Assembly (NCBI GenBank): GCA_965198115.1
Contig: OZ240241.1
Location: 6,560,001 to 6,624,000 of the forward strand
Direction of reading: 5' to 3'
Length of the DNA: 64,000 nucleotides
Source: Candidatus Latescibacterota bacterium
GTDB taxonomy: Bacteria > Latescibacterota > UBA2968
Positions within the stretch are counted from its first letter, which is position 1, and each line of letters starts with the position of its first letter. The notes under the pieces were generated by a model. It made no database searches, had not been told where the DNA came from, and worked only from the letters and a program-made list of their open reading frames with translations. Both the position numbers and the translations under genes were made by a program. Positions 1 through 64,000 of this stretch are shown here, in pieces.

Positions 1-873
1 TATGTAGCCGGGCTGCGTCTAGGTGACCGAATTCTGGCCGTCGAAGGCGCCGCGGTGACACAGTGGGCATCGTTGGCCGAGGCAATCGAAAAGGTCCTTG
101 GGAAGCCGGCGACGTTTCTGGTGGATCGGGACGGTCAGACGCTGACACTCACGACGAGACTGAGCCCCCATCCAGAGGAACTGGGCATCGAGCCGTTCAT
201 TCCCGCAGCCGTGGGCTCGATCTCGTCGGGTTATCCCGCGGAGGCGGTCGGTCTCGAACCGGGCGACCGGATCGCCGGGATCGATGGGACGCGCATCGAC
301 ACGTGGACGCAGATGAGTGCGATCATCTCGTCAAAGCCTGGCGTGCCGATTCAGCTGACGTGGGAGAGGAACGGCGCGGAGATGACTGCCGAGATCGTGC
401 CTCAGGCTGATCAGGTGGGAAGCGAAACGGTCGGTCGCATCGGCATTACGCCTTTGCAGGAGCGCGTACCCGTCGGTTGGGGCGAAGCAGTCACCCGAAG
501 TGGGACAGAGATGGCCATCTATACGACGAGTATCCTCGCGTTCGTCGAACGACTGGTGTCGGGGGAAGGCTCCGGGAGGGACCTGGCCGGACCCGTCGCT
601 ATCGCGAAGCTCGTGGGCGATCGTGCGAAGATCGGGCTCGAACCCCTCCTTAGCTTTATGGCCCTGTTGAGTGTGAACCTCGGGGTGTTGAACCTGCTGC
701 CGATTCCGGTGTTGGACGGGGGACACTTGATGATTATGTCGATCGAGGCGGTCATTCGGCGAGACCTGTCCGTTCGCCAGAAGGAAGTCTTGCAACAGAT
801 GGGGTTCGCGTTCTTGCTCCTGCTGATGATCTACGTGACGGTGAACGATTTGGGGAGGGTGTTTGGGATGTAG
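1..873 (+). CDS. rseP: RIP metalloprotease RseP, 5' partial
   Basis: Frame open from base 1; PDZ domains and the NLLPIPVLDGGH motif of M50 proteases. Confidence 0.93.
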   Translation, partial: YVAGLRLGDRILAVEGAAVTQWASLAEAIEKVLGKPATFLVDRDGQTLTLTTRLSPHPEELGIEPFIPAAVGSISSGYPAEAVGLEPGDRIAGIDGTRIDTWTQMSAIISSKPGVPIQLTWERNGAEMTAEIVPQADQVGSETVGRIGITPLQERVPVGWGEAVTRSGTEMAIYTTSILAFVERLVSGEGSGRDLAGPVAIAKLVGDRAKIGLEPLLSFMALLSVNLGVLNLLPIPVLDGGHLMIMSIEAVIRRDLSVRQKEVLQQMGFAFLLLLMIYVTVNDLGRVFGM

Positions 874-880
874 GGGAGGA

Positions 881-915
881 CGTTGACCGTTTTCCGTTGT
901 CCGTGATCCGTTGAA
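881..915 (+). repeat. Degenerate heptamer array (CGTTnnC x5)
   Basis: cgttgac cgttttc cgttgtc cgtgatc cgttgaa, 7 nt after the rseP stop. Confidence 0.6.
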
Positions 916-917
916 CC

Positions 918-956
918 AGCGCCGGTGCTCCGAGGAGTGTCGGCGTTTCTGATTTT
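918..956 (+). terminator. Rho-independent terminator
   Basis: 13-bp stem 918-930/935-947 with GU pairs, then ttctgatttt. Confidence 0.6.
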
Positions 957-1022
957 AAACGCGGTGGCCGGAGATGCGGTGCTTCGATTCCGACCTTGAC
1001 TTCCGAACACCGTGATGAAGCG

Positions 1023-1379
1023 CTAATCGGAGTCTTTTTTCTGGTGTTCGATGGCTTGCCCTACCCTTACCGCCACCTCCTGCCACATCGCTCGATTTCC
1101 TTGATTCTCCTCCAGCCATTGATTGAGGCGAGCTTCTGTCAGTTCGTGTCGTTCGAGTAGCGCGTGACGTGCCTTCTTGAGGGAGTCCGGAAGGGCTTGT
1201 AGATCACGATTGAGATGGATGGCTTCGACGAGGGCGGAGATGATGCGCCGATCTTCGACGGCGAGTTCTGTGGTCTTTTCGGAACATTGGACCGAGAGAA
1301 GAACCGCAATACTGACCGACCATAACCGGTGAAGTGGCGGATTTTTCCATCTCCACTTGGTTCGAATCTTACAGTACAT
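1023..1379 (-). CDS. Hypothetical helical (lipo)protein, DUF4296-like
   Basis: Hydrophobic stretch ending LSVQC, helical C-terminus; start uncertain. Confidence 0.55.
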   Translation of the reverse strand: MYCKIRTKWRWKNPPLHRLWSVSIAVLLSVQCSEKTTELAVEDRRIISALVEAIHLNRDLQALPDSLKKARHALLERHELTEARLNQWLEENQGNRAMWQEVAVRVGQAIEHQKKDSD

Positions 1380-1449
1380 AATTGCTGCTCAAAAGAGCAC
1401 TACCTTGTTTTTTTTATGAAGATATGGGCAGTTTTTTTGACATTTTCGC

Positions 1450-1478
1450 TTGACACGCCACAGGTCAGGCATTATTCT
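1450..1478 (+). promoter_or_regulatory. Sigma70 promoter of the dcw operon
   Basis: TTGACA (1450-1455), 17-bp spacer, TATTCT (1473-1478). Confidence 0.75.
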
Positions 1479-1480
1479 TG

Positions 1481-1506
1481 GTGGTGAATAGTGGTGGAAA
1501 GTGGAG
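1481..1506 (+). promoter_or_regulatory. MraZ operator
   Basis: GTGG at 1481, 1491 and 1501 with 10-bp periodicity, upstream of mraZ. Confidence 0.85.
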
Positions 1507-1579
1507 TGTTTTGAATCGAATCGAAGTAACTAACTGGAAGCAAAGCAGTTAGTGATATCGCATCTCCCCAGGATATCGA

Positions 1580-2029
1580 ATGCCCGACGAAACTCCCCAA
1601 TTCATCGGCGAATACGAAGACGTGCCGGTCGATGTCAAAGGCCGGCTCATTTTCCCTTCAGCCTTCCGTAAGGCGCTCCCGATGGGCGTGAATACCTTCG
1701 TTGTCGCCCGTTGGTTCGATGGCTGCCTGGGTGCCTATGACCCGGTCGGCTGGAAGCGCGTGCTGCAGAAACTGCAGGGCTTGAGTGGCGCGAAGCGTGA
1801 TACGCGGCAGCTCATCCGGGCCGTGGCAGGTCGGGCGACAGAAGTGCGGCTCGATAGCCAGGGCCGTGTTCTTATCCCCCGAAAACAACTTGAAATGGCA
1901 GGGATCACGGATCGAGCCACTCTGCTCGGCGTGATCGACCGGGTCGAGATCTGGTGTCCCGAGACCTATCGGCAGCGCGCCGACGAGGTGGATCTCGAGG
2001 GGATCGCAGAGGAACTCGACTGGATCTGA
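1580..2029 (+). CDS. mraZ: Transcriptional repressor MraZ
   Basis: Two DxxGR motifs (DVKGR, DSQGR); first gene of the dcw cluster. Confidence 0.96.
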   Translation: MPDETPQFIGEYEDVPVDVKGRLIFPSAFRKALPMGVNTFVVARWFDGCLGAYDPVGWKRVLQKLQGLSGAKRDTRQLIRAVAGRATEVRLDSQGRVLIPRKQLEMAGITDRATLLGVIDRVEIWCPETYRQRADEVDLEGIAEELDWI

Positions 2030-2158
2030 CCTGAGCCCACGCCGCTCCGTGCGTCGTGGGTGATTATAGGCATTCTGCCCGACGGCGTCTAAAGGTGGTC
2101 CCGGCGTCGGCGGGGCCCCGACGCGAGAGTGGTAGGGGCCGATGCTCGAGGGGGCCCG

Positions 2159-3097
2159 ATGAGCATCGACGAAACCGGGTATCACGAACCGGTTCTGGGA
2201 CCAGAAGTTGTTTCGTTCCTGAGTGTCGTGTCGGACGGGTGGTTGATCGACGCGACGGTTGGAGGGGGCGGTCATTCAGAGTTGATGTTGGAGGCCTTGC
2301 CCGGGGTGAAGGTGCTGGGGCTGGACCGGGATCCCGTTGCGATCGAAGCGTCGACGCGGCGGCTCTCGAAGTTCGGTGACCGTGTCCGATTGGTCACATC
2401 GCCGTTCAGCAGGATCGACGGAGTCATCGTGACGACGGGCGTTTCGGAGGTTCGTGGCGTCCTGTTCGATCTGGGGGTTTCGTCCCGTCAGATCGACGAT
2501 CCCGAACGTGGATTCAGCTACAGCCAAGATGGCCCGCTGGATATGCGTATGGGTCCGGATGCGACGACCTCGGCTGAAGAGGTCGTGAACACGTTCAGCG
2601 AGAAGGACCTCGCTCGAATTCTTCGATCGTACGGTGAGGAGCGGAAGGCACGACAAATCGCCCGGGCCATCTGCACGGCTCGAGCCACGGAGCGAATCCG
2701 GACGACGGGTGTGCTCGCGGGTCTTGTCGCTCAGGTGGTCCCGAAGCCGCATACGACGAAGTCCCTGGCCCGGGTTTTCCAGGCGATTCGGATCGAGGTC
2801 AACGGGGAGCTCGACCAACTGACGGTGTCGCTCGATTCGGCCATCGATTCACTCACGCCGGGCGGTCGTCTGGCTGTGCTGACGTATCACTCTCTGGAAG
2901 ATCGTGTCGTGAAACAGACGATGCGTGGAACGGTCGAGGATCGTCCGCCACCCGGTTTTCCGGTCGATGTGGGTTCCCGAGTCCGTCTGCGAGAAATCAA
3001 CCCGAGAGGGACGACGGCCTCAGCAGCGGAAACGAGCCGGAACCCGAGGGCTCGGAGCGCACGACTCAGGGTGGGAGAACGGCTCCCGACGACGTGA
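2159..3097 (+). CDS. rsmH: 16S rRNA m4C1402 methyltransferase
   Basis: HEPVL, DATVGGGGHS, DLGVSS, YHSLED, NPRARSARLR. Confidence 0.96.
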   Translation: MSIDETGYHEPVLGPEVVSFLSVVSDGWLIDATVGGGGHSELMLEALPGVKVLGLDRDPVAIEASTRRLSKFGDRVRLVTSPFSRIDGVIVTTGVSEVRGVLFDLGVSSRQIDDPERGFSYSQDGPLDMRMGPDATTSAEEVVNTFSEKDLARILRSYGEERKARQIARAICTARATERIRTTGVLAGLVAQVVPKPHTTKSLARVFQAIRIEVNGELDQLTVSLDSAIDSLTPGGRLAVLTYHSLEDRVVKQTMRGTVEDRPPPGFPVDVGSRVRLREINPRGTTASAAETSRNPRARSARLRVGERLPTT

Positions 3098-3121
3098 GGC
3101 AGAGACAATGAAGGACGGGCT

Positions 3122-3448
3122 ATGGCGATCGGCCGATCGATCTCGTATCGATGGTATTTTCTGTCACTCGTTCTTCTGGTTGCCGGTCTTCTGCTTTACG
3201 TCTGGTGCCACGTGACGACCCTTTCGCAGGGCGAGCGCATCACGGACCTGGTGGATGAACGAACGGCACTGCTCAGGACACAAGACTTGTTGAGAGCCGA
3301 AGTCACGGGTCTGGGGCGGAGCAGCCGTATACGGGAAATCGCGATGCTCGAGCTGGGGATGCGATTCCCGAACGAACAACCGAACAATCTTTACCTTGCG
3401 CCGAACGTGTCGGCCCCGGAGGGTGCCGGGTTCAGTGCCGCGCGTTGA
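3122..3448 (+). CDS. ftsL: Cell division protein FtsL
   Basis: Single TM plus coiled coil, RIREIA..ELGM, between rsmH and ftsI. Confidence 0.85.
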   Translation: MAIGRSISYRWYFLSLVLLVAGLLLYVWCHVTTLSQGERITDLVDERTALLRTQDLLRAEVTGLGRSSRIREIAMLELGMRFPNEQPNNLYLAPNVSAPEGAGFSAAR

Positions 3449-5468
3449 CGACAGGCACATTTCGCGACAGAAGGCGATCGGCGTGGTGGGTCTTCTTTTC
3501 GCGCTGGGCATCGGGATCCGGCTGGTCGTCGTCCAGTATCTGGCGAACGATGCTTACACCGATCGGGCGGAAAGTCAGCACGTAAGGGACACGCCGGTCC
3601 GGGCGCGACGAGGGCAGATCCTCGATCGGAATAAACGGGTTCTCGCGACGACACTCGAGTCGCAATCGTTCTTTGTCAACCACATATCGGATGCCGATAC
3701 ACGTCGTGCCATTGCGGTGCGTTTCAGCCGCGAGGCCGGCAAGTCCACGAGTCGGATGATGCAAAAGCTGGACGGCGAACGATCGTTCGTCTGGCTCGCG
3801 CGCAAGATGGTGGATGGTCCCGACCTCGACGATCTCCCCGATGGTGTGGGTCACGTCGTGGAGATGCGACGAAGTTACCCGATGGCGACAGTGGCGAGTC
3901 AATTGATCGGCTACACGGATGTCGACAACGTGGGTATCGAAGGTGTGGAGCGATCGTTCGATCCACTTCTCCGAGGACATACCGGCGAGATTTCATCGCG
4001 TGTCGACGCCCTCGGCAGGGCGATCGGGGACTTCGGTGTCGTCAAACTGATGCCGGAGGATGGGGCGGATCTCGTGCTCACGATCGACGCGGATTACCAG
4101 TCGATCGCCGAGGAGGAGCTGGAAGCAGCCGTTGCCCATTTCGAGGCAGAGAGCGGAATCGCCATCGTTTCTGACCCCGCTACGGGAGAGATTCTCGCGA
4201 TGGCCAACGTTCCTCTCTACGATCCGAACAGTTTTGGCCGATTCCCAGCGGGCGTTCGGAGGAATCGAGCGGTCACGGATATCTTTGAACCGGGCTCGAC
4301 GTTCAAGATCGTGGCGGTTGCCGGAGCGCTCGAAGAGGGAAACCTCTCGGCCACGGACAGTGTCTTTTGCGAGAACGGCAGGCTGGAGATCGGAGGGGGC
4401 GTGATTCGCGATACGCATCCTTCGGGATGGCTCTCGGTGGGCGAGGTGATAGAGGAATCGAGTAATGTCGGAACGATCAAGATCGCTCGAACCCTCGGCC
4501 CTGGTGGTCTGTTTCGATACGCACGACTGTTCGGGTTCGGCAGCGTGACGGGAGCCGGATTGCCGGGTGAGGTTTCAGGAACGCTTCGCCATCCCGCCAA
4601 TTGGTCGGGCCGGTCGCTCGAGACGATTGCGATCGGACAGGAAATCGGGTCCACGGCGCTCCAGGTCGTCTCGGCCTACGCCGCGATCGCCAATGGAGGT
4701 TACCTGCTCGCTCCCCACATCTACCGGTATGGGGAACGGGGACGATCCAGAATGATCGAAGCGGGAACGGATACGATAAGACGCGTCGTGTCGGTCGAAA
4801 CGGCGGAGACGGTGCGCGGCTTTCTCGAAAGCGTGGTTGCCCGGGGCACCGGTTCCCGGGCCGCAGTTCCGGGTTACCGCGTAGCCGGAAAGACGGGTAC
4901 GGCGCAAAAGGCCTATGTCGATCGTCCCGGTTACGATCCGGATCGATACATCTCGTCCTTTATCGGGTTCCTCCCAGTAGAAGCACCCGAGCTCCTCTGT
5001 CTGGTCGTGGTCGACAGTCCGCGAAAAAACCACCTGGGGAGCCGGGTCGCAGCACCCGTATTCAGCCGAATCGTGCAGAGGATCCTGAGTCGTCGAGGTA
5101 CGCTGGTTCGCCACAGGGCCCGGCTCGCCGCGGTTCAGTCAGAAGTCGGCTGGACCCAGAACCACCGAGAAGCCCGGGTTGCTCCGTCGACGGAGTCGAT
5201 TCCCTATCGTGAGGTCGACGCGTTGCCCATCGAGTCGGAAGCAGCCGGTTTGAGAATGCCCGACGTGATGGGGGCGCCTCTGCGAAGAGCGGTGTCCGAA
5301 CTGACGCGGGCAGGGTTTCGGGTCAAGGCGACGGGGACCGGACGGGTCATTCGACAGATTCCCGTTTCCGGTTCGGTCGTCCGGCCGGGTACGGTCACGC
5401 GGGTCACCTGTCGGACGACGTTGAGCTTCGAGAATAGAGAATCGAATAGTGAGAAACGTAGAATGTGA
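3435..5468 (+). CDS. ftsI: Class B penicillin-binding protein (FtsI/PBP3) with C-terminal PASTA domain
   Basis: STFK, SSN and KTG motifs; MPDVMG PASTA; GTG start at 3435 inferred. Confidence 0.93.
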   Translation: MPRVDDRHISRQKAIGVVGLLFALGIGIRLVVVQYLANDAYTDRAESQHVRDTPVRARRGQILDRNKRVLATTLESQSFFVNHISDADTRRAIAVRFSREAGKSTSRMMQKLDGERSFVWLARKMVDGPDLDDLPDGVGHVVEMRRSYPMATVASQLIGYTDVDNVGIEGVERSFDPLLRGHTGEISSRVDALGRAIGDFGVVKLMPEDGADLVLTIDADYQSIAEEELEAAVAHFEAESGIAIVSDPATGEILAMANVPLYDPNSFGRFPAGVRRNRAVTDIFEPGSTFKIVAVAGALEEGNLSATDSVFCENGRLEIGGGVIRDTHPSGWLSVGEVIEESSNVGTIKIARTLGPGGLFRYARLFGFGSVTGAGLPGEVSGTLRHPANWSGRSLETIAIGQEIGSTALQVVSAYAAIANGGYLLAPHIYRYGERGRSRMIEAGTDTIRRVVSVETAETVRGFLESVVARGTGSRAAVPGYRVAGKTGTAQKAYVDRPGYDPDRYISSFIGFLPVEAPELLCLVVVDSPRKNHLGSRVAAPVFSRIVQRILSRRGTLVRHRARLAAVQSEVGWTQNHREARVAPSTESIPYREVDALPIESEAAGLRMPDVMGAPLRRAVSELTRAGFRVKATGTGRVIRQIPVSGSVVRPGTVTRVTCRTTLSFENRESNSEKRRM

Positions 5469-5472
5469 AGTA
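5431..5472 (+). repeat. Degenerate heptamer array overlapping the ftsI 3' end
   Basis: agaatag agaatcg aatagtg agaaacg tagaatg tgaagta. Confidence 0.5.
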
Positions 5473-5478
5473 TAGGCG

Positions 5479-6933
5479 ATGGCAGGCTTGAGCGATTTGC
5501 TCGCCGCCGTCGATGTGGTCGACGTGGCCGGCGATACGGGCGTCGCGATCGGGGGTCTGTCGATCGACTCTCGGACGGTGAAACCCGGCGATCTGTTCGT
5601 GGCTTTGCGGGGTGGACAGCTCGAGGATCGCCACGCGTTCGTGGATGCGGCCGTGGAAGCAGGAGCAGTCGCGGTGGTTGTCGAAGATGCGGTCGAGGTG
5701 GCCGTTCCGGTGGTCAGGGTGAAATCGACCCCGACGGCCCTTGCCGGTCTTGCGAACGGATTTTACGATCACCCGCACCGTTCCCTACGGATGGTAGGGG
5801 TGACGGGCACGAACGGCAAGACGACGACGACGTATCTGATCCGTGCGATGCTCGAGGCACACGGGCTTTCGACAGGCCTGATCGGTACGATCGAGTATCG
5901 AATCGGCAAACGATGTGTGGCGTCGGACAACACGACGCCGGAGGCTCACCAGCTCCAGGCCTTGCTGCGGGAGATGGTGGACAGCGGAAATCAGGCCGCG
6001 GTGATGGAGGTTTCCTCACACGGGCTGAGCCTGGAACGGGTTCGCGGGATCGAATTCGAGCAGGCGGTTTTCACGAACCTGACCCGCGACCATCTGGACT
6101 ATCACTCGTCCTACGAAGCTTATGCGGCCGCGAAGGCCTCGCTCTTTGACAACCTAGATCCTGATGCACACGCCATCGTCAACGCGGACGATGACACGGC
6201 GGTGCGAATACTCCAGAACTGCGACGCGACCGTGTTGACCTACGGCGCGGCGGAGGATGCGGGTATCCGTATCGTGGGTGGCGAGAGCAGTTTCCGCGGG
6301 TCGACGGTGGCGCTGGAAACACCAGAAGGACCGGTAACGCTGACCCTCGCCCTGACGGGGGCCTTCAACCGATACAACGCGGCCGCGGCAGTGGCTGTCG
6401 GACTGCGAATGGGTATCGGTTTGACGGACATCGCTGAATCGCTCAAGGACGTTCGCGTCCCCGGTCGGTTCGAGCTCGTCGATGAAGGACAGTCGTTCGG
6501 TGTGTTCGTGGATTACGCGCACACGACGGATGGGCTTGTCAACGCTCTCCGGGCAGGACGGATGTTGACGGACAAGCGGCTGATTTCGGTGTTTGGCTGC
6601 GGGGGCGACCGTGACGCGGGCAAGCGACCGGAGATGGGCCGCGTGTCTGCCGAGATTGCCGACGTGAGTGTGGTGACCTCGGACAATCCGAGGTCCGAAG
6701 ACCCCGCAGCGATCGTCCGTGATATCCTTCCCGGCGTCGGCGATGCTACGTACCTCGTGGAGGTGGACCGACGGACGGCGATCGGTCGAGCCATCGAACT
6801 GGCCGAGCCGGGTGACCTTGTTGTGATCGCGGGAAAGGGTCACGAGGATTATCAGGTGATCGGTGAGGAAACGATTCATTTCGATGACCGGGAAGAAGCG
6901 CGCCGCGCGCTGCGCGCGCGGATTGAAGAATAG
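5479..6933 (+). CDS. murE: UDP-MurNAc-tripeptide ligase (mDAP type)
   Basis: GTNGKTT, DYAHT, DNPR, GKGHE. Confidence 0.97.
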   Translation: MAGLSDLLAAVDVVDVAGDTGVAIGGLSIDSRTVKPGDLFVALRGGQLEDRHAFVDAAVEAGAVAVVVEDAVEVAVPVVRVKSTPTALAGLANGFYDHPHRSLRMVGVTGTNGKTTTTYLIRAMLEAHGLSTGLIGTIEYRIGKRCVASDNTTPEAHQLQALLREMVDSGNQAAVMEVSSHGLSLERVRGIEFEQAVFTNLTRDHLDYHSSYEAYAAAKASLFDNLDPDAHAIVNADDDTAVRILQNCDATVLTYGAAEDAGIRIVGGESSFRGSTVALETPEGPVTLTLALTGAFNRYNAAAAVAVGLRMGIGLTDIAESLKDVRVPGRFELVDEGQSFGVFVDYAHTTDGLVNALRAGRMLTDKRLISVFGCGGDRDAGKRPEMGRVSAEIADVSVVTSDNPRSEDPAAIVRDILPGVGDATYLVEVDRRTAIGRAIELAEPGDLVVIAGKGHEDYQVIGEETIHFDDREEARRALRARIEE

Positions 6934-6987
6934 GAAAATGAAAATTTCAGATTTGAGATCGACAATGGGCTTCGCCGTGCTTGTCTG

Positions 6988-8364
6988 ATGGAAGAGGTGA
7001 CGCTCAAGGTTGCGGCAGAGGCGATGGAAGGAGAACTGGTTGCCGATGATCCCGATGCTCCAGTGGCAGGCGGGGCGATCGACAGCCGCGAAGTCGAACC
7101 GGGTGATCTGTTCTTTGCCCTTGGTGGGGACCAGACAGACGGTCATCGTTTTGTCGACCCGGCTCTGAATGCCGGTGCGAGCGCGGCCGTCGTGTCACGC
7201 GGCTGGTTCGATTCGGAAGAGCCAGCGAGGAGAGCGCTGATCGTGGTTGACGCGCCAGATCTGGCGATGGGCGATCTGGCTCGATTCTATCGCGGGCGAT
7301 TCGACCTTCCCGTCGTCGCGATCACGGGAAGTAACGGCAAGACAACGACGAAGGATATGGCGGCGGCGGTTCTGTCGACGCGGTATGAAGTTCTGGCGAC
7401 CGAAGGCAATCTGAACACGCGGTTGGGTGTTCCGATGACGTTGTTCAGGCTGACAGCCTCTCACGAGGTCGCCGTGATCGAGATGGGGATCAGCGAGCAC
7501 GACGGGTTGACCTATCTATGCGAGATCGCTGATCCGACGATCGGCGTGATTACGAACATCGGTCCGACACACTTGGAGTTTTTAGGCTCTGTAGAGGGAG
7601 TGGCGCAGGCCAAAGGGGAACTCCTGGAGTATCTGGACGAGTCTTCAATGGCAATTCTAAATTTCGATGACCTGTACTTGCCCAAGGAGAGAGCAAAGGG
7701 GAGACTCCTTGGCTTTGGCATTGATGAGACTTGTCAGTTTCGTGGGGAGGGACTCGTCCTAGACCAGGAGGGCTGCGTTTGCTTCTCTCTACAGGGCCGT
7801 AATTTTTCGCTGTCGCTACCCGGACGGCACAATGTCTACAATGCACTGGCTGCGACGGCCGTGGGCGCGGCGCTCGAGGTTCCGCTCGATGCTGCCGCTG
7901 CTGCGCTGAAGACGTTCGTGCCGACGAGACTCCGGAGCCAGCTGACGCGACACGACGATATCCGGCTGCTGAACGATAGCTACAATGCCAATCCGGCTTC
8001 GATGCGCGCAGCGTTGACGACACTGGCAGAGCTCGAGCCGGAACAAGGGGGACGCCGGGTTGCCGTGCTCGGGGATATGCTCGAGCTGGGCGAGACGGAG
8101 ATCGGAGCGCACCAGGATCTGGGTCGAGACGCCGCCGTAGCGGGCGTGGACGTGATGTATGCCTTCGGCTCGCTGGCGGAGACGGTGGCGGCCGCCGCGG
8201 TCGAAGCCGGGATGGCTGCGGATCGGGTTGTGGCATTCGAAGACAAGGGGCAGCTGGTTGATTCCCTGAGATCCTTGCTGAAGCCAGGAGACGTCGTATT
8301 GGTCAAAGGTTCAAGAGGCGTTGCTCTTGAGGAAGTTGTTGAAATTTTAGGATTTATGTCCTAA
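6988..8364 (+). CDS. murF: UDP-MurNAc-pentapeptide ligase
   Basis: GSNGKTT, DSYNANP, LGDMLELG, KGSR. Confidence 0.97.
   Translation: MEEVTLKVAAEAMEGELVADDPDAPVAGGAIDSREVEPGDLFFALGGDQTDGHRFVDPALNAGASAAVVSRGWFDSEEPARRALIVVDAPDLAMGDLARFYRGRFDLPVVAITGSNGKTTTKDMAAAVLSTRYEVLATEGNLNTRLGVPMTLFRLTASHEVAVIEMGISEHDGLTYLCEIADPTIGVITNIGPTHLEFLGSVEGVAQAKGELLEYLDESSMAILNFDDLYLPKERAKGRLLGFGIDETCQFRGEGLVLDQEGCVCFSLQGRNFSLSLPGRHNVYNALAATAVGAALEVPLDAAAAALKTFVPTRLRSQLTRHDDIRLLNDSYNANPASMRAALTTLAELEPEQGGRRVAVLGDMLELGETEIGAHQDLGRDAAVAGVDVMYAFGSLAETVAAAAVEAGMAADRVVAFEDKGQLVDSLRSLLKPGDVVLVKGSRGVALEEVVEILGFMS
7585..7798 (+). other. Putative structured RNA embedded in the murF CDS
   Basis: Nested stems 7585-7608/7773-7798, 7621-7627/7764-7770, 7635-7643/7751-7759, 7682-7689/7705-7712; atypical codons. 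Confidence 0.55.
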
Positions 8365-8368
8365 AATC

Positions 8369-8465
8369 CCGAACACCGAACACCGAACACCGAACACCGA
8401 ACACCGAACACCGAACACCGAACACCGAACACCGAACACCGAACACCGAACACCGAACACCGAAC
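8369..8465 (+). repeat. Perfect heptamer tandem repeat (GAACACC)13
   Basis: 13 exact units at 8371-8461 plus partial flanks. Confidence 0.98.
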
Positions 8466-8591
8466 CATTGCGCTGTCGTCGGCCCCCACCGGTGACACGC
8501 TGACTGCCAGACCGTGACCTGGGTTTGGCTTCCCCCACCCTCCAATCCCCCCCACGCTTTCTCCCCCACCCCCTTTGATATTACGGATGTC

Positions 8592-9794
8592 GTGTTGCTG
8601 GTCGGGACGGATAAACCGCGTACGCACCTCCAGCTGCAGCTGCTGATCTTTGCCCTCGTCGGTCTGGGCACGGTGATGATTTACAGTGCGAGTTCAGGAC
8701 TGGCGCATTTACGGTTCGAGAACGGGCACTTTTTCATCCAGCGGTGGACGATACGTGCGATGATCGGTCTGGCAGCGATGCTTTTGGCCACGCAGCTGGA
8801 TTATCGCCTCCTCAAACGCGTGTCCAAGCCATTGCTGCTGCTCGGTTTTCTGGGTCTGCTGACCGTGCTCACCCTCAAGCTACTGGACGTGGGCAAGGTT
8901 CGAGGGGCCTACCGCTGGATTCCGTTTCCGGGCGGAGCCTTCCAACCGGCCGATCTGATGCGACTCGCTCTCGTGATTTTCCTGGCGGATTCTTTGAGCC
9001 GACATAAAGGTCTCTTATGCGACTTCAGGCACGGCTACGTGCCACACGCCCTGATCGTGAGTCTGGCGATGGGGATGATCCTGTTTCAGCCCGATCTGGG
9101 CACGGCCCTTGCGATCGGGCTGACGTGTGCGTTGACGATGTATGTTGCGGGTGTGCGCACGGTTCATCTAATCGGTTCCGCCGTGGCTGCACTACCCGTG
9201 ATCTACCTCGTCGTTTTCGTCGTCGGGTATCGTCGAGAGCGGGTGATGACTTTTCTCAACCCGACGGGTGATGTGCAGGGTGACGGTTACCAGATTTCAC
9301 AATCGCTGCTGGCGTTAGGGAGCGGAGGGCTGGCGGGACTGGGTCTCGGGCAGAGCCAGCAGAAGTATTTCTTTCTGCCTGAACCTCATACGGACTTCGT
9401 GTTCAGTATTCTGGGCGAGGAACTCGGTCTCATCGGAACGATCGGGCTTCTCGCCTGCTTTGTTCTGTTCGGATTCCTTGGCTTCAGGATCGCCCGTCTT
9501 GCGCCCGATTTCCACGGGTTCCTGCTCGCTTCGGGTATTACGTCGATGGTGATGGTCTATGCGTTCGTAAACATGGGTGTTGCGATCGGTCTGTTACCGA
9601 CGACCGGATTGCCGCTCCCTTTCATCAGCTACGGAGGCTCGTCTCTGCTGCTGACTCTGATCGCGGGTGGCATCCTGATCAACATTGGAAAACAGGCCAC
9701 GCTGAGGCCCGGGGTCTTTCAGCGAAACGAGGTGGACTGGCAGCGGCAGCCGCGTTCACGGATTCGGCGGCCCGCACTGGGTACAACAGTTTGA
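8592..9794 (+). CDS. ftsW: Peptidoglycan glycosyltransferase FtsW
   Basis: MIYSAS, QPDLGT, LPEPHTDF, LPFISYGGSS; start uncertain (frame open from 8514). Confidence 0.95.
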   Translation: MLLVGTDKPRTHLQLQLLIFALVGLGTVMIYSASSGLAHLRFENGHFFIQRWTIRAMIGLAAMLLATQLDYRLLKRVSKPLLLLGFLGLLTVLTLKLLDVGKVRGAYRWIPFPGGAFQPADLMRLALVIFLADSLSRHKGLLCDFRHGYVPHALIVSLAMGMILFQPDLGTALAIGLTCALTMYVAGVRTVHLIGSAVAALPVIYLVVFVVGYRRERVMTFLNPTGDVQGDGYQISQSLLALGSGGLAGLGLGQSQQKYFFLPEPHTDFVFSILGEELGLIGTIGLLACFVLFGFLGFRIARLAPDFHGFLLASGITSMVMVYAFVNMGVAIGLLPTTGLPLPFISYGGSSLLLTLIAGGILINIGKQATLRPGVFQRNEVDWQRQPRSRIRRPALGTTV

Positions 9795-9902
9795 TGAAAA
9801 ACCAGAAGCAGCCACTGAGGACACCGGAGGTACCCACGACAGGATCGGGTAGTTGCGCTTCCGGGCAGCAGGGGTCTGGGGCCTGTTGAGGGAGCGATCG
9901 GA

Positions 9903-11024
9903 ATGGGCGAGCGAGGACCTCGGCTGTTGATGGCGGGTGGCGGGTCCGGCGGCCACGCGATTCCGGCGCTCGCGATCGCCGAAGCGTTCAGGGTGCGTTA
10001 CCCCGAGAGCGATGTGCTTTTCGTCGGAACGCCGGGTGGTATCGAAACCCGGGTGATACCGACCGCGGGGTTCGCACTTCATACGATTTCCGTCATCGGG
10101 CTGAAGCGAGCCTTGCACCCGGATCTAATTCGGTTTCCGTTCGTTCTGCTTCGTGGCTCGATCGAAGCGATCCGGGCGGTTCACCGGTTCAAACCGGATC
10201 TCGTGGCGTGCACTGGAGGATTCGTGAGCGGGCCTGTCGGTCTGGCCGCCCGGATCTGCCGGCGACCCCTGATGCTACACGAAGCGAACCTGTTTCCCGG
10301 TCTTACGGTGAGACTCCTCTCGCGCATCGCTGACGCGGTGCTGTTCGGTCTAAACGGAGCGGAGCGAAAGACGGGAGGTCGTCTCAAGCGATTCGTGGGC
10401 AATCCGGTTCGAAGTGGTGTCGCGGATATCAGCCCGGCCGACGCGAGAATTCGGTTTGGGATGGAACCCGATCGTCGGACGCTGGTCGTGATCGGCGGAA
10501 GCCAGGGGGCACGCTCGATCAACCTGGCCGTCGAGACCGCGATGTCGGATCTGGTTTCTGCGGGCTGGCAGGTGTTGTGGCAGACGGGCAGCCTGGATCG
10601 GGAGCGTGCCGAGCAGGTTTCGTCTTCGATCGATCACGCGCACGCCATCGAGTTTATCGACGACATGCCCGCGGCCTACCGGTCGGCCGATCTGGCGCTG
10701 ACGCGATCGGGGGCCATGACACTGACCGAGCTTCGTCTGAATGCGCTGCCTACGATTCTAGTGCCTTTGGCCACAGCGGCCGAGAACCACCAGGAGGTCA
10801 ACGCGCGGGCGATGGAGAGAGAGGGTTGGGCGCGAATGATCCTGCAACGAGAGCTGGATGGCCCACGGCTGTTTGAAACCGTAGAGTCCCTGACGCGTGA
10901 TTCGGGGCGGCTGAGGCAGATGGGTGAAGTCAGCGGATCCTCCGTCGTCACGGATGCGGCAGAGCACATTGTGGATCTGATGGAAGAGATGTTGGATCGC
11001 CGGGCTTTGAAAGAGACTGAATGA
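9903..11024 (+). CDS. murG: Lipid II GlcNAc transferase
   Basis: GGGSGGH, GNPVR, GGSQGA, HQ..NA. Confidence 0.96.
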   Translation: MGERGPRLLMAGGGSGGHAIPALAIAEAFRVRYPESDVLFVGTPGGIETRVIPTAGFALHTISVIGLKRALHPDLIRFPFVLLRGSIEAIRAVHRFKPDLVACTGGFVSGPVGLAARICRRPLMLHEANLFPGLTVRLLSRIADAVLFGLNGAERKTGGRLKRFVGNPVRSGVADISPADARIRFGMEPDRRTLVVIGGSQGARSINLAVETAMSDLVSAGWQVLWQTGSLDRERAEQVSSSIDHAHAIEFIDDMPAAYRSADLALTRSGAMTLTELRLNALPTILVPLATAAENHQEVNARAMEREGWARMILQRELDGPRLFETVESLTRDSGRLRQMGEVSGSSVVTDAAEHIVDLMEEMLDRRALKETE

Positions 11025-11027
11025 CCG

Positions 11028-12473
11028 ATGACTCCTTTGCCGACGACACTGGGTTCGACAGCCCACCTGATTGACATCATCGACATCGAGGACGGTGTGA
11101 CGGGTGTTTTAGAGACAGCGCGACACTTTCACTTCATCGGTATCGGGGGTGTCGGCATGAGTGCCCTGGCCGAGCTGCTGCACCACCGGGGTTATGTCGT
11201 CACGGGCAGCGACCGTGAGGCCTCGGACCTGACGCGGCGAGCCGAGCAGCTGGGGATGAACGTTCGCATCGGGCACGCGGCGGAGGCGGTTGGTGGCGCC
11301 GACGTCGTGATTTTCACTTCGGCGGTGGATGAAGGGAATGCCGAGATCGTGGAAGCGCGTCTCCGTGGCCTGCCGGTCGTTAGGCGCGCGGATTTGTTGG
11401 GCGAGGTTACGCTTGGCCGGCAGCTGGTCGCAGTTTCGGGAACGCACGGGAAGACGACCACGACGGCAATGGTGGTTTCGATCTGCGAAGCTGCGGGGTT
11501 GGATCCGACGGCGTTTGTCGGCGGGACCCTCGCGGGTCGTGGACGGAACCTCGTGCTAGGTAGCGACACGGTCTGGATCACCGAGGCGGACGAGTATGAT
11601 CGGGCTTTTTTGTCGCTGTCGCCGACGGTGGCTGTGGTGACGTCGCTCGAGGCGGACCATCTGGATTGCTACGAAGATCTGGACGACATCGTAGCGACGT
11701 TCGATGTATTCCTCGAACGGCTTCCAGAGCACGGTACGGCCGTTCTGTGCCAGGATACACCGGCTGCTCGTCGTCTATCGACACCGGCCCCGACGACGGT
11801 CGTAACCTACGGATTCGAGTCCGGTGACCTGCGCGCCACGAATGCGTCGCTGGAGGGTCGAGGGAGCCGGTTCGAGGTGTTGGCCGACGGTGTGCGTCTA
11901 GGATCGATTTCGCTGCGCGTGCCGGGTCGCCACAACGTGTCCAACGCTCTGGGGGCGGTGGGCACCGCCCTGGTGTTGGACATCGAGTTCGCGGCCATCG
12001 CCAATGGTCTGGAGGCGTTCCCCGGCGTGGACCGTCGATTCGAAGTGTTGGTGGAGAGCGACGACGCGACGGTGATCAGCGACTACGCCCACCATCCGAC
12101 GGAAGTGGCGTTTAGTCTGGAGGCCGCCCGGGCGATGTCGGCCGGGGGCCGGCTCGTGGCCGTCTTTCAGCCACATCTCTACTCACGAACACGGGACTTT
12201 TTGGACGCGTTCGGCCAGGTTCTTTCAGAGGCCGATTATGTCTGGCTGACGGACATCTACCCTGCTCGGGAGGAGCCGATTTCGGGGATCACAGGCGCTT
12301 CCGTCGCCGACCGTGTGACGGCTCCCGTTACCTACGAGCCGTCGATGGCCGCGCTCCCGAAAGCGATTTACGACGCGTCGGAGCCGGGTGATGTCATTGT
12401 CGTGATGGGAGCGGGGGATATTGTGTCAGCGGCCGGAACGCTCGCCGGCCTGTTCGGTGCGACGATCCGGTGA
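11028..12473 (+). CDS. murC: UDP-MurNAc-L-Ala ligase
   Basis: GIGGVGMS, GTHGKTTT, EADEYD, DYAHHP. Confidence 0.97.
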   Translation: MTPLPTTLGSTAHLIDIIDIEDGVTGVLETARHFHFIGIGGVGMSALAELLHHRGYVVTGSDREASDLTRRAEQLGMNVRIGHAAEAVGGADVVIFTSAVDEGNAEIVEARLRGLPVVRRADLLGEVTLGRQLVAVSGTHGKTTTTAMVVSICEAAGLDPTAFVGGTLAGRGRNLVLGSDTVWITEADEYDRAFLSLSPTVAVVTSLEADHLDCYEDLDDIVATFDVFLERLPEHGTAVLCQDTPAARRLSTPAPTTVVTYGFESGDLRATNASLEGRGSRFEVLADGVRLGSISLRVPGRHNVSNALGAVGTALVLDIEFAAIANGLEAFPGVDRRFEVLVESDDATVISDYAHHPTEVAFSLEAARAMSAGGRLVAVFQPHLYSRTRDFLDAFGQVLSEADYVWLTDIYPAREEPISGITGASVADRVTAPVTYEPSMAALPKAIYDASEPGDVIVVMGAGDIVSAAGTLAGLFGATIR

Positions 12474-13417
12474 GCAAGTCGTCGAAAGCGGCGGCAGAAG
12501 GGCTCGCCGAGACCTTGCAGTCGATGACGCGTGGGCGCTTGCTGACGGACGAACCTCTGTCGCAGCACACGACATACGGCGTTGGGGGGCCAGCGGATCT
12601 TTTTTTTCTGCCCGCCGATCCCGAGGATCTGATGTCCGTCTTGTCGACGATCCGCGATGCAGAAGTCCCCGTGCTTCCGGTCGGCGGAGGAACGAACACG
12701 CTCGTGAAGGATGCGGGCTACCGAGGCCTGGTAATCTGTCTGGCCGATGGGATGGCTGCTGTGACGATGGATGGAGAAGGCGGCCGCGTCGAAGCGGGCG
12801 CGAGTACCCAGGTCTTCTCCAGACGGTGTCAGCGGGCGGGACGATCCGGTTTTGAATTCGGCTGTGGGATTCCGGGGACGGTTGGCGGTGCAGTCCGTGG
12901 GAACGCGGGCGCCTGGGGTGGCGAGACGTTCGAACACCTTGTGTGGGTGCGCGGTGTCGACCTGGCCACGGGGATGGAAATGACCTTTCGGAAAGCTGAG
13001 ATCTCGTACGGCTACCGACGGGTCGACCTGCCCAAACAGTTTCTGTTCTTGGAAGCGGCGTTCGCACTGGGAGAAGACGATCCGGACACGATCCTCGGCC
13101 GAATGGATCAGATGCTCGATGAACGGAAAGCAAGCCAGCCTTTGTGGATGAGGAACGCGGGATGTGTTTTCAAGAATCCCGATGGGCCCTCACCGGCCGG
13201 CATGCTGATCGACCGCAGCGGATGCAAGGGGATGTCGGTAGGTAATGTGTCGGTGTCCGACGTCCACGCGAATTTTCTCGTGACCAAGGGGGGTATCACC
13301 GCCGCGGACGTGCTGAATCTGATCGAGAGAGTTCGGGACAGTGTTTACCAATCGGAGGGAATCGAACTTGAGACGGAAGTTCGGATCGTCGGGGAGTATG
13401 GCATTGAGAATGTATAA
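12470..13417 (+). CDS. murB: UDP-GlcNAc-enolpyruvate reductase
   Basis: GGGTN, IPGTVGGA, FKNP, HANF. Confidence 0.96.
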   Translation: MSKSSKAAAEGLAETLQSMTRGRLLTDEPLSQHTTYGVGGPADLFFLPADPEDLMSVLSTIRDAEVPVLPVGGGTNTLVKDAGYRGLVICLADGMAAVTMDGEGGRVEAGASTQVFSRRCQRAGRSGFEFGCGIPGTVGGAVRGNAGAWGGETFEHLVWVRGVDLATGMEMTFRKAEISYGYRRVDLPKQFLFLEAAFALGEDDPDTILGRMDQMLDERKASQPLWMRNAGCVFKNPDGPSPAGMLIDRSGCKGMSVGNVSVSDVHANFLVTKGGITAADVLNLIERVRDSVYQSEGIELETEVRIVGEYGIENV

Positions 13418-14291
13418 CGGTCGGGCGCTCGGCTCACAGAAGCGAAGCCGCTGGCGTCGTCGCACGAAGCCGACGTTTACGATCGCACGGCTGGACGGAG
13501 TCGCGTTGCCCAAACCGAAGGCGAGGCGTGTCGTCGGTTGGGCGATGGTCGTCGGGCTCGTGGCTGCGCTGAGCACGGGTATTCCTGATGCCTATTCGGG
13601 CCTTCAAGGAAGCGACCTGTTTACCGTGCGCAAGATCTCAGTCGTGGGCCATCAGCTGATGACGGCGGAAGAGATCGTCGACCGCGCCGGGCTCGAGGTC
13701 GGAAGCAATCTCTTTCAGACGGATCTCACGACAGCGACGGACTCGTTGAGGGCACACCCGCTCGTCCGCAGGGTGTTGCTCCTTCGCCGTCCACCTGCCG
13801 ATCTCCTGATCTCGGTCGAAGAGCGGTCGCCCATCTCGCTCATCACAACGATGGACGGTCTGATCGGTTTGGATCGCGACGCGCGATGTTTCCCTCTGCC
13901 GACTGTGCCGTTCGACCTGCCGGTGGTGACGTCTTTCGCGGCGGCAACGGCTGATTCGGTGGAAGCCGAGGACAGCGCAGCCGCCCACCGGCTGGTCGCG
14001 TTCCTCCTCGAGATTCGGGACAAATATCCGAGTGTCTGGTCTACCCTTTCGGAGGTGAATGTTCTGTCTCCGACGGAAGCACGGATTCACCTGATCGATG
14101 GAACACCAGAGCTGCTCGTGCGGTACGACCGATCGGGAGCGCAAATCGAGAATCTCAAAGCATTCGTGGCGAGCAGTCCCAATCTGAGTACGCTCGCCTA
14201 CATCGACCTCCGGTACGAGAATCAGGTTGTCGCCGGCAGGATCGGGGTGGACGCGTCGGATGTTTCGACCGCTCCTCTTCCGGCATTCTGA
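13410..14291 (+). CDS. ftsQ: Cell division protein FtsQ/DivIB
   Basis: TM, POTRA-like segment, YIDLRY; between murB and ftsA; start uncertain. Confidence 0.88.
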   Translation: MYNGRALGSQKRSRWRRRTKPTFTIARLDGVALPKPKARRVVGWAMVVGLVAALSTGIPDAYSGLQGSDLFTVRKISVVGHQLMTAEEIVDRAGLEVGSNLFQTDLTTATDSLRAHPLVRRVLLLRRPPADLLISVEERSPISLITTMDGLIGLDRDARCFPLPTVPFDLPVVTSFAAATADSVEAEDSAAAHRLVAFLLEIRDKYPSVWSTLSEVNVLSPTEARIHLIDGTPELLVRYDRSGAQIENLKAFVASSPNLSTLAYIDLRYENQVVAGRIGVDASDVSTAPLPAF

Positions 14292-14304
14292 AAGGAACGG
14301 ACTT

Positions 14305-15537
14305 ATGGTCAAGGGCGATCGAATCGTAGGGCTGGACATCGGCACGACCAAGATCTGTGCGATCGTAGCGGAGGTCGAAGAGGAAGGGCTGAAGATCACG
14401 GGTGTCGGGAGTGCTCCTTCTGACGGTCTCAAACGGGGCGTCGTCGTTAACGTCGACAAGACGGTGCGATCGATCCAGCAGGCGATCGACAAGGCAGAGC
14501 GTATGTCGGACACGCGCATTACGGCAGTTTATGCGGGAATCGCCGGGGACCACATTCGCAGCTTCAACAGCCGTGGGGTAATCGCCGTATCGGGACCTGA
14601 GAGCGAAATCACGCATCACGATGAAAATCGAGTCATCGAGGCGGCCAAAGCGATCTCGATCCCGATCGATCGCGAGATCGTCCACGTGTTGCCGCAGGAC
14701 TATTCCGTCGATGATCAACCAGGTATCAAGGACCCGATCGGGATGTCGGGCGTGAGGTTGGAAGCCGATGTGCACATCGTGACCGGCGCCGTGACGTCTG
14801 CCCAGAACATCTGCAAGAGCATCCGACGTGCCGGTGTCGAAGTCGTGGATCTGGTGCTCGAGCCGATCGCGTCGAGTCATTCGGTGCTGACTGCCGACGA
14901 GCTGGAGATGGGCGTGGTGCTCGTGGACATCGGCGGCGGCACGAGCGATATCGCCGTGTTCTACGACGGCAGCATCCGGCACACGGCGGTCGTCGGACTG
15001 GGTGGTGAGAATGTGACCCGCGACGTGGCCGTCGGTCTGCGCACGCCGTTCAAGCAGGCGGAGGAGATCAAGCGTTCGTATGGCTGTGCGATGACCTCGC
15101 TCGTGAGTAAGGAAGAGGTCATCGAGGTTCCCGGCGTCGCCGGCCGTCCTCCAGACCGTGTCGAGCGCGCGGAACTTGCGTCGATCATCGAAGCACGGAT
15201 GGAAGAGATCTTCGTGCTCGTGAACAGTGAGATTCGGAGAACCGACTACCTCGACCTACTCGCGGCTGGCGTGGTCGTGACGGGCGGTGGGGCGATGGTG
15301 GAGGACTGTGTGGAGCTCGCAGAGGAAGTCTTCGGCATGCCGGCGCGTCTGGGAACACCGCGCGGCGTGACGGGGCTCGTGGATGCGGTGACACAGCCGA
15401 TTTACGCGACGGGTGTCGGTCTGGTGCAATTCGGTCTGGAACACCAACACCGAGAGGGGCAGTTCGCGAGCGCGAACGGCGATATGTTCAATTCCATCCT
15501 CGGCCGAATGAAGGGATGGGTGAAGGACTTCTTCTAA
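14305..15537 (+). CDS. ftsA: Cell division protein FtsA
   Basis: LDIGTTK, VDIGGGT, C-terminal amphipathic helix. Confidence 0.97.
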   Translation: MVKGDRIVGLDIGTTKICAIVAEVEEEGLKITGVGSAPSDGLKRGVVVNVDKTVRSIQQAIDKAERMSDTRITAVYAGIAGDHIRSFNSRGVIAVSGPESEITHHDENRVIEAAKAISIPIDREIVHVLPQDYSVDDQPGIKDPIGMSGVRLEADVHIVTGAVTSAQNICKSIRRAGVEVVDLVLEPIASSHSVLTADELEMGVVLVDIGGGTSDIAVFYDGSIRHTAVVGLGGENVTRDVAVGLRTPFKQAEEIKRSYGCAMTSLVSKEEVIEVPGVAGRPPDRVERAELASIIEARMEEIFVLVNSEIRRTDYLDLLAAGVVVTGGGAMVEDCVELAEEVFGMPARLGTPRGVTGLVDAVTQPIYATGVGLVQFGLEHQHREGQFASANGDMFNSILGRMKGWVKDFF

Positions 15538-15591
15538 TTGTGAAATTGTGGAATTAGGAAATTAGGAAATTTCACAGTTGAATTTCCTAAT
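15536..15591. repeat. Octamer array (AATTRKGA) followed by inverted copies
   Basis: aattgtga aattgtgg aattagga aattagga, then tttcacagtt and atttcctaat. Confidence 0.75.
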
Positions 15592-15645
15592 AGGTTTTCG
15601 GCCTTCCCCGAGGCCTTGTGACTTGCTCCCTTTTTTATCGCGGAG

Positions 15646-16875
15646 GTGAACACAGTGGTCACGTTTTCGATCGTGGATAGCGAGAATCAGGCGAAAATGC
15701 GTGTGGTCGGGGTTGGGGGGGCCGGCGGCAATGCTGTTAACCGGATGATCAACGCGGGACTCCAGGGTGTAGATTTCATCGCCGCGAACACGGATTCACA
15801 GGTGCTCGAGCTTTCTGAGGCATCGCGACGCATTCAGATCGGTGCGAATGTCACACGCGGTTTGGGTGCGGGTGCCGACCCCGAGGTCGGGCGTCGGGCG
15901 ATCGAGGAGACGCGCGATCAGATGGCGGAGGAGCTTTCGGGATCGGATATGGTGTTCATCACAGCGGGGATGGGGGGCGGCACGGGGACGGGAGCGGCTC
16001 CCGTCGTGGCGGAGATCGCTAGGGATGCGGGCGCTTTGACGGTCGGGATCGTGACGAAGCCGTTCGCGATGGAAGGTTCGACGAAGATGCGAAACGCCGA
16101 AGCGGGCATCGAGGATCTGAAGACGGCCGTGGATACGCTGATCGTGATCCCGAACCAGCGCCTGCTGTCCGTGAGTTCGAAGGAGACGACGCTCAAGGAT
16201 GCGTTCGCGATGGCGGACGAAGTGTTGCATCAGGCCACACGCGGCATTTCGGACCTGATCACGATTCCGGGAGAGGTAAATCTCGATTTCAACGATGTGC
16301 GGACGGTGATGCTTCAGGGTGGAGATGCGCTGATGGGAACGGGTGGTGCCGTTGGCGAGAACCGCGCTGTCGAGTCCGCGCAGAAGGCGCTTCACAGTCC
16401 GTTGCTGGAAGAAGTGAACATCAAGGGTGCCAAGGGAGTGTTGGTGAACATCTCGGCGGGGAGCGATCTCAAATTGTTCGATGTCAACGATGCCGTGACG
16501 GTGATTACGGAAGCCGGTGGTGAGGACGCCCACGTCATTTGGGGCACCGTGCTGGATGATTCGCTGGGCGACGAGTTGCGAGTGACGGTTATCGCGACGG
16601 GTTTCGAGATCGCGTCGAACGGCCGACGCCGCAGCGAGCTTTCGTTTTCCCGCGAAGTTCCGCGTCGGTTGGGATCGGAGATTCCGGCCTACATTCGCCG
16701 GGGCGTTGGCCAACCCGAACCGGTGAAGGTCGCCTCGAATGGGGCGGCAACGGAAGAATCGACGGAGGAGGCTTCGGCCGAGGAGCCGGCTGCCGAAGAT
16801 TCTCTTGAGGAGCTGTCGCTCGATGATCTGGAATATCCGACCTTCCTGAGGAGGAAGATGTCCAGAAAAGCATGA
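15646..16875 (+). CDS. ftsZ: Cell division protein FtsZ
   Basis: GGGTGTG tubulin motif, NLDFND, C-terminal LEYPTFLR. Confidence 0.98.
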
Positions 16876-16890
16876 GCGGGTGACGGGAGA

Positions 16891-16923
16891 CCACCCTTCG
16901 CTCTGCGAGCTTCGGCTGGCAGG
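16891..16923 (+). repeat. REP-like element (copy 1)
   Basis: Ends gcttcggctggcagg; related copy at 26449-26478. Confidence 0.5.
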
Positions 16924-16946
16924 CGGGGAGAGCGGGAGAAACAGCG

Positions 16947-16988
16947 AAGCCGCGGATCTTGCGTAAGCGAGGCCGCGGCTTTTCCTTT
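16947..16988 (+). terminator. Terminator of the dcw operon
   Basis: aagccgcgg/ccgcggctt stem, inner GTAA-loop hairpin, T tract. Confidence 0.8.
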
Positions 16989-17081
16989 GGTGGGAGCGAT
17001 AACCGATCTCCGAGCAAGGAGATCAGATATCAGAAAACCCTCTCATACATCGGATATCTCTGACTGGATCTCGAACATCTA

Positions 17082-17720
17082 ATGAACGCAACGACCCATA
17101 TGACTGTCGTGCGGCACGGGGAAACGGCCTGGAACGCGGACGGACGAATCCAGGGGCATCAACCCGTGCCTTTGAACGATCGGGGGCGAACGCAGGCGAA
17201 GCTGCTGGGGGAGCGTCTCGCGCCAGAAGAGATAGATGCGATCTACAGCAGCGATCTTCTGCGAACAATGGAGACAGCCGAGACCATCGCAGAGGGTCTG
17301 GGGATTTCGATCGAGCAGGATTCGGACTTGCGTGAATGGTCGCTGGGTGTTCTGGAAGGGAAACGTCCGGAAGATTCGCGAGCGGCGCACCCTGCGGTCG
17401 TCGATGCCTATGAGCGGCGGGATCCGGATGGGGAGATTACGGCGGGCGAAACGATCCGTGCGCGGTATGCGAGAACGACATCGTGCCTGAAGCGAATCGC
17501 ACGCAATCGCCCGGGCCAGAAGGTCCTCGTCGTGACGCACGGCGGGGTCCTGGATGACTTGTATCGAATGGTCAACGAGATTCCCCTCGGGGGCGCACCT
17601 GACTTCAATCTCTACAATGGGGGCATCCACCGGTTCGAAGTGACGGACGATCGGTGGACGATGACCGTTTGGGGGGACATCGAGCATATGAAAGAGGTGG
17701 GGTCGCTGGCTGATTGGTGA
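17082..17720 (+). CDS. Histidine phosphatase (phosphoglycerate mutase family)
   Basis: RHGET, SSDLLR, VTHGG. Confidence 0.93.
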   Translation: MNATTHMTVVRHGETAWNADGRIQGHQPVPLNDRGRTQAKLLGERLAPEEIDAIYSSDLLRTMETAETIAEGLGISIEQDSDLREWSLGVLEGKRPEDSRAAHPAVVDAYERRDPDGEITAGETIRARYARTTSCLKRIARNRPGQKVLVVTHGGVLDDLYRMVNEIPLGGAPDFNLYNGGIHRFEVTDDRWTMTVWGDIEHMKEVGSLADW

Positions 17721-17760
17721 CCAGGGGGCTACCGGGTAGGTGAATTCGAAGGAGACGACG

Positions 17761-18747
17761 ATGAAAACCGTAAGATGGGGCATCATCGGGTGCGGAGATG
17801 TGTGCGAGGTGAAGAACGGGCCCGGACTCTACAAGGCCGAGCACTCGGAGCTGGTCGCGGTGATGCGGCGGGATGGAGCTGCGGCCGAGGACTACGCCAA
17901 GCGGCACAACGTGCCCAGATGGTATGCGGACGGGCAGGCGGTGATCGATGACGATGAGGTCGACATCGTTTATGTCGCGACGCCGCCGTCGACGCATTGC
18001 GAGTATGCGCTTGCCACGGCCGAGGCTGGAAAGCCGTGTCTGGTCGAGAAGCCGATGGGGTGCAATGCAGGCGAGTGCGAACAGATGGTGGAGGCTTTCA
18101 AGGCCAAGGATTTGCCGTTGTGGGTGGCGTACTACCGGCGTGCGTTACCGCGGTTTTTGAAGATGCGTGAGTTGCTGAGTGACGAAGTCATCGGTGCGCT
18201 GACGTCGGTCCACATCGTGCATTACGGTCGAGCACCCGAGCCGGGCGGGCATCGGGCCTGGCGGCACGATCCGGCCATCGCCGGCGCTGGGAGCTTCTAC
18301 GACGTCGGATCACACGGGCTGGACATTCTCGACTTTCTCATCGGGCCGATTACGTCGGGGTCCGGTAACGCGATTCATACGGGAGGCGATTACGCAGTCG
18401 AAGACGTGACCGCGCTGAGTTTTCTGTTCGAGAACAAGGTGGCTGGAACCGGGATCTATAACTTCAACGCGGATCATGGCGAAAACGGAATCACGTTCAC
18501 GGGTACGGAGGGCGAGATTCGATGTCCCGTTTTCAGCGATACGAATATCGAGATCGAGATGCGAGACGGTTCGACGGAATCGATCGCGGCGCCCAATCCC
18601 CCGCACGTCGGCCAACCGCTGGAAGAGACGATCATTGCAGAGCTGCGTGGCGGAGGGAAATGCGAGTCAACGGGTGAGAGTGGGCTGCGGACGCAGCGGG
18701 TGATGGATCGGTGCGTGGCCAATTACTATCAAGATGGTCGCGGGTAG
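17761..18747 (+). CDS. Gfo/Idh/MocA oxidoreductase
   Basis: GIIGCG, VEKP, DVGSH. Confidence 0.92.
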   Translation: MKTVRWGIIGCGDVCEVKNGPGLYKAEHSELVAVMRRDGAAAEDYAKRHNVPRWYADGQAVIDDDEVDIVYVATPPSTHCEYALATAEAGKPCLVEKPMGCNAGECEQMVEAFKAKDLPLWVAYYRRALPRFLKMRELLSDEVIGALTSVHIVHYGRAPEPGGHRAWRHDPAIAGAGSFYDVGSHGLDILDFLIGPITSGSGNAIHTGGDYAVEDVTALSFLFENKVAGTGIYNFNADHGENGITFTGTEGEIRCPVFSDTNIEIEMRDGSTESIAAPNPPHVGQPLEETIIAELRGGGKCESTGESGLRTQRVMDRCVANYYQDGRG

Positions 18748-18754
18748 GAAGAAG

Positions 18755-18835
18755 ACCACGAAATACACGAAATGCACGAAAAGGAAGACCTTGAAGCGAA
18801 AGCCCGGGACCACGGACCACACGGAATACACGGAA
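18755..18835 (+). repeat. Two nonamer triplet arrays
   Basis: accacgaaa tacacgaaa tgcacgaaa (18755-18781); accacggac cacacggaa tacacggaa (18809-18835). Confidence 0.85.
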
Positions 18836-18926
18836 GAAACCGACACGAGGAGCGACTGCGGGTTTAGTGCTTTGTGGAGAGAAGAGGACGTGAGTGCCTG
18901 TCCTCAGCGGATGTCGAGGTAATGGG

Positions 18927-19751
18927 ATGTATAATCTGACGGGGAAAGTGGCGCTGGTGACGGGCGCTGGAGGAGAGCAGGGGATCGGGCGAGGGATCGC
19001 GAATCGGTTGGCCGAAGAGGGGGCGGATGTCGCGGTCAGTGATCTGATCGACACACCGACTGGTGATTGGGGTGGGCTTTCCGCCGTGGCGAAAGAGATC
19101 GAACAGAAGGGTCGCGGGTCGATGGCGATCGGGGCCGATGTCGGGGAGGAGGACCAGGTCGACCGAATGATCGGTTCGGTGATCGAGCGATTCGGAAGGC
19201 TGGACATTCTGGTTAACAATGCGGGTGCTCCGGCCGGCGCGGATCGCGTGCCTGTCGTCGATCTCGATGTCGAAATCTGGGACGCGGTTCAGCGCATCAA
19301 CGTGCGTGGAACGTTCTTGTGCTCCCGAGCCGCCGCTCGTCATATGATCGAGCGGCGTGGAGGCGGCAAGATTATCAATATGTCATCCGTTTCGGGGAAG
19401 AAGGGCTCGCCTCGATTCGCCGCCTATTGTGCTTCCAAGTTTGCGGTGATCGGTTTCACTCAGTCACTGTCGGGCGAGCTCGCGAAACACGGGATCCAGG
19501 TCAATGCCCTCTGTCCGGGTCTGATCGAGACGGAAAGGACGATGGGTATGGCTCAAGCTCTGAAGCCGGATAGCATGACGGCCGAAGACTATCGGGAACA
19601 GATGGTCGAGCAAGTCGCAGCCTCGACTCCCGCCGGACGGGTTGGTCGGCCGGACGACGTTGCCCGGACCGCCGCCTTCCTGGCTTCGGATGAGTCGGCA
19701 TTCCTGACAGGTTTGGCCGTTCCCGTGGCGGGTGGGAGCTGGATGCTGTAG
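18927..19751 (+). CDS. SDR family oxidoreductase
   Basis: TGAGGEQGIG, NNAG, YCASK. Confidence 0.94.
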   Translation: MYNLTGKVALVTGAGGEQGIGRGIANRLAEEGADVAVSDLIDTPTGDWGGLSAVAKEIEQKGRGSMAIGADVGEEDQVDRMIGSVIERFGRLDILVNNAGAPAGADRVPVVDLDVEIWDAVQRINVRGTFLCSRAAARHMIERRGGGKIINMSSVSGKKGSPRFAAYCASKFAVIGFTQSLSGELAKHGIQVNALCPGLIETERTMGMAQALKPDSMTAEDYREQMVEQVAASTPAGRVGRPDDVARTAAFLASDESAFLTGLAVPVAGGSWML

Positions 19752-19815
19752 AAGTGAGCAGAAGTGAGGAGTGAGAAGGGAAGACGGAATGCAGAAGTTA
19801 GAATGCAAAATGCAA
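19750..19815 (+). repeat. Degenerate heptamer array
   Basis: agaagtg/aggagtg units, then aatgcag aagttag aatgcaa aatgcaa. Confidence 0.65.
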
Positions 19816-19822
19816 AGGACGC

Positions 19823-20632
19823 GTGCTCGTGATCATTGAGTGGAATATGCATATGTTCAGCTCGGACACGGAGCGGTATCCGTTCCATCCGCGGGCGGCG
19901 TATGAGCCTGATGCGACGCATTGGGAGGCAGACCCTGTCGAAGCCTACTCGGACCGGATGGAGGAAGAGGGTATCGATCGGGCGGTGCTCGTTCACCCAG
20001 AGCCCTACGGAGACGACCATCGATTGGTGCTCGACTGCGTCGCGAGAGATCCCGAACGGTACAAGGCCACGAGCTTGTTTTATCCGAAGGACAAGGATGC
20101 ACCGGCACGGCTGGCGGATCTTGTCGCTGCTCACTCGGAGGTGGTGGCCACCCGGTTCCACGCGCACCGTGGCAAGACGGTGTACCTGGACTCGTTTGCC
20201 GATGCCGGTGTGATCTCGCTGTGGGAAAAGGCTGCGGACCTTGGATTGATCGTGGAGCTGCACATCGGGGCGAACTACGCTTCCCAGTGCGAAGACCTGA
20301 TCAGTGCGCATCCTGAGACGCCCGTTCTGATCGATCATCTGGCCGAACCGCACAAGGGTGACGCGGTGGAGTTTGCGGATGTGCTCGAGCTGGCACGGTT
20401 TCCGAACGTGTATATGAAGCTGTCGGGACTCAATCACTTTGCGGATGACGAGCCGCTTTACGAAAGTGCTATTCCCTTCACCAAGCGGGTCGTGGGGGAA
20501 TTCGGGCCGGATCAGATGGTGTGGGGAAGCGGGACGCCGAGGATCGTGGAGACACACATGCCGGACCATAGCGATGAGGAGCGAGCCAAGGTTTTGGGAG
20601 GAAACGTTTCGAAACTTTTGGGGTGGACATAG
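19823..20632 (+). CDS. Amidohydrolase-2 family protein
   Basis: LIDHL, NVYMKLS, FGPDQMVWGS. Confidence 0.85.
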   Translation: MLVIIEWNMHMFSSDTERYPFHPRAAYEPDATHWEADPVEAYSDRMEEEGIDRAVLVHPEPYGDDHRLVLDCVARDPERYKATSLFYPKDKDAPARLADLVAAHSEVVATRFHAHRGKTVYLDSFADAGVISLWEKAADLGLIVELHIGANYASQCEDLISAHPETPVLIDHLAEPHKGDAVEFADVLELARFPNVYMKLSGLNHFADDEPLYESAIPFTKRVVGEFGPDQMVWGSGTPRIVETHMPDHSDEERAKVLGGNVSKLLGWT

Positions 20633-20686
20633 ATAAGTTGGGGAGAGGGAGTGGTGGGGAGTGCCGCCACGGAAGAGAATCTGTGG

Positions 20687-20723
20687 CAGTGACCATTGAC
20701 CGGTGACCATTGACCTGTGACCA
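20687..20723 (+). repeat. Heptamer array (CnnTGAC x5)
   Basis: cagtgac cattgac cggtgac cattgac ctgtgac. Confidence 0.85.
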
Positions 20724-20786
20724 AAGCGTTGGGTCATTCAAGATGTGAGACCGGTTTTACGTTTCACAGGATTTAAGAGAGGGAAG

Positions 20787-21212
20787 ATGGCGAAGATTAC
20801 GGAGTTCAAAGGATACGACGGCGATTTACCCGACGATTTGCCTCCCAAGCCGGAGGTGGGGCCGGATCCGATGATCGTGGATGCATCGAACGGGGTTCCT
20901 GTGGTCTATCCTGGCTGTCACGGCGTCGGTGTGCGTGTCGTACACCCGGTTAACGAGAAGGCGCCGGCGAAAAATATGGGGCTTGTTCTTTTTTACGTGC
21001 CGCCTCACGTAATCTTGGAACCGGGATCGCATCCCACCGAAGAGACGTATGTGATCATCGAGGGTGAAGGCGAGATGACGTTCGAGCGGATGAAGCGGAC
21101 GATCAAGAAAGGCGATTTCATCTACCTGCCATCCTGGTGTGTACACGGGATCGAAAACACGGGGAATGAGACGCTGGTGGTCCTGATCTGCACGTCTCCG
21201 CCGAACCCGTGA
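20787..21212 (+). CDS. Cupin domain protein
   Basis: HPTEETYVIIEGEG and GDFIYLP..H cupin motifs. Confidence 0.88.
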   Translation: MAKITEFKGYDGDLPDDLPPKPEVGPDPMIVDASNGVPVVYPGCHGVGVRVVHPVNEKAPAKNMGLVLFYVPPHVILEPGSHPTEETYVIIEGEGEMTFERMKRTIKKGDFIYLPSWCVHGIENTGNETLVVLICTSPPNP

Positions 21213-21234
21213 GAAGCCTGGAGGAGGACCCTTT

Positions 21235-21269
21235 CAATGACCAGTGACCTTTGACCATTGACCAGTGAC
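21235..21269 (+). repeat. Heptamer array (CnnTGAC x5)
   Basis: caatgac cagtgac ctttgac cattgac cagtgac. Confidence 0.85.
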
Positions 21270-21284
21270 AAGAGGAGGCATGGT

Positions 21285-22232
21285 GTGAGACGAGCAAGGT
21301 TGCTGAGTGTGTCGTTCCCTAAAGGTGGCTACGGGGACGTGGACGAAAATCGTAGGCAGATGGTTACCCATCTGGAGCAAACGGCAGATTACAGGCCGGA
21401 TTTCGTATGCTTCTCGGAAGTGGCGCGTGAGCTCGGAGTTCCGAACGAGGACGAGGCGTGGGACGGCGAACCCATTCCAGGCGAGACGACGACCGCAGTG
21501 GGTGAGGTCGCTCGCCGGATTGGTACGCACGTCATCGTGGGGATGCAGGAGCGTGTGGCGCCGGATGAAACCTATAACGCTGCCGTCCTGATCGGCCGAG
21601 ACGGCGAAGTGATCGGGCGGTATCACAAGGTCCAACCAACGATCGGCGAGCTGGAACGGGGCACGTTGCCGGGTGAGACGGCGATGACGTTCGACACCGA
21701 TCTGGGTACCGTTGGCATGCTGATCTGTTTCGATCTGAAGTTTCCCGAAGTCTCTGCCTCTCTGGCGCGAAACGGGGCGCGTGTGGCTTTCTTTCCGAGC
21801 ATGTTCCACGGTGGAGCCCGACATCAGTCGATTGCGAGGGACCACGGCATGTTTCTGGTCGTGAGTCAGGCGGTGGAGAGCGTGATCGTGGATATGTGCG
21901 GTCGTCGTCTGTCGTGGCAGGGTTACCAGGAGCCGCTCGTCGAGCAAGGGAAACTGCCGCCGTTCGCGTTCGCCGAGGCGAATTTGGATTGCAAGGCCTA
22001 CCACCTGGACTTCAACCAGGCGAAGCTCGGTGACATTCGATCGAAATACGGTGCCGGCGTGAGCTTTGAAATCCTCCGGCCAGAAGCGACGTTCGTGATG
22101 ACGTCGCTGATGGACGATGTAACTGTAGAGACGATCGAGACGGAGTTCGAGCTCGAAGATCTGTGGACCTATTATGACCATTCGAGAGATGTTCGGGCCT
22201 CCAAAGCCGGGCGAGAGGTCGTGATTGGATAG
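21285..22232 (+). CDS. Carbon-nitrogen hydrolase (nitrilase superfamily)
   Basis: E-K-C triad (FSEV, YHKV, ICFD); GAGGAGG RBS before GTG. Confidence 0.9.
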   Translation: MRRARLLSVSFPKGGYGDVDENRRQMVTHLEQTADYRPDFVCFSEVARELGVPNEDEAWDGEPIPGETTTAVGEVARRIGTHVIVGMQERVAPDETYNAAVLIGRDGEVIGRYHKVQPTIGELERGTLPGETAMTFDTDLGTVGMLICFDLKFPEVSASLARNGARVAFFPSMFHGGARHQSIARDHGMFLVVSQAVESVIVDMCGRRLSWQGYQEPLVEQGKLPPFAFAEANLDCKAYHLDFNQAKLGDIRSKYGAGVSFEILRPEATFVMTSLMDDVTVETIETEFELEDLWTYYDHSRDVRASKAGREVVIG

Positions 22233-22256
22233 ATCGACGACACCAGGAACCGACGC

Positions 22257-23318
22257 ATGAAGCGCGTGCAGCTTGGCGTCATCGGGTGTGGTGTCATCGG
22301 GCAGACGCACATTGCCGCTGCAGCCGAATCGGATACGATCGATCTCGTGGCAATCGCCGATCTTCGTCAAGACGTGGCCGGGTCGCTCGCGGATGCGCAC
22401 GGTGTCGAGACGGTCTTCGAACAGGGCGAATCGTTGATCGAGGACGGGCGGTTGGAGGCGGTCGTTCTGGCCATGCCAGCGCACGTTCGAACCGGCCTTG
22501 CGTTGAAGGCGTTCGAACGCGGTCTTCACGTGCTGATCGAAAAGCCGGTCGCGATGAACGCGACGGAGGTCGAGCGGATGATCAAGGCACGGGATGCCGC
22601 TGGAACCCTGGCTGGATGCTGTAGCTGCCGTTTCAGGCTTTTGCCATCCGCGCAGAAGGTGACGGAGTTCGTTGCGACCGGTGCGTTGGGCGCTCTGCGT
22701 GCCCTCCACTGTCGTGCGATTCGACCGGGCAGACCGCCGCCGGAATCACCGCCCCCCGTCTGGCGATTGCGCAAGGATCTGAACGGTGGCGGCATCATGT
22801 CGAACTGGGGCTGTTACGATCTGGACTATCTTCTGGGAATCACGGATTGGCAGATCCGACCTCAAACTGTTCTGGCGCAGACGTGGACGGTGCCGCGACG
22901 ATACGAAGCGTTGGCCGATCCATCTTCGGATGCGGAGACGTATGTGACCGCGACCATCCGTTGCGAAGACGGCGTGTCGATTCATTTCGAGCGCGGCGAA
23001 ATGATGGCGGCGGTCGAGTCGCTGACGTGGAATGTGATGGGTGAGGACGGTTCGCTCGATCTGAGCATGACGAAGGAGCGGAAACGACTGATGTATCACA
23101 AAGCTTCTTCAGAAACGGGAGTCGTGAGCGACGTGTTCTGGGAGGGCGAGGAGGACAATGCCGTCACCTCCTACGGACCTGTCCTGGACTTTACGAATGC
23201 AGTGCGGAAGGGTCGGGATCCGTTAACGACGCTGGAGCAAGCGTTGACCGTCCAGCAGATCACGGATGCGGTTTATCGATCTGCCGACTCGGGTGAAGCT
23301 GTCGAGATCGAGAATTGA
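22257..23318 (+). CDS. Gfo/Idh/MocA oxidoreductase
   Basis: GVIGCGVIG, IEKP. Confidence 0.92.
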   Translation: MKRVQLGVIGCGVIGQTHIAAAAESDTIDLVAIADLRQDVAGSLADAHGVETVFEQGESLIEDGRLEAVVLAMPAHVRTGLALKAFERGLHVLIEKPVAMNATEVERMIKARDAAGTLAGCCSCRFRLLPSAQKVTEFVATGALGALRALHCRAIRPGRPPPESPPPVWRLRKDLNGGGIMSNWGCYDLDYLLGITDWQIRPQTVLAQTWTVPRRYEALADPSSDAETYVTATIRCEDGVSIHFERGEMMAAVESLTWNVMGEDGSLDLSMTKERKRLMYHKASSETGVVSDVFWEGEEDNAVTSYGPVLDFTNAVRKGRDPLTTLEQALTVQQITDAVYRSADSGEAVEIEN

Positions 23319-23340
23319 GGATCGAATATCGAGGATTGGA
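23307..23340 (+). repeat. Degenerate heptamer array spanning a stop codon
   Basis: atcgaga attgagg atcgaat atcgagg attgga. Confidence 0.65.
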
Positions 23341-23346
23341 GGGGTG

Positions 23347-23940
23347 ATGGCTGAGCACGCGGAACTGTTCGATGGGGAATCGTTGGACGGGTGGAAGATG
23401 ACCGGGAGTCCCGAGGGTTGGACAGTCGAGGACGGATCCATTTTCTGTAACGGCACGAATGGCGGGTATCTCCATACCGAGCGAAACGACTTTCAGAATT
23501 TCGAGCTCAATCTCACGTTCAAGTACGACGAGGGGGCCAACAGCGGCATCTTCTTTCGCTGGACGGATCTGGCCGATCCCGTGCAGACGGGTATTGAAAT
23601 CCAGATTCTGGATACCCACGGCCGGGAGCCGGCAACGGTGAAATGTTGCGGGGCGATGTACGATTGCCAGGCGCCGAGCCGCAATACGTGCAGGCCCGCG
23701 GGAGAGTGGAACACGCTGGTGCTCACGGCGGATGGCTCAATGATCTCTGTCGTGATGAACGACGAAGCGACGACAGGAGCCGATCTGCGCCAATGGACGG
23801 AGGCCGGAAAGAATCCGGACGGCACGCCGAACAAGTTCAAGCGTCCGTTTTGTGAGATGGTCGATGCCGGACACATCGGTCTGCAGGGAGATCACAAGGG
23901 TGTCATCTGGTTCAAGGAACTGAACGTTCGGTTTCTTTAG
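23347..23940 (+). CDS. DUF1080 (3-keto-disaccharide hydrolase-like) protein
   Basis: LFDGESLDGW, NSGIF, EIQILD, GEWN, GHIGLQ. Confidence 0.9.
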   Translation: MAEHAELFDGESLDGWKMTGSPEGWTVEDGSIFCNGTNGGYLHTERNDFQNFELNLTFKYDEGANSGIFFRWTDLADPVQTGIEIQILDTHGREPATVKCCGAMYDCQAPSRNTCRPAGEWNTLVLTADGSMISVVMNDEATTGADLRQWTEAGKNPDGTPNKFKRPFCEMVDAGHIGLQGDHKGVIWFKELNVRFL

Positions 23941-23964
23941 GTTCGCCTCGACAGTCGGGAACAG

Positions 23965-23998
23965 AAAAGCGGGTCGCCGTTGTGATGCGACCCGCTTC
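23965..23998. terminator. Terminator between convergent genes
   Basis: 11-bp perfect stem aagcgggtcgc/gcgacccgctt. Confidence 0.75.
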
Positions 23999-24021
23999 GT
24001 ATTGATAGGTGGCGTTCGATG

Positions 24022-24643
24022 TCAGGAGAACATCTTGTCGAATTCGAAGTCGAGCTGTTTTCGATTGTCGTCGAACACGAGACGGACGACGCGTGAGATG
24101 TCGGGATAGTCGTTTTTTAGTGTGCGGTACGTCCGATGAAGAAGATCGATACGACCGTCGCTCGTTAGCGAATCCCATCCCTTCGATTTCACGAAGATTT
24201 CAACGATCTTCACTTTGACCTTGCTGAGATCTACGTCGGCGAAGGTCTTCCTATCGACCACCTTGCCGGAGTCGAGAATGAGTCGGATCCTCGAGTAAAC
24301 CCGTCTGTTGATCTTCAGAATGTCGGTGCTAAACGTCAGTGCCGTCTGAACCTGAGTGGTGTCGACGGCCGCTTTCCGTCCGATGTGGTACTTGGGCTCG
24401 ACTCTCTCCCGCTTGACCGTCTTTCGTCTCTTTTTGGGCGTATGGTCGGTTGTCGCAAACATAACGAGTGCGGTAACCAGGACAACGCCGAGACCGGCCG
24501 TCAACCCGATCTGTTTGACCCTGGCGGGATCCATTTTGGGCTTTTTTTTCGTCGCCTCCCCAGTCGAGTTCGACGAAGTTGCCCTTTTCGTCGTAGAACC
24601 CCGGTTTGCCCGTGTCTCGGCGTTTGGCTCTGCGCTTTCCCAT
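24022..24643 (-). CDS. Hypothetical single-TM basic protein; probable +1 frameshift in the A8 run at 24542-24549
   Basis: ORF 24534-24022 fuses in frame with the ORF starting at 24643 if one A is removed. Confidence 0.6.
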
Positions 24644-24820
24644 TCTCCGGCTCTTGGATGGAACGTGGTCCTACTTTACCCCTCTTCCAACTATCGGCTG
24701 TCTTCAGTTTCATGTTGAGTCAACATCGGCTACGCGATACCCGTAAACCGATCACCTACACCAGAGTCAAGAAGGGACTTCGAGAGAATTCTGCGAATCT
24801 GAAGCGCTGGCAGGGATCAT

Positions 24821-25906
24821 TCACTGACCGCTTGCCAGGAAGGCTTTGAGCTGGTTCAAAGAGAGATCTTTGATGCCCAGCCGATCGACGCCTCTGGACG
24901 CTTCCCAGCCGTCGAATCCCATCACGATGGACCCGATATCGATGAATGCGTCCATCGTCGGTGTGTCGACTCCGTATTGCGTGCCGACCGAACTCCAACT
25001 GGCGAGTCCGAAGGGAATGTCTTCGGTCAGCCATCTGCTCTCGAGGCTACCGGGAGCCCGGAGTGCGGTTAGCATGCGACTGCCGTTGATGGCGGCCCAC
25101 AGGTCACCCGCGGGCCCGAATCCGGCCGCGTGAAAGGCCTCGTTCGCCGGCTTGAGATCGTAGCCGAGGGCGTTTCCGACCGCTCGTCGTTCGGCGTCGA
25201 CCCGCATGATGACCTTGGCGACCGTCGGAGAGACCCCCTCGTCGTAGAAGTAGAATTCACCGCGTGAGTATTCGACACGTCCCGCGTTCATCAGAACACC
25301 GGCGGGATGAACGACGGGGTTCATCGCGCTCAAGCCGCAGGCGGCCACATCGGGGTAGGTCGTGACGCCCGGAAACAGTTCGTCCAGACGAGCCCGCACG
25401 TCTTGGGTGGAGGTGTTGGGGAGCACGCCCAGGCCAAGCGCTGTGACCGTCCCCCAGATAGTGGCGGTGTCCGGTTCAGTCTTTCGGCAGACATAGGGGG
25501 CGGTATCGACTTCGGCCAGCGTGGGCAGCCGGGCTCCCGCGTCGCGGAACGTCTTTGACCAGGCGAGGGCGCCGAGGTTGCCGGGCATGAGGACGATTGT
25601 GTGATCGGTTGTGACGTGGGGCGTGCAGACTTCGATGAAGGGATCGTGAGCGTAGGAGGGTACGATGACGAGTACGAGGTCGCTGAACGCGAGTGCTTCC
25701 TTCACGTCGGTCGTCAGGTGATGAATCCTCGCGGGGCCCTGTTCCTCGACGCCCACCAGGTTGATCTCGCCCGACTCTCGGATGGGGTCAAGGGAGTGCC
25801 CGAAAGAGGGAATTTCCCAAAGTGTGACACGATGACCTTTGTGGGTCAAGTTTGCGGCGACGGAGAAGGCCGTATTGCCACCACCGAGAATCGTTACGTC
25901 GGACAT
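24821..25906 (-). CDS. NAD/NADP opine (octopine/nopaline) dehydrogenase family protein
   Basis: GGGN Rossmann fold, NPVVHP, FYFY.EG, RWLTEDIPFGL. Confidence 0.9.
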   Translation of the reverse strand: MSDVTILGGGNTAFSVAANLTHKGHRVTLWEIPSFGHSLDPIRESGEINLVGVEEQGPARIHHLTTDVKEALAFSDLVLVIVPSYAHDPFIEVCTPHVTTDHTIVLMPGNLGALAWSKTFRDAGARLPTLAEVDTAPYVCRKTEPDTATIWGTVTALGLGVLPNTSTQDVRARLDELFPGVTTYPDVAACGLSAMNPVVHPAGVLMNAGRVEYSRGEFYFYDEGVSPTVAKVIMRVDAERRAVGNALGYDLKPANEAFHAAGFGPAGDLWAAINGSRMLTALRAPGSLESRWLTEDIPFGLASWSSVGTQYGVDTPTMDAFIDIGSIVMGFDGWEASRGVDRLGIKDLSLNQLKAFLASGQ

Positions 25907-25920
25907 TGAGAGAACCTGTG

Positions 25921-25960
25921 GATTAGGAAATCAGGGAATTAGGAAATTGAGGGATTGGGA
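25921..25960. repeat. Octamer array (AATTAGGA family)
   Basis: gattagga aatcaggg aattagga aattgagg gattggga. Confidence 0.75.
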
Positions 25961-25966
25961 ACGTGC

Positions 25967-26437
25967 TCAGCGTGAGATAGGGGCGATGGTGGCGCCAGCG
26001 ATCTTCGCGATGTCGGCCGGGGTGATGATGATCTGGAGACCGCGAAGACCGGCGCTGATACTGATCTTGTCCTGACGCTGTGCAGTCTGGTCGATGAACA
26101 GACGAAACGGCTTCTTTGTGCCGAGTGGTGACACGCCGCCGCGGATGTAGCCGGTCAGCCCCTGAACTTCTGAAAGAGCAACGAGTTCGGCCTTCTTAGC
26201 GCCGGCCGCGGATCCGAGCGCCTTCCCGTCGAGTTGCGTGTCGGCGGGCACGCACGCCAGGAGGATCTCATTATCGTTGGTCCGAACGACGAGTGTTTTG
26301 AAGACGGCGTCCGTGTCGAGTTCCAACTTCCTGGCGACGGTCATTGCGCTCAGGTCGTCTTCGTCGATCTCGTAGGTCCGAAGTTCGTAGTTCACGCCGG
26401 CGCGATCGAGGAGGCGAGCGGCGTTGGTCTTTGACAT
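25967..26437 (-). CDS. ybaK: Cys-tRNA(Pro) deacylase
   Basis: KTNAARLL, VFKTLV, GYIRGGVSPLG, SAGLRGLQ. Confidence 0.95.
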   Translation of the reverse strand: MSKTNAARLLDRAGVNYELRTYEIDEDDLSAMTVARKLELDTDAVFKTLVVRTNDNEILLACVPADTQLDGKALGSAAGAKKAELVALSEVQGLTGYIRGGVSPLGTKKPFRLFIDQTAQRQDKISISAGLRGLQIIITPADIAKIAGATIAPISR

Positions 26438-26448
26438 TGAAGATCGAT

Positions 26449-26478
26449 CCTCCTCCTCCGAAGGCTACGGCGGGCAGG
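26449..26478 (+). repeat. REP-like element (copy 2)
   Basis: cctcctcctccgaaggctacggcgggcagg. Confidence 0.5.
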
Positions 26479-26498
26479 GAATCGAGAATGGGCGATGA

Positions 26499-27701
26499 CT
26501 ACGAGCGATTCCTTATCCCGAGCTGGTTGGCCAGTTCGAGTCGGTCGCGTGTCCTCGCGTTCGCCCAGCGTTCCTTGCTGCGCTTCATCTCCGCGGTGAG
26601 CATTGGCTTCTTCTGTGACGTCCTGGCGCCGCGCGGTTGATGCCAGTCGGCGACGGTGATGTCACGACCGCGCTCGACGTGTTGACGCTTTTTGACGGGC
26701 AGTATTCCGAAACGCTTGTGTGGCTCCGTCTGATACCAATAGGCAACCGAGGCCGTGTCGTTGGCGAGGTGGTTGCCGTGGCCGTGTTCAATCGTAACGT
26801 GGATCTCCTTCTGGAACCTCACGGGGTTCGTGAGATGATAGACGTAGGAGGTCTGATAGCCGCCCGTGTTCCCCTCGAAAATCGAGCTGCCGTTGTGGTG
26901 GAAGGCGTTGTCCTGCATGCCCCACGCCTGGTTCAAATAATCTTCGCTTCCCGTTCCGTGGAGCTCGGGGGGCCATTTGTATCCGTCGACCCAGATCATG
27001 TCGTCGCCCTCGCCCCACCAGGTTTCCTGGAAGTTGGTTACAGACAGGTTGCATCCGATGTAGTGGCCAGCGCCCTTCGCGTCGAGAATCAGGTAGTTGC
27101 CCTCCCAGGCATCGCGTCCCTTGTTGACGATGTTCGCCTCGGCCGTGTTGACGCGGATCTCGTGACCCCAGCCATCGCAGGGATTCTCCCTCAGGAACTG
27201 AGCGTGAAAGTAGAGCGTGTTGTCCGGTAACGGGTCGTCGTAGAGCTCGTAGTCGACGTAGAAGTACTGACGATAGGGGTCGTCGCCTTCATTGACGATT
27301 TCGATGCGAGCCGCCTGACGGAACGGCATCTGAACGTAGCAGTTGAGCGCGGCGTTCGCGCAGAAGGTGTTTTCCCGGTTGGGTTGGACGGAGGCGGAGA
27401 AAAGTGCGGACTGGTAGGATGTCGCGATGTTGTGGCCAAGACCGAAAAAATCGCCGAGCGGCGCGACCACGCTGGGATGCTTTTCGCCGTCCCAAAACAT
27501 TCTGAGCAAGACATCTCTGAACGAGCGGTCCCCGCTTTGGGTCATCCAGATGTGCGTGATGCATCCCGTTCCTTCAATGTCGGCGAGAACCCGTGTTTCC
27601 CCCGCATTGATCGTCCAGGCGTCGTTGTTTCGGCCCGTCTTGTCGTAGGAAGAGGCTCGGTAGGTGCGAGCAGCCTTTGCTTGAGTCAGATTGGACAGCA
27701 C
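26499..27701 (-). CDS. DUF2961 / GH172-like glycoside hydrolase
   Basis: ITHIWMT, PLGDFFG, WWGEGDD, GTGSEDY, IEHGH. Confidence 0.92.
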   Translation of the reverse strand: MLSNLTQAKAARTYRASSYDKTGRNNDAWTINAGETRVLADIEGTGCITHIWMTQSGDRSFRDVLLRMFWDGEKHPSVVAPLGDFFGLGHNIATSYQSALFSASVQPNRENTFCANAALNCYVQMPFRQAARIEIVNEGDDPYRQYFYVDYELYDDPLPDNTLYFHAQFLRENPCDGWGHEIRVNTAEANIVNKGRDAWEGNYLILDAKGAGHYIGCNLSVTNFQETWWGEGDDMIWVDGYKWPPELHGTGSEDYLNQAWGMQDNAFHHNGSSIFEGNTGGYQTSYVYHLTNPVRFQKEIHVTIEHGHGNHLANDTASVAYWYQTEPHKRFGILPVKKRQHVERGRDITVADWHQPRGARTSQKKPMLTAEMKRSKERWANARTRDRLELANQLGIRNRS

Positions 27702-27774
27702 GGGCAGAGTCTCCTATGACAAACAAGGTGAAGGAAGTCGAAAGGCAGGTGGAATATAGCGGGGAAACGCGGCG

Positions 27775-27802
27775 GAATGCAAAATGCAAAGCGCAGAACG
27801 AA
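27775..27802. repeat. Heptamer array (AATGCA family)
   Basis: gaatgca aaatgca aagcgca gaacgaa. Confidence 0.55.
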
Positions 27803-27882
27803 ACCGGCTAATGTTTATCGGAGATCGAGCGCGTGTGGAACGATCGCAGCAGGACGATGTGTCACCTGCGCGATCGTGGTGC

Positions 27883-29181
27883 TCAGTTGCCGAGGGCGCT
27901 TAGGAAGGAATCTGCGTTGTCCAGCTCGGCCTTCCCAGCATCGACGAGCACATCCATGCCGCGACTCTGGAGGGAGAAGCGATCCAGGGCTTCGCTGTCG
28001 TAGTCGGGAACCTGGTCGTCGCCACCCGAACCGAATTCGAGCTGACGACAGATGATGTCGGCGATATGAATGATACAGACCAGGCGCGCGTATCGTCGAC
28101 AGTCGCCGGGCGAGTGATGATGAAGAATCGTGTTGAGGTAGTGGTCGGAGAACTTCCATTCCTGTGCGAGTTGACCTCCCACTTCGGCGTGGGAGAGACC
28201 GAGAATCTTTTGCTCCGATTCGTATAGGCTCAGGCCTGCAGATTCGATGGTCTGGAAGACGGCCTGATAGTAGTCGCCGAAGTAACGGTCGAGGATGATT
28301 TTGCCCAAATCGTGGAGCATTCCGGCGAGGAAGGACGTTTCGACCTCGGTTTGTAACTTCTGGGCGCACGCCCGTGCGATGAAGGCCGTCCCGACTGAGT
28401 GACGCCAGAACTCCTTCAGGTCGAGACCTCCTCCGTCTTCGTAGTTCCCGAGCTTTTCGAAGACCTGGGCAGCCATGACCAGGTTGGCTACCTCCTCCAG
28501 CCCGAGAAGGGTCACGGCGAGGGCAATCGAATTGGTCGGTTTCTTGAAGCCGTAGTAGGAAGAGTTGACCAGCTTGAATACCGTGGCCAGAAGCCCAGGG
28601 TCGAGCTGGAGCTGTTGGGCAATGTCGTCGCTGGACGAATCGTCGCTTTTTGCGAGCTTGAGGATCTCGGCGTGGGTGGCCGGAAAAGAGGGCAGTCCTT
28701 CGATCGACTTGACCCGGGTGAGGAAATCTTCGCCCTCCTCATCGCTCGGGTCTTCCTGGATCGCCTCGTCGTCCGAATCGGCGGGCGTGCCGTTCTGCGG
28801 AGCGGGCGCCAGCTGCGCGAGCGCAGACTCGATTCGAGTACGAAGATCGCTGGGTTTGAAAGGTTTCGCGAGGTAGGAGGAAGCGCCTGCTTTGGCTGCC
28901 TGGATGATGGTGTCGGGGGACGGCTTGGCGGAGGTCAGGATGACGGGGACGTCGATGTATTTGGGGCTAATCCCGACGATTTCCGCCAGTCGGAGGCCCG
29001 AGCCCGGGATGTCCAGACCGGCCACGATGACGTTCGGCTCCTGCTCGGCCAACGTTTGAACGGCCGTGACTCCGTCGTGGGCAAGGACGGTGCCATATCT
29101 GCCGGTCAGCATTTTTGTGATGAGACCGGCAAGACGTTCTTTGTCGACGATCAGGACCTTATGGGGGAGAGTGTCTTCCAA
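27883..29181 (-). CDS. Receiver-HDOD domain protein
   Basis: N-terminal REC (YLAKPF); HDOD motifs LPSFP, FWRHS, LHDLGK. Confidence 0.92.
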   Translation of the reverse strand: MEDTLPHKVLIVDKERLAGLITKMLTGRYGTVLAHDGVTAVQTLAEQEPNVIVAGLDIPGSGLRLAEIVGISPKYIDVPVILTSAKPSPDTIIQAAKAGASSYLAKPFKPSDLRTRIESALAQLAPAPQNGTPADSDDEAIQEDPSDEEGEDFLTRVKSIEGLPSFPATHAEILKLAKSDDSSSDDIAQQLQLDPGLLATVFKLVNSSYYGFKKPTNSIALAVTLLGLEEVANLVMAAQVFEKLGNYEDGGGLDLKEFWRHSVGTAFIARACAQKLQTEVETSFLAGMLHDLGKIILDRYFGDYYQAVFQTIESAGLSLYESEQKILGLSHAEVGGQLAQEWKFSDHYLNTILHHHSPGDCRRYARLVCIIHIADIICRQLEFGSGGDDQVPDYDSEALDRFSLQSRGMDVLVDAGKAELDNADSFLSALGN

Positions 29182-29307
29182 CAGGAACCTCGGCTGACCT
29201 CCGGTCAGTATGTGCCACTATCGAAAGATGGGGTAATTTGGGGGAAAAATTTGCGATTCGCAACGTATTTATAGCAGAAATTTGTGTCCTAACCGGCAAA
29301 GACCGTC

Positions 29308-30094
29308 TTAGGATGTGGGTTTTCGAGGGCCGAGTACCTGGAAGACTTTAGCGATCAACGAGGGGGCGTCGAAGGGTTTGGCGAGGAACCCCGGCCAGTC
29401 CGAGGGCCTGCCGGACGTTGTCTTTTGATGGGTCGCCAGTCAGGATGATGATGGGCACGGTGACGGTGTCGGGATCGGATCTGATTCTGCGACATATCCC
29501 GAACCCGTCCATGTTGGGCAGGTTGAGGTCGGTTACGATCACGTCGGGAGTCGCGTTCTTTACGTGCTGGATCGCTGACTCGCCGTCGTTGAAAGTCGTT
29601 ACGTGGATACCGCGGAGCGTCAGCGCTTTTTCGATCGCCAGGACAATGGAAGGATCGTCGTCGATGGCCACCGCTTCGGATTGCCGGCCGAGGTTCTGGG
29701 CGAACAGGAGGGCGCGAAGCATGGCTTCCAGACGAGAGCTCTCGATCGGTTTGATGAGATATCCGTCGGCCTTTCGGTCGAACAGGATGGACTCCCCCTC
29801 CTGGGGGACATACCCGGTCATGATGACGACCACCGGCGGCTTTTCCTTCTTCTTCAGCTCTGTAAGGACCTGCCAGCCATTCATTTCGGGCATCGCCAGA
29901 TCGATGAGCACGAGGTCGAATTGGTGCTTGTCGAACTGACGAATGGCCGAGGCCCCACTGGTCGTCATGGCGGCTCGGAAACCCTTGGTTGCGACGAGTT
30001 GGGCCACGGATTTGGCCACTTCGGGCTCGTCGTCCACGACGAGGACGCGGAAATCTTTGGGCTCGTGGAGCCGTTTTTTGGGTTCTTCGCTCAT
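29308..30094 (-). CDS. Tandem receiver (REC-REC) response regulator, frameshifted near 29392
   Basis: Two REC domains; the canonical GFLAKPFD tail lies in another frame ending at 29308. Confidence 0.85.
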
Positions 30095-30099
30095 GATAG

Positions 30100-32454
30100 T
30101 ACGAATACAGCTTCGATCGTCAGCACCAAAAGGTCGACCGAATCTATCGATTGATAAGTGAGGTCCGAAATGAGGATGGAAGCTCGTCGTTCAGTTCAGC
30201 TACGCGAGGACCCGTTGCACCCGCATTACAGGACAGGTTTCCCGGAATCGAGGAGACCGTCCGGTTCTGGCCTAAACGTGTTTGGGTTCAGGTCGGCGAG
30301 AAGGGATTCGATCTGATTGCCTGTCTGGCCGATTCAAACCTGCTACGTGTCTTTTCGATGCCACTTGAGATAGGCGACCCCACCGTCGCGCTCGCCGAAC
30401 CGAATGGCATCATCATTTCAAGAAGCATGGCAACAAAGTTCTTCGGCGACGCCAACCCCATCGGTAAGACGCTGGATCTTCAGGATAGTCGGTATTTCAC
30501 GGGTGAATACCGTGTCGCCGCCGTCATGGAAGACACCCCGACTACGGCCTCCTATCCCTTTCCGTTCGACTGCGTCTTCTCGACCCTGCCCAAGACCGTT
30601 ATGCCACGACGCTACTGGGAGAATTACGTTCCTTCAGAGCATATCCAATCTTATCTGCTCCTTCAGCCCGAGACCAGTATAGATCGCCTGTCCGCGAAGC
30701 TCGAAGACTTCGTACCCGATTTCCTGATTCCGGAAGCAGCGGCGGTCACACGGTATCGCCTGCAGCCACTCGACCGGGTCCATCTCCACTCCACATCCGA
30801 CTACCCGAACATCCTTACGGGGTCAATCAGAGGCGCACCCTACGGCAACGCCCGAACGGTCTACTTCCTTTCGACGGCAGCCTGTCTGATCCTTTTCGTC
30901 GCCGCCATCAACTTCGTCAATCTCACGACGGCCCGCGCGACCCGGAGGGCTAGAGAGGTGGGTGTTCGCAAAGCCGTTGGGGCGCCACGACGTCAATTGA
31001 TCCGTCAGTATCTGACAGAGTCCGTTTTCATGGCTTTGCTTTCCGGTACTCTGGCTGTCGGTCTGATCGAACTGGGCGTTCGCGTTCTGACCCGCTTCTT
31101 CGAATTGCCACCTGGGATGGCGGAGACCGGGAACGTTCCGCTCATGCTACTACCCACCTGCATCGTGGTCGGACTCGTTGCCGGCTGCTATCCGGCCTTC
31201 TACCTTTCCGCGTTCGATCCGGTACGTGTATTGAAGGGCTCGACACAGACCGGGGACACCCGGTCCAGAGCAAGGAGCGGGCTTGTCCTCGCTCAATTCG
31301 CGATCTCTATCCTTCTATTGATCGGGACCCTGACGGTCGCTCAACAGATGCACTTCATCTTCCACAAGGACCTCGGATTCGACAGAGATCACGTCGTCGT
31401 CACGGACATTTTCAGACGGGATCCCGATCGCACACTACTGCGGCGCTACGATGTGGTGAAGCAGGAAATGTTGAAGCACCCCGATGTGCTGGGAGCAACC
31501 GGCTACAAGCTTCGGTTGGGTCTGGGCGAACAAGGCAGCCTTGGCGATGTGCGCAGGATAAAGGATCTCGCTACCGGCGAATGGTATCAGATGGGAAGCA
31601 TTGTCATCGACGACCATTTCCTGCAGACGATGGGAACGCGATTGCTCGACGGGCGTAACCTCGACCGTCTCGAGGATGCGCTGTTCACGGGAGCTCCCGA
31701 TGAGCCGGGTGCCTACGACCTTGAAAACGAGAAGGTTGCCATCTTACTGAACGAATCCGCCGTTCGCCGATTCGGATTCGAGAATCCACTGGGCATGACC
31801 TTCGACATGGGATTCAGGAACACAGTAGCCTCCGTCGTCGGCATCGTGGAGGACTTTCACATGGGATCGCTCCACGAGGAGATTGGTCCCATGTTCCTGT
31901 TTAAATGGCCCCAGCAGTACAAGGGGCTCATGATCCGGATCCGCGGTCGAAGCATCGAACAGACGATGGCCTACCTGAACGCCACGTGGGACAGATTCGT
32001 TCCTGAACGTTCGTCGGATTTCGTATTTCTCGACGACGGAATCAGCGCGCTTTACGCATCCGACTTCCGCTTCTCCAGACTGGTTGGCGGCTTCGCGACC
32101 CTGGCGAACATCATAGCCTGCCTCGGCCTCGTTGGTCTCGTCGCCTTCGCCGTCGAACAGCGCGTCAAAGAAGTCGGCATCCGTCGCGTTCTCGGAGCGT
32201 CCTCCCACAACATCGTTCGCCTCTTCACCGACGACTTCGCCCGCCTCATCGTCGTCGCAAACGTCATCGCCTGGCCGCTTGGTTATCATGTCATGAACCG
32301 CTGGCTCGAACGCTTCGCCTACCGCATCGAGCTCGACTGGACCCTCTTTGCCCTCAGCGGCGTCATCGTCCTCGCTGTTGCCGTCATCACCATGCTCTAC
32401 GGCGGGCTGCGCGCGGCTCAGACGCAGCCCACCGTGGCCCTTCGGAACGAATAG
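30100..32454 (+). pseudogene. MacB/FtsX-type ABC permease lacking its first 42 residues
   Basis: Homology begins abruptly at YEYSFDRQHQKVDRIYRL after a stop; EVGVRKAVGA and EVGIRRVLGA repeats. Confidence 0.85.
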
Positions 32455-32473
32455 CCGAAGTTACAATCTCCCA

Positions 32474-32992
32474 ATGCTCCGCAATCAACTCCTCGTCGCT
32501 ATCCGATACCTGCTCAGTCACAAGGTCTACTCAGCCATCAACATCTTCGGCCTTGCCGTGGGACTGGTGGCCAGCACCGTCATCTTCTCCTGGATCCGCC
32601 ACGAGCTAAGCTACGACCAGCATCACAAGAAGCTCGATCGCATCTATCGCGTCATCCGAGCCGATCGATCCGAGACCGGCCACGTGATCTTCGGCACCGG
32701 CGACGTCGGACGGCGTATCCGTCGCGCCCTCGGGGCCTCGACACGCAACATCCTCCGTCTGTTCACAACCAAGTTCGTGGCTCTCATCGTCGTCGCGAAC
32801 CTGATCGCGTGGCCGGCGGCGTGGATCGTCATGAACGCCTGGCTCGACCGCTTCGCCTATCACATAGATCTCGGCCCGGCGACATTCGCAGTCGCTGGGC
32901 TCACCGTCCTCATCATCGCATCGATTACCATGGGCATCCAGGCGTTCCGCGCTGCGATGGCACGACCTGTCGAGGCGTTGCGACAGGCGTAG
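32474..32992 (+). pseudogene. Internally deleted MacB/FtsX permease paralog
   Basis: N-terminal ~75 aa joined near 32700 to the last ~90 aa (IRRALGAS...PVEALRQA). Confidence 0.8.
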
Positions 32993-33239
32993 GCCTCTCC
33001 AGGACGGCCGGGGCTGGTGGAACATTCCCACGGCCGGACAATACTTCTCCTTCTTCGACTCCTGCTGCTTTCCTATCGACCTTGTCTGCCACACAGACTC
33101 GATCGCCCAGACCCTGAGCAGGCCGGACGATTGAACCGTCGTCCGGCCTACTCTCATGTTGGTGTATGATCACAGTTTAGGAGGTGTCACGTTTGGATTC
33201 AACCACGTGCCCAGAACCGTCCTCGGCGGCTTGCCGTCG

Positions 33240-33255
33240 TGTGATCTATATCACA
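33240..33255. promoter_or_regulatory. CRP/FNR-family operator
   Basis: TGTGA-TCTATA-TCACA. Confidence 0.65.
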
Positions 33256-33298
33256 ACTACATACATAAACAACGATTTATAACAAAAACTTGAAACTA

Positions 33299-33313
33299 TG
33301 GTACGTAACGTGC
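33299..33313 (+). promoter_or_regulatory. Putative sigma54 -24/-12 promoter
   Basis: TGGTACG-TAAC-GTGC, GG-N10-GC spacing. Confidence 0.55.
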
Positions 33314-33369
33314 GTAGAAGAAGAGCGACGCCGGATGGACCGGTCGCTCTTCTTCGAAAGGACAGGAAA

Positions 33370-33762
33370 GTGAGCACCCTCGCCTACGACCCCACCATCA
33401 TTCGCCCGCCCTTCGTTCTCGACTTTACCGACTCCGGGCGACTCGTTTTCGAGTTCCCAACCCAACATCCGATGAGTCAGCACGGTTCGGTCAATACGAG
33501 CTTGTCCGGAGGCGCCTACACGGTGACTTTTCCGGCTTCTACAGTCGTCACGATTCCCTCAGGGAATATCCAACCCACGGTCAATGGTGAGGAGATCGAC
33601 CTCGATCCGTCCTGCGGTCTGATCATCAATCTCCTCCGAGGGGGAACGATCACCACCCCGAGTGGGCAGACGGACGGAGTCCTTCTCCACCCGAAGGAAA
33701 TCCAGGTCGACGGATTCGCCGCCAGCGTGACGGCTGCGTCTTGTGCGGAGTTCGCTCTGTAG
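33370..33762 (+). CDS. Hypothetical beta-rich protein, paralog A
   Basis: 43/62 aa identical to paralog B in the core; GTG start after AGGA. Confidence 0.75.
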   Translation: MSTLAYDPTIIRPPFVLDFTDSGRLVFEFPTQHPMSQHGSVNTSLSGGAYTVTFPASTVVTIPSGNIQPTVNGEEIDLDPSCGLIINLLRGGTITTPSGQTDGVLLHPKEIQVDGFAASVTAASCAEFAL

Positions 33763-34072
33763 CATTTGCACCGAATCGTCTGCGGAATAAGACCCCACCT
33801 GAGTTTCGCGGGTTCCTATCACGACACTCCGATCTTCGATCACATCACCGGCCAAGCAGAAGGAAGTCCACTCTGGCTGTTTATCCCATCAGCTCGCATC
33901 CTCACAACGGGTAGCCCCGCAGAGACCCCTACTTCGCACACAGCCCTCCACGATTCGCGCAACCTTACGCAAGATCACGCACGCCTTCTTGATTGCGTAA
34001 CTTGACCACCCACCAGGATAACATTGTCATAACAAGTTAAAAAACAGCCCTTTATAAATTTCACATCTCGAT

Positions 34073-34087
34073 TGGTACGGTCTGTGC
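34073..34087 (+). promoter_or_regulatory. Putative sigma54 -24/-12 promoter
   Basis: TGGTACG-GTCT-GTGC, same variant as 33299. Confidence 0.55.
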
Positions 34088-34134
34088 AAATGTCACACGC
34101 ATTGCTGACTGACATCCAATTGAAAGGGCTGCCC

Positions 34135-34539
34135 GTGGACGCCTTAGATCTCACAACTTCGATCGTAAGACCGCCCATCGTCCTCGACTTTACCGAGTCG
34201 GGACGAATCATCCTCGAGTTTCCCACCCAGCATCCGATCAGCAACCACGACTCGATCTGCACCGCGCTATCCGCCGGAACCTACACAATCACTTTCCCGG
34301 CGGCGTCGGTTCTGACTATTCCGTCGGGGAATGTCGAACCCACAGTCAACGGCTTTACGCCCCAGCTCAATCCATTCTCCGGTGTCATCATCCATCTACC
34401 CCAGGGTGGCTCCGTCAGCACTCCGAGCAGCCAAAACAGCGGGCCGATCTCCCAGCTGAGACCCATCCACATTCTCGGCCCTGCCGCCAAAGTCACTGCT
34501 TCAACATCGTCCGCAATACTGAATGGAACCCAATCCTAA
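34135..34539 (+). CDS. Hypothetical beta-rich protein, paralog B
   Basis: Paralog of 33370-33762; start uncertain. Confidence 0.75.
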   Translation: MDALDLTTSIVRPPIVLDFTESGRIILEFPTQHPISNHDSICTALSAGTYTITFPAASVLTIPSGNVEPTVNGFTPQLNPFSGVIIHLPQGGSVSTPSSQNSGPISQLRPIHILGPAAKVTASTSSAILNGTQS

Positions 34540-35401
34540 CCCACAGAGAACGGTCGTGCGATTGGGTTGGGTCTGTTCTCTCACCGTCGCGTTGACTGCT
34601 TCACCGGCCAAGGCCGACACCAAAGATGGTCTCACACGACTCTCTTTCGATCACGGCATCGGTGACACGATCGAAGCCGTCGAGTGCAGGCAATACGGAA
34701 TCTTGACCGACGTGGACGGCCTGGTCTGGACCGCCTTTTACAGACGTGACGACGGTCAGATTTTCCAGGAAATAGCGACAGTAGGTGGAGATGGTCGTGA
34801 GCACCGGGAGTTGCACGGTGTCTCGCCAACAGGACTCGTTCTGCTCGAGAACGATTTGAATCGCCGACACGACCCCGAATCTGCACGCGTCAGAGTGCGA
34901 CAGGGCAGGCGATACAAGGAACCGGCTTCTCAATGTGGAAAGATCGAATTGACAGTCGCGACGGGCTATTTCTGGTTGGGAACGAAGGTGGCTGGCCGGC
35001 CAAATCAGGGAGGTCCAACCTGGAGCGGGTCGGTGGAGTACTACCTGTCCAGATCACATCAGGTCGGTCTGCGATACACCCACGCGACATTCGATCGACG
35101 CACGTTCAAATCGTGTGCGGTCAGCCTGACCCATCAATTTGGCAATAGGTGGGTCGCGCCGTATGTCGGTGCGGGGGTAGGCGTGCAATCGGCAGGAGCA
35201 GTCGTACACCGGGCCAAACCCATGCTCGTCTGGGCCCTGGGCATTCGGACACGTGTAATAGTCTCCTGGTTCGTGGAACTAAGACCGTTGGGCGTCTTGG
35301 ACAGCGACGTAGACGATCGATCGTCCCTGACAAGCTGGGGTCAGATCTCGACCGGCTTGGGCCTGAGGTTGGGCAGGACGAGGAAGGAAACGTCCCGGTG
35401 A
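34523..35401 (+). CDS. Exported protein with a C-terminal outer-membrane beta-barrel-like domain
   Basis: Signal peptide ending AKA; PYVGAGVG; terminal alternating strand. Confidence 0.6.
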   Translation: MEPNPNPQRTVVRLGWVCSLTVALTASPAKADTKDGLTRLSFDHGIGDTIEAVECRQYGILTDVDGLVWTAFYRRDDGQIFQEIATVGGDGREHRELHGVSPTGLVLLENDLNRRHDPESARVRVRQGRRYKEPASQCGKIELTVATGYFWLGTKVAGRPNQGGPTWSGSVEYYLSRSHQVGLRYTHATFDRRTFKSCAVSLTHQFGNRWVAPYVGAGVGVQSAGAVVHRAKPMLVWALGIRTRVIVSWFVELRPLGVLDSDVDDRSSLTSWGQISTGLGLRLGRTRKETSR

Positions 35402-35934
35402 CCAAACGCACGTTTCTGCCGGTTGGCACCTGGGCACGAATGGGGCTATTCCTGCTCGCACTCTCAGGCATCCGATGTGATCCGGGTGGAGAACCGCTCG
35501 CCTCATCTCGGGCTCTCGTCCGGTATCTCAATACGAACGTTGCGTTGACTGATGTTGACTACACATTTACCCCCAGGCCAAATACTTTGAATCAGGGCCC
35601 CTCGCTTTCTACCCGCATTAAAAACACCGGTGACGTTGATGTTCCACGTGCGGTGGAGCGCACCACCTTCTACCTGAACGTCGATCTTCTCGACCAGGGC
35701 GGACGTATCTTAAGCGTCTGCCGCGCGCAAGTCCCCAGCATCCTCCACGGCCAAACAATCTGGATCATCACCCAGTGCCAGCGATCGACAAACGCCCCTA
35801 CCAGCTATGATCCAGCGAATCTCGAAGCTATCAAAAGTTGGAAACACACCTTCTCATCGCACACAAGCTCGTCGGGTTCAGGATGCTACTACGCCGTAAC
35901 TTCTCACGTTGACGAGGAACTGGACCCCCTCTGA
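35398..35934 (+). CDS. Hypothetical (lipo)protein
   Basis: GTGA overlap with the upstream stop; hydrophobic segment followed by Cys. Confidence 0.55.
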   Translation: MTKRTFLPVGTWARMGLFLLALSGIRCDPGGEPLASSRALVRYLNTNVALTDVDYTFTPRPNTLNQGPSLSTRIKNTGDVDVPRAVERTTFYLNVDLLDQGGRILSVCRAQVPSILHGQTIWIITQCQRSTNAPTSYDPANLEAIKSWKHTFSSHTSSSGSGCYYAVTSHVDEELDPL

Positions 35935-36103
35935 CCCTTTCTTGAACCGAATACCGAAGTTCACAGGCAGCTTTGTTCTATTTCAATGCTGGTTTAGGCC
36001 GGCGTTCACAGGCACTGTGGCGAAGGGCCTTTCGTCCTCTGCCATCTGCCGTAGGGCGAAGTTCTCTCCGCCGACCGCCCACAGCAACCGCCGACGGAGT
36101 CCG

Positions 36104-37264
36104 CTACAAGTAGGGCACCGGCTTCGGATCCAACCATCGAACCAGCCGTTCTTTGATCGCCCACGCAAAGAAGAAATTCCCTCGCGGCGTGTGGTGGCCG
36201 ATGTAGAACGGCTTCAAGTATTCGTCCACCTCCAGGCGATGACGCGAATAGTCCTCACGAAACGCGTCTCGTAGATCGATCCAGTCCACGTCGGCCGTGG
36301 CAAGCCAGTCGAGAAACGTTTGGTCGAACAGCGGCTTTCCTTCCAGCGCATCTCTCACACTGCGACTGCTGAACGACAGCAGCACCAAGAGCTTCTTTCC
36401 ATTCGAATCGCAAAACGTCTTTGCTTTCTCGATCACGTGGCGTGTGGCGAGCAGGGCCGCTTCCGTCTGCGCCTGATACACGACCGCATCGGAACTCGCG
36501 TTCGCCAGCGCATCCGCCCCGAAGGCTTTGGCCGCTGTCCGGACGTCGCCCTTGCCCTCTCGAGCCATCACCGCGTGTAGCATCGGATCCTCCCGGAACG
36601 TCTCCCATACCCACGTCTCGTCGCACAGACGATACAGATCCTCCGGCATCGAACACAGGTTTTCCCGCTCCTCACACGTTCCCGAATCGAGGTTGACACG
36701 CAGATGGGGTAATGTGAACCGTCCCTGCCCCCCCGAGCGAATCGACCGCCACGCGTCGAGGTTCCTGAAGTGATCGTCATCCCACACATTCAGGATGACA
36801 TACTCGGCCGGATGCGTCGCCTCCGTCACCAGCATCCGCCGATACGCCTGGTAAACGCTATAGCCCCCAATGCCGTAGTTTCGAATCGGCTCCTGCAGGT
36901 GGGCCGCCAAATATTCCTGCCACGTCTCCCCATCGCTCACCTGATCGCAATGTGTGAAGCTGTTTCCATAGGTATGTATTCGACAATCCCTATCCAGAAA
37001 GTTCACCACACGACGAGCTCCATCCTCGGGATCGTAGGCATAAAATCCTTTGGACCCATCCACGCTCCCTCCGTGAAACCCGTCGCACAGGACCCAACCC
37101 AACTCTGCATCAAACGTCGATTTGGCATTGTTGCACATAATGCCGCCCAGATCCCTTGGGACATCGAGCGTCGCATCGTGCCGCATCGCGAAATGGTCCA
37201 CCATCTCCCGCGTCGGCATGATGGATCGAAGGTAATCTCTCGCTTCTTCACTCATATCTGCCAT
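36104..37264 (-). CDS. SGNH/GDSL-hydrolase-like protein
   Basis: YGNSFT block I, NYGIGGY block II, GHHTPRGN block V. Confidence 0.7.
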   Translation of the reverse strand: MADMSEEARDYLRSIMPTREMVDHFAMRHDATLDVPRDLGGIMCNNAKSTFDAELGWVLCDGFHGGSVDGSKGFYAYDPEDGARRVVNFLDRDCRIHTYGNSFTHCDQVSDGETWQEYLAAHLQEPIRNYGIGGYSVYQAYRRMLVTEATHPAEYVILNVWDDDHFRNLDAWRSIRSGGQGRFTLPHLRVNLDSGTCEERENLCSMPEDLYRLCDETWVWETFREDPMLHAVMAREGKGDVRTAAKAFGADALANASSDAVVYQAQTEAALLATRHVIEKAKTFCDSNGKKLLVLLSFSSRSVRDALEGKPLFDQTFLDWLATADVDWIDLRDAFREDYSRHRLEVDEYLKPFYIGHHTPRGNFFFAWAIKERLVRWLDPKPVPYL

Positions 37265-37458
37265 CCAGTCCTTCGCCGCCAGAGGCGACTCCTACCCAAC
37301 CTTTTGCCGATGTTATGGACACGCCTGTTACGGATTCCTGGTCGGAGACCATTCCCACCGAACCAATCGCGCGAAGCTATCGCCACGCCTGCTCGCCAAC
37401 TCACCTGCTCGTCCGAAACAGGTCTGTCTTCCCCTGCCCCCTTCTCCCTGCCCTCCTG

Positions 37459-39449
37459 CTAGAAGTTGTGAAACCCGTGCCCCTCGCCCGGGAACCAGAA
37501 AATGTCGATCACCTGCGCGATTCCGATCCCGACGCAGTAGCCCACAACGGTGCCGATGAAAAACGGTTTCGCCTTTTGGTAGAGCCGGGGACCGCCTGCT
37601 CTCAGAATCACCAGTTTGGCGGCCCAGACCATCAAGATGCTCAGCGCATAGTAGCGCGGCCCCGTTGTATACTGAAAGGCCAAGCCGAGCGGATGCAGGG
37701 GCCACCACGACAAACGGGCCCGTAGGGTCGCCAACACGATCGCTTCCGTACCACCCAGAACCCAGACACCCATCTTCTGAATGTCGAAGATCGTCTTTTC
37801 AGACTCGGCCATCGCGGTCGCGATCCCTCCGAAAATCCCGAGGGGTCCTTCCCACAGGGTCCACGATCGCAGATGAAGCGCCGACTCCTGGTAGCAGTAA
37901 TAAATGATCGTCATCGCGCTGGCCACGAACGCCAACGTGAACGACCCGAAGATCACCGTCGCCACGTGTCTGCGCCCGTCCGGAGCCACATCGTCCATCA
38001 CTCTCAGATGGTGCGGAATCACCTGTAGGGTCTGTAGCCGCCCGCCGCCGAATACCGCGTTCGAATTCACCAATTGAAGCGCTGTCAGTTCCGATGTGGA
38101 CATCCCGGCTGTGCCCACCACGATTTTAAGAAAGTTGCCTCCCTTCACCCAGACCGGGTACAGGTAACCGAAACCGCTGGCTGCCATGAACTTCACCGTC
38201 GTGAAGTAGGCGATGAACATCAGAGTCATCTGTCCGATCGCGAGACCGAACGACATGCCAACGCCCATCAGAAACGCACAAACGTAGACACTGCACGCCA
38301 GAAGTCCCACGATCGCCGCCCGGTAACCGATCGGCCCATCCCCTCGCTCCCCGGAGCGGGCGCAGTGCCAGACATAGCGCAGATGCCGTCTTGCGATCCA
38401 GAGGGACCAGATCACCAGCACCGTCATCGCCCCGTGACTCTCGAGCGAAACGATCTCCGCTGCTTTCGACGGTTGCCCCTCGAGTCCAATCGTCACGCCC
38501 AGCCGATCGATCGTTCCCACCTTCAGGATGGCTAACACGCCGAAGAACCAGAACGTGAACAGGAGGTCGAGACTGCACAGATATCCCAGACCGATGACCA
38601 GAGGCAGGACACGTGCGTAAAACGGGGGAAAGTTCCTCGCGAATTCAACCGCTTTGACGCCGATGGGATCGAACAGCGTGATGCGGGGGACGTTCGGATA
38701 CCAGAAGCTGATCACATTCCACAGGATGATCCCAGCAGTCCACGCGAACCCCCACCAAAAAACGGGAGTACGAAGGATCGTCGGCAGACGCCTTCCCTCG
38801 TCGAATCCCTCCACCATATCGACCGGAAACTCGACGAGCGGATAGGTCAACCGTTCTGCATCCGCCCATTGCCGATGGAAGATGCACGATACGCAGAAGC
38901 CGGCGCCCACGAGCGCAATGGGACACGAAAACCACCACCACAGGGGTATCATCCACGCCGACCAGGGCACTATCTGGCCTTTGTCGAGCCCGTAGTAGAA
39001 GCTGTCCATCACGTGCGGTACAGGATCGGGAAACCCCCACGTAGGCAGGTAATCGAAGAACAGCTCCGCCCACCGGTTCTCGGGCGTGGCGAAAAAGTGA
39101 GGCGCCGGCAGGATCCCATGAGATACCCCATCCATCCCACCGCCGGCATCATACTCGCGATCCACGCCGTCGCGAAGATGACAAGCATCTCCGTCCTCGT
39201 GAACATCCATCGTCTGTTGACGACCCCGAGGAGGGCATTGATCGCCACCCAGATGCAGAAATACAGGATGAGTGCCACGGGGTAGCTCGACTTCACCATC
39301 GAGCTCGCGTGCAGAACGACCGACTGCAGGTTCCCCGCATAGGCGACTACGGCCGCCGTAGCCAGCCCCCACACGACGGACCGGGGCGTCACACCCCCTC
39401 TCGCCTGCGCCTTTCCGAACCGTGTGTCAATCTGCTCAGCGACTGCCAT
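37459..39449 (-). CDS. DUF6785-type polytopic membrane (putative peptide transport) protein, frameshifted at ~39116
   Basis: VPWSAW, RQWADAERLTYP, WWPLHPLG, PFFIG; N-terminus in a different frame. Confidence 0.8.
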
Positions 39450-39672
39450 GGATAGTCCGTTCCTCGGTACCCTGTCTGGATTCAACCATCTGCGTCTGCT
39501 CGCAGCCTGCTTGCAATACCCCAGGACAACCAGTCATCAGGAAAACAAACGGCCGCCGTGTACCCACGACGGACCGTGTTGTTCGACTACGATTGTCCCA
39601 AGCCAGAGGCCACGAAGTCCATTGACACACCCGCTCGCTCCTCGCCCGCTCTCCCGCTCGGTCCTGTTCGAC

Positions 39673-41060
39673 GGTGTTGTGCCTATCGTAGTTGAAACTT
39701 AGAGGGCTCCAAACTTACGTTGGGTAGACGTGTAGGAGCGTATACCCGTAAGAAAGGAGCCCAGATGGAGAAGCTATTTGTAGGCGATGGTGAAGTCAAG
39801 GTTGAGGGCGATGTCATCGATTTGGAGACGCGTTTGTCGGTGATCCAGGCGTTGATCCCGTTGGGTCTGGAGGCAGTGGCAGACCTCCTCCAGCAGGAGG
39901 TCGAGCAGCTCGCAGGCGTTCGGTATGCGCGCAAAGGTTCGGAGCAGACGCATCGTCGGTGGGGAAGCCAGAAGGGATCCGTGTATCTGATGGACCAGAA
40001 GCTCCCGTTAGACGTTCCCCGGGTGCGCGACGTCGAGGCCGACGCAGAGGTTTCCCTGGCTGCATACCGGGCTCTACAGACGCCCAAGAAGACGGACGAG
40101 GGGCTGTTGCTTCGTGTTCTCAAGGGGATCTCGTGCCGCAACTACAAGGCCTGTGCCGAATCGGTTCCAGAAGCGTTTGGTATCTCAGCGTCCTCCGTCT
40201 CGCGGCGGTTCATCAAAGCCACCGCGAAGAAGCTGAAGCAGTTCCAGGAGCGTCCCCTCGACGACTACGGCTTCGTGACCCTGTTCATTGACGGAAAGAG
40301 CTTTGCCGACGAAGAGATCGTGATCGCTCTGGGGGTCACGATGGACGGCCAGAAGATCCCCCTGGGCTTCGTCGAATCGGCGACGGAGAACGAACGGATC
40401 TGCCGCCAGCTGATCCAGGACCTCATCCGGAGAGGCCTGTGCTACGACCAGGGCCTTCTCGTTGTGCTTGACGGCTCAAAGGGACTCCGCAGTGCTGTCA
40501 CCAAAGCCCTCAAAGGGTATGTGCGCGTGCATCGCTGTCAGTGGCACAAGCGCGAGAATGTCGTCAGCTATCTCCCGGAGAGGGAACGTCCAAGAGTTCG
40601 ACGGAAGCTCCAGAAAGCCTATGACTGCGACACCTACGAGGAGGCAAAGGCCGCACTCGAATCACTTAAACCCGAACTGAAGCTGATGAATCAGTCTGCC
40701 GTAACGAGCCTCGAGGAAGGCCTGGAGGAAACCCTGACCCTCCACCGGCTGGGTATGCTCCCATTCCTGAAACGAAGCTTCCGAACCACCAACTGCATCG
40801 AAGCCCTCAACAGCAGGACCGGCGAGCTCACTCGGAAGGTCAGACGCTGGAACAACTCTCCCCAGAGACACAGATGGGTGGCTGCCGCACTCCTCGACAT
40901 CGAACCTCGCCTGCGACGCGTGAGCGGATACAAACATCTTCCCCTACTCAGGCAAGCACTGAACAAAGATCTGAATCTCGACAACGAACAGAATGCTCAA
41001 AAGAGAGCCTGACCAAACTACGGGGCCCGATGAGTTTTCAACTGACTATGGGACTTGACC
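39673..41060 (+). mobile_element. IS256-family insertion sequence, complete
   Basis: 9-bp target duplication CTGTTCGAC (39664-39672, 41061-41069); imperfect terminal IRs sharing AGTTGAAA. Confidence 0.93.
39765..41012 (+). CDS. IS256-family transposase
   Basis: FIDGK, LDGSKGL, RCQWHKREN, TTNCIE. Confidence 0.95.
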   Translation: MEKLFVGDGEVKVEGDVIDLETRLSVIQALIPLGLEAVADLLQQEVEQLAGVRYARKGSEQTHRRWGSQKGSVYLMDQKLPLDVPRVRDVEADAEVSLAAYRALQTPKKTDEGLLLRVLKGISCRNYKACAESVPEAFGISASSVSRRFIKATAKKLKQFQERPLDDYGFVTLFIDGKSFADEEIVIALGVTMDGQKIPLGFVESATENERICRQLIQDLIRRGLCYDQGLLVVLDGSKGLRSAVTKALKGYVRVHRCQWHKRENVVSYLPERERPRVRRKLQKAYDCDTYEEAKAALESLKPELKLMNQSAVTSLEEGLEETLTLHRLGMLPFLKRSFRTTNCIEALNSRTGELTRKVRRWNNSPQRHRWVAAALLDIEPRLRRVSGYKHLPLLRQALNKDLNLDNEQNAQKRA

Positions 41061-41094
41061 CTGTTCGACTCTGCCCCCTATAGTTCCTCCGCAG

Positions 41095-41925
41095 TCAATT
41101 TCCGGGCATGAATCTCCTTAAATACTCGACCGCCTTCGGCACCGCCGTCTCCTCTTCCTCCTCATCCTGACCTTCATACACGATCGACACCCAGCCGTTG
41201 TAGTTCACGCCGTTCAGGATCTTGAAAATCCGCGGATAGTCCAGCCAGGCTTCCTCGCCCGTCGATATCCGGTAAACCTTCGCACGAACGTGGACGGCGA
41301 ACGGGGCTGTTTCTTCGATACTCCCGTAGAAATTCAGGGCCGGATCTTCCCGACCGCGTTGCCCGCTCGCACCGGGCGATCCGACGTACTGACCGGTGTC
41401 CAAAATGTGCGACAAATACGGATTGTTCACGCCTTCCAGAATCCGTTTCACTTCCTTCCCCGTACGCGTCACACATCCATGGTTGTGGTTGTGCAAACCC
41501 AGAACGACGCCCTTCTCCTGACCGTAGGAAGCCACCTCATCCATACACGGCATCATCCGTTCCCACACCTGTTCCTCCGACTCACCTTCGTGAATCCACG
41601 CCGCGAAGATTCGGACCAGGGGGATCCCCAAAAACTCGGCCACGTCGACCCAGTGCTTGACGTCCGCCACGACTGCGGGCAATTCGTCCTTCGGTTTACC
41701 GAAATCATTGCTCACACCGATATACGACATCGCCAGTCCGCGCTTCAGACACCGCATCCGGATGTCACGCAAATAGGCAGGCTCTGTCGATGCGAACGCA
41801 CGCGTATGAATATCGATCCCGTCCAATCTCAGTTCATAGGCCCGATCGACGAACCCCTCCAGATCGATCTTCCCGTCCCTGAATTGATGACTGTAACTCA
41901 ACGACATACAGCCGAGCTTCATCAT
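41095..41925 (-). CDS. Sugar phosphate isomerase/epimerase (TIM barrel)
   Basis: LHNHNH, LDTG, YNGWVSIVYEG. Confidence 0.88.
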   Translation of the reverse strand: MMKLGCMSLSYSHQFRDGKIDLEGFVDRAYELRLDGIDIHTRAFASTEPAYLRDIRMRCLKRGLAMSYIGVSNDFGKPKDELPAVVADVKHWVDVAEFLGIPLVRIFAAWIHEGESEEQVWERMMPCMDEVASYGQEKGVVLGLHNHNHGCVTRTGKEVKRILEGVNNPYLSHILDTGQYVGSPGASGQRGREDPALNFYGSIEETAPFAVHVRAKVYRISTGEEAWLDYPRIFKILNGVNYNGWVSIVYEGQDEEEEETAVPKAVEYLRRFMPGN

Positions 41926-42023
41926 GACATATCCCTCCCTAGGGTAAGATCCACCGGATCAGAGGTTGCCTCGATGTATGATCCGGCAAGAACTCCATTG
42001 GCATACCCTCCGGTTCTCAGTGG

Positions 42024-43160
42024 CTAAGTTTTCTGTATTTCGCGAAGCGCTTCCAGCAACCGATCGACATCCTCACTGCCATTATGCACGTGCGTGGATA
42101 CGCGCACTCGACCGAACTCACCCCACACAAGTACACCCCGTTTGGCCAACTCGGCAGTCACCCGTTCTGCGTGTTCTACGAGGAAGCATGTGTTACCCGA
42201 TCGTCGATCCTCCTCATCAGGCGAAATAACGGTCAGACCCATGTCACGCAGCCCCTTATGCACGCTTTCGGCCAACGCTCGGTCGTGCGCCTGGATGCGT
42301 TCCCTCCCCAGACCCAGCAACGTCGCCAGCGACAGATCCAGATGCATGACCACCTGCATGGCGGGATTGCCCGGCTCCATCCGCTCCGGCATGGGCATTT
42401 CGTCCACCTCGGCGTGTCGCTCGCCCGCCTGTTTCGGCCAAACGTCGAGGTTGCGCCAGCCAAAGCACGTCGACGCCACCTGGCCCTCCGCCCGCTCGCT
42501 CAGATACGTCGGTGCGACACCGTGCGTGGCAAGCAACCACTTATATGAGCTGCTCGTCGTCAGGTCCGACAGCTCGGCATCCACCACGATCGCGCCCGCA
42601 GAGTGTGTGGCGTCCACAGCGAAAAGGGACCCATTCGCGCGCGCCGAATCGGACAATCTGGCGAGGTCGTGGCACTGCCCCGTGTAGAAACTCACGTGAC
42701 TGATCGCGAGCACGCGCGTCCGACTGTCCATCGCATCAATCAGCGCCGCTTCATCCACATACCAATCCTGATGACGCACCATCCGGATCTCCACGCCCCG
42801 GGCTTTCAAGTGTCGCCAGGCGTAGGCCACCGAGGGAAACTCGAGATTCGTCGTAACGACGTTGTCACCCTCGCGCCAATCGAGCCCGCGCGCGAACCAA
42901 CCCATGCCCTCCGCTGCGGACGGCATCAGTGCAATACGTTTGCCGGGGACATCCCATAGCTCACCCACGCGATTGCGACAGGTCTCGCCTCGGTCGTAGA
43001 TCGTCGCGCGGCCCGTGTGGCTCTCCCCCTTCAGGCGGGCAAACTCGTCGTAGACCTCTTCCTGCGCCCGCAACCACGGACCTTCTCCGCCTGTACACAG
43101 ATGCGCCACCCCATCGATCCCGACGAAGGCGTCTGGCGACAGCAACGAGTCAATCTTCAT
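42024..43160 (-). CDS. Aminotransferase class V (PLP enzyme)
   Basis: EFPSV, VDATHS, SYKWL, VRVSTH. Confidence 0.92.
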   Translation of the reverse strand: MKIDSLLSPDAFVGIDGVAHLCTGGEGPWLRAQEEVYDEFARLKGESHTGRATIYDRGETCRNRVGELWDVPGKRIALMPSAAEGMGWFARGLDWREGDNVVTTNLEFPSVAYAWRHLKARGVEIRMVRHQDWYVDEAALIDAMDSRTRVLAISHVSFYTGQCHDLARLSDSARANGSLFAVDATHSAGAIVVDAELSDLTTSSSYKWLLATHGVAPTYLSERAEGQVASTCFGWRNLDVWPKQAGERHAEVDEMPMPERMEPGNPAMQVVMHLDLSLATLLGLGRERIQAHDRALAESVHKGLRDMGLTVISPDEEDRRSGNTCFLVEHAERVTAELAKRGVLVWGEFGRVRVSTHVHNGSEDVDRLLEALREIQKT

Positions 43161-43224
43161 ACGAATCGTTTCCCTGAGGTCCGCTATCTTCAGCCTAAGC
43201 AAACCCAAACGCCGGCTGTCGACT

Positions 43225-43255
43225 CTGAACCACCGAACACTGAACACCGAACACC
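43225..43255 (+). repeat. Degenerate GAACACC array
   Basis: ctgaaccaccgaacactgaacaccgaacacc. Confidence 0.75.
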
Positions 43256-43397
43256 CCGTACGCGCCAGCGGACGGAACGGCCAATATAGCCGCGGCTCCC
43301 CACCGTCACAAACGCACCGATTTGCTTTGACAGCGCAAGACACGGGTCACACATTTAGCAACGTCACCGGTATCATTCATCAGCCCATCGAAGCACA

Positions 43398-43522
43398 TCG
43401 AACCCAGGTGAAGATCAGCGCGCTGGCGGCGAGGCAATTGCCAGACCGAAGATGTTGATGGCCGAATAGACCTTGTGGCGAAGCAGATATCGGATGGCTA
43501 CGAGGAGCTGATTTCGGAGCAT
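43398..43522 (-). pseudogene. N-terminal 42-codon fragment of a MacB/FtsX permease
   Basis: MLRNQLLVAIRYLLRHKVYSAINIFGLAI-(1-nt deletion)-LAASALIFTWVR. Confidence 0.85.
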
Positions 43523-43578
43523 GACGAGGTCCCCTGCTTGAAATGCGCAGCCTGAACAAAGAGATAGATACACTGTCA

Positions 43579-43594
43579 GGCAATGCCTGTGCCA
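43579..43594 (-). promoter_or_regulatory. Sigma54 -24/-12 promoter
   Basis: TGGCACAGGCATTGCC on the minus strand, 57 bp upstream of the ATG at 43522. Confidence 0.75.
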
Positions 43595-43657
43595 CACCTT
43601 ATTTTGCCCGTTTTCGAGTGATTCCGCGCCTCGGATTGTCCGATTGTGGGACGACAC

Positions 43658-43673
43658 TGTCCGCGAACGGACA
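43658..43673. promoter_or_regulatory. Palindromic enhancer-like site
   Basis: TGTCCG-CGAA-CGGACA (TGT-N10-ACA). Confidence 0.5.
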
Positions 43674-43786
43674 TTCGCGGACGTCATCTGGCCGATGCAC
43701 GGTTCGCTAGGCAGAAATAGGAAAAGGGCGACCGTCTCAGTTATCGACGATCGCCCTTCGGATGAGGTTTCGAACAGGGTGTGGTT

Positions 43787-44101
43787 TCAGTCCTCCAGGA
43801 CCTCCGTCACGCGCATCCCGAAGATCGACTTTGCCCGCGATGGCCATTGTCTTCCGTGTGTCGTTCCTCCCGGCACGTCGACGACGACCACCTCTCCTCG
43901 GGCGACGAGGGCATCATTCGCACGAAGGTCGGCCGTGTAGTGACCGTCCTGATTCAGTTTCGAGTCGGGGAGTTCGATCAGCGAACCTTCGGAACAGATC
44001 ATGAAGAAGTCGATTGGGAGTCTCCTCCGACCCAACTCGATTCGGACATCCGTAGGAACATCTGATGCCGCACTCTCGGTCTGTTTCGTTTCTTCGGACA
44101 C
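43787..44101 (-). CDS. FliN/SpoA-like protein
   Basis: VRIELGR, LVARGEVVVV, FGMRVTEV. Confidence 0.8.
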   Translation of the reverse strand: MSEETKQTESAASDVPTDVRIELGRRRLPIDFFMICSEGSLIELPDSKLNQDGHYTADLRANDALVARGEVVVVDVPGGTTHGRQWPSRAKSIFGMRVTEVLED

Positions 44102-44112
44102 GACTCTTCCTC

Positions 44113-45369
44113 CTACATCAGTGGTTCGCGTTCGCCTCTGACGACCACAATCTTTCCGTTGGCGTCGAGGTCCCGAACGATATAGACGATCTTAATCTGA
44201 ACATCTTCGACATCGCCGACTCGAACCATTCCAAGTCCGGCGGCCGCCGATTCGTAGGCCTTCTGTCTGTCTTCACTGAGATTCTCGACGAATCGACGTG
44301 TGATCCTTTCTTCAGCGCCCCGGAGGGCAAGCGCCAGATCCTCGGGATCGGTCTCATTCAGGACCGCCCTGAGATCGCTGTCGGCAAGGTTGGCGATGTC
44401 GTTAAAAGTGAACATCTGTAGCCGGACCTTTTCGGCCAGATCTGCATCTACGTCGTCGAGCGTTTCCAGGCACGCCTTTTCTGTCGAGCGTCCCGAGTAA
44501 TTCAAAATCTGCGCGAGAACTTCCGGTCCTCCGGTCGACGTGCTGCCCGAAGTCAGTGCGTCTATCTCCTCGGCGAGATTCTCCTCCAGACGCTGCATGA
44601 CTTCAGGAGATACGCGCTCGAGCGTGGCGATTCTACCCGTGACGTCACTTTGGATCTTCTCGGGCAATCCATTCAGAATAGCCGCGGCTTTCAGGCTGTC
44701 GATCTGGGAAAGAATCAGCGCGAGGGTTTGAGGGTGTTCCTTTTGAAATTTGGAGATCAGCTGCTCGTGATCGATATCATTCATGCGTCGGAACACTTCA
44801 CCCGTTGTTCCCTTGATTTCGGCCATCAACGCGAATCGTCGATTGCCACGAGCGCTGTAAAGGAAGCCGTGGACAAAGTCGCCACCCCCTCGTGAGCCGA
44901 CGTTTCCTCCGACGAGACACGCTCTTGCTTCCTCGATGACTTCCACTTTCCGCGTTGCGGGAATCGATTTCACGTCGAGGATGTATGCGGAAACTGCACG
45001 CAGATCATCGTCATCGCAATGCTGAAAGACTCTCCCTGCGAGGAGCGGCCCGAGATGCATTGCGACGATTGCGGCCCGTTCGAGGCCTTCCTGCCCGATC
45101 TCGGTGCCCGTTCGCGTCGCATCCAGGAAATCCTGAAGCAGGCGGGCGACAAGGCTCGGTTGCCGCTCGGCAATCTGCTCGAGCGAGTCGTCAGGGGCGA
45201 TCGTGTCGCTGACGGGCGTCGCCCATTTCGAAGGAACCGCGGCCTCTTCGGGCCGGGAAGCACTTCGTGCCGTTTGACGATCCGGATGAAGATGAAAGTC
45301 CATAGGTGGAGCCTCACCGGATACGTTCAGGACGGGTGGCTGCCAAGTCTGGACAGAGGATTCGGACAT
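44113..45369 (-). CDS. fliG: FliG-like flagellar switch protein with extended N-terminus
   Basis: RAAIV..LG, EHPQ, MFTF, VRVGDVE. Confidence 0.85.
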   Translation of the reverse strand: MSESSVQTWQPPVLNVSGEAPPMDFHLHPDRQTARSASRPEEAAVPSKWATPVSDTIAPDDSLEQIAERQPSLVARLLQDFLDATRTGTEIGQEGLERAAIVAMHLGPLLAGRVFQHCDDDDLRAVSAYILDVKSIPATRKVEVIEEARACLVGGNVGSRGGGDFVHGFLYSARGNRRFALMAEIKGTTGEVFRRMNDIDHEQLISKFQKEHPQTLALILSQIDSLKAAAILNGLPEKIQSDVTGRIATLERVSPEVMQRLEENLAEEIDALTSGSTSTGGPEVLAQILNYSGRSTEKACLETLDDVDADLAEKVRLQMFTFNDIANLADSDLRAVLNETDPEDLALALRGAEERITRRFVENLSEDRQKAYESAAAGLGMVRVGDVEDVQIKIVYIVRDLDANGKIVVVRGEREPLM

Positions 45370-45388
45370 GGTGTGCCTCGTCTTGGCG

Positions 45389-45679
45389 TCAGGATTTTGG
45401 AAAACCGTTAACACGAATGGCCAGGTTGTCGCCTACAACGACGACTTCGCCGAAGCAGAAGAGACGACCATTTGCGAGCACTTCGACAGGTGTTCCGGTC
45501 AGCTTGTCGGTCTCGATCAGATCGCCGCTGTTGACGCTCAGGACTTCTTCGATCGTCATGCGTGCCTCTCCGAGCACGACGACCACGTCGAGTTCGGCGC
45601 TGCCAATCCGCCCGAGTCTCGATTCGACATCGGGGAGCCAGTTCGGATCGATCCGTTCTTGGGTGGCTGATTCTGCCAT
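45389..45679 (-). CDS. fliN: Flagellar switch protein FliN-like
   Basis: LDVVVVLGEARMTI, PVEVLANG, GEVVVV. Confidence 0.85.
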   Translation of the reverse strand: MAESATQERIDPNWLPDVESRLGRIGSAELDVVVVLGEARMTIEEVLSVNSGDLIETDKLTGTPVEVLANGRLFCFGEVVVVGDNLAIRVNGFPKS

Positions 45680-45699
45680 TGGATTCTCCTGGATGCAGT

Positions 45700-47163
45700 C
45701 TAGTCGTGAAAGTAGCGTGATTTCTCAGAGGGTCTGACTGCCCTCTCCACGCGAACGGCGTGTCGCCCTCTGGGAGAAGCCCCTGCCGTTCCGACGAAGA
45801 GCGGGTCTCCATCGAGATGAACACTCGCCGGCTGGTCTTCGAGGTTGCCGATCGTAAGAATGTCCCCCACACGGGCGTGGTTCAGTGCATCCGCAGTCAT
45901 TCTCGTCCTACCGAGGACCGTTGTCAGGTCGATCTCGGTTCCCTTCAGGGCATCCAATCGATCCTGTCTTTGTTGCGATGACAGTCTCTTTCGATACCCC
46001 CGGCTTGCCCAGTTCTGCACGTTCAGGACCGACTTGGCCGGTTCGAGTGTGAAGTAGGGATAGCAGAGGTTCAGCATACCGGACGACCGGGCGCTGTTGA
46101 TCTCCATCGCTATGAGAACGACCGTGTCTGACGGCGCTGCGATCTGCATGAACTCCGGATTGGTCTCCAATTCGGCATCGGAAACTCTGAATTTGAGGAG
46201 GGGTGCCCACGTGGCCTCGAGGTCGGCGAGGACCTGGGTGATGATCGGATTCATCACGCCCCGCTCGACCGGGGTTGTCGGACGACGTTCGTACGGAAGC
46301 CTCGGCCGGTTACCGCCGAACGCACGTGTCACGAAGTCGTAGACGATGGGCAGGCTGAAATTGAGTATTGCCGGGCCGTGCAGGGGTTCGACCGTGAATG
46401 TGTAGGACACTGTGGGATTGCTGAGGTAGTCGATGAATTCGCCGTAGGTTGTCTGGTCGACGAAGGCGATATCGCAATCGACGATCGACTGCTGTGCTCG
46501 TGAAAAGGTGGAGGCGACCATCCGGGCGAAGTTCGAGTGCAAGTTCTCGAGCGTGCGCATCTGGTCTTTCGATACGCGCGAGGGATGCCTGAAGTCGTAG
46601 GTGAGTGTCAGGCGTCTGCTTTTCTTCCGGTCTTCGTCACGCTTTTGACGGTTCTCCTGTCGTGCCTGGATGGTCTCCAGCGGATCGGGCCCGACAAGCG
46701 CTTTCTCGGGATAGACGAGGCGATCGATGTCCGACTGGCTGACCTGCTCGGGCAGCGTATCCCAATCCTCTTTAGACGTCGCATTCGGTAGGTTCGGCTT
46801 TCGATCGAGCCAACGGGCCCGAATCCGAAGATCGCTCTCTTTCCACGGAGCCAGAAGGAGATCCGTCGCACCCACTCTCAGCAGGTCAATGACATCCTTC
46901 CTCGAACTGGACTGAGAGAGCACGAGGACGTGCGTCCTTCGGTAGGGATGCTTGTTGATGGACCGAATCTCTTCGATCAGGTGACGCCTCGCGTCATCTC
47001 CCTCGAATTCCAGATCGGTAACGAGGACCAGGGGGCCGTTCCACTCGATATCTGTGAGGGCATCGTCGAGCGTTTTCGTCAATTTGCGCCCCAGGTAGGC
47101 CTCAGTCAGGGCCTGGTAAGCCCGTCCTGCTTCGCCATTCGCATTGCCTGCTGTTACGATCAT
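45700..47163 (-). CDS. fliM: Receiver-like domain fused to FliM
   Basis: SQSDIDRL, YDFRHPSRVSKDQMRTL, ETNPEF, NLCYPY. Confidence 0.88.
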   Translation of the reverse strand: MIVTAGNANGEAGRAYQALTEAYLGRKLTKTLDDALTDIEWNGPLVLVTDLEFEGDDARRHLIEEIRSINKHPYRRTHVLVLSQSSSRKDVIDLLRVGATDLLLAPWKESDLRIRARWLDRKPNLPNATSKEDWDTLPEQVSQSDIDRLVYPEKALVGPDPLETIQARQENRQKRDEDRKKSRRLTLTYDFRHPSRVSKDQMRTLENLHSNFARMVASTFSRAQQSIVDCDIAFVDQTTYGEFIDYLSNPTVSYTFTVEPLHGPAILNFSLPIVYDFVTRAFGGNRPRLPYERRPTTPVERGVMNPIITQVLADLEATWAPLLKFRVSDAELETNPEFMQIAAPSDTVVLIAMEINSARSSGMLNLCYPYFTLEPAKSVLNVQNWASRGYRKRLSSQQRQDRLDALKGTEIDLTTVLGRTRMTADALNHARVGDILTIGNLEDQPASVHLDGDPLFVGTAGASPRGRHAVRVERAVRPSEKSRYFHD

Positions 47164-47218
47164 CGTTCAGCTCCGTGTCCAGCTGCGTGGAGTAAGGAAC
47201 TCGGACTGATTCCGCTGC

Positions 47219-47647
47219 TCATCCGGTGCGTTGACCGAGTCCTGGTTCGGTCCAGATGCTGAGCTCGGGTCGCGACCTGATCTGTTCACGAACTCGCCCC
47301 TCCGCTTCGTAGCCGGAGCGTGCCGTGTCCCGATCTCGCATTTCTTCGACCGTCTGTCGAAGTTCGCGAACCTCGCTCGCCAATCCCTTGACGATGAGGG
47401 CCAGGTCTTCAACGCTGGTGCCCGATTCGCGTTTTGGCAATTGCGCTTCGATACGCGACCAGAGATCCCCGGGCGCTTCAACGGCGTCGGCATTCGACGC
47501 GATCTCCCAGGCGGTCATTTGTGATTCGTAGTCCTGACGGCAGCGGTCGCACTCGGCGAGATGGGATTCCACGTCCCGTCGCTGGTCGTGGCCGAGTTCG
47601 TCGTCGATGTAGGCGGTGATGTTCTGTTCGCAGGTGAAGCAGTTCAT
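47219..47647 (-). CDS. Zinc-binding anti-sigma factor (zf-HC2)
   Basis: MNC...YIDDEL...HLAECDRC; coiled coil and no TM. Confidence 0.85.
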   Translation of the reverse strand: MNCFTCEQNITAYIDDELGHDQRRDVESHLAECDRCRQDYESQMTAWEIASNADAVEAPGDLWSRIEAQLPKRESGTSVEDLALIVKGLASEVRELRQTVEEMRDRDTARSGYEAEGRVREQIRSRPELSIWTEPGLGQRTG

Positions 47648-47782
47648 GACATTGTCCGTTGGTTGTGAAGCCGCTCGCCCTTCGATACGGCGATCTGAGC
47701 ACTCCGGAAGGGTGTCGTGATGTCACTTACCAGACGTCTACTCAGGATGAGCGGTCGTTGTCTTACTGAACGATCCATTGAG

Positions 47783-48339
47783 CTACCCATTGAGATAGGT
47801 TGAAAGGGCGTCGCGGACTCTCTTGCGTGCCCTGTGCATTCTCATTTTGACGGCGTCCTCGGTGCATTCGAGGACGTCTGCGATCTGGCGATAGCGAAGA
47901 CCTTCGACCGTTCCGAGGATGAAGACGATTCTGAGTGACTCGGTGAGGTGGTCGATGGCAGATTGCATTCGCCGATTGGTCTCCTTGCGCACGAGCTGCT
48001 CTTCGGGTGTTGGCCCCGGTCGATGGGGACAATCGGGTCGTCCTCGTCGTCGAAGCTCCTCGACTCTGGGCGACCACGTCGTGCTGCTTTGAGACAACGA
48101 TTGACCGCGATTCGATATAGCCACGTCCCGAAGGATGATTCTGCACGAAAACGCTGTATGCCTTTGAACGCATCGATAAAGGCTTCCTGAGTGAGGTCGG
48201 CCGCGTCTTCCGCATTGCCCGTCATATGTCGGCAGAGGGCGAAAATGCGATCGCTGTGTAGATCGTAAACCTGGCGGAAGGCAGAGGGGTCGCCTTGCTG
48301 ACAGGCGGCGATCAATGTGAGTTCGACGTGCGTTTCCAC
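47783..48339 (-). CDS. ECF sigma factor, frameshifted in the G4 run at 48014-48017
   Basis: Region 2 (DLTQEAF, TWLYRIAVN) and region 4 (YRQIADVL..VKMRMHRAR) lie in different frames. Confidence 0.88.
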
Positions 48340-48424
48340 GCAGTGTGTCTCCGCGGTGGCTGTCGGTTCTGTTCATTTAGAGCCAGTATACGTCTGAAGG
48401 TAACACCGCAATCGGAAAGGCGCA

Positions 48425-48437
48425 TAAAATATTGATT
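48425..48437 (-). promoter_or_regulatory. IHF-like site
   Basis: AATCAA-TATT-TTA matches WATCAA-N4-TTR. Confidence 0.4.
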
Positions 48438-48475
48438 CCTATGAATTTACAGATATAGGAGAGCGTCGGGTCGCG

Positions 48476-48504
48476 TTGACGCCGGGCAGGGTGGGCCGTA
48501 TATT
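48476..48504 (+). promoter_or_regulatory. Sigma70 promoter
   Basis: TTGACG-17 bp-TATATT upstream of the iol genes. Confidence 0.55.
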
Positions 48505-48644
48505 GGCACCCCGTTGACGGCCTGAGATGATGTAGTTGACAAGGTTCAGTCGTCAGGTAGGCATGCGGGTGCCGGTGCGCACGCATTTGCGAGGACGATT
48601 GCACGGATTCAGGTGTTGGAACCTAGAAGAGATGTGGCGGGCGG

Positions 48645-49583
48645 ATGATTGAGACAGGTGAAGATGGCGGCCTGACAGCAGGAATCGCAGGTGTCGCTAA
48701 CGGGCCGGTTTCCTGGGGTGTGCTCGAGTATCTGGAGCCAGGCCAGGGTCCCAGTCCGAGTCAGTATCTGGACGAATTGGCGGAGACAGGCTACACAGGT
48801 ACCGAACTCGGGGACCTGGGATTCCTTCCGACGGACGGTGAGGTGCTCCGCAGCGAGCTGATGGACCGCGATCTGACGATGGTCGGGTCGTTCGTGGGAC
48901 TCCATTTGGCGAATCCCGACTATGCGCTCGAGGATGAGCGTCGCGCGGTCGAAGTCGCTCGGCTGCTGTCGGCGGCCGGAGGCGAAGATCCGATCCTCAT
49001 CTTAGCGGACGACCCGTGCGTGGATCCCGCACGGACGGACTTCGCTGGCCAGGTCCTGCCAGAAATGGCGATGGCGGAGGCCCAGTGGGAGTATGCGGCG
49101 CAAATGTTGGATTCGATCTCATTGATGGTGTTCGAGGAACTGGGCATGCGGTCTGCGTTCCACGCCCACTGTGCAACCTTTGTCGAAACGCCGGAGGAGT
49201 TGGACATCATGATGGCCTACACCCACCCACACGTCCTGGGTCTCTGTCTGGATACCGCACACTACGCCTTTGGTGGTGGTGACCCGCTCAGACTCGTGGA
49301 GCGGTATCGAGAACGGGTGTGGCACGTGCACTTCAAGGGATACGACCCGGCAGTCGCGGGCGAAGCGAGGGAAAAAGGCTGGGACTATCACGAGTCCATC
49401 GAGCGGGAAGTTTTCTGCGAGCTGGACCGGAGTGCGATCGATTACGCGACCATCCTCGATGGTCTGGATCAGGTCGGATACAACGGATGGGTGACGGTAG
49501 AGCAGGATATCCACCCGGGCATGGGGAACGCCGTGGAGAGCGCGAGGCGGAATCGGGAGTTTCTCAAGGGACTGGGGATATAG
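48645..49583 (+). CDS. IolE-like TIM-barrel protein (myo-inosose-2 dehydratase family)
   Basis: PVSWG, GTELG, LDTAH, HVHFKG, VEQD; linked to iolD. Confidence 0.8.
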   Translation: MIETGEDGGLTAGIAGVANGPVSWGVLEYLEPGQGPSPSQYLDELAETGYTGTELGDLGFLPTDGEVLRSELMDRDLTMVGSFVGLHLANPDYALEDERRAVEVARLLSAAGGEDPILILADDPCVDPARTDFAGQVLPEMAMAEAQWEYAAQMLDSISLMVFEELGMRSAFHAHCATFVETPEELDIMMAYTHPHVLGLCLDTAHYAFGGGDPLRLVERYRERVWHVHFKGYDPAVAGEAREKGWDYHESIEREVFCELDRSAIDYATILDGLDQVGYNGWVTVEQDIHPGMGNAVESARRNREFLKGLGI

Positions 49584-49588
49584 ATGGA

Positions 49589-49615
49589 ACCACAGAATGC
49601 ACAGAGCACACTGAG
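49589..49615 (+). repeat. Nonamer triplet
   Basis: accacagaa tgcacagag cacactgag. Confidence 0.75.
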
Positions 49616-49624
49616 GGAAGACAG

Positions 49625-49942
49625 ATGGCTGCATACGTGATTGCCGATGTCGAGGTGACGGATCCGGAGAAATACGAAGCTTACAAGGATGGGGTTCCGG
49701 CTCTTGTGGAGAAACACGGTGGAGAATACGTCGTTCGGGGTGGGGAGCACGTGGTGCTGGAAGGGGACTGGGAACCTCGACGTCTTGTGCTCATGAAATT
49801 TCCCGATCGCGCGAGCGCTGAGGCGTTCTGGGATGATCAGGACTATCAGCCGTTGAAAGCCGCCCGGCACGCTTCGGCCGACTCAAGACTGGTCCTGGTC
49901 GAAGGGATTCTGACACGGTGCCACAGTTTCTCTACATCCTGA
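49625..49942 (+). CDS. DUF1330 domain protein
   Basis: MAAYVI, GGEYVVRGG, LEGDW, LVEG; the true stop may be at ~49912. Confidence 0.88.
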   Translation: MAAYVIADVEVTDPEKYEAYKDGVPALVEKHGGEYVVRGGEHVVLEGDWEPRRLVLMKFPDRASAEAFWDDQDYQPLKAARHASADSRLVLVEGILTRCHSFSTS

Positions 49943-50238
49943 CGCCGACGCGGGCAGAGATGCTGACCGAGGGTCCGACCGAAGACGAGCAGCGGATCAC
50001 GGGAGAACACTTTCGATATCTCCAGAATCTGTGTCGGAATGGGGTTGTGCATCTGGCGGGGCGGACACTGGAGACGGGTGCGGATACGATCGGGCTCGTG
50101 ATCTTCCAGGCGGAATCGGAGGAGACAGCACGGGAGCTGATGGAGAACGATCCGGCGGTACGGAACGATGTAATGAGGGCCGAGGTCTTTCCCTACAGCA
50201 TTGCGCTCGCGAACGTGCAGGCGACAGGGATCGAGTAG
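49918..50238 (+). CDS. YCII-related protein
   Basis: EHFRYL, LAGRT, DPAV. Confidence 0.85.
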   Translation: MPQFLYILTPTRAEMLTEGPTEDEQRITGEHFRYLQNLCRNGVVHLAGRTLETGADTIGLVIFQAESEETARELMENDPAVRNDVMRAEVFPYSIALANVQATGIE

Positions 50239-50246
50239 AAAAGAGC

Positions 50247-50273
50247 GCCACTGAGATTACTGAGGACACTGAG
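50247..50273 (+). repeat. Nonamer triplet
   Basis: gccactgag attactgag gacactgag. Confidence 0.75.
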
Positions 50274-50337
50274 CGAAAGAGAGTCGGGGAACGACAAGAA
50301 CTCTGAGAAAAACCGACACGGAGATAGAGGTGAGATC

Positions 50338-52203
50338 ATGAAGACGCGGCGGTTGACGATGTCGCAGGCGATCGTGCAGTTCTTAAAGGTCCAGTACGTG
50401 TCGAGGGATGGGGAAGAACAGCCCTTTTTCGGGGGGATGTTCGGGATTTTCGGACACGGGAACGTGGCCGGGATCGGGCAGGCGCTGCATCAGTACGCGG
50501 ACGAGTTCCGGTTTTACCAGACGCGGAACGAGCAGGCGATGGTCCACACGGCGATCGCGTATGCGAAGATGAAGGATCGCCTGGGCACGTTTGCGTGCAC
50601 GTCGTCGATCGGGCCTGGCGCGACGAACATGGTGACCGGGGCTGCGACGGCAACGATCAACCGGCTTCCAGTTCTGCTGCTTCCGGGAGACATCTTCGCG
50701 CGACGGAACGTGGCGCCGGTCCTGCAGCAGCTGGAGTCGCCATCGTCGCAGGATGTTTCGGTCAACGATTGCTTCAAACCGGTGTCCCGCTACTGGGATC
50801 GGTTGAATCGTCCGGACCAGGCCATCACCGCGCTACCTGAGGCGATGCGGGTGCTGACGTCGCCTTCTGAGACGGGAGCCGTGACACTCTGCTGCCCGCA
50901 GGATGTTCAAGCAGAGGCGTTCGATTACCCCGAATCGCTCTTCGAGAAGCGTGTTTGGACCGTGTCCCGTCCCCGTGCGGATCGTGATCTGATCGCGCAG
51001 GTGGTGACGTCGATCGAGGCGAGCAAACGGCCGATCATCGTCGCCGGTGGGGGTGTGATCTACAGCGGCGCCACCGAAGCGCTCGCGAAGCTGGTGGCCA
51101 AGACAGGCATCCCCGTGGGTGAGACGCAGGCCGGCAAAGGGTCGATGCGTTACGACCAGTCTGGTGCACTTGGGGCGATCGGTGTGACCGGTACGCCTGG
51201 CGCGAATATCCTGGCTCGCGAAGCGGATCTTGTCATCAACATCGGGACCCGATTGAGCGACTTCACGACCGCTTCGAAGACGGCTTTCCAAAACCCGGAT
51301 GTCTCCTTCGTGTCGATCAACGTTGGGGAATTCGATGCAGCCAAACACGGTTCGCTCCCGCTGGTCGGTGACGCGAAGGTGACGATCGAAGAGCTGACGT
51401 CGGGACTCGAAGGATTTCGCGTGGATGACGCGTATTCAGCACGAATCTCCGAGTTCCAGGGCGAGTGGGATGCGGAGGTCGAACGCATCTACACGCTCGG
51501 GCATCGACCGATTCTGAGCCAGGGCGAAGTCATCGGCGCTGTGAACGAGGCGTCGAATGACCGTGATGTGATGATCTGCGCGGCCGGCAGTCTACCGGGC
51601 GATCTGCACAAATTGTGGCGGACACGTGATCCGAAGCAATATCACCTCGAATACGGCTATTCGTGCATGGGCTACGAGATCGCCGGCGGTCTTGGAATCA
51701 AGATGGCGGATCCCTCTCGCGAAGTGTATGTGATGGTGGGCGACGGGTCGTATCTGATGATGGCGCAGGAGATCATGACCTCGATACAAGAGGACGTGAA
51801 ATTGACGATCGTGCTCGTCGATAACCACGGACACGCCAGTATCGGCGGGTTGTCGGAGTCCACGGGCTCTGATGGTTTCGGAACGAAGTTCAAGATGCGG
51901 GATGTTGCGAGCGGTCACCTGGATGGTGACAACGTCCCCACTGATCTGGCGGCGAACGCCGAAAGTCTCGGGGCCATCGTCCTGCGTCCAGAGGGCAGGG
52001 AAGGGCTGATGAACGCACTGGCCGAAGCAAAGGGCAACGACCGAACCACAGTTATCGCGATCGAGACCGACCGCGAAGAAAGAGTGGCGGGCTATGAGAG
52101 CTGGTGGGATTGCCCCATCGCGGAGGTATCGACGGTCGACGAAGTGCAACGGCTGCGGAAAGAGTACGAACAACACGTTGCACGCGAACGGTACCACCTG
52201 TAA
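50338..52203 (+). CDS. iolD: 3D-(3,5/4)-trihydroxycyclohexane-1,2-dione acylhydrolase
   Basis: IFGHGNVAG, YHLEYGYSCMGYE, GDGSYLM. Confidence 0.96.
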   Translation: MKTRRLTMSQAIVQFLKVQYVSRDGEEQPFFGGMFGIFGHGNVAGIGQALHQYADEFRFYQTRNEQAMVHTAIAYAKMKDRLGTFACTSSIGPGATNMVTGAATATINRLPVLLLPGDIFARRNVAPVLQQLESPSSQDVSVNDCFKPVSRYWDRLNRPDQAITALPEAMRVLTSPSETGAVTLCCPQDVQAEAFDYPESLFEKRVWTVSRPRADRDLIAQVVTSIEASKRPIIVAGGGVIYSGATEALAKLVAKTGIPVGETQAGKGSMRYDQSGALGAIGVTGTPGANILAREADLVINIGTRLSDFTTASKTAFQNPDVSFVSINVGEFDAAKHGSLPLVGDAKVTIEELTSGLEGFRVDDAYSARISEFQGEWDAEVERIYTLGHRPILSQGEVIGAVNEASNDRDVMICAAGSLPGDLHKLWRTRDPKQYHLEYGYSCMGYEIAGGLGIKMADPSREVYVMVGDGSYLMMAQEIMTSIQEDVKLTIVLVDNHGHASIGGLSESTGSDGFGTKFKMRDVASGHLDGDNVPTDLAANAESLGAIVLRPEGREGLMNALAEAKGNDRTTVIAIETDREERVAGYESWWDCPIAEVSTVDEVQRLRKEYEQHVARERYHL

Positions 52204-52215
52204 CTGAAAGACGGG

Positions 52216-52746
52216 GACCACAGAATACACGGAACACACGGACGGAACCCCCGCGACCGGTGAGTGCCGGCTCGGGGCTTCAGTTTTTCAAGTCGATCCC
52301 TTCCTACGTGGTGAAGCGGATGGGAATGAGTGAATGTCCAAGCTTCTCTTTGCGGAGGAGACTTATGCGATCAGGGGGCCAATCTTCGAGGTCTATCGGG
52401 AGATGGGGTGTGGGTTCCTCGAAGCCGTCTATCAGGAGTGCTTGGAAAAAGAGTTTGCGGTTCAGGAAATCCCCTTCGAGGCGCAACCTGAATTGAACTT
52501 GATTTATAAGGGCGAGATGCTCGAGGGTAAGTATCGACCTGATTTCGTCTGCTTCGGCTCGATCATCGTCGAGCTGAAAGCACTCAGGGAGACTACCAAA
52601 GAACACGAAGCTCAGGTGCACAATTACTTGAGGGCGTCGGGTCTGAAGGTTGGTTTGTTAGTGAACTTCGGACATCATCCCAAAGCTACCGTAGAACGCA
52701 TCGTGGTTTAGGGCCCCTTTCCGTGTATTCTGTGTGTTCCGTGGTC
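52216..52746 (+). mobile_element. Putative GxxExxY cassette bounded by inverted nonamer arrays
   Basis: 52216-52242 and the reverse complement of 52720-52746 match at 23/27. Confidence 0.6.
52334..52711 (+). CDS. GxxExxY protein (PD-(D/E)xK nuclease-like)
   Basis: GFLEAVY, RPDF, VELK, Q..NYL, GLLVNFG. Confidence 0.95.
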   Translation: MSKLLFAEETYAIRGPIFEVYREMGCGFLEAVYQECLEKEFAVQEIPFEAQPELNLIYKGEMLEGKYRPDFVCFGSIIVELKALRETTKEHEAQVHNYLRASGLKVGLLVNFGHHPKATVERIVV

Positions 52747-52780
52747 TAGTGTCTTTGGTTTTCGGTTCAGGAGAGATGAA

Positions 52781-53683
52781 ATGGCGATGCCGTTGGTGGA
52801 TGTGCACCAGCATTTGTGGGATTTGAATGATTTCGATCTTCCGTGGTTGGAGACGGCTCCAGGGCTGAAGGACGACTACACGATGCCGCGGTATCTGGCT
52901 GAGGCGAGTGGGGTCGAGGTGGCGAAGACGGTGTATATGGAAGTGGATGTCGCACCTCATCACATCGGAAAAGAAGCGGACCACGTGCTGGCGTTGTGCG
53001 ATGCGGACGATAACCCAATGGTGGGGGCGACGTTGCGGGCTCGGCCAGGGGAGGGGGATTTCGCGGCTCACGTGGCGCGGTTTGTGGATGACGATCGCGT
53101 GAAGGGGTATCGGCAAGTCCTGCAGATTCCGGAGCTAAAGCAGGGTCACTGTCTGTCGGAAGGATTCATCGCGGATGTCCGCACCCTCGGGGATCAGGGG
53201 AAGCACTTCGACATTTGTATGCGGCCGGCAGAGTTGGGCGACGCCGTGAAACTCGTGGATGCCTGTCCGGATACGCGTTTTGTGGTGGATCACTGTGGCA
53301 ATGCACACGTGGAAATCGTCAACGGAAGTTTAACGGCGGATGCGCTGGCGGCAGACGACGGTCAGCGACACGATGCGAACCGATGGCGACGTGACATTGA
53401 AGCTTTGAGTCAACGGGACAACACGATCTGCAAGATTTCGGGGATCATCGTACGATTGCCAGAGGGGAAAGACGCGGCCGACACGCTGGCGCCCACGGTC
53501 AATCACTGTCTGGATGCGTTCGGACCCGACCGTGTGGTGTTCGGCAGTGACTGGCCCGTCTGCACGCTTGGAGCGACGTATCAGACCTGGGTGGATGCGC
53601 TTTCGGCGATCATCGCGGAGCGCAGCGAGGAGGCTCAGCAGAAGCTATGGTCGAAGAATGCCGAGCGGTTCTATGATGTGTGA
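52781..53683 (+). CDS. Amidohydrolase-2 family protein
   Basis: DVHQHLW, VDHCG, CKISG, FGSDWP. Confidence 0.92.
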   Translation: MAMPLVDVHQHLWDLNDFDLPWLETAPGLKDDYTMPRYLAEASGVEVAKTVYMEVDVAPHHIGKEADHVLALCDADDNPMVGATLRARPGEGDFAAHVARFVDDDRVKGYRQVLQIPELKQGHCLSEGFIADVRTLGDQGKHFDICMRPAELGDAVKLVDACPDTRFVVDHCGNAHVEIVNGSLTADALAADDGQRHDANRWRRDIEALSQRDNTICKISGIIVRLPEGKDAADTLAPTVNHCLDAFGPDRVVFGSDWPVCTLGATYQTWVDALSAIIAERSEEAQQKLWSKNAERFYDV

Positions 53684-53689
53684 AACCGT

Positions 53690-53715
53690 ACCACGAAAAA
53701 CACGAAATAAACACC
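53690..53715 (+). repeat. Nonamer array
   Basis: accacgaaa aacacgaaa taaacacc. Confidence 0.6.
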
Positions 53716-53812
53716 CGCCGGTGGGTGGCACACAGGACCCCTTCGAACATCCGGGCTGTGTGGTATTCTGGGGATGACAATGCTTTGAACAATCGAATGG
53801 ACGACGCTTTGC

Positions 53813-55700
53813 GTGCTTGTCTTTGGGCTCACAGGAACGTTGGTGTACGGATTCGAGGAGATGCGTTATTGCGGACGTGTTTCCTCGGCCGACGAGGAAG
53901 GGAGCGGCTACAAGACCCGGCAGTACGCGCCCGACCGGAAGGTCGATGTACTCCACATCAAGATCGACGTGACACCCGATTTCAGAAGGCGTACGATCGG
54001 CGGCTCGACCGAGCTGACTTTCAAGCCGATCGCGAAGCCCCTGTCGGATCTGTTGCTTCACGCGGCGGACCTGACAGTGAAATCGGTGCGGTCCGACCAC
54101 GCAATTCAGGGCCACGATGTGAACGAAGAAGGCATCGTGGTCACGTTCCAGGAACCGATTCCCCCAGGAGAGACCGCCGTTGTGACGGTTCTCCATCACG
54201 CCGAGCCCAAAGAAGGCATCTACTTTCGCACGCGTGAAATGGGTTATCCCGTCGGCGACGAGCACCTCTGGTCGCAGGGCGAGACGCACGAATCACGACA
54301 TTGGTATCCGAGCTTTGACTACCCGAACGAGCGCTCAACCTCCGAAGTGATTTGTCACGTGCCCGAGGCCATGACAGTGCTCTCGAATGGCGTTCAACTG
54401 TCGGACGTGGTGGAGTCGGGCGTGCGAACCGTCCACTGGCGCCAAGACATTCCACACGTGAACTACCTGATCGCGCTCGTGGCGGGCCACTTCGAGAAGC
54501 TCGAGGCTGCGCACGGAGATCTTCCGCTCGGATTTTACGTGCAGCCCTCCTACAAAGCCGAAGCACCCAGGTCATTCGACGGAATAGAGGACATAATAGC
54601 CTTCTTGGAGGAGGCCACGGGTGTTTCTTTTCCGTGGGCCCAGTACAACCAGGTAACCTGCTTCGATCACTTCGGTGGGATGGAGAACACGACGCTAACG
54701 ACGCTCTATGTCGAAACGCTGCATCGCTCTGAAACGGAGACGCTGAGAGACAGTCGTTGGATCGTGGCCCACGAGCTGGCGCATCAGTGGTTTGGCTGTT
54801 TTCGTTTCCCGCGAAGCTGCGCTTCAAGGGAGACGGATGGGTATCGACCACGAAATCGAAATTTCGGATCGATCGCACGATTTCTATGTGCCGTTGAAGA
54901 AGAAGCCGGAGATCGTAAGGTTCGACCCTGATTACACGCTGCTTGCGGAGGTTTCGTTCAACAAGCCCAGGTTGCTTCTGGATGCCCAGCTCATCGATTG
55001 GGATGACGTCGTTGGTCGAATGCGTGCCGCCGACGCACTTGGTTCGAAAGACGACAAGAAATCCGTTGAGCTTCTTGGTTCGGTGCTGCGGGAAGATCCC
55101 TTCTACGGGGTCAGGATCCGTGCCGCGAAGGCACTGGCCAAAATAAGGACGCCTGAGGCCCTGGCCGCTCTGATCGCTTCGGTCGACCAGCCGGACGCCC
55201 GTGCCAGAGAGGCCGTCATGATTGGCATCGGTGCGTTCTACCGGCGTGAGGCCGAGCGGGCGTCGCACGATGCGCTCCTCGGTGAAAAGAACCCGCTACT
55301 CATCGCGCGTGCGGTCCAGAATCTGGGAAAGTATCCTAGCTCCCGAACACGGAAGGCGGTGCTCGACCATCTCAATCGGCTCTCTTATCGTGGGTACATT
55401 GCCCGAGGTGCCATCCAGGCGATCCATACGCTGCAAGACCCAGCCTACATCAAACCGCTGCAGAAGACCCTACCGGGTCTCGAGAAGTCGATACACCCCT
55501 TCTACTTCACCCGTGCACTGAACACCCTCGGCCACATTGCGAAGAACGAAGAGGATCGAAGCAAGGTGAGGAGATTCGTGACCGGGTACGTGAATCATCC
55601 ACGTGAACGGATACAGATCGGTGCGCTTCGGGCGTTGGGTACCTTGGGCGATCCCGCGGCCATCCCCGTCGTTCAGTCGTTGGCTGGCCAGGAATGCTGA
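53813..55700 (+). pseudogene. M1 aminopeptidase with HEAT repeats, internally deleted and 3' truncated
   Basis: GGMEN and HELAH, then a frame break at ~54797; HEAT region abuts the transposase. Confidence 0.85.
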
Positions 55701-56907
55701 AGTCGATCGTCTCCTCGATGAGCTGATCAAGAACTGTGACGGTCCCGATGACCTACTGGGCGAGAAAGGTCTGCTGAAGCAACTGACTGCCGGGCTGGTG
55801 GAGCGGATGCTCGAAAGCGAGATAACCGACCACCTGGGCTACGAGAAGCACGATTCTGACGGTAAGAACAGTGGTAACTCCCGCAACGGCAAGACTCCGA
55901 AGACACTGAAGACCGACCGTGGTGCGATCCCGATCGAAGTGCCTCGGGACCGCAATGGTGAGTTCGAGCCCCAGATCGTCAGAAAGCGCCAGAGACGGTT
56001 CGACAGGTTTGATGACACGATCATCTCGCTGTATTCCCGTGGGATGACGACTCGAGCGATTCAGGAGCACCTGAAGGAGCTCTACGGGGTCGATGTCTCT
56101 CCCTCGCTGCTCTCCAGTGTGACTGATGATGTCATCGAGGAGGTCAAGGCCTGGCAGTCCAGACCTCTGGACACCATCTATCCGATCGTCTATCTGGACG
56201 CGATCCGCGTCAAGATTCGAGACGATGGAAGCGTCACGAACAAGGCCGTCTACCTTGCGTTGGGCGTTAATCTATCAGGAAACAAAGAGCTCTTAGGCCT
56301 TTGGACGGCTCAGAACGAAGGCGCGAAGTTCTGGATGTCGGTCCTGACCGAGCTCCAGAACCGTGGCGTCAACGATATCTTCCTGGCCTGTGTAGATGGG
56401 CTCAACGGCTTCCCTGAAGCGATTGAAGCCGTCTTCCCGAGGACAGATGTTCAACTGTGCATCGTCCATATGGTGCGGAACAGCTTGAACTACGTCTCCT
56501 GGAAGAACCGCAAAGAAGTCGCCCGAGACCTCAAAGCGATCTACCAGTCCGCCACACTTCGTAAGGCCGAGAACCAACTGGAGAAGTTCTCTGTGAAGTG
56601 GGACAACACCTACTCGATGATCGGTCGGTCCTGGCGTGAACACTGGGAGCACATCACCCCGTTCTTCGCCTACCCACCAGAGATCCGGAAGGTGATCTAC
56701 ACGACGAACGCCATCGAGTCAATGAACGCATCGCTCCGGAAAGTCACGAAGAACAGAGGCGCGTTCCCGAATGATCAGGCCGCCATCAAACTCCTGTATC
56801 TGGCGATCCGAAACATCTCCAAACGATGGACCCGGCCACTGAACGATTGGAATGGGGCCATCAACCGGTTCGCCATCATGTTCGAAGATCGTGTCCCGTT
56901 AAAGTAA
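55684..56907 (+). CDS. IS256-family transposase (start codon lost or CTG)
   Basis: NSRNG, VPRDR, CVDGLNGF, CIVHMVRNS, YTTNAIES. Confidence 0.93.
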   Translation: MARNAEVDRLLDELIKNCDGPDDLLGEKGLLKQLTAGLVERMLESEITDHLGYEKHDSDGKNSGNSRNGKTPKTLKTDRGAIPIEVPRDRNGEFEPQIVRKRQRRFDRFDDTIISLYSRGMTTRAIQEHLKELYGVDVSPSLLSSVTDDVIEEVKAWQSRPLDTIYPIVYLDAIRVKIRDDGSVTNKAVYLALGVNLSGNKELLGLWTAQNEGAKFWMSVLTELQNRGVNDIFLACVDGLNGFPEAIEAVFPRTDVQLCIVHMVRNSLNYVSWKNRKEVARDLKAIYQSATLRKAENQLEKFSVKWDNTYSMIGRSWREHWEHITPFFAYPPEIRKVIYTTNAIESMNASLRKVTKNRGAFPNDQAAIKLLYLAIRNISKRWTRPLNDWNGAINRFAIMFEDRVPLK

Positions 56908-56942
56908 TCGTGTCACCAGTTACACAAATCTCTGGACACACC
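55684..56942 (+). mobile_element. IS256-family element lacking its left end
   Basis: Right end gttacacaaatctctggacacacc; no matching left IR or ATG. Confidence 0.85.
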
Positions 56943-57053
56943 CGTGGCGAGTCGGCTGATCCCGGGAATCGTGACCCCCCTTCCTTCAACTTCCTCCGGA
57001 GACGATCACGCCGTTGTGATGACGGGCCATTCCTTGCCCAACAGAGGTGGTGT

Positions 57054-58984
57054 GTGAATTCACCGACATCCTCGATCTTCTCGTCAGTATTTCAAGAGCT
57101 TCATCTTCTTGAGTCAGATGCTTCTCTGTTTTTCGTGGGTTCTGGCGACGGCGGGTTTCTCCTTTTTCCCACGACGAGGATGAAGACGTTCCGGACGGAG
57201 ACGGATACGATCCACCGGCTACAAGACCGTCTGACACGGGGCCGCGGCGATCGGCCGATTCTGTCGAGTGAACCTTCGCTCGTTCGAACGGTCCTCGCGG
57301 GCAACGACCATCCAAACGTAGCCATCCTGCCGATTTTGGTCGATGACGTCCTGGTTGGCTCTCTGAACGTGGGTGTCCCGCAACAATCATCGTCTGAAGA
57401 AATGGACGCGTTACGCGCCTGCGCAGAGAGGATCGGCAGTCTCGTTCGTACGTCGGTTCCCACGGATTCTGTTCGGCGACGTAACCTTCAGCTCAATCTG
57501 ATCAACCGTCTCGGCAGGCAGGACGTCTGGCAGATGGAACCGGAATCATTCCTCGATCTGGCTGTCGTTTCGATTCGCGAGGGACTCGATTACTACAACG
57601 TATCGATCTTCATGCTCGAAGAGGACAGGTCCCATTTGAGACTCGTTTCGCACGCCGGTGCGTATCGGGGCCGGGTGTCGAGAGGATTCAGGCAGAGCAT
57701 CGCGCTAGGGATCATTGGGTGGGTCGTTCGGAACGAACAGATGATGCTGGCGAACGATGTCACTCAGGAGCCCAACTATCTGGCCGTGGAGGGGTTGACG
57801 ACCGCATCCGAAATCTGTCTGCCGATCACGATCGAGGGTCGGGTCGAAGGGGTGTTGAACGTGGAAAGCGATCAAGTCGATGCGTTCGATGATGGCGACG
57901 TTGTTGCCCTGGAGGCCTTATCGCAACAGGTGGCAGAGGTCATTCAGATGCGGCGTAAGAGCGAAGCGTTCGACAGCCTGCGGGAAGAAGTAGCGGATCG
58001 CCACCGATTCGGGGATCTGCTCGGCCGGGGCGCCGGCATGCGTCGGATCTTCGAGCTGATTCAAACGGTGTCGACGAGCGAGCTGCCGGTTCTCGTTCGT
58101 GGAGAGACTGGAACGGGAAAAGAACTGGTCGCTCGCGCCATTCATCGCGAAAGCGAACGTCACGACCGTTCGTTCGTAGCCGTGAACTGCGCGGCTCTTC
58201 CGGAGAGCTGTTCGAGGACGAGCTGTTCGGACACGAGCGGGGTGCCTTCACTGGCGCTGAGAGGCAGAGACTGGGAAAAGTAGAGCTGGCCCAGCGTGGT
58301 ACGCTCTTTCTGGATGAAGTGGGAGAGATTCCGTATGCCATGCAGGCCAAACTCCTTCGAGCGATCGCCGAAAAGCGGATCACGCGTGTGGGGGGCGAAA
58401 AGGAAATCGAAGTGGATGTGCGGATCATATCAGCGACGAACCGAACGCAGGAGGAGCTGGAACGAGAAGATGCGTTCCGCCAGGATCTGTATTTCAGGTT
58501 GAATGCGGTGCAGATCGACATTCCGCCGCTCCGAGATCGATCGGACGATGTTCCCCTTTTAGCTGCCTATTTCCTGAAGGAAAATATTGAGCGATACGAA
58601 AAGCCGATCGAGCATATCGATCCGGATGTGATGTCCCGTCTTATGGACTATCCGTGGCCCGGCAACGTGAGGGAGCTGGAAAACGTGATTGGGCGAGCGG
58701 TGCTGATGGAGAACGGGAAGACGCTCTCACAGGTCGATCTTCGAGAGGCCCGACGGAAAGAGCAGGACGCCTACAGCCCTCGAGATGTGGGGGACGGGAC
58801 GTTGGAGGAGGTGTGTGGGCGCGTGATTGCCGAGGTCGAACGAGAGTATCTTGGCAATCTGCTGGTCCGTACGAGGGGTAACGTTTCGGAGGCGGCCAGA
58901 CAGGCGGGAATCACCCGACGTACCCTCTACAACAAGCTGCAGCTGTATGGAATGAAGAGGGAGGACTACATCCCGTCACAATGA
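57054..58984 (+). CDS. GAF-domain sigma54-dependent activator (NtrC/Fis family), frameshifted at ~58205
   Basis: GAF; GETGTGKE; ELFGHERGAFTGA in the second frame; WPGNVRELEN; Fis HTH. Confidence 0.9.
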
Positions 58985-58999
58985 CCGCGCAGCAGGATC

Positions 59000-59437
59000 C
59001 TATACACCACGATCGAATTTGGTGGTCATCTGGTCGTAGAGCTCTTCCTGGTCGAAGTAGAGCCGCGATGCCAGGATGCGTCGACCGTCCAGTCTGAGGA
59101 CCTCGCAGAAGGCGATTCGTATCACCCTCCCGGTCGGCGGAACCGAGCGAACAGGTCCCCGCCAACAACCTGCGTGGGTTCCAGTGCCGACGTATTCGGT
59201 GGCGACCCATTCGTTTGTGGCAATCAGATTGACGATGTCCAGGCAAAGGTCGGGACAGGCGTCGATCCAAGTTCCCACCATCTTTCTGTAGCCGCCGAAC
59301 CCCTGAAATTGTCGGTGCCCGGGCATGCATATCCACTGCGCAGAAGGGGATACGAGGAGCACCCCCGACTCGAAGTCTCTCAGGTTGAAGCGATCGTAGA
59401 GCGCCCGGGCAATTCGGGCGTTTTCACGAGCCCTCAT
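59000..59437 (-). CDS. SnoaL-like/NTF2 ester cyclase family protein
   Basis: GTGTH, PPTGR, RLYFD. Confidence 0.85.
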   Translation of the reverse strand: MRARENARIARALYDRFNLRDFESGVLLVSPSAQWICMPGHRQFQGFGGYRKMVGTWIDACPDLCLDIVNLIATNEWVATEYVGTGTHAGCWRGPVRSVPPTGRVIRIAFCEVLRLDGRRILASRLYFDQEELYDQMTTKFDRGV

Positions 59438-60252
59438 CTTGTGATTGGCTCGAAGGTCCGTCGAAACGTTAGGGAAGCCCAGAGACTCTTCCAGTCGGCA
59501 TCCAACGTGGGCGGGGCTTGAACCATGTGGACGGTGGTGATCATCCAGACCCCTTCCCGATCGAGAGAGAGATCGACCAGCCCCGAGGCATCCGTTTTCG
59601 ACACGACGAACGCTTCCAAATCGTGCTCGTGGATGGCCGCGACCTGGATTCCATTCACCGGCGTACCTTCGAATAGAACACGCACCGGAAGATCCTCACC
59701 TTGCACGAGACTGTAGGGATTTCGTTGCGGAACGATCTCCAGGTCGAAACCAAGAAGCCGATCGTGTCCAGGTCCGGTTTTCGAACCGCACTGGAGAAGG
59801 GTTTTGGCGAACCTGGCATAGGCCTCTCGCCCAGGCTTCGCAGACTCGCCTCTTTCTACGCGTGTTCGAACGATCTGATGGAGACCGACGTCGTTCAGGT
59901 AGGTTTCGAACGCGCTCGCTTCCATCTGCAAGTTTGTATGCGCGCTGCGATAGCCGATGATGCACAGCCCTTCCTGTCTCGCTCGGAACCAACCCGCAGG
60001 ACTTCCACCCAGCGTTCCATCGATTGAGCGGCTCCCCAGCGGATCAGCGACGACGAATTCAGACAGGTGATACGGATCGCGCGGAAACGCCGTTCCGATA
60101 AAGTGATCACCGACCCTCAGAGTGAGTTCAACGACGTCGTCCGGATTCGGTGTGAAATCGGATGGCTCGATCCAGAAGTCGTGGGCAGACACTGGTCCGA
60201 CCCACGCGATGAGTGCCAAGATGGAGAGCAGCGAGCCTATGTTGTGTTTCAT
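59434..60252 (-). CDS. DUF4198 domain periplasmic protein
   Basis: Signal peptide then AHDFWIEP, LEIVP..NPY, WKSLWASLTF. Confidence 0.88.
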   Translation of the reverse strand: MKHNIGSLLSILALIAWVGPVSAHDFWIEPSDFTPNPDDVVELTLRVGDHFIGTAFPRDPYHLSEFVVADPLGSRSIDGTLGGSPAGWFRARQEGLCIIGYRSAHTNLQMEASAFETYLNDVGLHQIVRTRVERGESAKPGREAYARFAKTLLQCGSKTGPGHDRLLGFDLEIVPQRNPYSLVQGEDLPVRVLFEGTPVNGIQVAAIHEHDLEAFVVSKTDASGLVDLSLDREGVWMITTVHMVQAPPTLDADWKSLWASLTFRRTFEPITR

Positions 60253-60328
60253 GGCCGATCCAGGTTGATGGACGCGGGAACCGATGACGGCAATCGCCTC
60301 TCCGTCTCCTGTTCCCGCGCCAGGTGGA

Positions 60329-62370
60329 TTATTTGATCAAGAGCATTCGACGGACTACGTTGCCACGACTCCCCTCGAGGCCACGACTCCCCTCGAGTCG
60401 GTAAAAGTAGAGACCCGAAGAGACCGCGTTGCCGAGACCGTCGCGCCCGTCCCAGCGAACCACCCGATCACCGGCAGTCTGGTATCCTTCGACGAGCGTT
60501 CGAACGGTCTGACCCAGGGCATTGTAGATGATGAGTCGAACGTTGTCTGCCTCAGCCAGCCGGTATCGAATCGTCGTCTCCGGGTTGAACGGGTTCGGAA
60601 CATTCTGATCGAGGAGCACGTAGCTTCCCGTGACGGATGCCCGATCCACCTTTGCTGTCTGGCCGATCTGGAGCGTTACCGTATGACGATCTCCACCGTT
60701 GATCGGGATACTCGACCAACTTCCCATCACCTCACCCGTTGTCGGATCGACCAACCGGGCCTGATAGTGACCGTTGGGCAACTTGCCGTCCGAACCGGTG
60801 ATGACGATGTCGGCCAACCCCTGGTCGTCCGTCAACCCTACCCAGCCATATGTGGGCGCGCGTCCCGATACCGAACGGGCGAATTGAACTTCCAGTTCGG
60901 GCGCAACGGAGGCACCTGTCTGGTCGAGCACCGCGGCAGCGACGAATGCCTGAGTGGCTTGCGGACGAAAAGTGCCGGGCGTTCGAGGTTCCGTCCTGTT
61001 GTGGCGGTGGCTGAAGCCCTGGTGGGGTTCTGAAACGTAGGGAAACACGCTCAAGAATTTTCGATCGTTCCTGTCGACACCATCCCCGAGCAAATTATTG
61101 GGCTCGATGTTGAACCCGTCGACGAGGACGCCGGCGACCGCTCGGAGAGCGATGTCGACGACGTCGTCTTCGAGCCTGCGACCGTTCGGGAACCCGGCAA
61201 GGTCACCAGCCACGACGCCGAGGGGATTGGGATCGGCGCTCGGAGCCACGGCCACATTCAGCCTGATCTGTTCGGAGGCGACGACGCTCGGCGGTTGGTT
61301 CAGGCCTGGGACACCAGTGAGAAAGACCTGAACGAGGTCATCCCGGGGTGCAGATGGGACGCTGACGCCGTAGAGGAGATTCAGGAGTGCGGCCGGCTCC
61401 GGATCGGTGACGTGTTCGAGGAACTGGCCGTCGTCACCGACTTGAGAGGCGTTCCAGAGGTCCTTCTGCCCGAGTGGGAGCACGATTTCGTTGACGAGCG
61501 GAGAGCCGAGGCGCGATACCTGCACGAAATCGCCGGAAGCGACATCGTCCGCGTCGGTACTTCGTGTCGTTGTCGATGGCCTGCTGGCCGTGGCCCATAC
61601 ACCGATGACGGCGGCTGGATCGTCGAGCGCGGTGGGTGTCGAACCGTCGTTCGTGAGCAGGTCGATGGAAACCTGGAGGGCGATCGTGTGACAATTGTAG
61701 CCCGCCAGCCCGTCGACGCCGCCTCCACGATGTCCGGGCGCACCCGGTCTGATCGTGAGGAGGTCGAAGATTCCACCCAGGTCGACGAAGAACGGATCGT
61801 CGCGCGGACCCACGAAGACTTTCGTCCCATCGGAAAGATCGTGAACAGCCGCTTCAGCGAGGTCTGCGTAGTTCGTGATCGATGCGGGACCGACGTTGAT
61901 CGGAGCGGTGATCAGGCCGGATGCAAGCACCGTCTCTCCGCTGTCGTCGATACGCGTGATCGTGTAGGTCTGCTGAACGTTGAGGTTGGCGTCCGTTGGG
62001 GATGAGATCCCACCGACGTTGTAGAGGAACGTGTTCGGGTTGCCCGTCGTGGTGTTGAACGCAAATCGGTAGGCGATGTGGCTTTGTGCGTCGCCTACGT
62101 TGTCGACGTGGATCGTGTAGCGAGCATTATCGCTGAATCGGAAAAAGTTGGGTGCCCCGGCCGGATCCTCGAACGGGATGTAGTTGGCGATCAGTGTGAC
62201 CGTGCCGGGTTGGTCGGGACTGACGAATGCGTAGACGTCGGTATTGTCGACAGATGGGTCGGTACTGATCGTGGGGGCTTCCCGGTGGCTGGATGCGAGC
62301 GTCGTCGTCGCGAGAAAAACCCCGACACCACGATCGCGAATGCCCTTGAAAGTGCCTTGGTCGATTTCAT
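60329..62370 (-). CDS. DUF4331 protein with C-terminal FlgD-Ig domain; frameshift in the signal peptide at ~62319
   Basis: SSHREAP, RDDPFFVDL, FPNGRR, QNVPNPFNPET. Confidence 0.85.
60362..60397. repeat. Perfect 18-bp tandem duplication
   Basis: gccacgactcccctcgag x2, encoding LEGSRG twice. Confidence 0.95.
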
Positions 62371-62411
62371 TCCATTCTCCGTTTTTTAATTATCCGAGTC
62401 GGGCGCTGCTT

Positions 62412-63809
62412 CTATCGACGGGGTTCGCGTCTGTGCTTCGTGTGTTCGAAGCCCTGATGGGCGGCTGCGACGTAGGGAAAGGACCTGCGGAAAGGCCGAT
62501 CGTTTCGATCCACGCCATCGCCCAGTGCATTGTTGGGAGAGATGTTGAATCCCTCGACGAGCACGCCTGCCGCTGCACGAAGCGTGATGTCGACAGAATC
62601 GTCTGACAAGCGACGCCCGTTCGGGTAGCCCGCGAGATCGCCCGCGAGCACACCCAGCCGATTCGGGTTGGCGGCAGGCGGAATGGCAACGTTCAGACGC
62701 ATCTGTTCGGAGGCAGTGACGTTGGTTGGCTGATTCACGCCGGGCACGCCGGTGAGGAAAACCTGAACCAAATCGTCACGCGGTGACGGGGGCACACCGA
62801 TGCCGTAGAGTGCGTTGAGCAACGCTGCGGGCTCGGGGCTGGTTACGAAGGCGAGATACTGGCCGTCGTCGGCGGGCACAGAGCGATTCCATCCATCCTT
62901 GACGGCGAGAGAAAGGACGAGCTCGTTGACGAGCGGGTTTCCCATCCGCGAAACCTGGACCCACTCGCCGGAGGACGACCGGGAGCCGTCGGCGTTGAGC
63001 GTGGTCGTGGCACGGCGCTCCGCCGTCGACCAGATGCCGATGACGGCGGCATCGTCGGTGGCGTCGGTCGGTGTGCTGCCGTCGCTCGTGATGCCGTCGA
63101 TCGGGATCTGCATCGCGATGGCGTGGCAGTTCAGACCGGCCAGGTCGTCCAGACCGCCACCGCTATCTCCAGGTGCGCCCGGTCGGATTGTGAGAAGGTC
63201 GAAGATGGCTCCGAGGTCGACGAAGAATGGATCGTCCGTCGGGCCTGCGAAGAAGATGCCGTCATCGCCCAGGTCGTGGATGGCGGATTGAAAGAGGGTT
63301 TCGTAGTCCGAAGTGCTCGCAGCGCCGACGTTGATCGGCGCTGTGGACAACCCGCTTCCGACTGTGGTTTCGCCCGACGCATCCGAACGTGTGATCGTGT
63401 ATGTCTGGCGCACGTTCAGGTTCGGGTCGGTGACCGATCCGATCGGTCCGACGTTGTAGAGAAACGTGTTGGGGTTGACGACTTCCGATTCGAATTCGAA
63501 CCAGTAGGTCACATCCTCTACGGCATCGCCGTCGTTGTCTATGTAGAGGACGTAGCGGACATCGTCACCGAACTTGTGGAAGTTCGGTCCGCCGGCAGGA
63601 TCCTCGAACGGGATGTAGTTGGAAACGATCGTGACCTTGCTCGGACGGTCGGGGCTGACGAACGCATACAGATCGATGTTGTCTGCATTCGGGTCGGTGC
63701 TGATGGCTGGTGCTTCGCGGTGGCTGGATCCGTGGGTGAGACTCCAGGCGCCAAGCAATGCGAACGCTCCCACCAGGACGAACAAACTGAATACGGTTTT
63801 TCTGACCAT
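62412..63809 (-). CDS. DUF4331 domain secreted protein
   Basis: Signal peptide, SSHREAP, DDPFFVDL, QVSRMGNPLVNE, YPNGRR. Confidence 0.93.
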   Translation of the reverse strand: MVRKTVFSLFVLVGAFALLGAWSLTHGSSHREAPAISTDPNADNIDLYAFVSPDRPSKVTIVSNYIPFEDPAGGPNFHKFGDDVRYVLYIDNDGDAVEDVTYWFEFESEVVNPNTFLYNVGPIGSVTDPNLNVRQTYTITRSDASGETTVGSGLSTAPINVGAASTSDYETLFQSAIHDLGDDGIFFAGPTDDPFFVDLGAIFDLLTIRPGAPGDSGGGLDDLAGLNCHAIAMQIPIDGITSDGSTPTDATDDAAVIGIWSTAERRATTTLNADGSRSSSGEWVQVSRMGNPLVNELVLSLAVKDGWNRSVPADDGQYLAFVTSPEPAALLNALYGIGVPPSPRDDLVQVFLTGVPGVNQPTNVTASEQMRLNVAIPPAANPNRLGVLAGDLAGYPNGRRLSDDSVDITLRAAAGVLVEGFNISPNNALGDGVDRNDRPFRRSFPYVAAAHQGFEHTKHRREPRR

Positions 63810-63885
63810 CCCGACGTCCTCCTACTCGAGTGTGGATAGGCGACGAACCCCGGCGAGTCCGAGAGTCATTGCCCATTCCACCGTA

Positions 63886-63901
63886 GGCAAGCCGTATGCC
63901 A
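63886..63901 (-). promoter_or_regulatory. Sigma54 -24/-12 promoter
   Basis: TGGCATACGGCTTGCC on the minus strand upstream of the DUF4331 operon. Confidence 0.75.
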
Positions 63902-63969
63902 TACCCCGATCGAAACAATAGAGGCTTGTTTTTATACGGCTTACGGTGAGGACGAAGGAATTGGCAGAT

Positions 63970-63987
63970 TGTATAGATGTGTATACA
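63970..63987. promoter_or_regulatory. Palindromic enhancer (TGT-N12-ACA)
   Basis: TGTATA-GATGTG-TATACA, ~70 bp upstream of the -24 box. Confidence 0.6.
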
Positions 63988-64000
63988 GTCTGGTTGCTAT

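What the first reader, a model, noticed from the sequence alone, without database searches (positions are those of the whole stretch)
30100..43397. 13.3-kb inversion cutting an ABC permease into exactly complementary halves
Seen: the minus-strand fragment 43522-43398 encodes residues 1-42 ending FTWVR (with one 1-nt deletion). The plus-strand remnant starts at 30100 with YEYSFDRQHQKVDRIYRL. The paralog at 32474 reads FSWIR-HELSYDQHHKKLDRIYRV, so the halves join with no gap or overlap (TGG GTT CGA|TAC GAA). Flipping the segment restores an ~826-aa permease behind a sigma54 promoter and gives an upstream region back to the regulator at 30094, which now has only 5 bp before the remnant. An inverted 8-mer GCTTCGAT lies near both ends (30110-30117, 43387-43394). 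No invertase or long IR is visible. Inference: a fixed rearrangement, an intragenic on/off inversion, or an assembly chimera.
Basis: partly seen in the sequence, partly recalled or inferred. Interest (0 to 1): 0.8.

Follow-up and report, generated by a model that had tools for sequence, protein, structure and literature searches.

The report
Fixed inversion scar splitting transporter gene
In this transposon-crowded bacterial genome a 13.3-kb piece of chromosome is flipped and cuts an ABC-transporter gene cleanly in two, likely a one-off accident in which two unrelated DNA breaks were rejoined the wrong way round, not a genetic on/off switch.

Summary
The inversion is real and derived in this genome. 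Public-run contigs cross both junctions with no difference (possibly the source sample). A congener has the flipped-back gene order. GC skew is reversed in 7 of 7 genes inside against 7 of 7 outside. An intact 826-aa orthologue joins the two halves in exactly this register.

It is not a switch. There are no inverted repeats and no nearby recombinase, only one orientation is seen, and the front half carries a frameshift, so flipping back would not restore the protein. The junctions share one base; the 8-mer is out of register and about chance level. No IS or target duplication lies at either end, although IS-linked breaks are common here (29 of 68 synteny ends).

Best reading: a homology-independent reciprocal break-and-rejoin, enzyme unknown, in a decaying genome. 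The one notable lead is an intact IEE-like primase-helicase elsewhere in the genome, which could erase IS traces. The scan has noted similar one-off gene-splitting inversions on other DNA. Ordinary; interest low.

The parts
30100..43397 (.). Inverted segment, 13,298 bp; ends ambiguous by one shared T
43398..43522 (-). 5' fragment (codons 1-42) of a MacB/FtsX-type ABC permease, with a 1-nt deletion near 43434-43435; as it stands it gives a 35-aa peptide
30100..32454 (+). 3' remnant of the same permease (codons 43-826), stop-free, without its start codon, first membrane helix or promoter; PF12704 and PF02687
43580..43594 (-). sigma54-type consensus 58 nt before the permease ATG; now points into the aminotransferase gene cluster
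   Evidence: rpoN domain present
29348..30094 (-). Double-receiver response regulator, cut from its upstream region 5 bp before the ATG; about 5-nt deletion frameshift near its 3' end
32474..32992 (+). Internally deleted paralogous permease (about 79 N-terminal residues joined in frame to the last about 90)
39673..41060 (+). IS256-family element inside the segment with its own intact 9-bp target duplication; a passenger, absent at this place in G001
36104..43166 (-). Gene run carried by the inversion: class-V aminotransferase (43166-42024), xylose-isomerase-like TIM barrel (41925-41095), frameshifted DUF6785/6784 gene, and a 386-aa gene of no Pfam family; in G001 this run faces away from the regulator
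43283..43311 (-). sigma70-like site upstream of the aminotransferase, inside the segment, in a stretch 83% identical to G001
30110..30117 (+). 8-mer copy, 10 nt inside the left end; likely chance
43387..43394 (-). 8-mer copy, 3 nt inside the right end; likely chance

Best explanation
A 13.3-kb chromosomal segment is inverted in this genome, with one end in codon 42/43 of an ABC permease gene and the other 5 bp upstream of a response-regulator gene, and it likely arose once, by a homology-independent reciprocal break-and-rejoin that then became fixed. Shown: the orientation, its derived state, the exact register in the permease, at most one shared base at the junctions, and no IS or repeat at the ends. 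Inferred: two nearby DNA breaks were rejoined crosswise, most plausibly by exchange between two topoisomerase (gyrase) cleavage complexes or by Ku-independent end joining; the enzyme is not identified. Predicted effects: the permease is dead; the regulator and the genes behind the remnant lose their upstream regions; the permease's putative sigma54 promoter now reads towards the aminotransferase cluster. Fixation was likely by drift in a genome that is losing genes.
For: Contigs of X1 and X2 span 27539-39700 and 41032-46800 with 0 differences and 0 gaps; none of the 11 joints listed links the two ends. No loose end lies at the left junction. G001 has the regulator next to the aminotransferase, back to back; this is the only local inversion along its 316-kb contig C60. 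Four-fold-site GC skew is positive in 7 of 7 genes outside and negative in 7 of 7 inside, whichever strand they are on. The G001 block has skew like its flanks, and 2 of 4187 genome windows show such an island, both at this locus. Orthologue P0002 is 826 aa; the front piece matches it at 38 of 41 residues and the remnant at 87.8%. The two parental sites are identical at only 2 of 10 and 20 of 80 positions in register. Decay background: 13.7% of the genome lies in repeats of 3 or more copies, and 67 of about 855 well-covered G001 orthologues are frameshifted here. Gyrase-linked illegitimate recombination independent of homologous recombination is described in PMC11164529 (passages).
Against: The ancestral sequence at the regulator end is not available, because G001 has a deletion there; a few bases lost or gained there cannot be excluded, and with them an IS history. 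A clean gyrase subunit exchange would be expected (my own reasoning from its 4-nt stagger) to leave a 4-nt duplication or loss, and the permease side shows none or at most one base. Ku is absent. The inversions confirmed in PMC3411829 had 12 bp or more of junction homology (passages), though that screen selected for homology. X1 and X2 are one sample and may be the genome's source; contigs drop rare variants. The front 41 residues match paralogue P0004 as well as P0002 (38 of 41 each), so they alone do not fix the parent gene.
Confidence: 0.65

Rival explanations
1. The inversion was IS-driven (recombination between two inverted IS copies, or intramolecular transposition), and both IS copies were later removed without trace by the genome's IEE-like primase-helicase.
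For: 29 of 68 synteny-block ends against G001 have an IS within 1 kb, against 9% of random points (a few of the 68 are not true rearrangements). The one other real split gene found has IS at both breaks. 33 of 126 and 9 of 30 full copies of two IS256 families lack their own target duplication. An intact 835-aa AEP-TOTE plus SF2-helicase gene is present, the domain layout of IEE (PMC9943667 passages), which excises circle-forming IS elements (10.1101/2023.06.07.543989 passages).
Against: This route should leave the 8-9-bp target duplicated at both junctions; the permease shows no duplicated or lost codon, so two exact trims would be needed. The short target motifs seen for the IS630-, ISAzo13- and IS1182-like families (family names recalled) are absent from both parental sites. 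The nearest IS is 2.3 kb inside and keeps its own duplication. IEE activity was not tested.
Confidence: 0.15
2. A replication template switch guided by the 8-mer or by TTCGAT microhomologies inverted the segment and shifted the junctions by slippage.
For: The 8-mer is present near both ends (chance 0.02-0.05), and TTCGATG is tandemly repeated at the right junction.
Against: Exchange at the 8-mer would put the permease 7 nt out of register with P0002; the real cut shares one base; the test was post hoc.
Confidence: 0.12
3. A reversible recombinase-driven on/off switch (partial-intergenic inverton).
For: The exchange looks conservative, and the genome has 19 tyrosine-recombinase and 6 resolvase matches over cut-off.
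Against: No inverted repeats. The nearest tyrosine recombinase is 180 kb away and the nearest resolvase 1.8 Mb away. No IS110 recombinase was found. Only one orientation is seen. The ON form would stop after 35 residues because of the frameshift.
Confidence: 0.04
4. An assembly chimera.
For: The synteny and skew reversal would look the same for a misassembly, and the supporting runs may be the source sample.
Against: Separately assembled 12.2-kb, 10.7-kb and 6.6-kb contigs cross the junctions with 0 differences at about 9-14x, and no alternative contig end exists at the left junction.
Confidence: 0.02

Closest known systems
Spontaneous bacterial inversions by illegitimate recombination (Salmonella survey PMC3411829; gyrase-mediated illegitimate recombination, PMC11164529)
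   Same: One-off, not programmed, no recombinase site, breaks a gene
   Different: The inversions confirmed in PMC3411829 had 12-18 bp of junction homology; here there is one base. No enzyme is identified, and no 4-nt gyrase footprint is seen.
IS-mediated inversions in IS-expanded, decaying genomes (general knowledge; seen elsewhere in this genome)
   Same: Same genomic setting: hundreds of IS copies, frameshifted genes, a shuffled chromosome with 62 skew segments
   Different: No IS, IS end or target duplication at either junction
Intragenic and partial-intergenic invertons (PMC10028968)
   Same: An inversion boundary lies inside a gene and truncates it
   Different: Invertons are defined by flanking inverted repeats and reads in both orientations; neither is present, and the restored gene would be frameshifted
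MacB/FtsX-family duplicated ABC permeases (PF12704 + PF02687; ADOP-like)
   Same: Domain content and a length of about 800 aa; many paralogues in this genome
   Different: Broken here; P0002 scores below the ADOP (TIGR03434) and MacB cut-offs, so substrate and subfamily are unassigned

Membership tests
Inverton / phase-variable inversion | Inverted repeats bounding the segment | tested here: not met
   No exact arm of 11 nt or more within 500 nt of both ends; 2 of 10 identity in register
Inverton / phase-variable inversion | Both orientations in the population | tested here: inconclusive
   Only one orientation in contigs of one sample at about 10x; contigs drop rare variants; no raw reads offered
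Inverton / phase-variable inversion | A linked site-specific recombinase | tested here: not met
   Nearest tyrosine recombinase 180 kb away, nearest resolvase 1.8 Mb away; unlinked invertases are not excluded
Inverton / phase-variable inversion | A functional ON state | tested here: not met
   1-nt deletion in the front fragment, also in the run contigs
IS-mediated inversion | IS copy or IS end at the junctions | tested here: not met
   Nearest IS-masked bases are 9.6 kb from the left junction and 2.3 kb from the right, both the internal IS256
IS-mediated inversion | Target duplication swapped between the junctions | tested here: not met
   No duplicated bases beyond one T
IS-mediated inversion with later excision | An IS-excision enhancer in the genome | tested here: inconclusive
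   IEE-like domain layout present and intact; orthology and activity not tested
IS110 bridge-recombinase inversion | DEDD IS110 recombinase in the genome | tested here: not met
   0 matches to PF01548
Microhomology-mediated inversion | Short inverted homology at the crossover itself | tested here: not met
   One shared base; the 8-mer is offset by 10 and 3 nt
Ku/LigD end joining | Ku gene | tested here: not met
   0 matches to PF02735 in a genome rated 100% complete
Gyrase-mediated illegitimate recombination | Joining without sequence homology | tested here: met
Gyrase-mediated illegitimate recombination | Breaks at gyrase cleavage sites with a 4-nt stagger | not testable with these tools
   The ancestral regulator-side sequence is unknown (G001 deleted there); no cleavage map exists
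Assembly chimera | Junctions absent from separately assembled data | tested here: not met
MacB/FtsX ABC permease | MacB_PCD plus two FtsX domains | tested here: met
   PF12704 and PF02687 (two stretches) above cut-off

The most novel reading that the evidence does not exclude
An IEE-like primase-helicase working with this genome's hundreds of IS elements makes scarless inversions: IS-driven rearrangements whose elements and target duplications are then erased, or transposase-made breaks joined crosswise. This locus would be a base-exact natural record of such an event, and IS-driven rearrangement would be undercounted in IS-rich genomes.
Probability: 0.12. Interest if true: 0.55.

Novelty: new member of a known kind. 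Interest (0 to 1): 0.17.

Why it matters
It matters little for biology at large: gene-breaking inversions are expected in IS-rich, decaying genomes. Its modest value is as an unusually clean natural case with both reciprocal junctions readable to the base, one base of homology and no IS, in a genome where many breaks are IS-linked. It also warns annotators that the 767-aa permease called here lacks its start, first membrane helix and promoter.

Tried and rejected
1. Close relatives with DNA over the intact locus: the metagenome scan (4 loci, 26-31% identity), the genome scan (5 loci, 26-32%) and the family search (31 genomes, best non-self 40%) found none. P0002's DNA could not be fetched. G001 lacks this permease (best match 39%).
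2. Run X3 covers neither junction usefully.
3. Aminotransferase loci of G005, G009 and G012 are too short or lack the regulator, so they do not polarise the event.
4. A class of similar IS-free inversions: skew segmentation gave 61 boundaries, 29 within 1 kb of an IS and 19 with none within 3 kb. I fetched 5 candidate regions and tested 4 against G001; none had usable synteny. The fifth was not tested. In 1.63 of about 5.6 Mb of G001, 1465 ORFs gave 2 split calls: one IS-flanked, one an overlap artefact. No class is shown.
5. An IS630-type TA footprint was considered because the left junction holds two TA steps; it was rejected because the right junction does not match and the family's targets are absent.
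6. A sigma54 motif upstream of paralogues: 0 of 19, so no family support for that promoter.
7. Literature: searches found 0 and 1 papers (the one not read) on repeat-free gene-splitting inversions. These narrow searches do not show absence from print. One search (a guessed lineage and habitat) gave nothing used. PMC11372144 held none of the terms sought.
Full report
Observation. The window is G000:C1:6560001-6624000 of a single-contig 8.43-Mb genome. On the minus strand, 43522-43398 encodes the start of an ABC permease in 125 nt, one base short of 42 codons, with the frame break near 43434-43435. As it stands it yields a 35-residue peptide. On the plus strand, 30100-32454 is a stop-free 784-codon frame with MacB_PCD and FtsX domains. 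The regulator ATG lies at 30094, five bases from this remnant. Of four full-length regulator homologues fetched, the two closest (84% and 82%) begin with the same MSEE start, so the regulator's coding start is intact and only its upstream region was cut away.

The halves belong together. The best non-self hit of the remnant among 2200 hits is P0002, 826 aa, 87% identical; 42 plus 784 is 826. In the alignment the front fragment fills P0002 positions 1-42 and the remnant starts at 43, with no gap or overlap. The front fragment matches P0002 at 38 of 41 readable residues. It matches paralogue P0004 equally (38 of 41), whereas the remnant is 87.8% to P0002 and 72% to P0004. The short piece alone therefore cannot name its parent, but both pieces are jointly best explained by P0002. 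Several close paralogues share contig lengths in the cluster listing, which suggests arrays in relatives; this was not checked on DNA.

The inversion is real. Two public runs of one sample hold the stretch. Their contigs span 27539-39700 (12,162 nt, depth 9-10) and 41032 to beyond 46800 (depth 11-14) with no substitutions or gaps. This confirms both junctions and also the frameshifts in the front fragment, the regulator and the DUF6785 gene. None of the 11 joints listed links the two ends, and a narrow look at the left junction shows no loose end there. These runs may be the genome's source, and contigs drop rare variants, so a small minority orientation is not excluded.

It is derived in this lineage. 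In the congener G001 the regulator and the aminotransferase are neighbours, back to back, as a flip predicts. Along the 316-kb contig C60 this is the only local inversion, besides one large IS-flanked break. G001 lacks this permease and has a deletion over the regulator's 5' end, so it cannot give the ancestral bases. Independently, GC skew at four-fold sites on the plus strand is positive in 7 of 7 genes tested outside and negative in 7 of 7 inside, regardless of gene strand. The G001 block (0.139) matches its flanks (0.12, 0.107). Only 2 of 4187 genome-wide windows show such an island at the threshold used, both at this locus (profile). The skew has not yet ameliorated.

Junction anatomy. 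The two parental sites share one base at the cut and are identical at 2 of 10 and 20 of 80 positions in register. No exact inverted arm of 11 nt or more lies within 500 nt of both ends. The 8-mer sits 10 nt inside one end and 3 nt inside the other. Exchange there would put the permease 7 nt out of register, and an equal match arises in 62 of 3000 (+/-20 nt) or 151 of 3000 (+/-30 nt) random site pairs. The IS256 at 39673-41060 keeps its own 9-bp duplication and is a passenger. Neither junction is repeated elsewhere in the genome apart from the paralogue match. The nearest tyrosine recombinase is 180 kb away, the nearest resolvase 1.8 Mb away; IS110 recombinase and Ku were not found.

Genomic setting. 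13.7% of the genome lies in repeats of three or more copies, with several families of tens to over a hundred copies (only the IS256 label comes from a call, other family names are recalled). Of 1465 G001 ORFs from 1.63 of about 5.6 Mb, about 855 were well covered in G000: 773 whole, 67 frameshifted, 13 interrupted, 2 called split (frameshifts outside the window were not checked against reads). 29 of 68 synteny-block ends have an IS within 1 kb, against 9% of random points, and skew segmentation gives 62 segments. This is a shuffled, decaying chromosome. G001 has also lost or broken the regulator, the HDOD gene and the fli genes here, so these functions look dispensable in the genus.

Mechanism. 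Shown: an exchange that is base-exact on the permease side, with one base of homology and no IS. Inferred: two breaks 13.3 kb apart were rejoined crosswise once. Gyrase cleavage complexes can promote recombination independent of homologous recombination, with subunit exchange proposed but not proven (PMC11164529, passages). By my own reasoning this should leave a 4-nt footprint, which is not seen on the permease side and cannot be tested on the other. End joining without Ku is the alternative. The genome carries an intact 835-aa AEP-TOTE plus SF2-helicase gene, the layout of IEE, a polymerase with microhomology end-joining activity (PMC9943667, passages). IEE promotes excision of circle-forming IS elements and extended 4- and 6-nt but not 2-nt overlaps in vitro (10.1101/2023.06.07.543989, passages). 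That keeps an IS-then-erased route open (0.15), but it needs both target duplications trimmed exactly. A switch is unlikely (0.04): invertons are defined by inverted repeats and reads in both orientations (PMC10028968, passages), and the ON state here is frameshifted. Whether the frameshift came before or after the inversion is unknown.

Predicted consequences. The permease is dead. The regulator and the genes behind the remnant lose their upstream regions. The sigma54-like site at 43594-43580 now points into the aminotransferase cluster, with no terminator-like site found in 43000-43900. An rpoN domain is present, but the motif occurs 32 times against about 20 expected and before 0 of 19 paralogues, so this promoter is unproven.

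Comparison and verdict. It works like a spontaneous illegitimate inversion. It differs from those confirmed in Salmonella, which had 12 bp or more of homology, though that screen selected for homology (PMC3411829, passages). It is not an inverton and shows no IS signature. A search for a class of such events in this genome failed for lack of synteny. Earlier notes of this scan report similar one-off gene-splitting inversions in other genomes (unchecked). No supplements were consulted. Verdict: a real, derived, apparently fixed inversion scar; a new member of a known kind; interest 0.17.

Noticed in passing
L133:2597-5104 (-), G000:C1 about 2,898,600-2,901,100: Intact 835-aa AEP-TOTE plus SF2-helicase gene with the IEE domain layout, about 5 kb from a tyrosine integrase, in a genome with hundreds of IS copies.
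   Followed up: partly
window 32474-32992 (+): Mini-permease: an in-frame internal deletion of about 640 codons of a paralogue resembling P0011, directly behind the broken permease.
   Followed up: partly
whole genome G000: Large IS expansion (13.7% in repeats of 3 or more copies) and 62 GC-skew segments; some IS copies have flanks that match another copy's flank, a sign of IS-IS recombination.
   Followed up: partly
G000:C1 about 5,364,680 and 6,892,459: A 546-aa G001 gene (C60 about 240,658) is split in G000 between two sites 1.5 Mb apart with IS at both breaks.
   Followed up: no
window 29348-29400 and about 39372-39009: Frameshifts in the response regulator and the DUF6785 gene are confirmed by run contigs; G001 has the DUF6785 gene broken at a different place.
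   Followed up: partly
G001:C60 about 33,300-33,950 and 39,470-40,300: The congener has separately lost the regulator's 5' end, the HDOD gene, fliG, fliN and the 3' part of fliM, and lacks the permease region.
   Followed up: partly
window 33298-33762 and 34072-34539 (+): Two similar adjacent ORFs of about 155 aa with no Pfam family, behind the mini-permease.
   Followed up: no
P0002 residues about 546-570: The intact orthologue has a stretch that looks like a compensated frameshift relative to the remnant and the paralogues.
   Followed up: no
G000:C1 476,800-481,400; 668,500-680,400; 5,955,800-5,963,200; 7,225,400-7,229,600: Other short skew-reversed segments with no IS within 2 kb of their ends; could be inversions or acquired islands; G001 gave no synteny.
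   Followed up: partly
window 29081-29095 (-): A second sigma54-type consensus, inside the 5' part of the HDOD ORF.
   Followed up: no

Follow-up and report, generated by a model that had tools for sequence, protein, structure and literature searches.

A FliG–FliM–FliN cassette under predicted ECF control in Candidatus Latescibacterota: a candidate decoy of the flagellar switch

A 64 kb stretch of a Candidatus Latescibacterota genome (hereafter the window) carries a set of flagellar switch genes behind an ECF sigma factor and a soluble zinc anti-sigma factor, a cassette of which we found no description in the literature searched. The reading that we tentatively favour, at somewhat less than an even chance, is that it encodes an inducible decoy switch, uncoupled and poor in torque, that acts on the motor of the same cell, with the window copy likely a dormant relic. 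This rests on two features of the cassette FliG, a predicted plug in its own FliF-binding socket and the loss of residue R281, which together point to a complex that would be uncoupled from the rotor in flagellated relatives. On the prevailing view, the FliF MS ring serves as the template on which the C ring assembles. A FliG with a FliF tail of its own, repeatedly rebuilt from host motor genes with loss of one and the same torque residue, is well suited for asking whether C rings assemble and switch in the absence of a membrane template. It hints, too, that motors might be stopped by spare rotor parts, and a kinase-fused sister cassette shows the same parts rewired for signalling.

Gene content and predicted control of the cassette

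Six co-oriented genes on the minus strand (43787–48339), separated by gaps of only 12–136 bp, form one operon that encodes an ECF sigma factor, a zinc anti-sigma factor, a REC–FliM fusion, FliN, FliG and a second FliN-like protein. Pfam domains confirmed this gene set and its orientation as given in the initial annotation, which had been made from the sequence alone. The annotation had also seen no fliF, export, rod or mot genes in the window, and a search of the whole genome with 42 E. coli flagellar and chemotaxis proteins agreed, as its matches within the window were confined to FliG, FliM and FliN. The window genes hold the domain set of a canonical switch, namely FliG_N, FliG_M and FliG_C, the FliM middle domain with SPOA, and FliN. 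The accessory FliG (44113..45414, likely start ATG 45369), which bears an N-terminal extension, has all three FliG domains and scores above the cut-off of TIGR00207 (235 bits), while FliM (212.5, cut-off 219.6) and FliN (45389..45679; FliMN_C, E 6e-20; 67.2, cut-off 84.05) fall below those of their family models. The last gene (43787..44101; FliMN_C, E 4e-8) encodes a divergent SPOA protein with an insertion; relatives also have one or two FliN-like genes downstream of FliG.

The ECF gene (47783..48339) is split by a frameshift near 48010–48035, so that Sigma70_r2 and Sigma70_r4_2 lie in different frames; it is intact in most relatives, and the window protein is 56–59% identical to the intact orthologue in genome G041. 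The initial annotation had left error or decay as explanations. The frameshift recurs, with no gap, in contigs from two public runs of one sample (which may be the assembly's own source and hence no independent support); an assembler slip is thereby excluded. Decay is more probable than error. In another genome, G001, the ECF gene carries an 84-nt in-frame deletion.

The neighbouring anti-sigma factor (47219..47647; zf-HC2, E 1e-9) displays a CxxC...HxxxCxxC pattern, whose cysteines and histidine are invariant across 10 orthologues, followed by a conserved helical part. It lacks any hydrophobic or transmembrane segment (maximum 19-residue hydropathy 0.73 vs 2.53 for FliF). The pair hence corresponds to an ECF factor with sigma-2 and sigma-4 only and an adjoining soluble HxxxCxxC anti-sigma factor. 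Upstream lies a predicted autoregulatory promoter (48376..48405, minus strand; GTTACC, 17-nt spacer, TCTAA), and the motif recurs with the same spacing and position ahead of the cassette ECF gene in 17 of 19 genomes; it also precedes lone FliM-domain genes at four of eight loci. In the window genome this is the sole strong site of the motif (shuffled versions give 6–9), and the motif is not enriched genome-wide over a reversed control, so that a wider ECF regulon was rejected. In the ECF tree, the cassette factors form one group that follows the families.

The capped FliG and the REC–FliM fusion

Residues 71–100 of the window FliG (45115..45204, minus strand) are likely a fused copy of the C-terminal FliG-binding helices of FliF. 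A profile HMM built from 10 FliF tails placed the cassette FliGs directly behind the true FliFs among 13,001 ORFs; the window's own tail copy was not matched by this HMM and was assigned from the family alignment and an AF2 model, in which two helices (78–84 and 86–99, pLDDT about 95) follow a disordered N-terminus. The extension thus shows two short helices broken at a proline and homologous to the end of FliF. In the reverse direction, an HMM built after removal of the three most FliF-like rows found the FliF tail of the window genome as its only non-cassette match below E 0.5 among 159,304 segments (E 3e-4), and hhalign gave 93–95% for the cassette junction profile against FliF tails (93.8% for the reduced reverse profile). 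A PDB sequence search with the junction profile returned the FliF tail at a non-significant E of 0.62, and Foldseek, a method blind to the tail in cis, matched FliG chains. In modelling terms, the tail copy is predicted to occupy the cassette FliG's own MS-ring socket. FliG_N is absent altogether from two cassette FliGs and FliG_C from two. A FliH origin of a conserved N-terminal W-x-P motif in the cassette FliG was considered and rejected (hhalign 1–5%, no HMM cross-match).

Such an arrangement has structural precedents. In the co-folded domain of 5TDY/5WUJ, FliG_N folds together with the FliF tail, and laboratory FliF–FliG fusions in Salmonella and Vibrio indicate that a covalent link between the two is compatible with folding and ring assembly (both as described in the available portion of PMC7355467); these fusions, however, keep the membrane-anchored FliF and are motile, whereas the cassette retains only about 30 tail residues. 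With the canonical C ring (Salmonella, 8UMD/8WO5) the cassette shares domains and fold, the EHPQ motif and the FliM N-terminal peptide. It differs in that FliG itself supplies the tail and the membrane portion of FliF is left out, that R281 is lost, that REC or FGE-like domains are fused on, and that the genes follow an ECF/anti-sigma pair at a distance from the flagellar cluster.

The initial annotation had noted lost torque residues, and this is borne out. At the equivalents of K264, R281, D288, D289 and R297 the window FliG has R, D, S, A and R and therefore lacks the canonical charge set. R281 is retained in 1/25 cassette FliGs as compared to 55/58 stand-alone FliGs, the position being reversed to an acid in 11 of the 25 and occupied by Lys in six; in a library-wide set that overlaps these 25 copies, R281 is lost in 25 of 27. 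Other positions are mostly kept (K264 or R in 25/26, an acid at 289 in 18/26, R297 in 22/26). R281 has been linked to torque and D289 to stator placement, as far as the available text of PMC4030992 and PMC6079164 goes. Neutral changes at R281 are nevertheless described, in sources available in part, as tolerated by the motor (R281V is motile in Salmonella, R301A normal in Vibrio). Given these cases and the six copies with Lys, "torque-dead" is too strong a term.

REC–FliM (45700..47163) comprises a receiver, a CheY-binding peptide, the FliM middle domain and SPOA. The window receiver (46801–47163) is degenerate and matches Pfam weakly (E 9e-4, below the cut-off); with G, N, D, S and A-P in place of the acidic pair, phospho-Asp, Thr/Ser and Lys-Pro, it keeps the phospho-Asp but neither the acidic pair nor the Lys and does not qualify as a phosphorylatable CheY-type receiver. 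The full residue set is present in G041, G012 and three other homologues among 32 aligned rows. AF2 folds both the receiver and the peptide helix (46714–46743) at pLDDT about 92. REC–FliM may be a natural counterpart of the CheY–FliM-peptide complex, in a lineage in which many flagellated genomes show no cheW. A likeness to Caulobacter Cle was dropped, since Cle proteins bind the FliM peptide and the available descriptions mention no such peptide within Cle itself.

Distribution, descent and state of the window copy

The cassette is conserved in its gene set, yet narrowly distributed: its anti-sigma factor occurs in 19 of 168 genomes of the phylum, all within one class of Ca. Latescibacterota. 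Every one of these carries flagellar genes, with fliP in 16 and rod genes plus 5–8 fliG copies in the other three, and the cassette was not found in 21 and 15 genomes of two genera without fliP, flhA and fliM. In trees, cassette FliG and FliM group with the ordinary copies of the host family, and a single clade of cassette copies is rejected (AU p 9e-61 for FliG, p 7e-4 for FliM). The "non-flagellar system" put forward in the initial annotation is accordingly not borne out. Its description as self-contained and membrane-independent holds for a conserved, separately regulated cassette with a FliG predicted to be free of the MS ring, but not for independence from the flagellum. Conversely, the anti-sigma factor is unmatched in 26 of 42 fliP-positive genomes of the class and the cassette has decayed in flagellated G001, so that it must be dispensable.

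Close homologues (76–79% identity) conserve cap and core, and a metagenome scan for near relatives of the window FliG returned three distant loci only. Ratios of dN/dS against G001 of 0.03–0.20, with dS near saturation, point to past purifying selection on the cassette genes. The chemotaxis gene cheW was found in 10 of the 19 cassette genomes and gave no match in nine; as no pattern emerged, a link between cassette and chemotaxis was dropped.

The window genome itself has lost much of its flagellar equipment. In the assembly, a deletion of about 15 kb has taken out export and stator genes; motAB, fliPQR, flhAB and cheAW are absent, and frameshifts interrupt fliF, fliA and the ordinary fliM. 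A search for the MS ring, stator and export gate found only the broken fliF and no flhA, fliP, motB or motA in the genome. The "orphan" character seen earlier therefore needs qualification: fliG and fliM outside the main flagellar cluster are a trait of the order, and the absence of export and stator genes reflects this deletion. Ordinary fliG and fliM do exist elsewhere in the genome, partly broken (two of four full-length fliG). From the broken ECF gene and the missing or broken flagellar genes we consider the window cassette very probably silent, and the split ECF gene and the 15 kb deletion make it probably a dormant relic. As it is probably decaying, further work is better directed at intact copies such as those of G041 and G012.

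A decoy switch and its alternatives

As we picture the decoy, a signal sensed by the zinc anti-sigma factor would free the ECF factor, which would then drive transcription of the cassette and, in certain genomes, also of a solitary gene for a FliM middle domain. The capped FliG is predicted to fold without FliF and to assemble off the MS ring with cassette FliM and FliN. Because the cassette cores stay close to host FliG and FliM, the complex could cross-bind native FliM/FliN, stators (through the mostly kept equivalents of D289, K264 and R297) and CheY-type regulators while passing no torque to the rotor; where the receiver is intact, phosphorylation of the tethered REC, acting in cis with the FliM peptide, might gate it. 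In flagellated relatives the own motor would likely be slowed or stopped. The outcome proposed here, post-assembly uncoupling of rotor and stator, is shared with the clutches and brakes EpsE of B. subtilis and YcgR of E. coli (available text of PMC13432727), which are unrelated single FliG-binding proteins, whereas the candidate here consists of switch subunits themselves. Borrelia burgdorferi likewise has two FliG proteins alongside a single flagellar system; its cells make flagella without fliG1, whose localisation is asymmetric (PMC7225975, as far as available). That review's accessible description nonetheless sets FliG1 apart, with a torque role and no mention of its own FliM/FliN, a FliF-tail cap or ECF control.

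Several observations weigh against the decoy. A full FliG–FliM–FliN set with fused FGE-like and REC domains exceeds what a clutch needs (EpsE is one protein), and tracking of host sequences may merely reflect easy recruitment from the 2–10 fliG copies of each flagellated genome of the class. The tolerated R281 changes and the patchy occurrence described above count against it as well, and kinase fusions of FliG in sister cassettes point to signalling. While the decoy or clutch option raised in the initial annotation is the best reading here, its signalling option ranks below it.

This second reading, doubtful but still credible on account of those fusions, holds that the cassette builds a C-ring-like structure free in the cytoplasm, a scaffold or sensor that would signal the state of the flagella or of the cell, for instance to the anti-sigma factor or to two-component proteins, instead of acting as a brake. 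With similar reservations, the C ring of Ca. Latescibacterota could be viewed as a modular, membrane-free signalling machine, in which a FliF-tail-capped FliG nucleates a cytoplasmic FliG–FliM–FliN ring with a tethered-receiver switch, wired either to an ECF/anti-sigma pair or to a histidine kinase and a sigma-54 activator. Besides the complete subunit set with its self-capped FliG, it draws on sister operons of the same class (NtrC-like activator–fliM–fliN–fliN–FliG(N,M)::hybrid histidine kinase in G097, G105 and G093, split in the last), which also possess an N-extended FliG, an FGE-like fusion and a dedicated regulator but in which the hybrid kinase replaces FliG_C and a sigma-54 activator the ECF pair. 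A kinase fusion also occurs in G150, a SpoIIE phosphatase is joined to FliG elsewhere, FGE-like domains are repeatedly attached to FliG or FliN, and about 19 of 67 library FliG matches (including two off-target repeat proteins, dropped) end after FliG_M, some possibly as fragments. However, neither a kinase nor any other output domain is encoded in the ECF cassette, FliG_C and the acids facing the stator persist in most copies, and no feedback link to the anti-sigma factor was found.

An alternative working rotor is unlikely. Here, real FliF would displace the tethered tail copy, and the motor would gain a second switch, geared differently or biased in direction by activation in cis. This would suit the many relatives whose FliG retains all its domains, EHPQ and most of the charges, the two motB paralogues in relatives' genomes, the tolerance of single R281 substitutions, and the nine cassette genomes without a cheW match, where the built-in REC could replace CheY. 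Yet the tail copy is tethered and predicted to be co-folded, FliG_N or FliG_C is wholly deleted in some copies, and the acid reversals at R281 also disfavour a rotor. A second complete flagellar system (lateral or Fla2 type) has its own fliF, export and stator genes; this was rejected, as five of five relatives tested have one fliF and no mapped cassette lies beside fliF, export or stator genes. One full flhA per genome was seen in 12 of 53 genomes. An injectisome sorting platform was rejected, too, since SctQ models score far below cut-off and the genome has no FHIPEP gene.

That the cassette is truly non-flagellar and kept for its own sake after flagellum loss, the boldest reading of the initial annotation, is very improbable. 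In its favour, the window copy has kept its four fli-like ORFs intact in a genome with a broken fliF, fliA and ordinary fliM and two broken ordinary fliG, and cap and core are conserved in the close homologues; the intact ORFs, though, are unremarkable given that splits affect only about 7 of 60 other genes, the window ECF gene is frameshifted, window FliG and FliM sit on the longest branches of their clades, and no searched genome without flagellar genes holds the cassette. Least probable of all, and largely refuted for the cassette family, is that the genes are duplicates without function, left over from the expansion of fliG across the class and placed behind an ECF pair unrelated to them. 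The fliG copy numbers and the many broken gene copies and hundreds of IS copies in the window genome might speak for this; against it stand the conservation, across three families, of the gene set, the promoter motif, the cap and the loss of R281, the motif before lone FliM-domain genes and dN/dS well below 1.

Cassette genes and the probable FliG cap

All six genes of the initial annotation are found by gene and domain calls on the minus strand of the window: an ECF sigma factor (47783-48339) whose sigma-2 and sigma-4 regions lie in different frames, a zf-HC2 anti-sigma factor (47219-47647), REC-FliM (45700-47163), FliN (45389-45679), FliG (44113-45414), and a divergent FliN (43787-44101). 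Contigs from two public runs of one sample, possibly the source of the assembly, match the ECF frameshift region without gaps, and none of the five proteins downstream of the ECF (anti-sigma factor to second FliN) contains a transmembrane-like segment. Directly after the cassette follows a short minus-strand frame without Pfam match (43415-43600), probably a fragment, which we take to resemble the start of an ABC-permease gene.

We tentatively favor a role as an inducible decoy switch, which would be uncoupled from FliF, poor at torque, and still able to pair with native partners; of the options initially proposed, the decoy or clutch thereby comes first and the signaling complex becomes its main rival. 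The proposed action may share its way of working with the clutch and brake proteins EpsE and YcgR (excerpts of PMC13432727), and the situation is similar to that of Borrelia FliG1/FliG2 (PMC7225975, in part). The cassette qualifies neither as a canonical switch nor as a platform of the injectisome type or a second flagellum. The mostly open-access literature, searched through listings and the openings of abstracts, yielded no paper on such a cassette, while supplementary MAG gene tables might list the genes.

Shortly upstream of FliG_N, all 30 extended cassette FliGs aligned carry a segment that aligns with FliF's C-terminal tail and is likely a copy of it (hereafter cap); at locus L130, it is nearly identical to the FliF tail. 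Run against 13,001 ORFs, an HMM built from 10 FliF tails places cassette FliGs immediately behind FliF, though about half of these FliGs, including that of the window, escape it, and the reverse HMM (27 rows, the three most FliF-like excluded) matches the FliF tail of this genome with an E value of 3e-4 among 159,304 six-frame segments (hhalign probability 93.8%). AlphaFold2, supplied with a 57-row alignment, predicts two helices for residues 71-100 of the window FliG (pLDDT ~95, a score maybe raised by likeness to solved FliF-FliG structures) behind an N-terminus of low confidence; FliF tail and FliG_N are described to co-fold in the accessible portion of PMC7355467. Six shortened copies were checked: FliG_N is gone in three (in one together with part of FliG_C), a fourth begins near the position where these do, and FliG_C is gone in two. 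Furthermore, an N-terminal W-x-P motif (window 45280-45369) is conserved in 22 cassette FliGs, even in those with FliG_N deleted.

Receivers, sister operons, and torque residues

REC-FliM comprises a receiver, the FliM N-terminal CheY-binding peptide (motif from excerpts of PMC5677366), and a full FliM, with receiver and peptide helix predicted by AF2 at pLDDT ~92; binding of CheY to the FliM N-terminus is reported in the passages seen of PMC11087270. Of 32 aligned rows, 5 retain every receiver active-site residue, those of the relatives G041 and G012 among them; the set is degenerate in the window, and many cassette FliMs lack the receiver altogether. A free signaling scaffold, the main rival to the decoy switch and in our view rather unlikely, is supported by sister cassettes (L296:12016-18325, L297:5624-12677, L298:565-9979, L293:938-4942) that combine a sigma-54 activator, fliM, and two to three fliN genes (one FGE-fused) with a fusion of FliG(N,M) to a hybrid histidine kinase, sometimes adding a REC-SpoIIE gene.

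In a separate ECF family (L079:3472-17313, L245:3762-4949; proteins P0128-P0247), the C-terminal domains that have been captured include the FliM middle domain (~20 proteins), pieces of FliG, a fragment of FlhA, and PheRS-like and ankyrin domains. Further fusions place FliG_C within a propeller-SpoIIE protein (L139:1277-5395), unite FliM, FliN, and FliG in one 924-aa chain (L295:4423-7194), or join a FliM fragment to GNAT (L235:3914-5446).

After removal of 11 fragmentary or fused rows, 25 cassette FliGs have a residue at the R281 position, and one of these retains R281, as against 55 of 58 stand-alone copies, the three exceptions being two with Arg one position later and one truncated. Most cassette FliGs retain K264, R297, and the acids; from the window FliG and its 76%-identical homologue, both acids are missing as well, which bears out the loss of torque residues noticed initially. 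Searching 1.84 billion representatives with a profile returned 67 matches, 65 of them resembling FliGs of this set, and R281 is absent in 25 of the 27 matches that cover the helix (overlapping with our own set). Published work connects torque with R281 and the placement of stators with D289 (PMC4030992 and PMC6079164, both in part). However, neutral R281 changes remain motile according to excerpts of PMC7564593, and R281 loss is therefore only suggestive. That the cassette instead builds an alternative working rotor appears improbable.

Distribution and origin

The cassette recurs in three families of the class, which answers the question of neighborhood conservation: f1 and f2 share the order ECF, anti-sigma, (REC-)FliM, FliN, extended FliG, FliN (doubled in places), and f4 has ECF, anti-sigma, FliN, FliN, FliG, FliM. 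The anti-sigma factor occurs in 19 of 168 phylum genomes, every one among the 132 of the class, although these genomes are kin and not independent. The export gene fliP, present in 60 of the 168, is found in 16 of the 19, and the remaining three (the window's genome, G043, 80% complete, and G161, 92%) all have rod genes; the non-flagellar system originally suggested thus finds little room, and a flagellum-independent role is very improbable. Ten of the 19 have cheW. No match to the anti-sigma factor was obtained in 26 of 42 fliP-positive class genomes (many of them drafts), and the same-genus relative G001 holds a cassette remnant.

A GTTACC-N17-TCTAA-type motif precedes the ECF in 17 of the 19 genomes, 12 of which served to build the pattern. 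Since it shows no genome-wide enrichment, has a single strong site in the window's genome (before the cassette), and also precedes lone FliM-middle-domain genes (~185 aa) at 4 of 8 loci (among L239, L233, L234, L238; L024:5994-6707), the putative regulon appears small and centered on switch parts.

Quick trees with subsampled stand-alone rows reject a single cassette clade for FliG (AU p 9e-61; 24 cassette of 51 rows) and FliM (p 7e-4; 30 of 50); as the proposed paralog trees reveal, each group falls beside the ordinary copies from the family or order to which it belongs. The ECF, by contrast, forms one group that tracks the families (13 rows, 5 outgroup rows), and we therefore infer that an old regulator pair was probably resupplied with host motor genes on more than one occasion, the outcome in every case being a capped FliG without R281. 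Window FliG and FliM form the longest branches of their clades. A dN/dS against G001 of 0.03-0.20 (rough, at dS 1.2-1.9) points to selection on the window cassette until fairly recently, and functionless duplicates are the least probable reading of all.

Decay of the host flagellar system

The window's genome, assembled as one 8.43-Mb contig with a completeness rating of 100%, yields 8 FliG-middle, 5 FliM, and 9 FliN/FliM-C matches, one fliF, and 8 flagellin loci (4 split), so that the further fliG/M/N copies considered initially do exist. Family searches of this genome found flhA, fliP, and motB absent, and E. coli queries gave no match for fliQ, fliR, motA, cheW, cheR, or a receptor. The missing export and stator genes are explained by an apparent in-place deletion of ~14.8 kb relative to G001 (L032, G000:C1:4520151), which fused the end of flhF to fliK at a 4-base microhomology and removed flgD, flgE, motA, two motB, fliPQR, flhB, and flhA (hook, stator, export gate). 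Compared with G001, fliF and fliA (both near the deletion) and an ordinary fliM are frameshifted, and 7 of ~60 non-flagellar orthologues are split. The flagellar system is decaying, and the cassette is probably silent here.

The main flagellar cluster lacks fliG and fliM in all five relatives mapped (L190-L200, L257-L286), and a switch gene apart from fliF is therefore normal in this order; within the class, a flagellated genome has between 2 and 10 fliG copies in scattered places, and three genomes outside it have one fliG adjoining fliF. A further cassette copy in the window's genome, broken and lacking an ECF (L034:6418-11624; G000:C1:6266417-6271623), reads fliM, fliN, a frameshifted and truncated FGE-like::capped FliG, fliN, and a FliM-middle::capped-FliG fusion.

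The insertion-sequence load of the window's genome is heavy, four repeat probes giving 236, 136, 69, and 19 near-full copies. The window itself contains two Mutator-family transposases (39720-41012 and 55603-56907), a REC-HDOD protein (27883-29181), and a GAF-sigma-54 activator whose sequence breaks off early in the ATPase domain (56826-58283).
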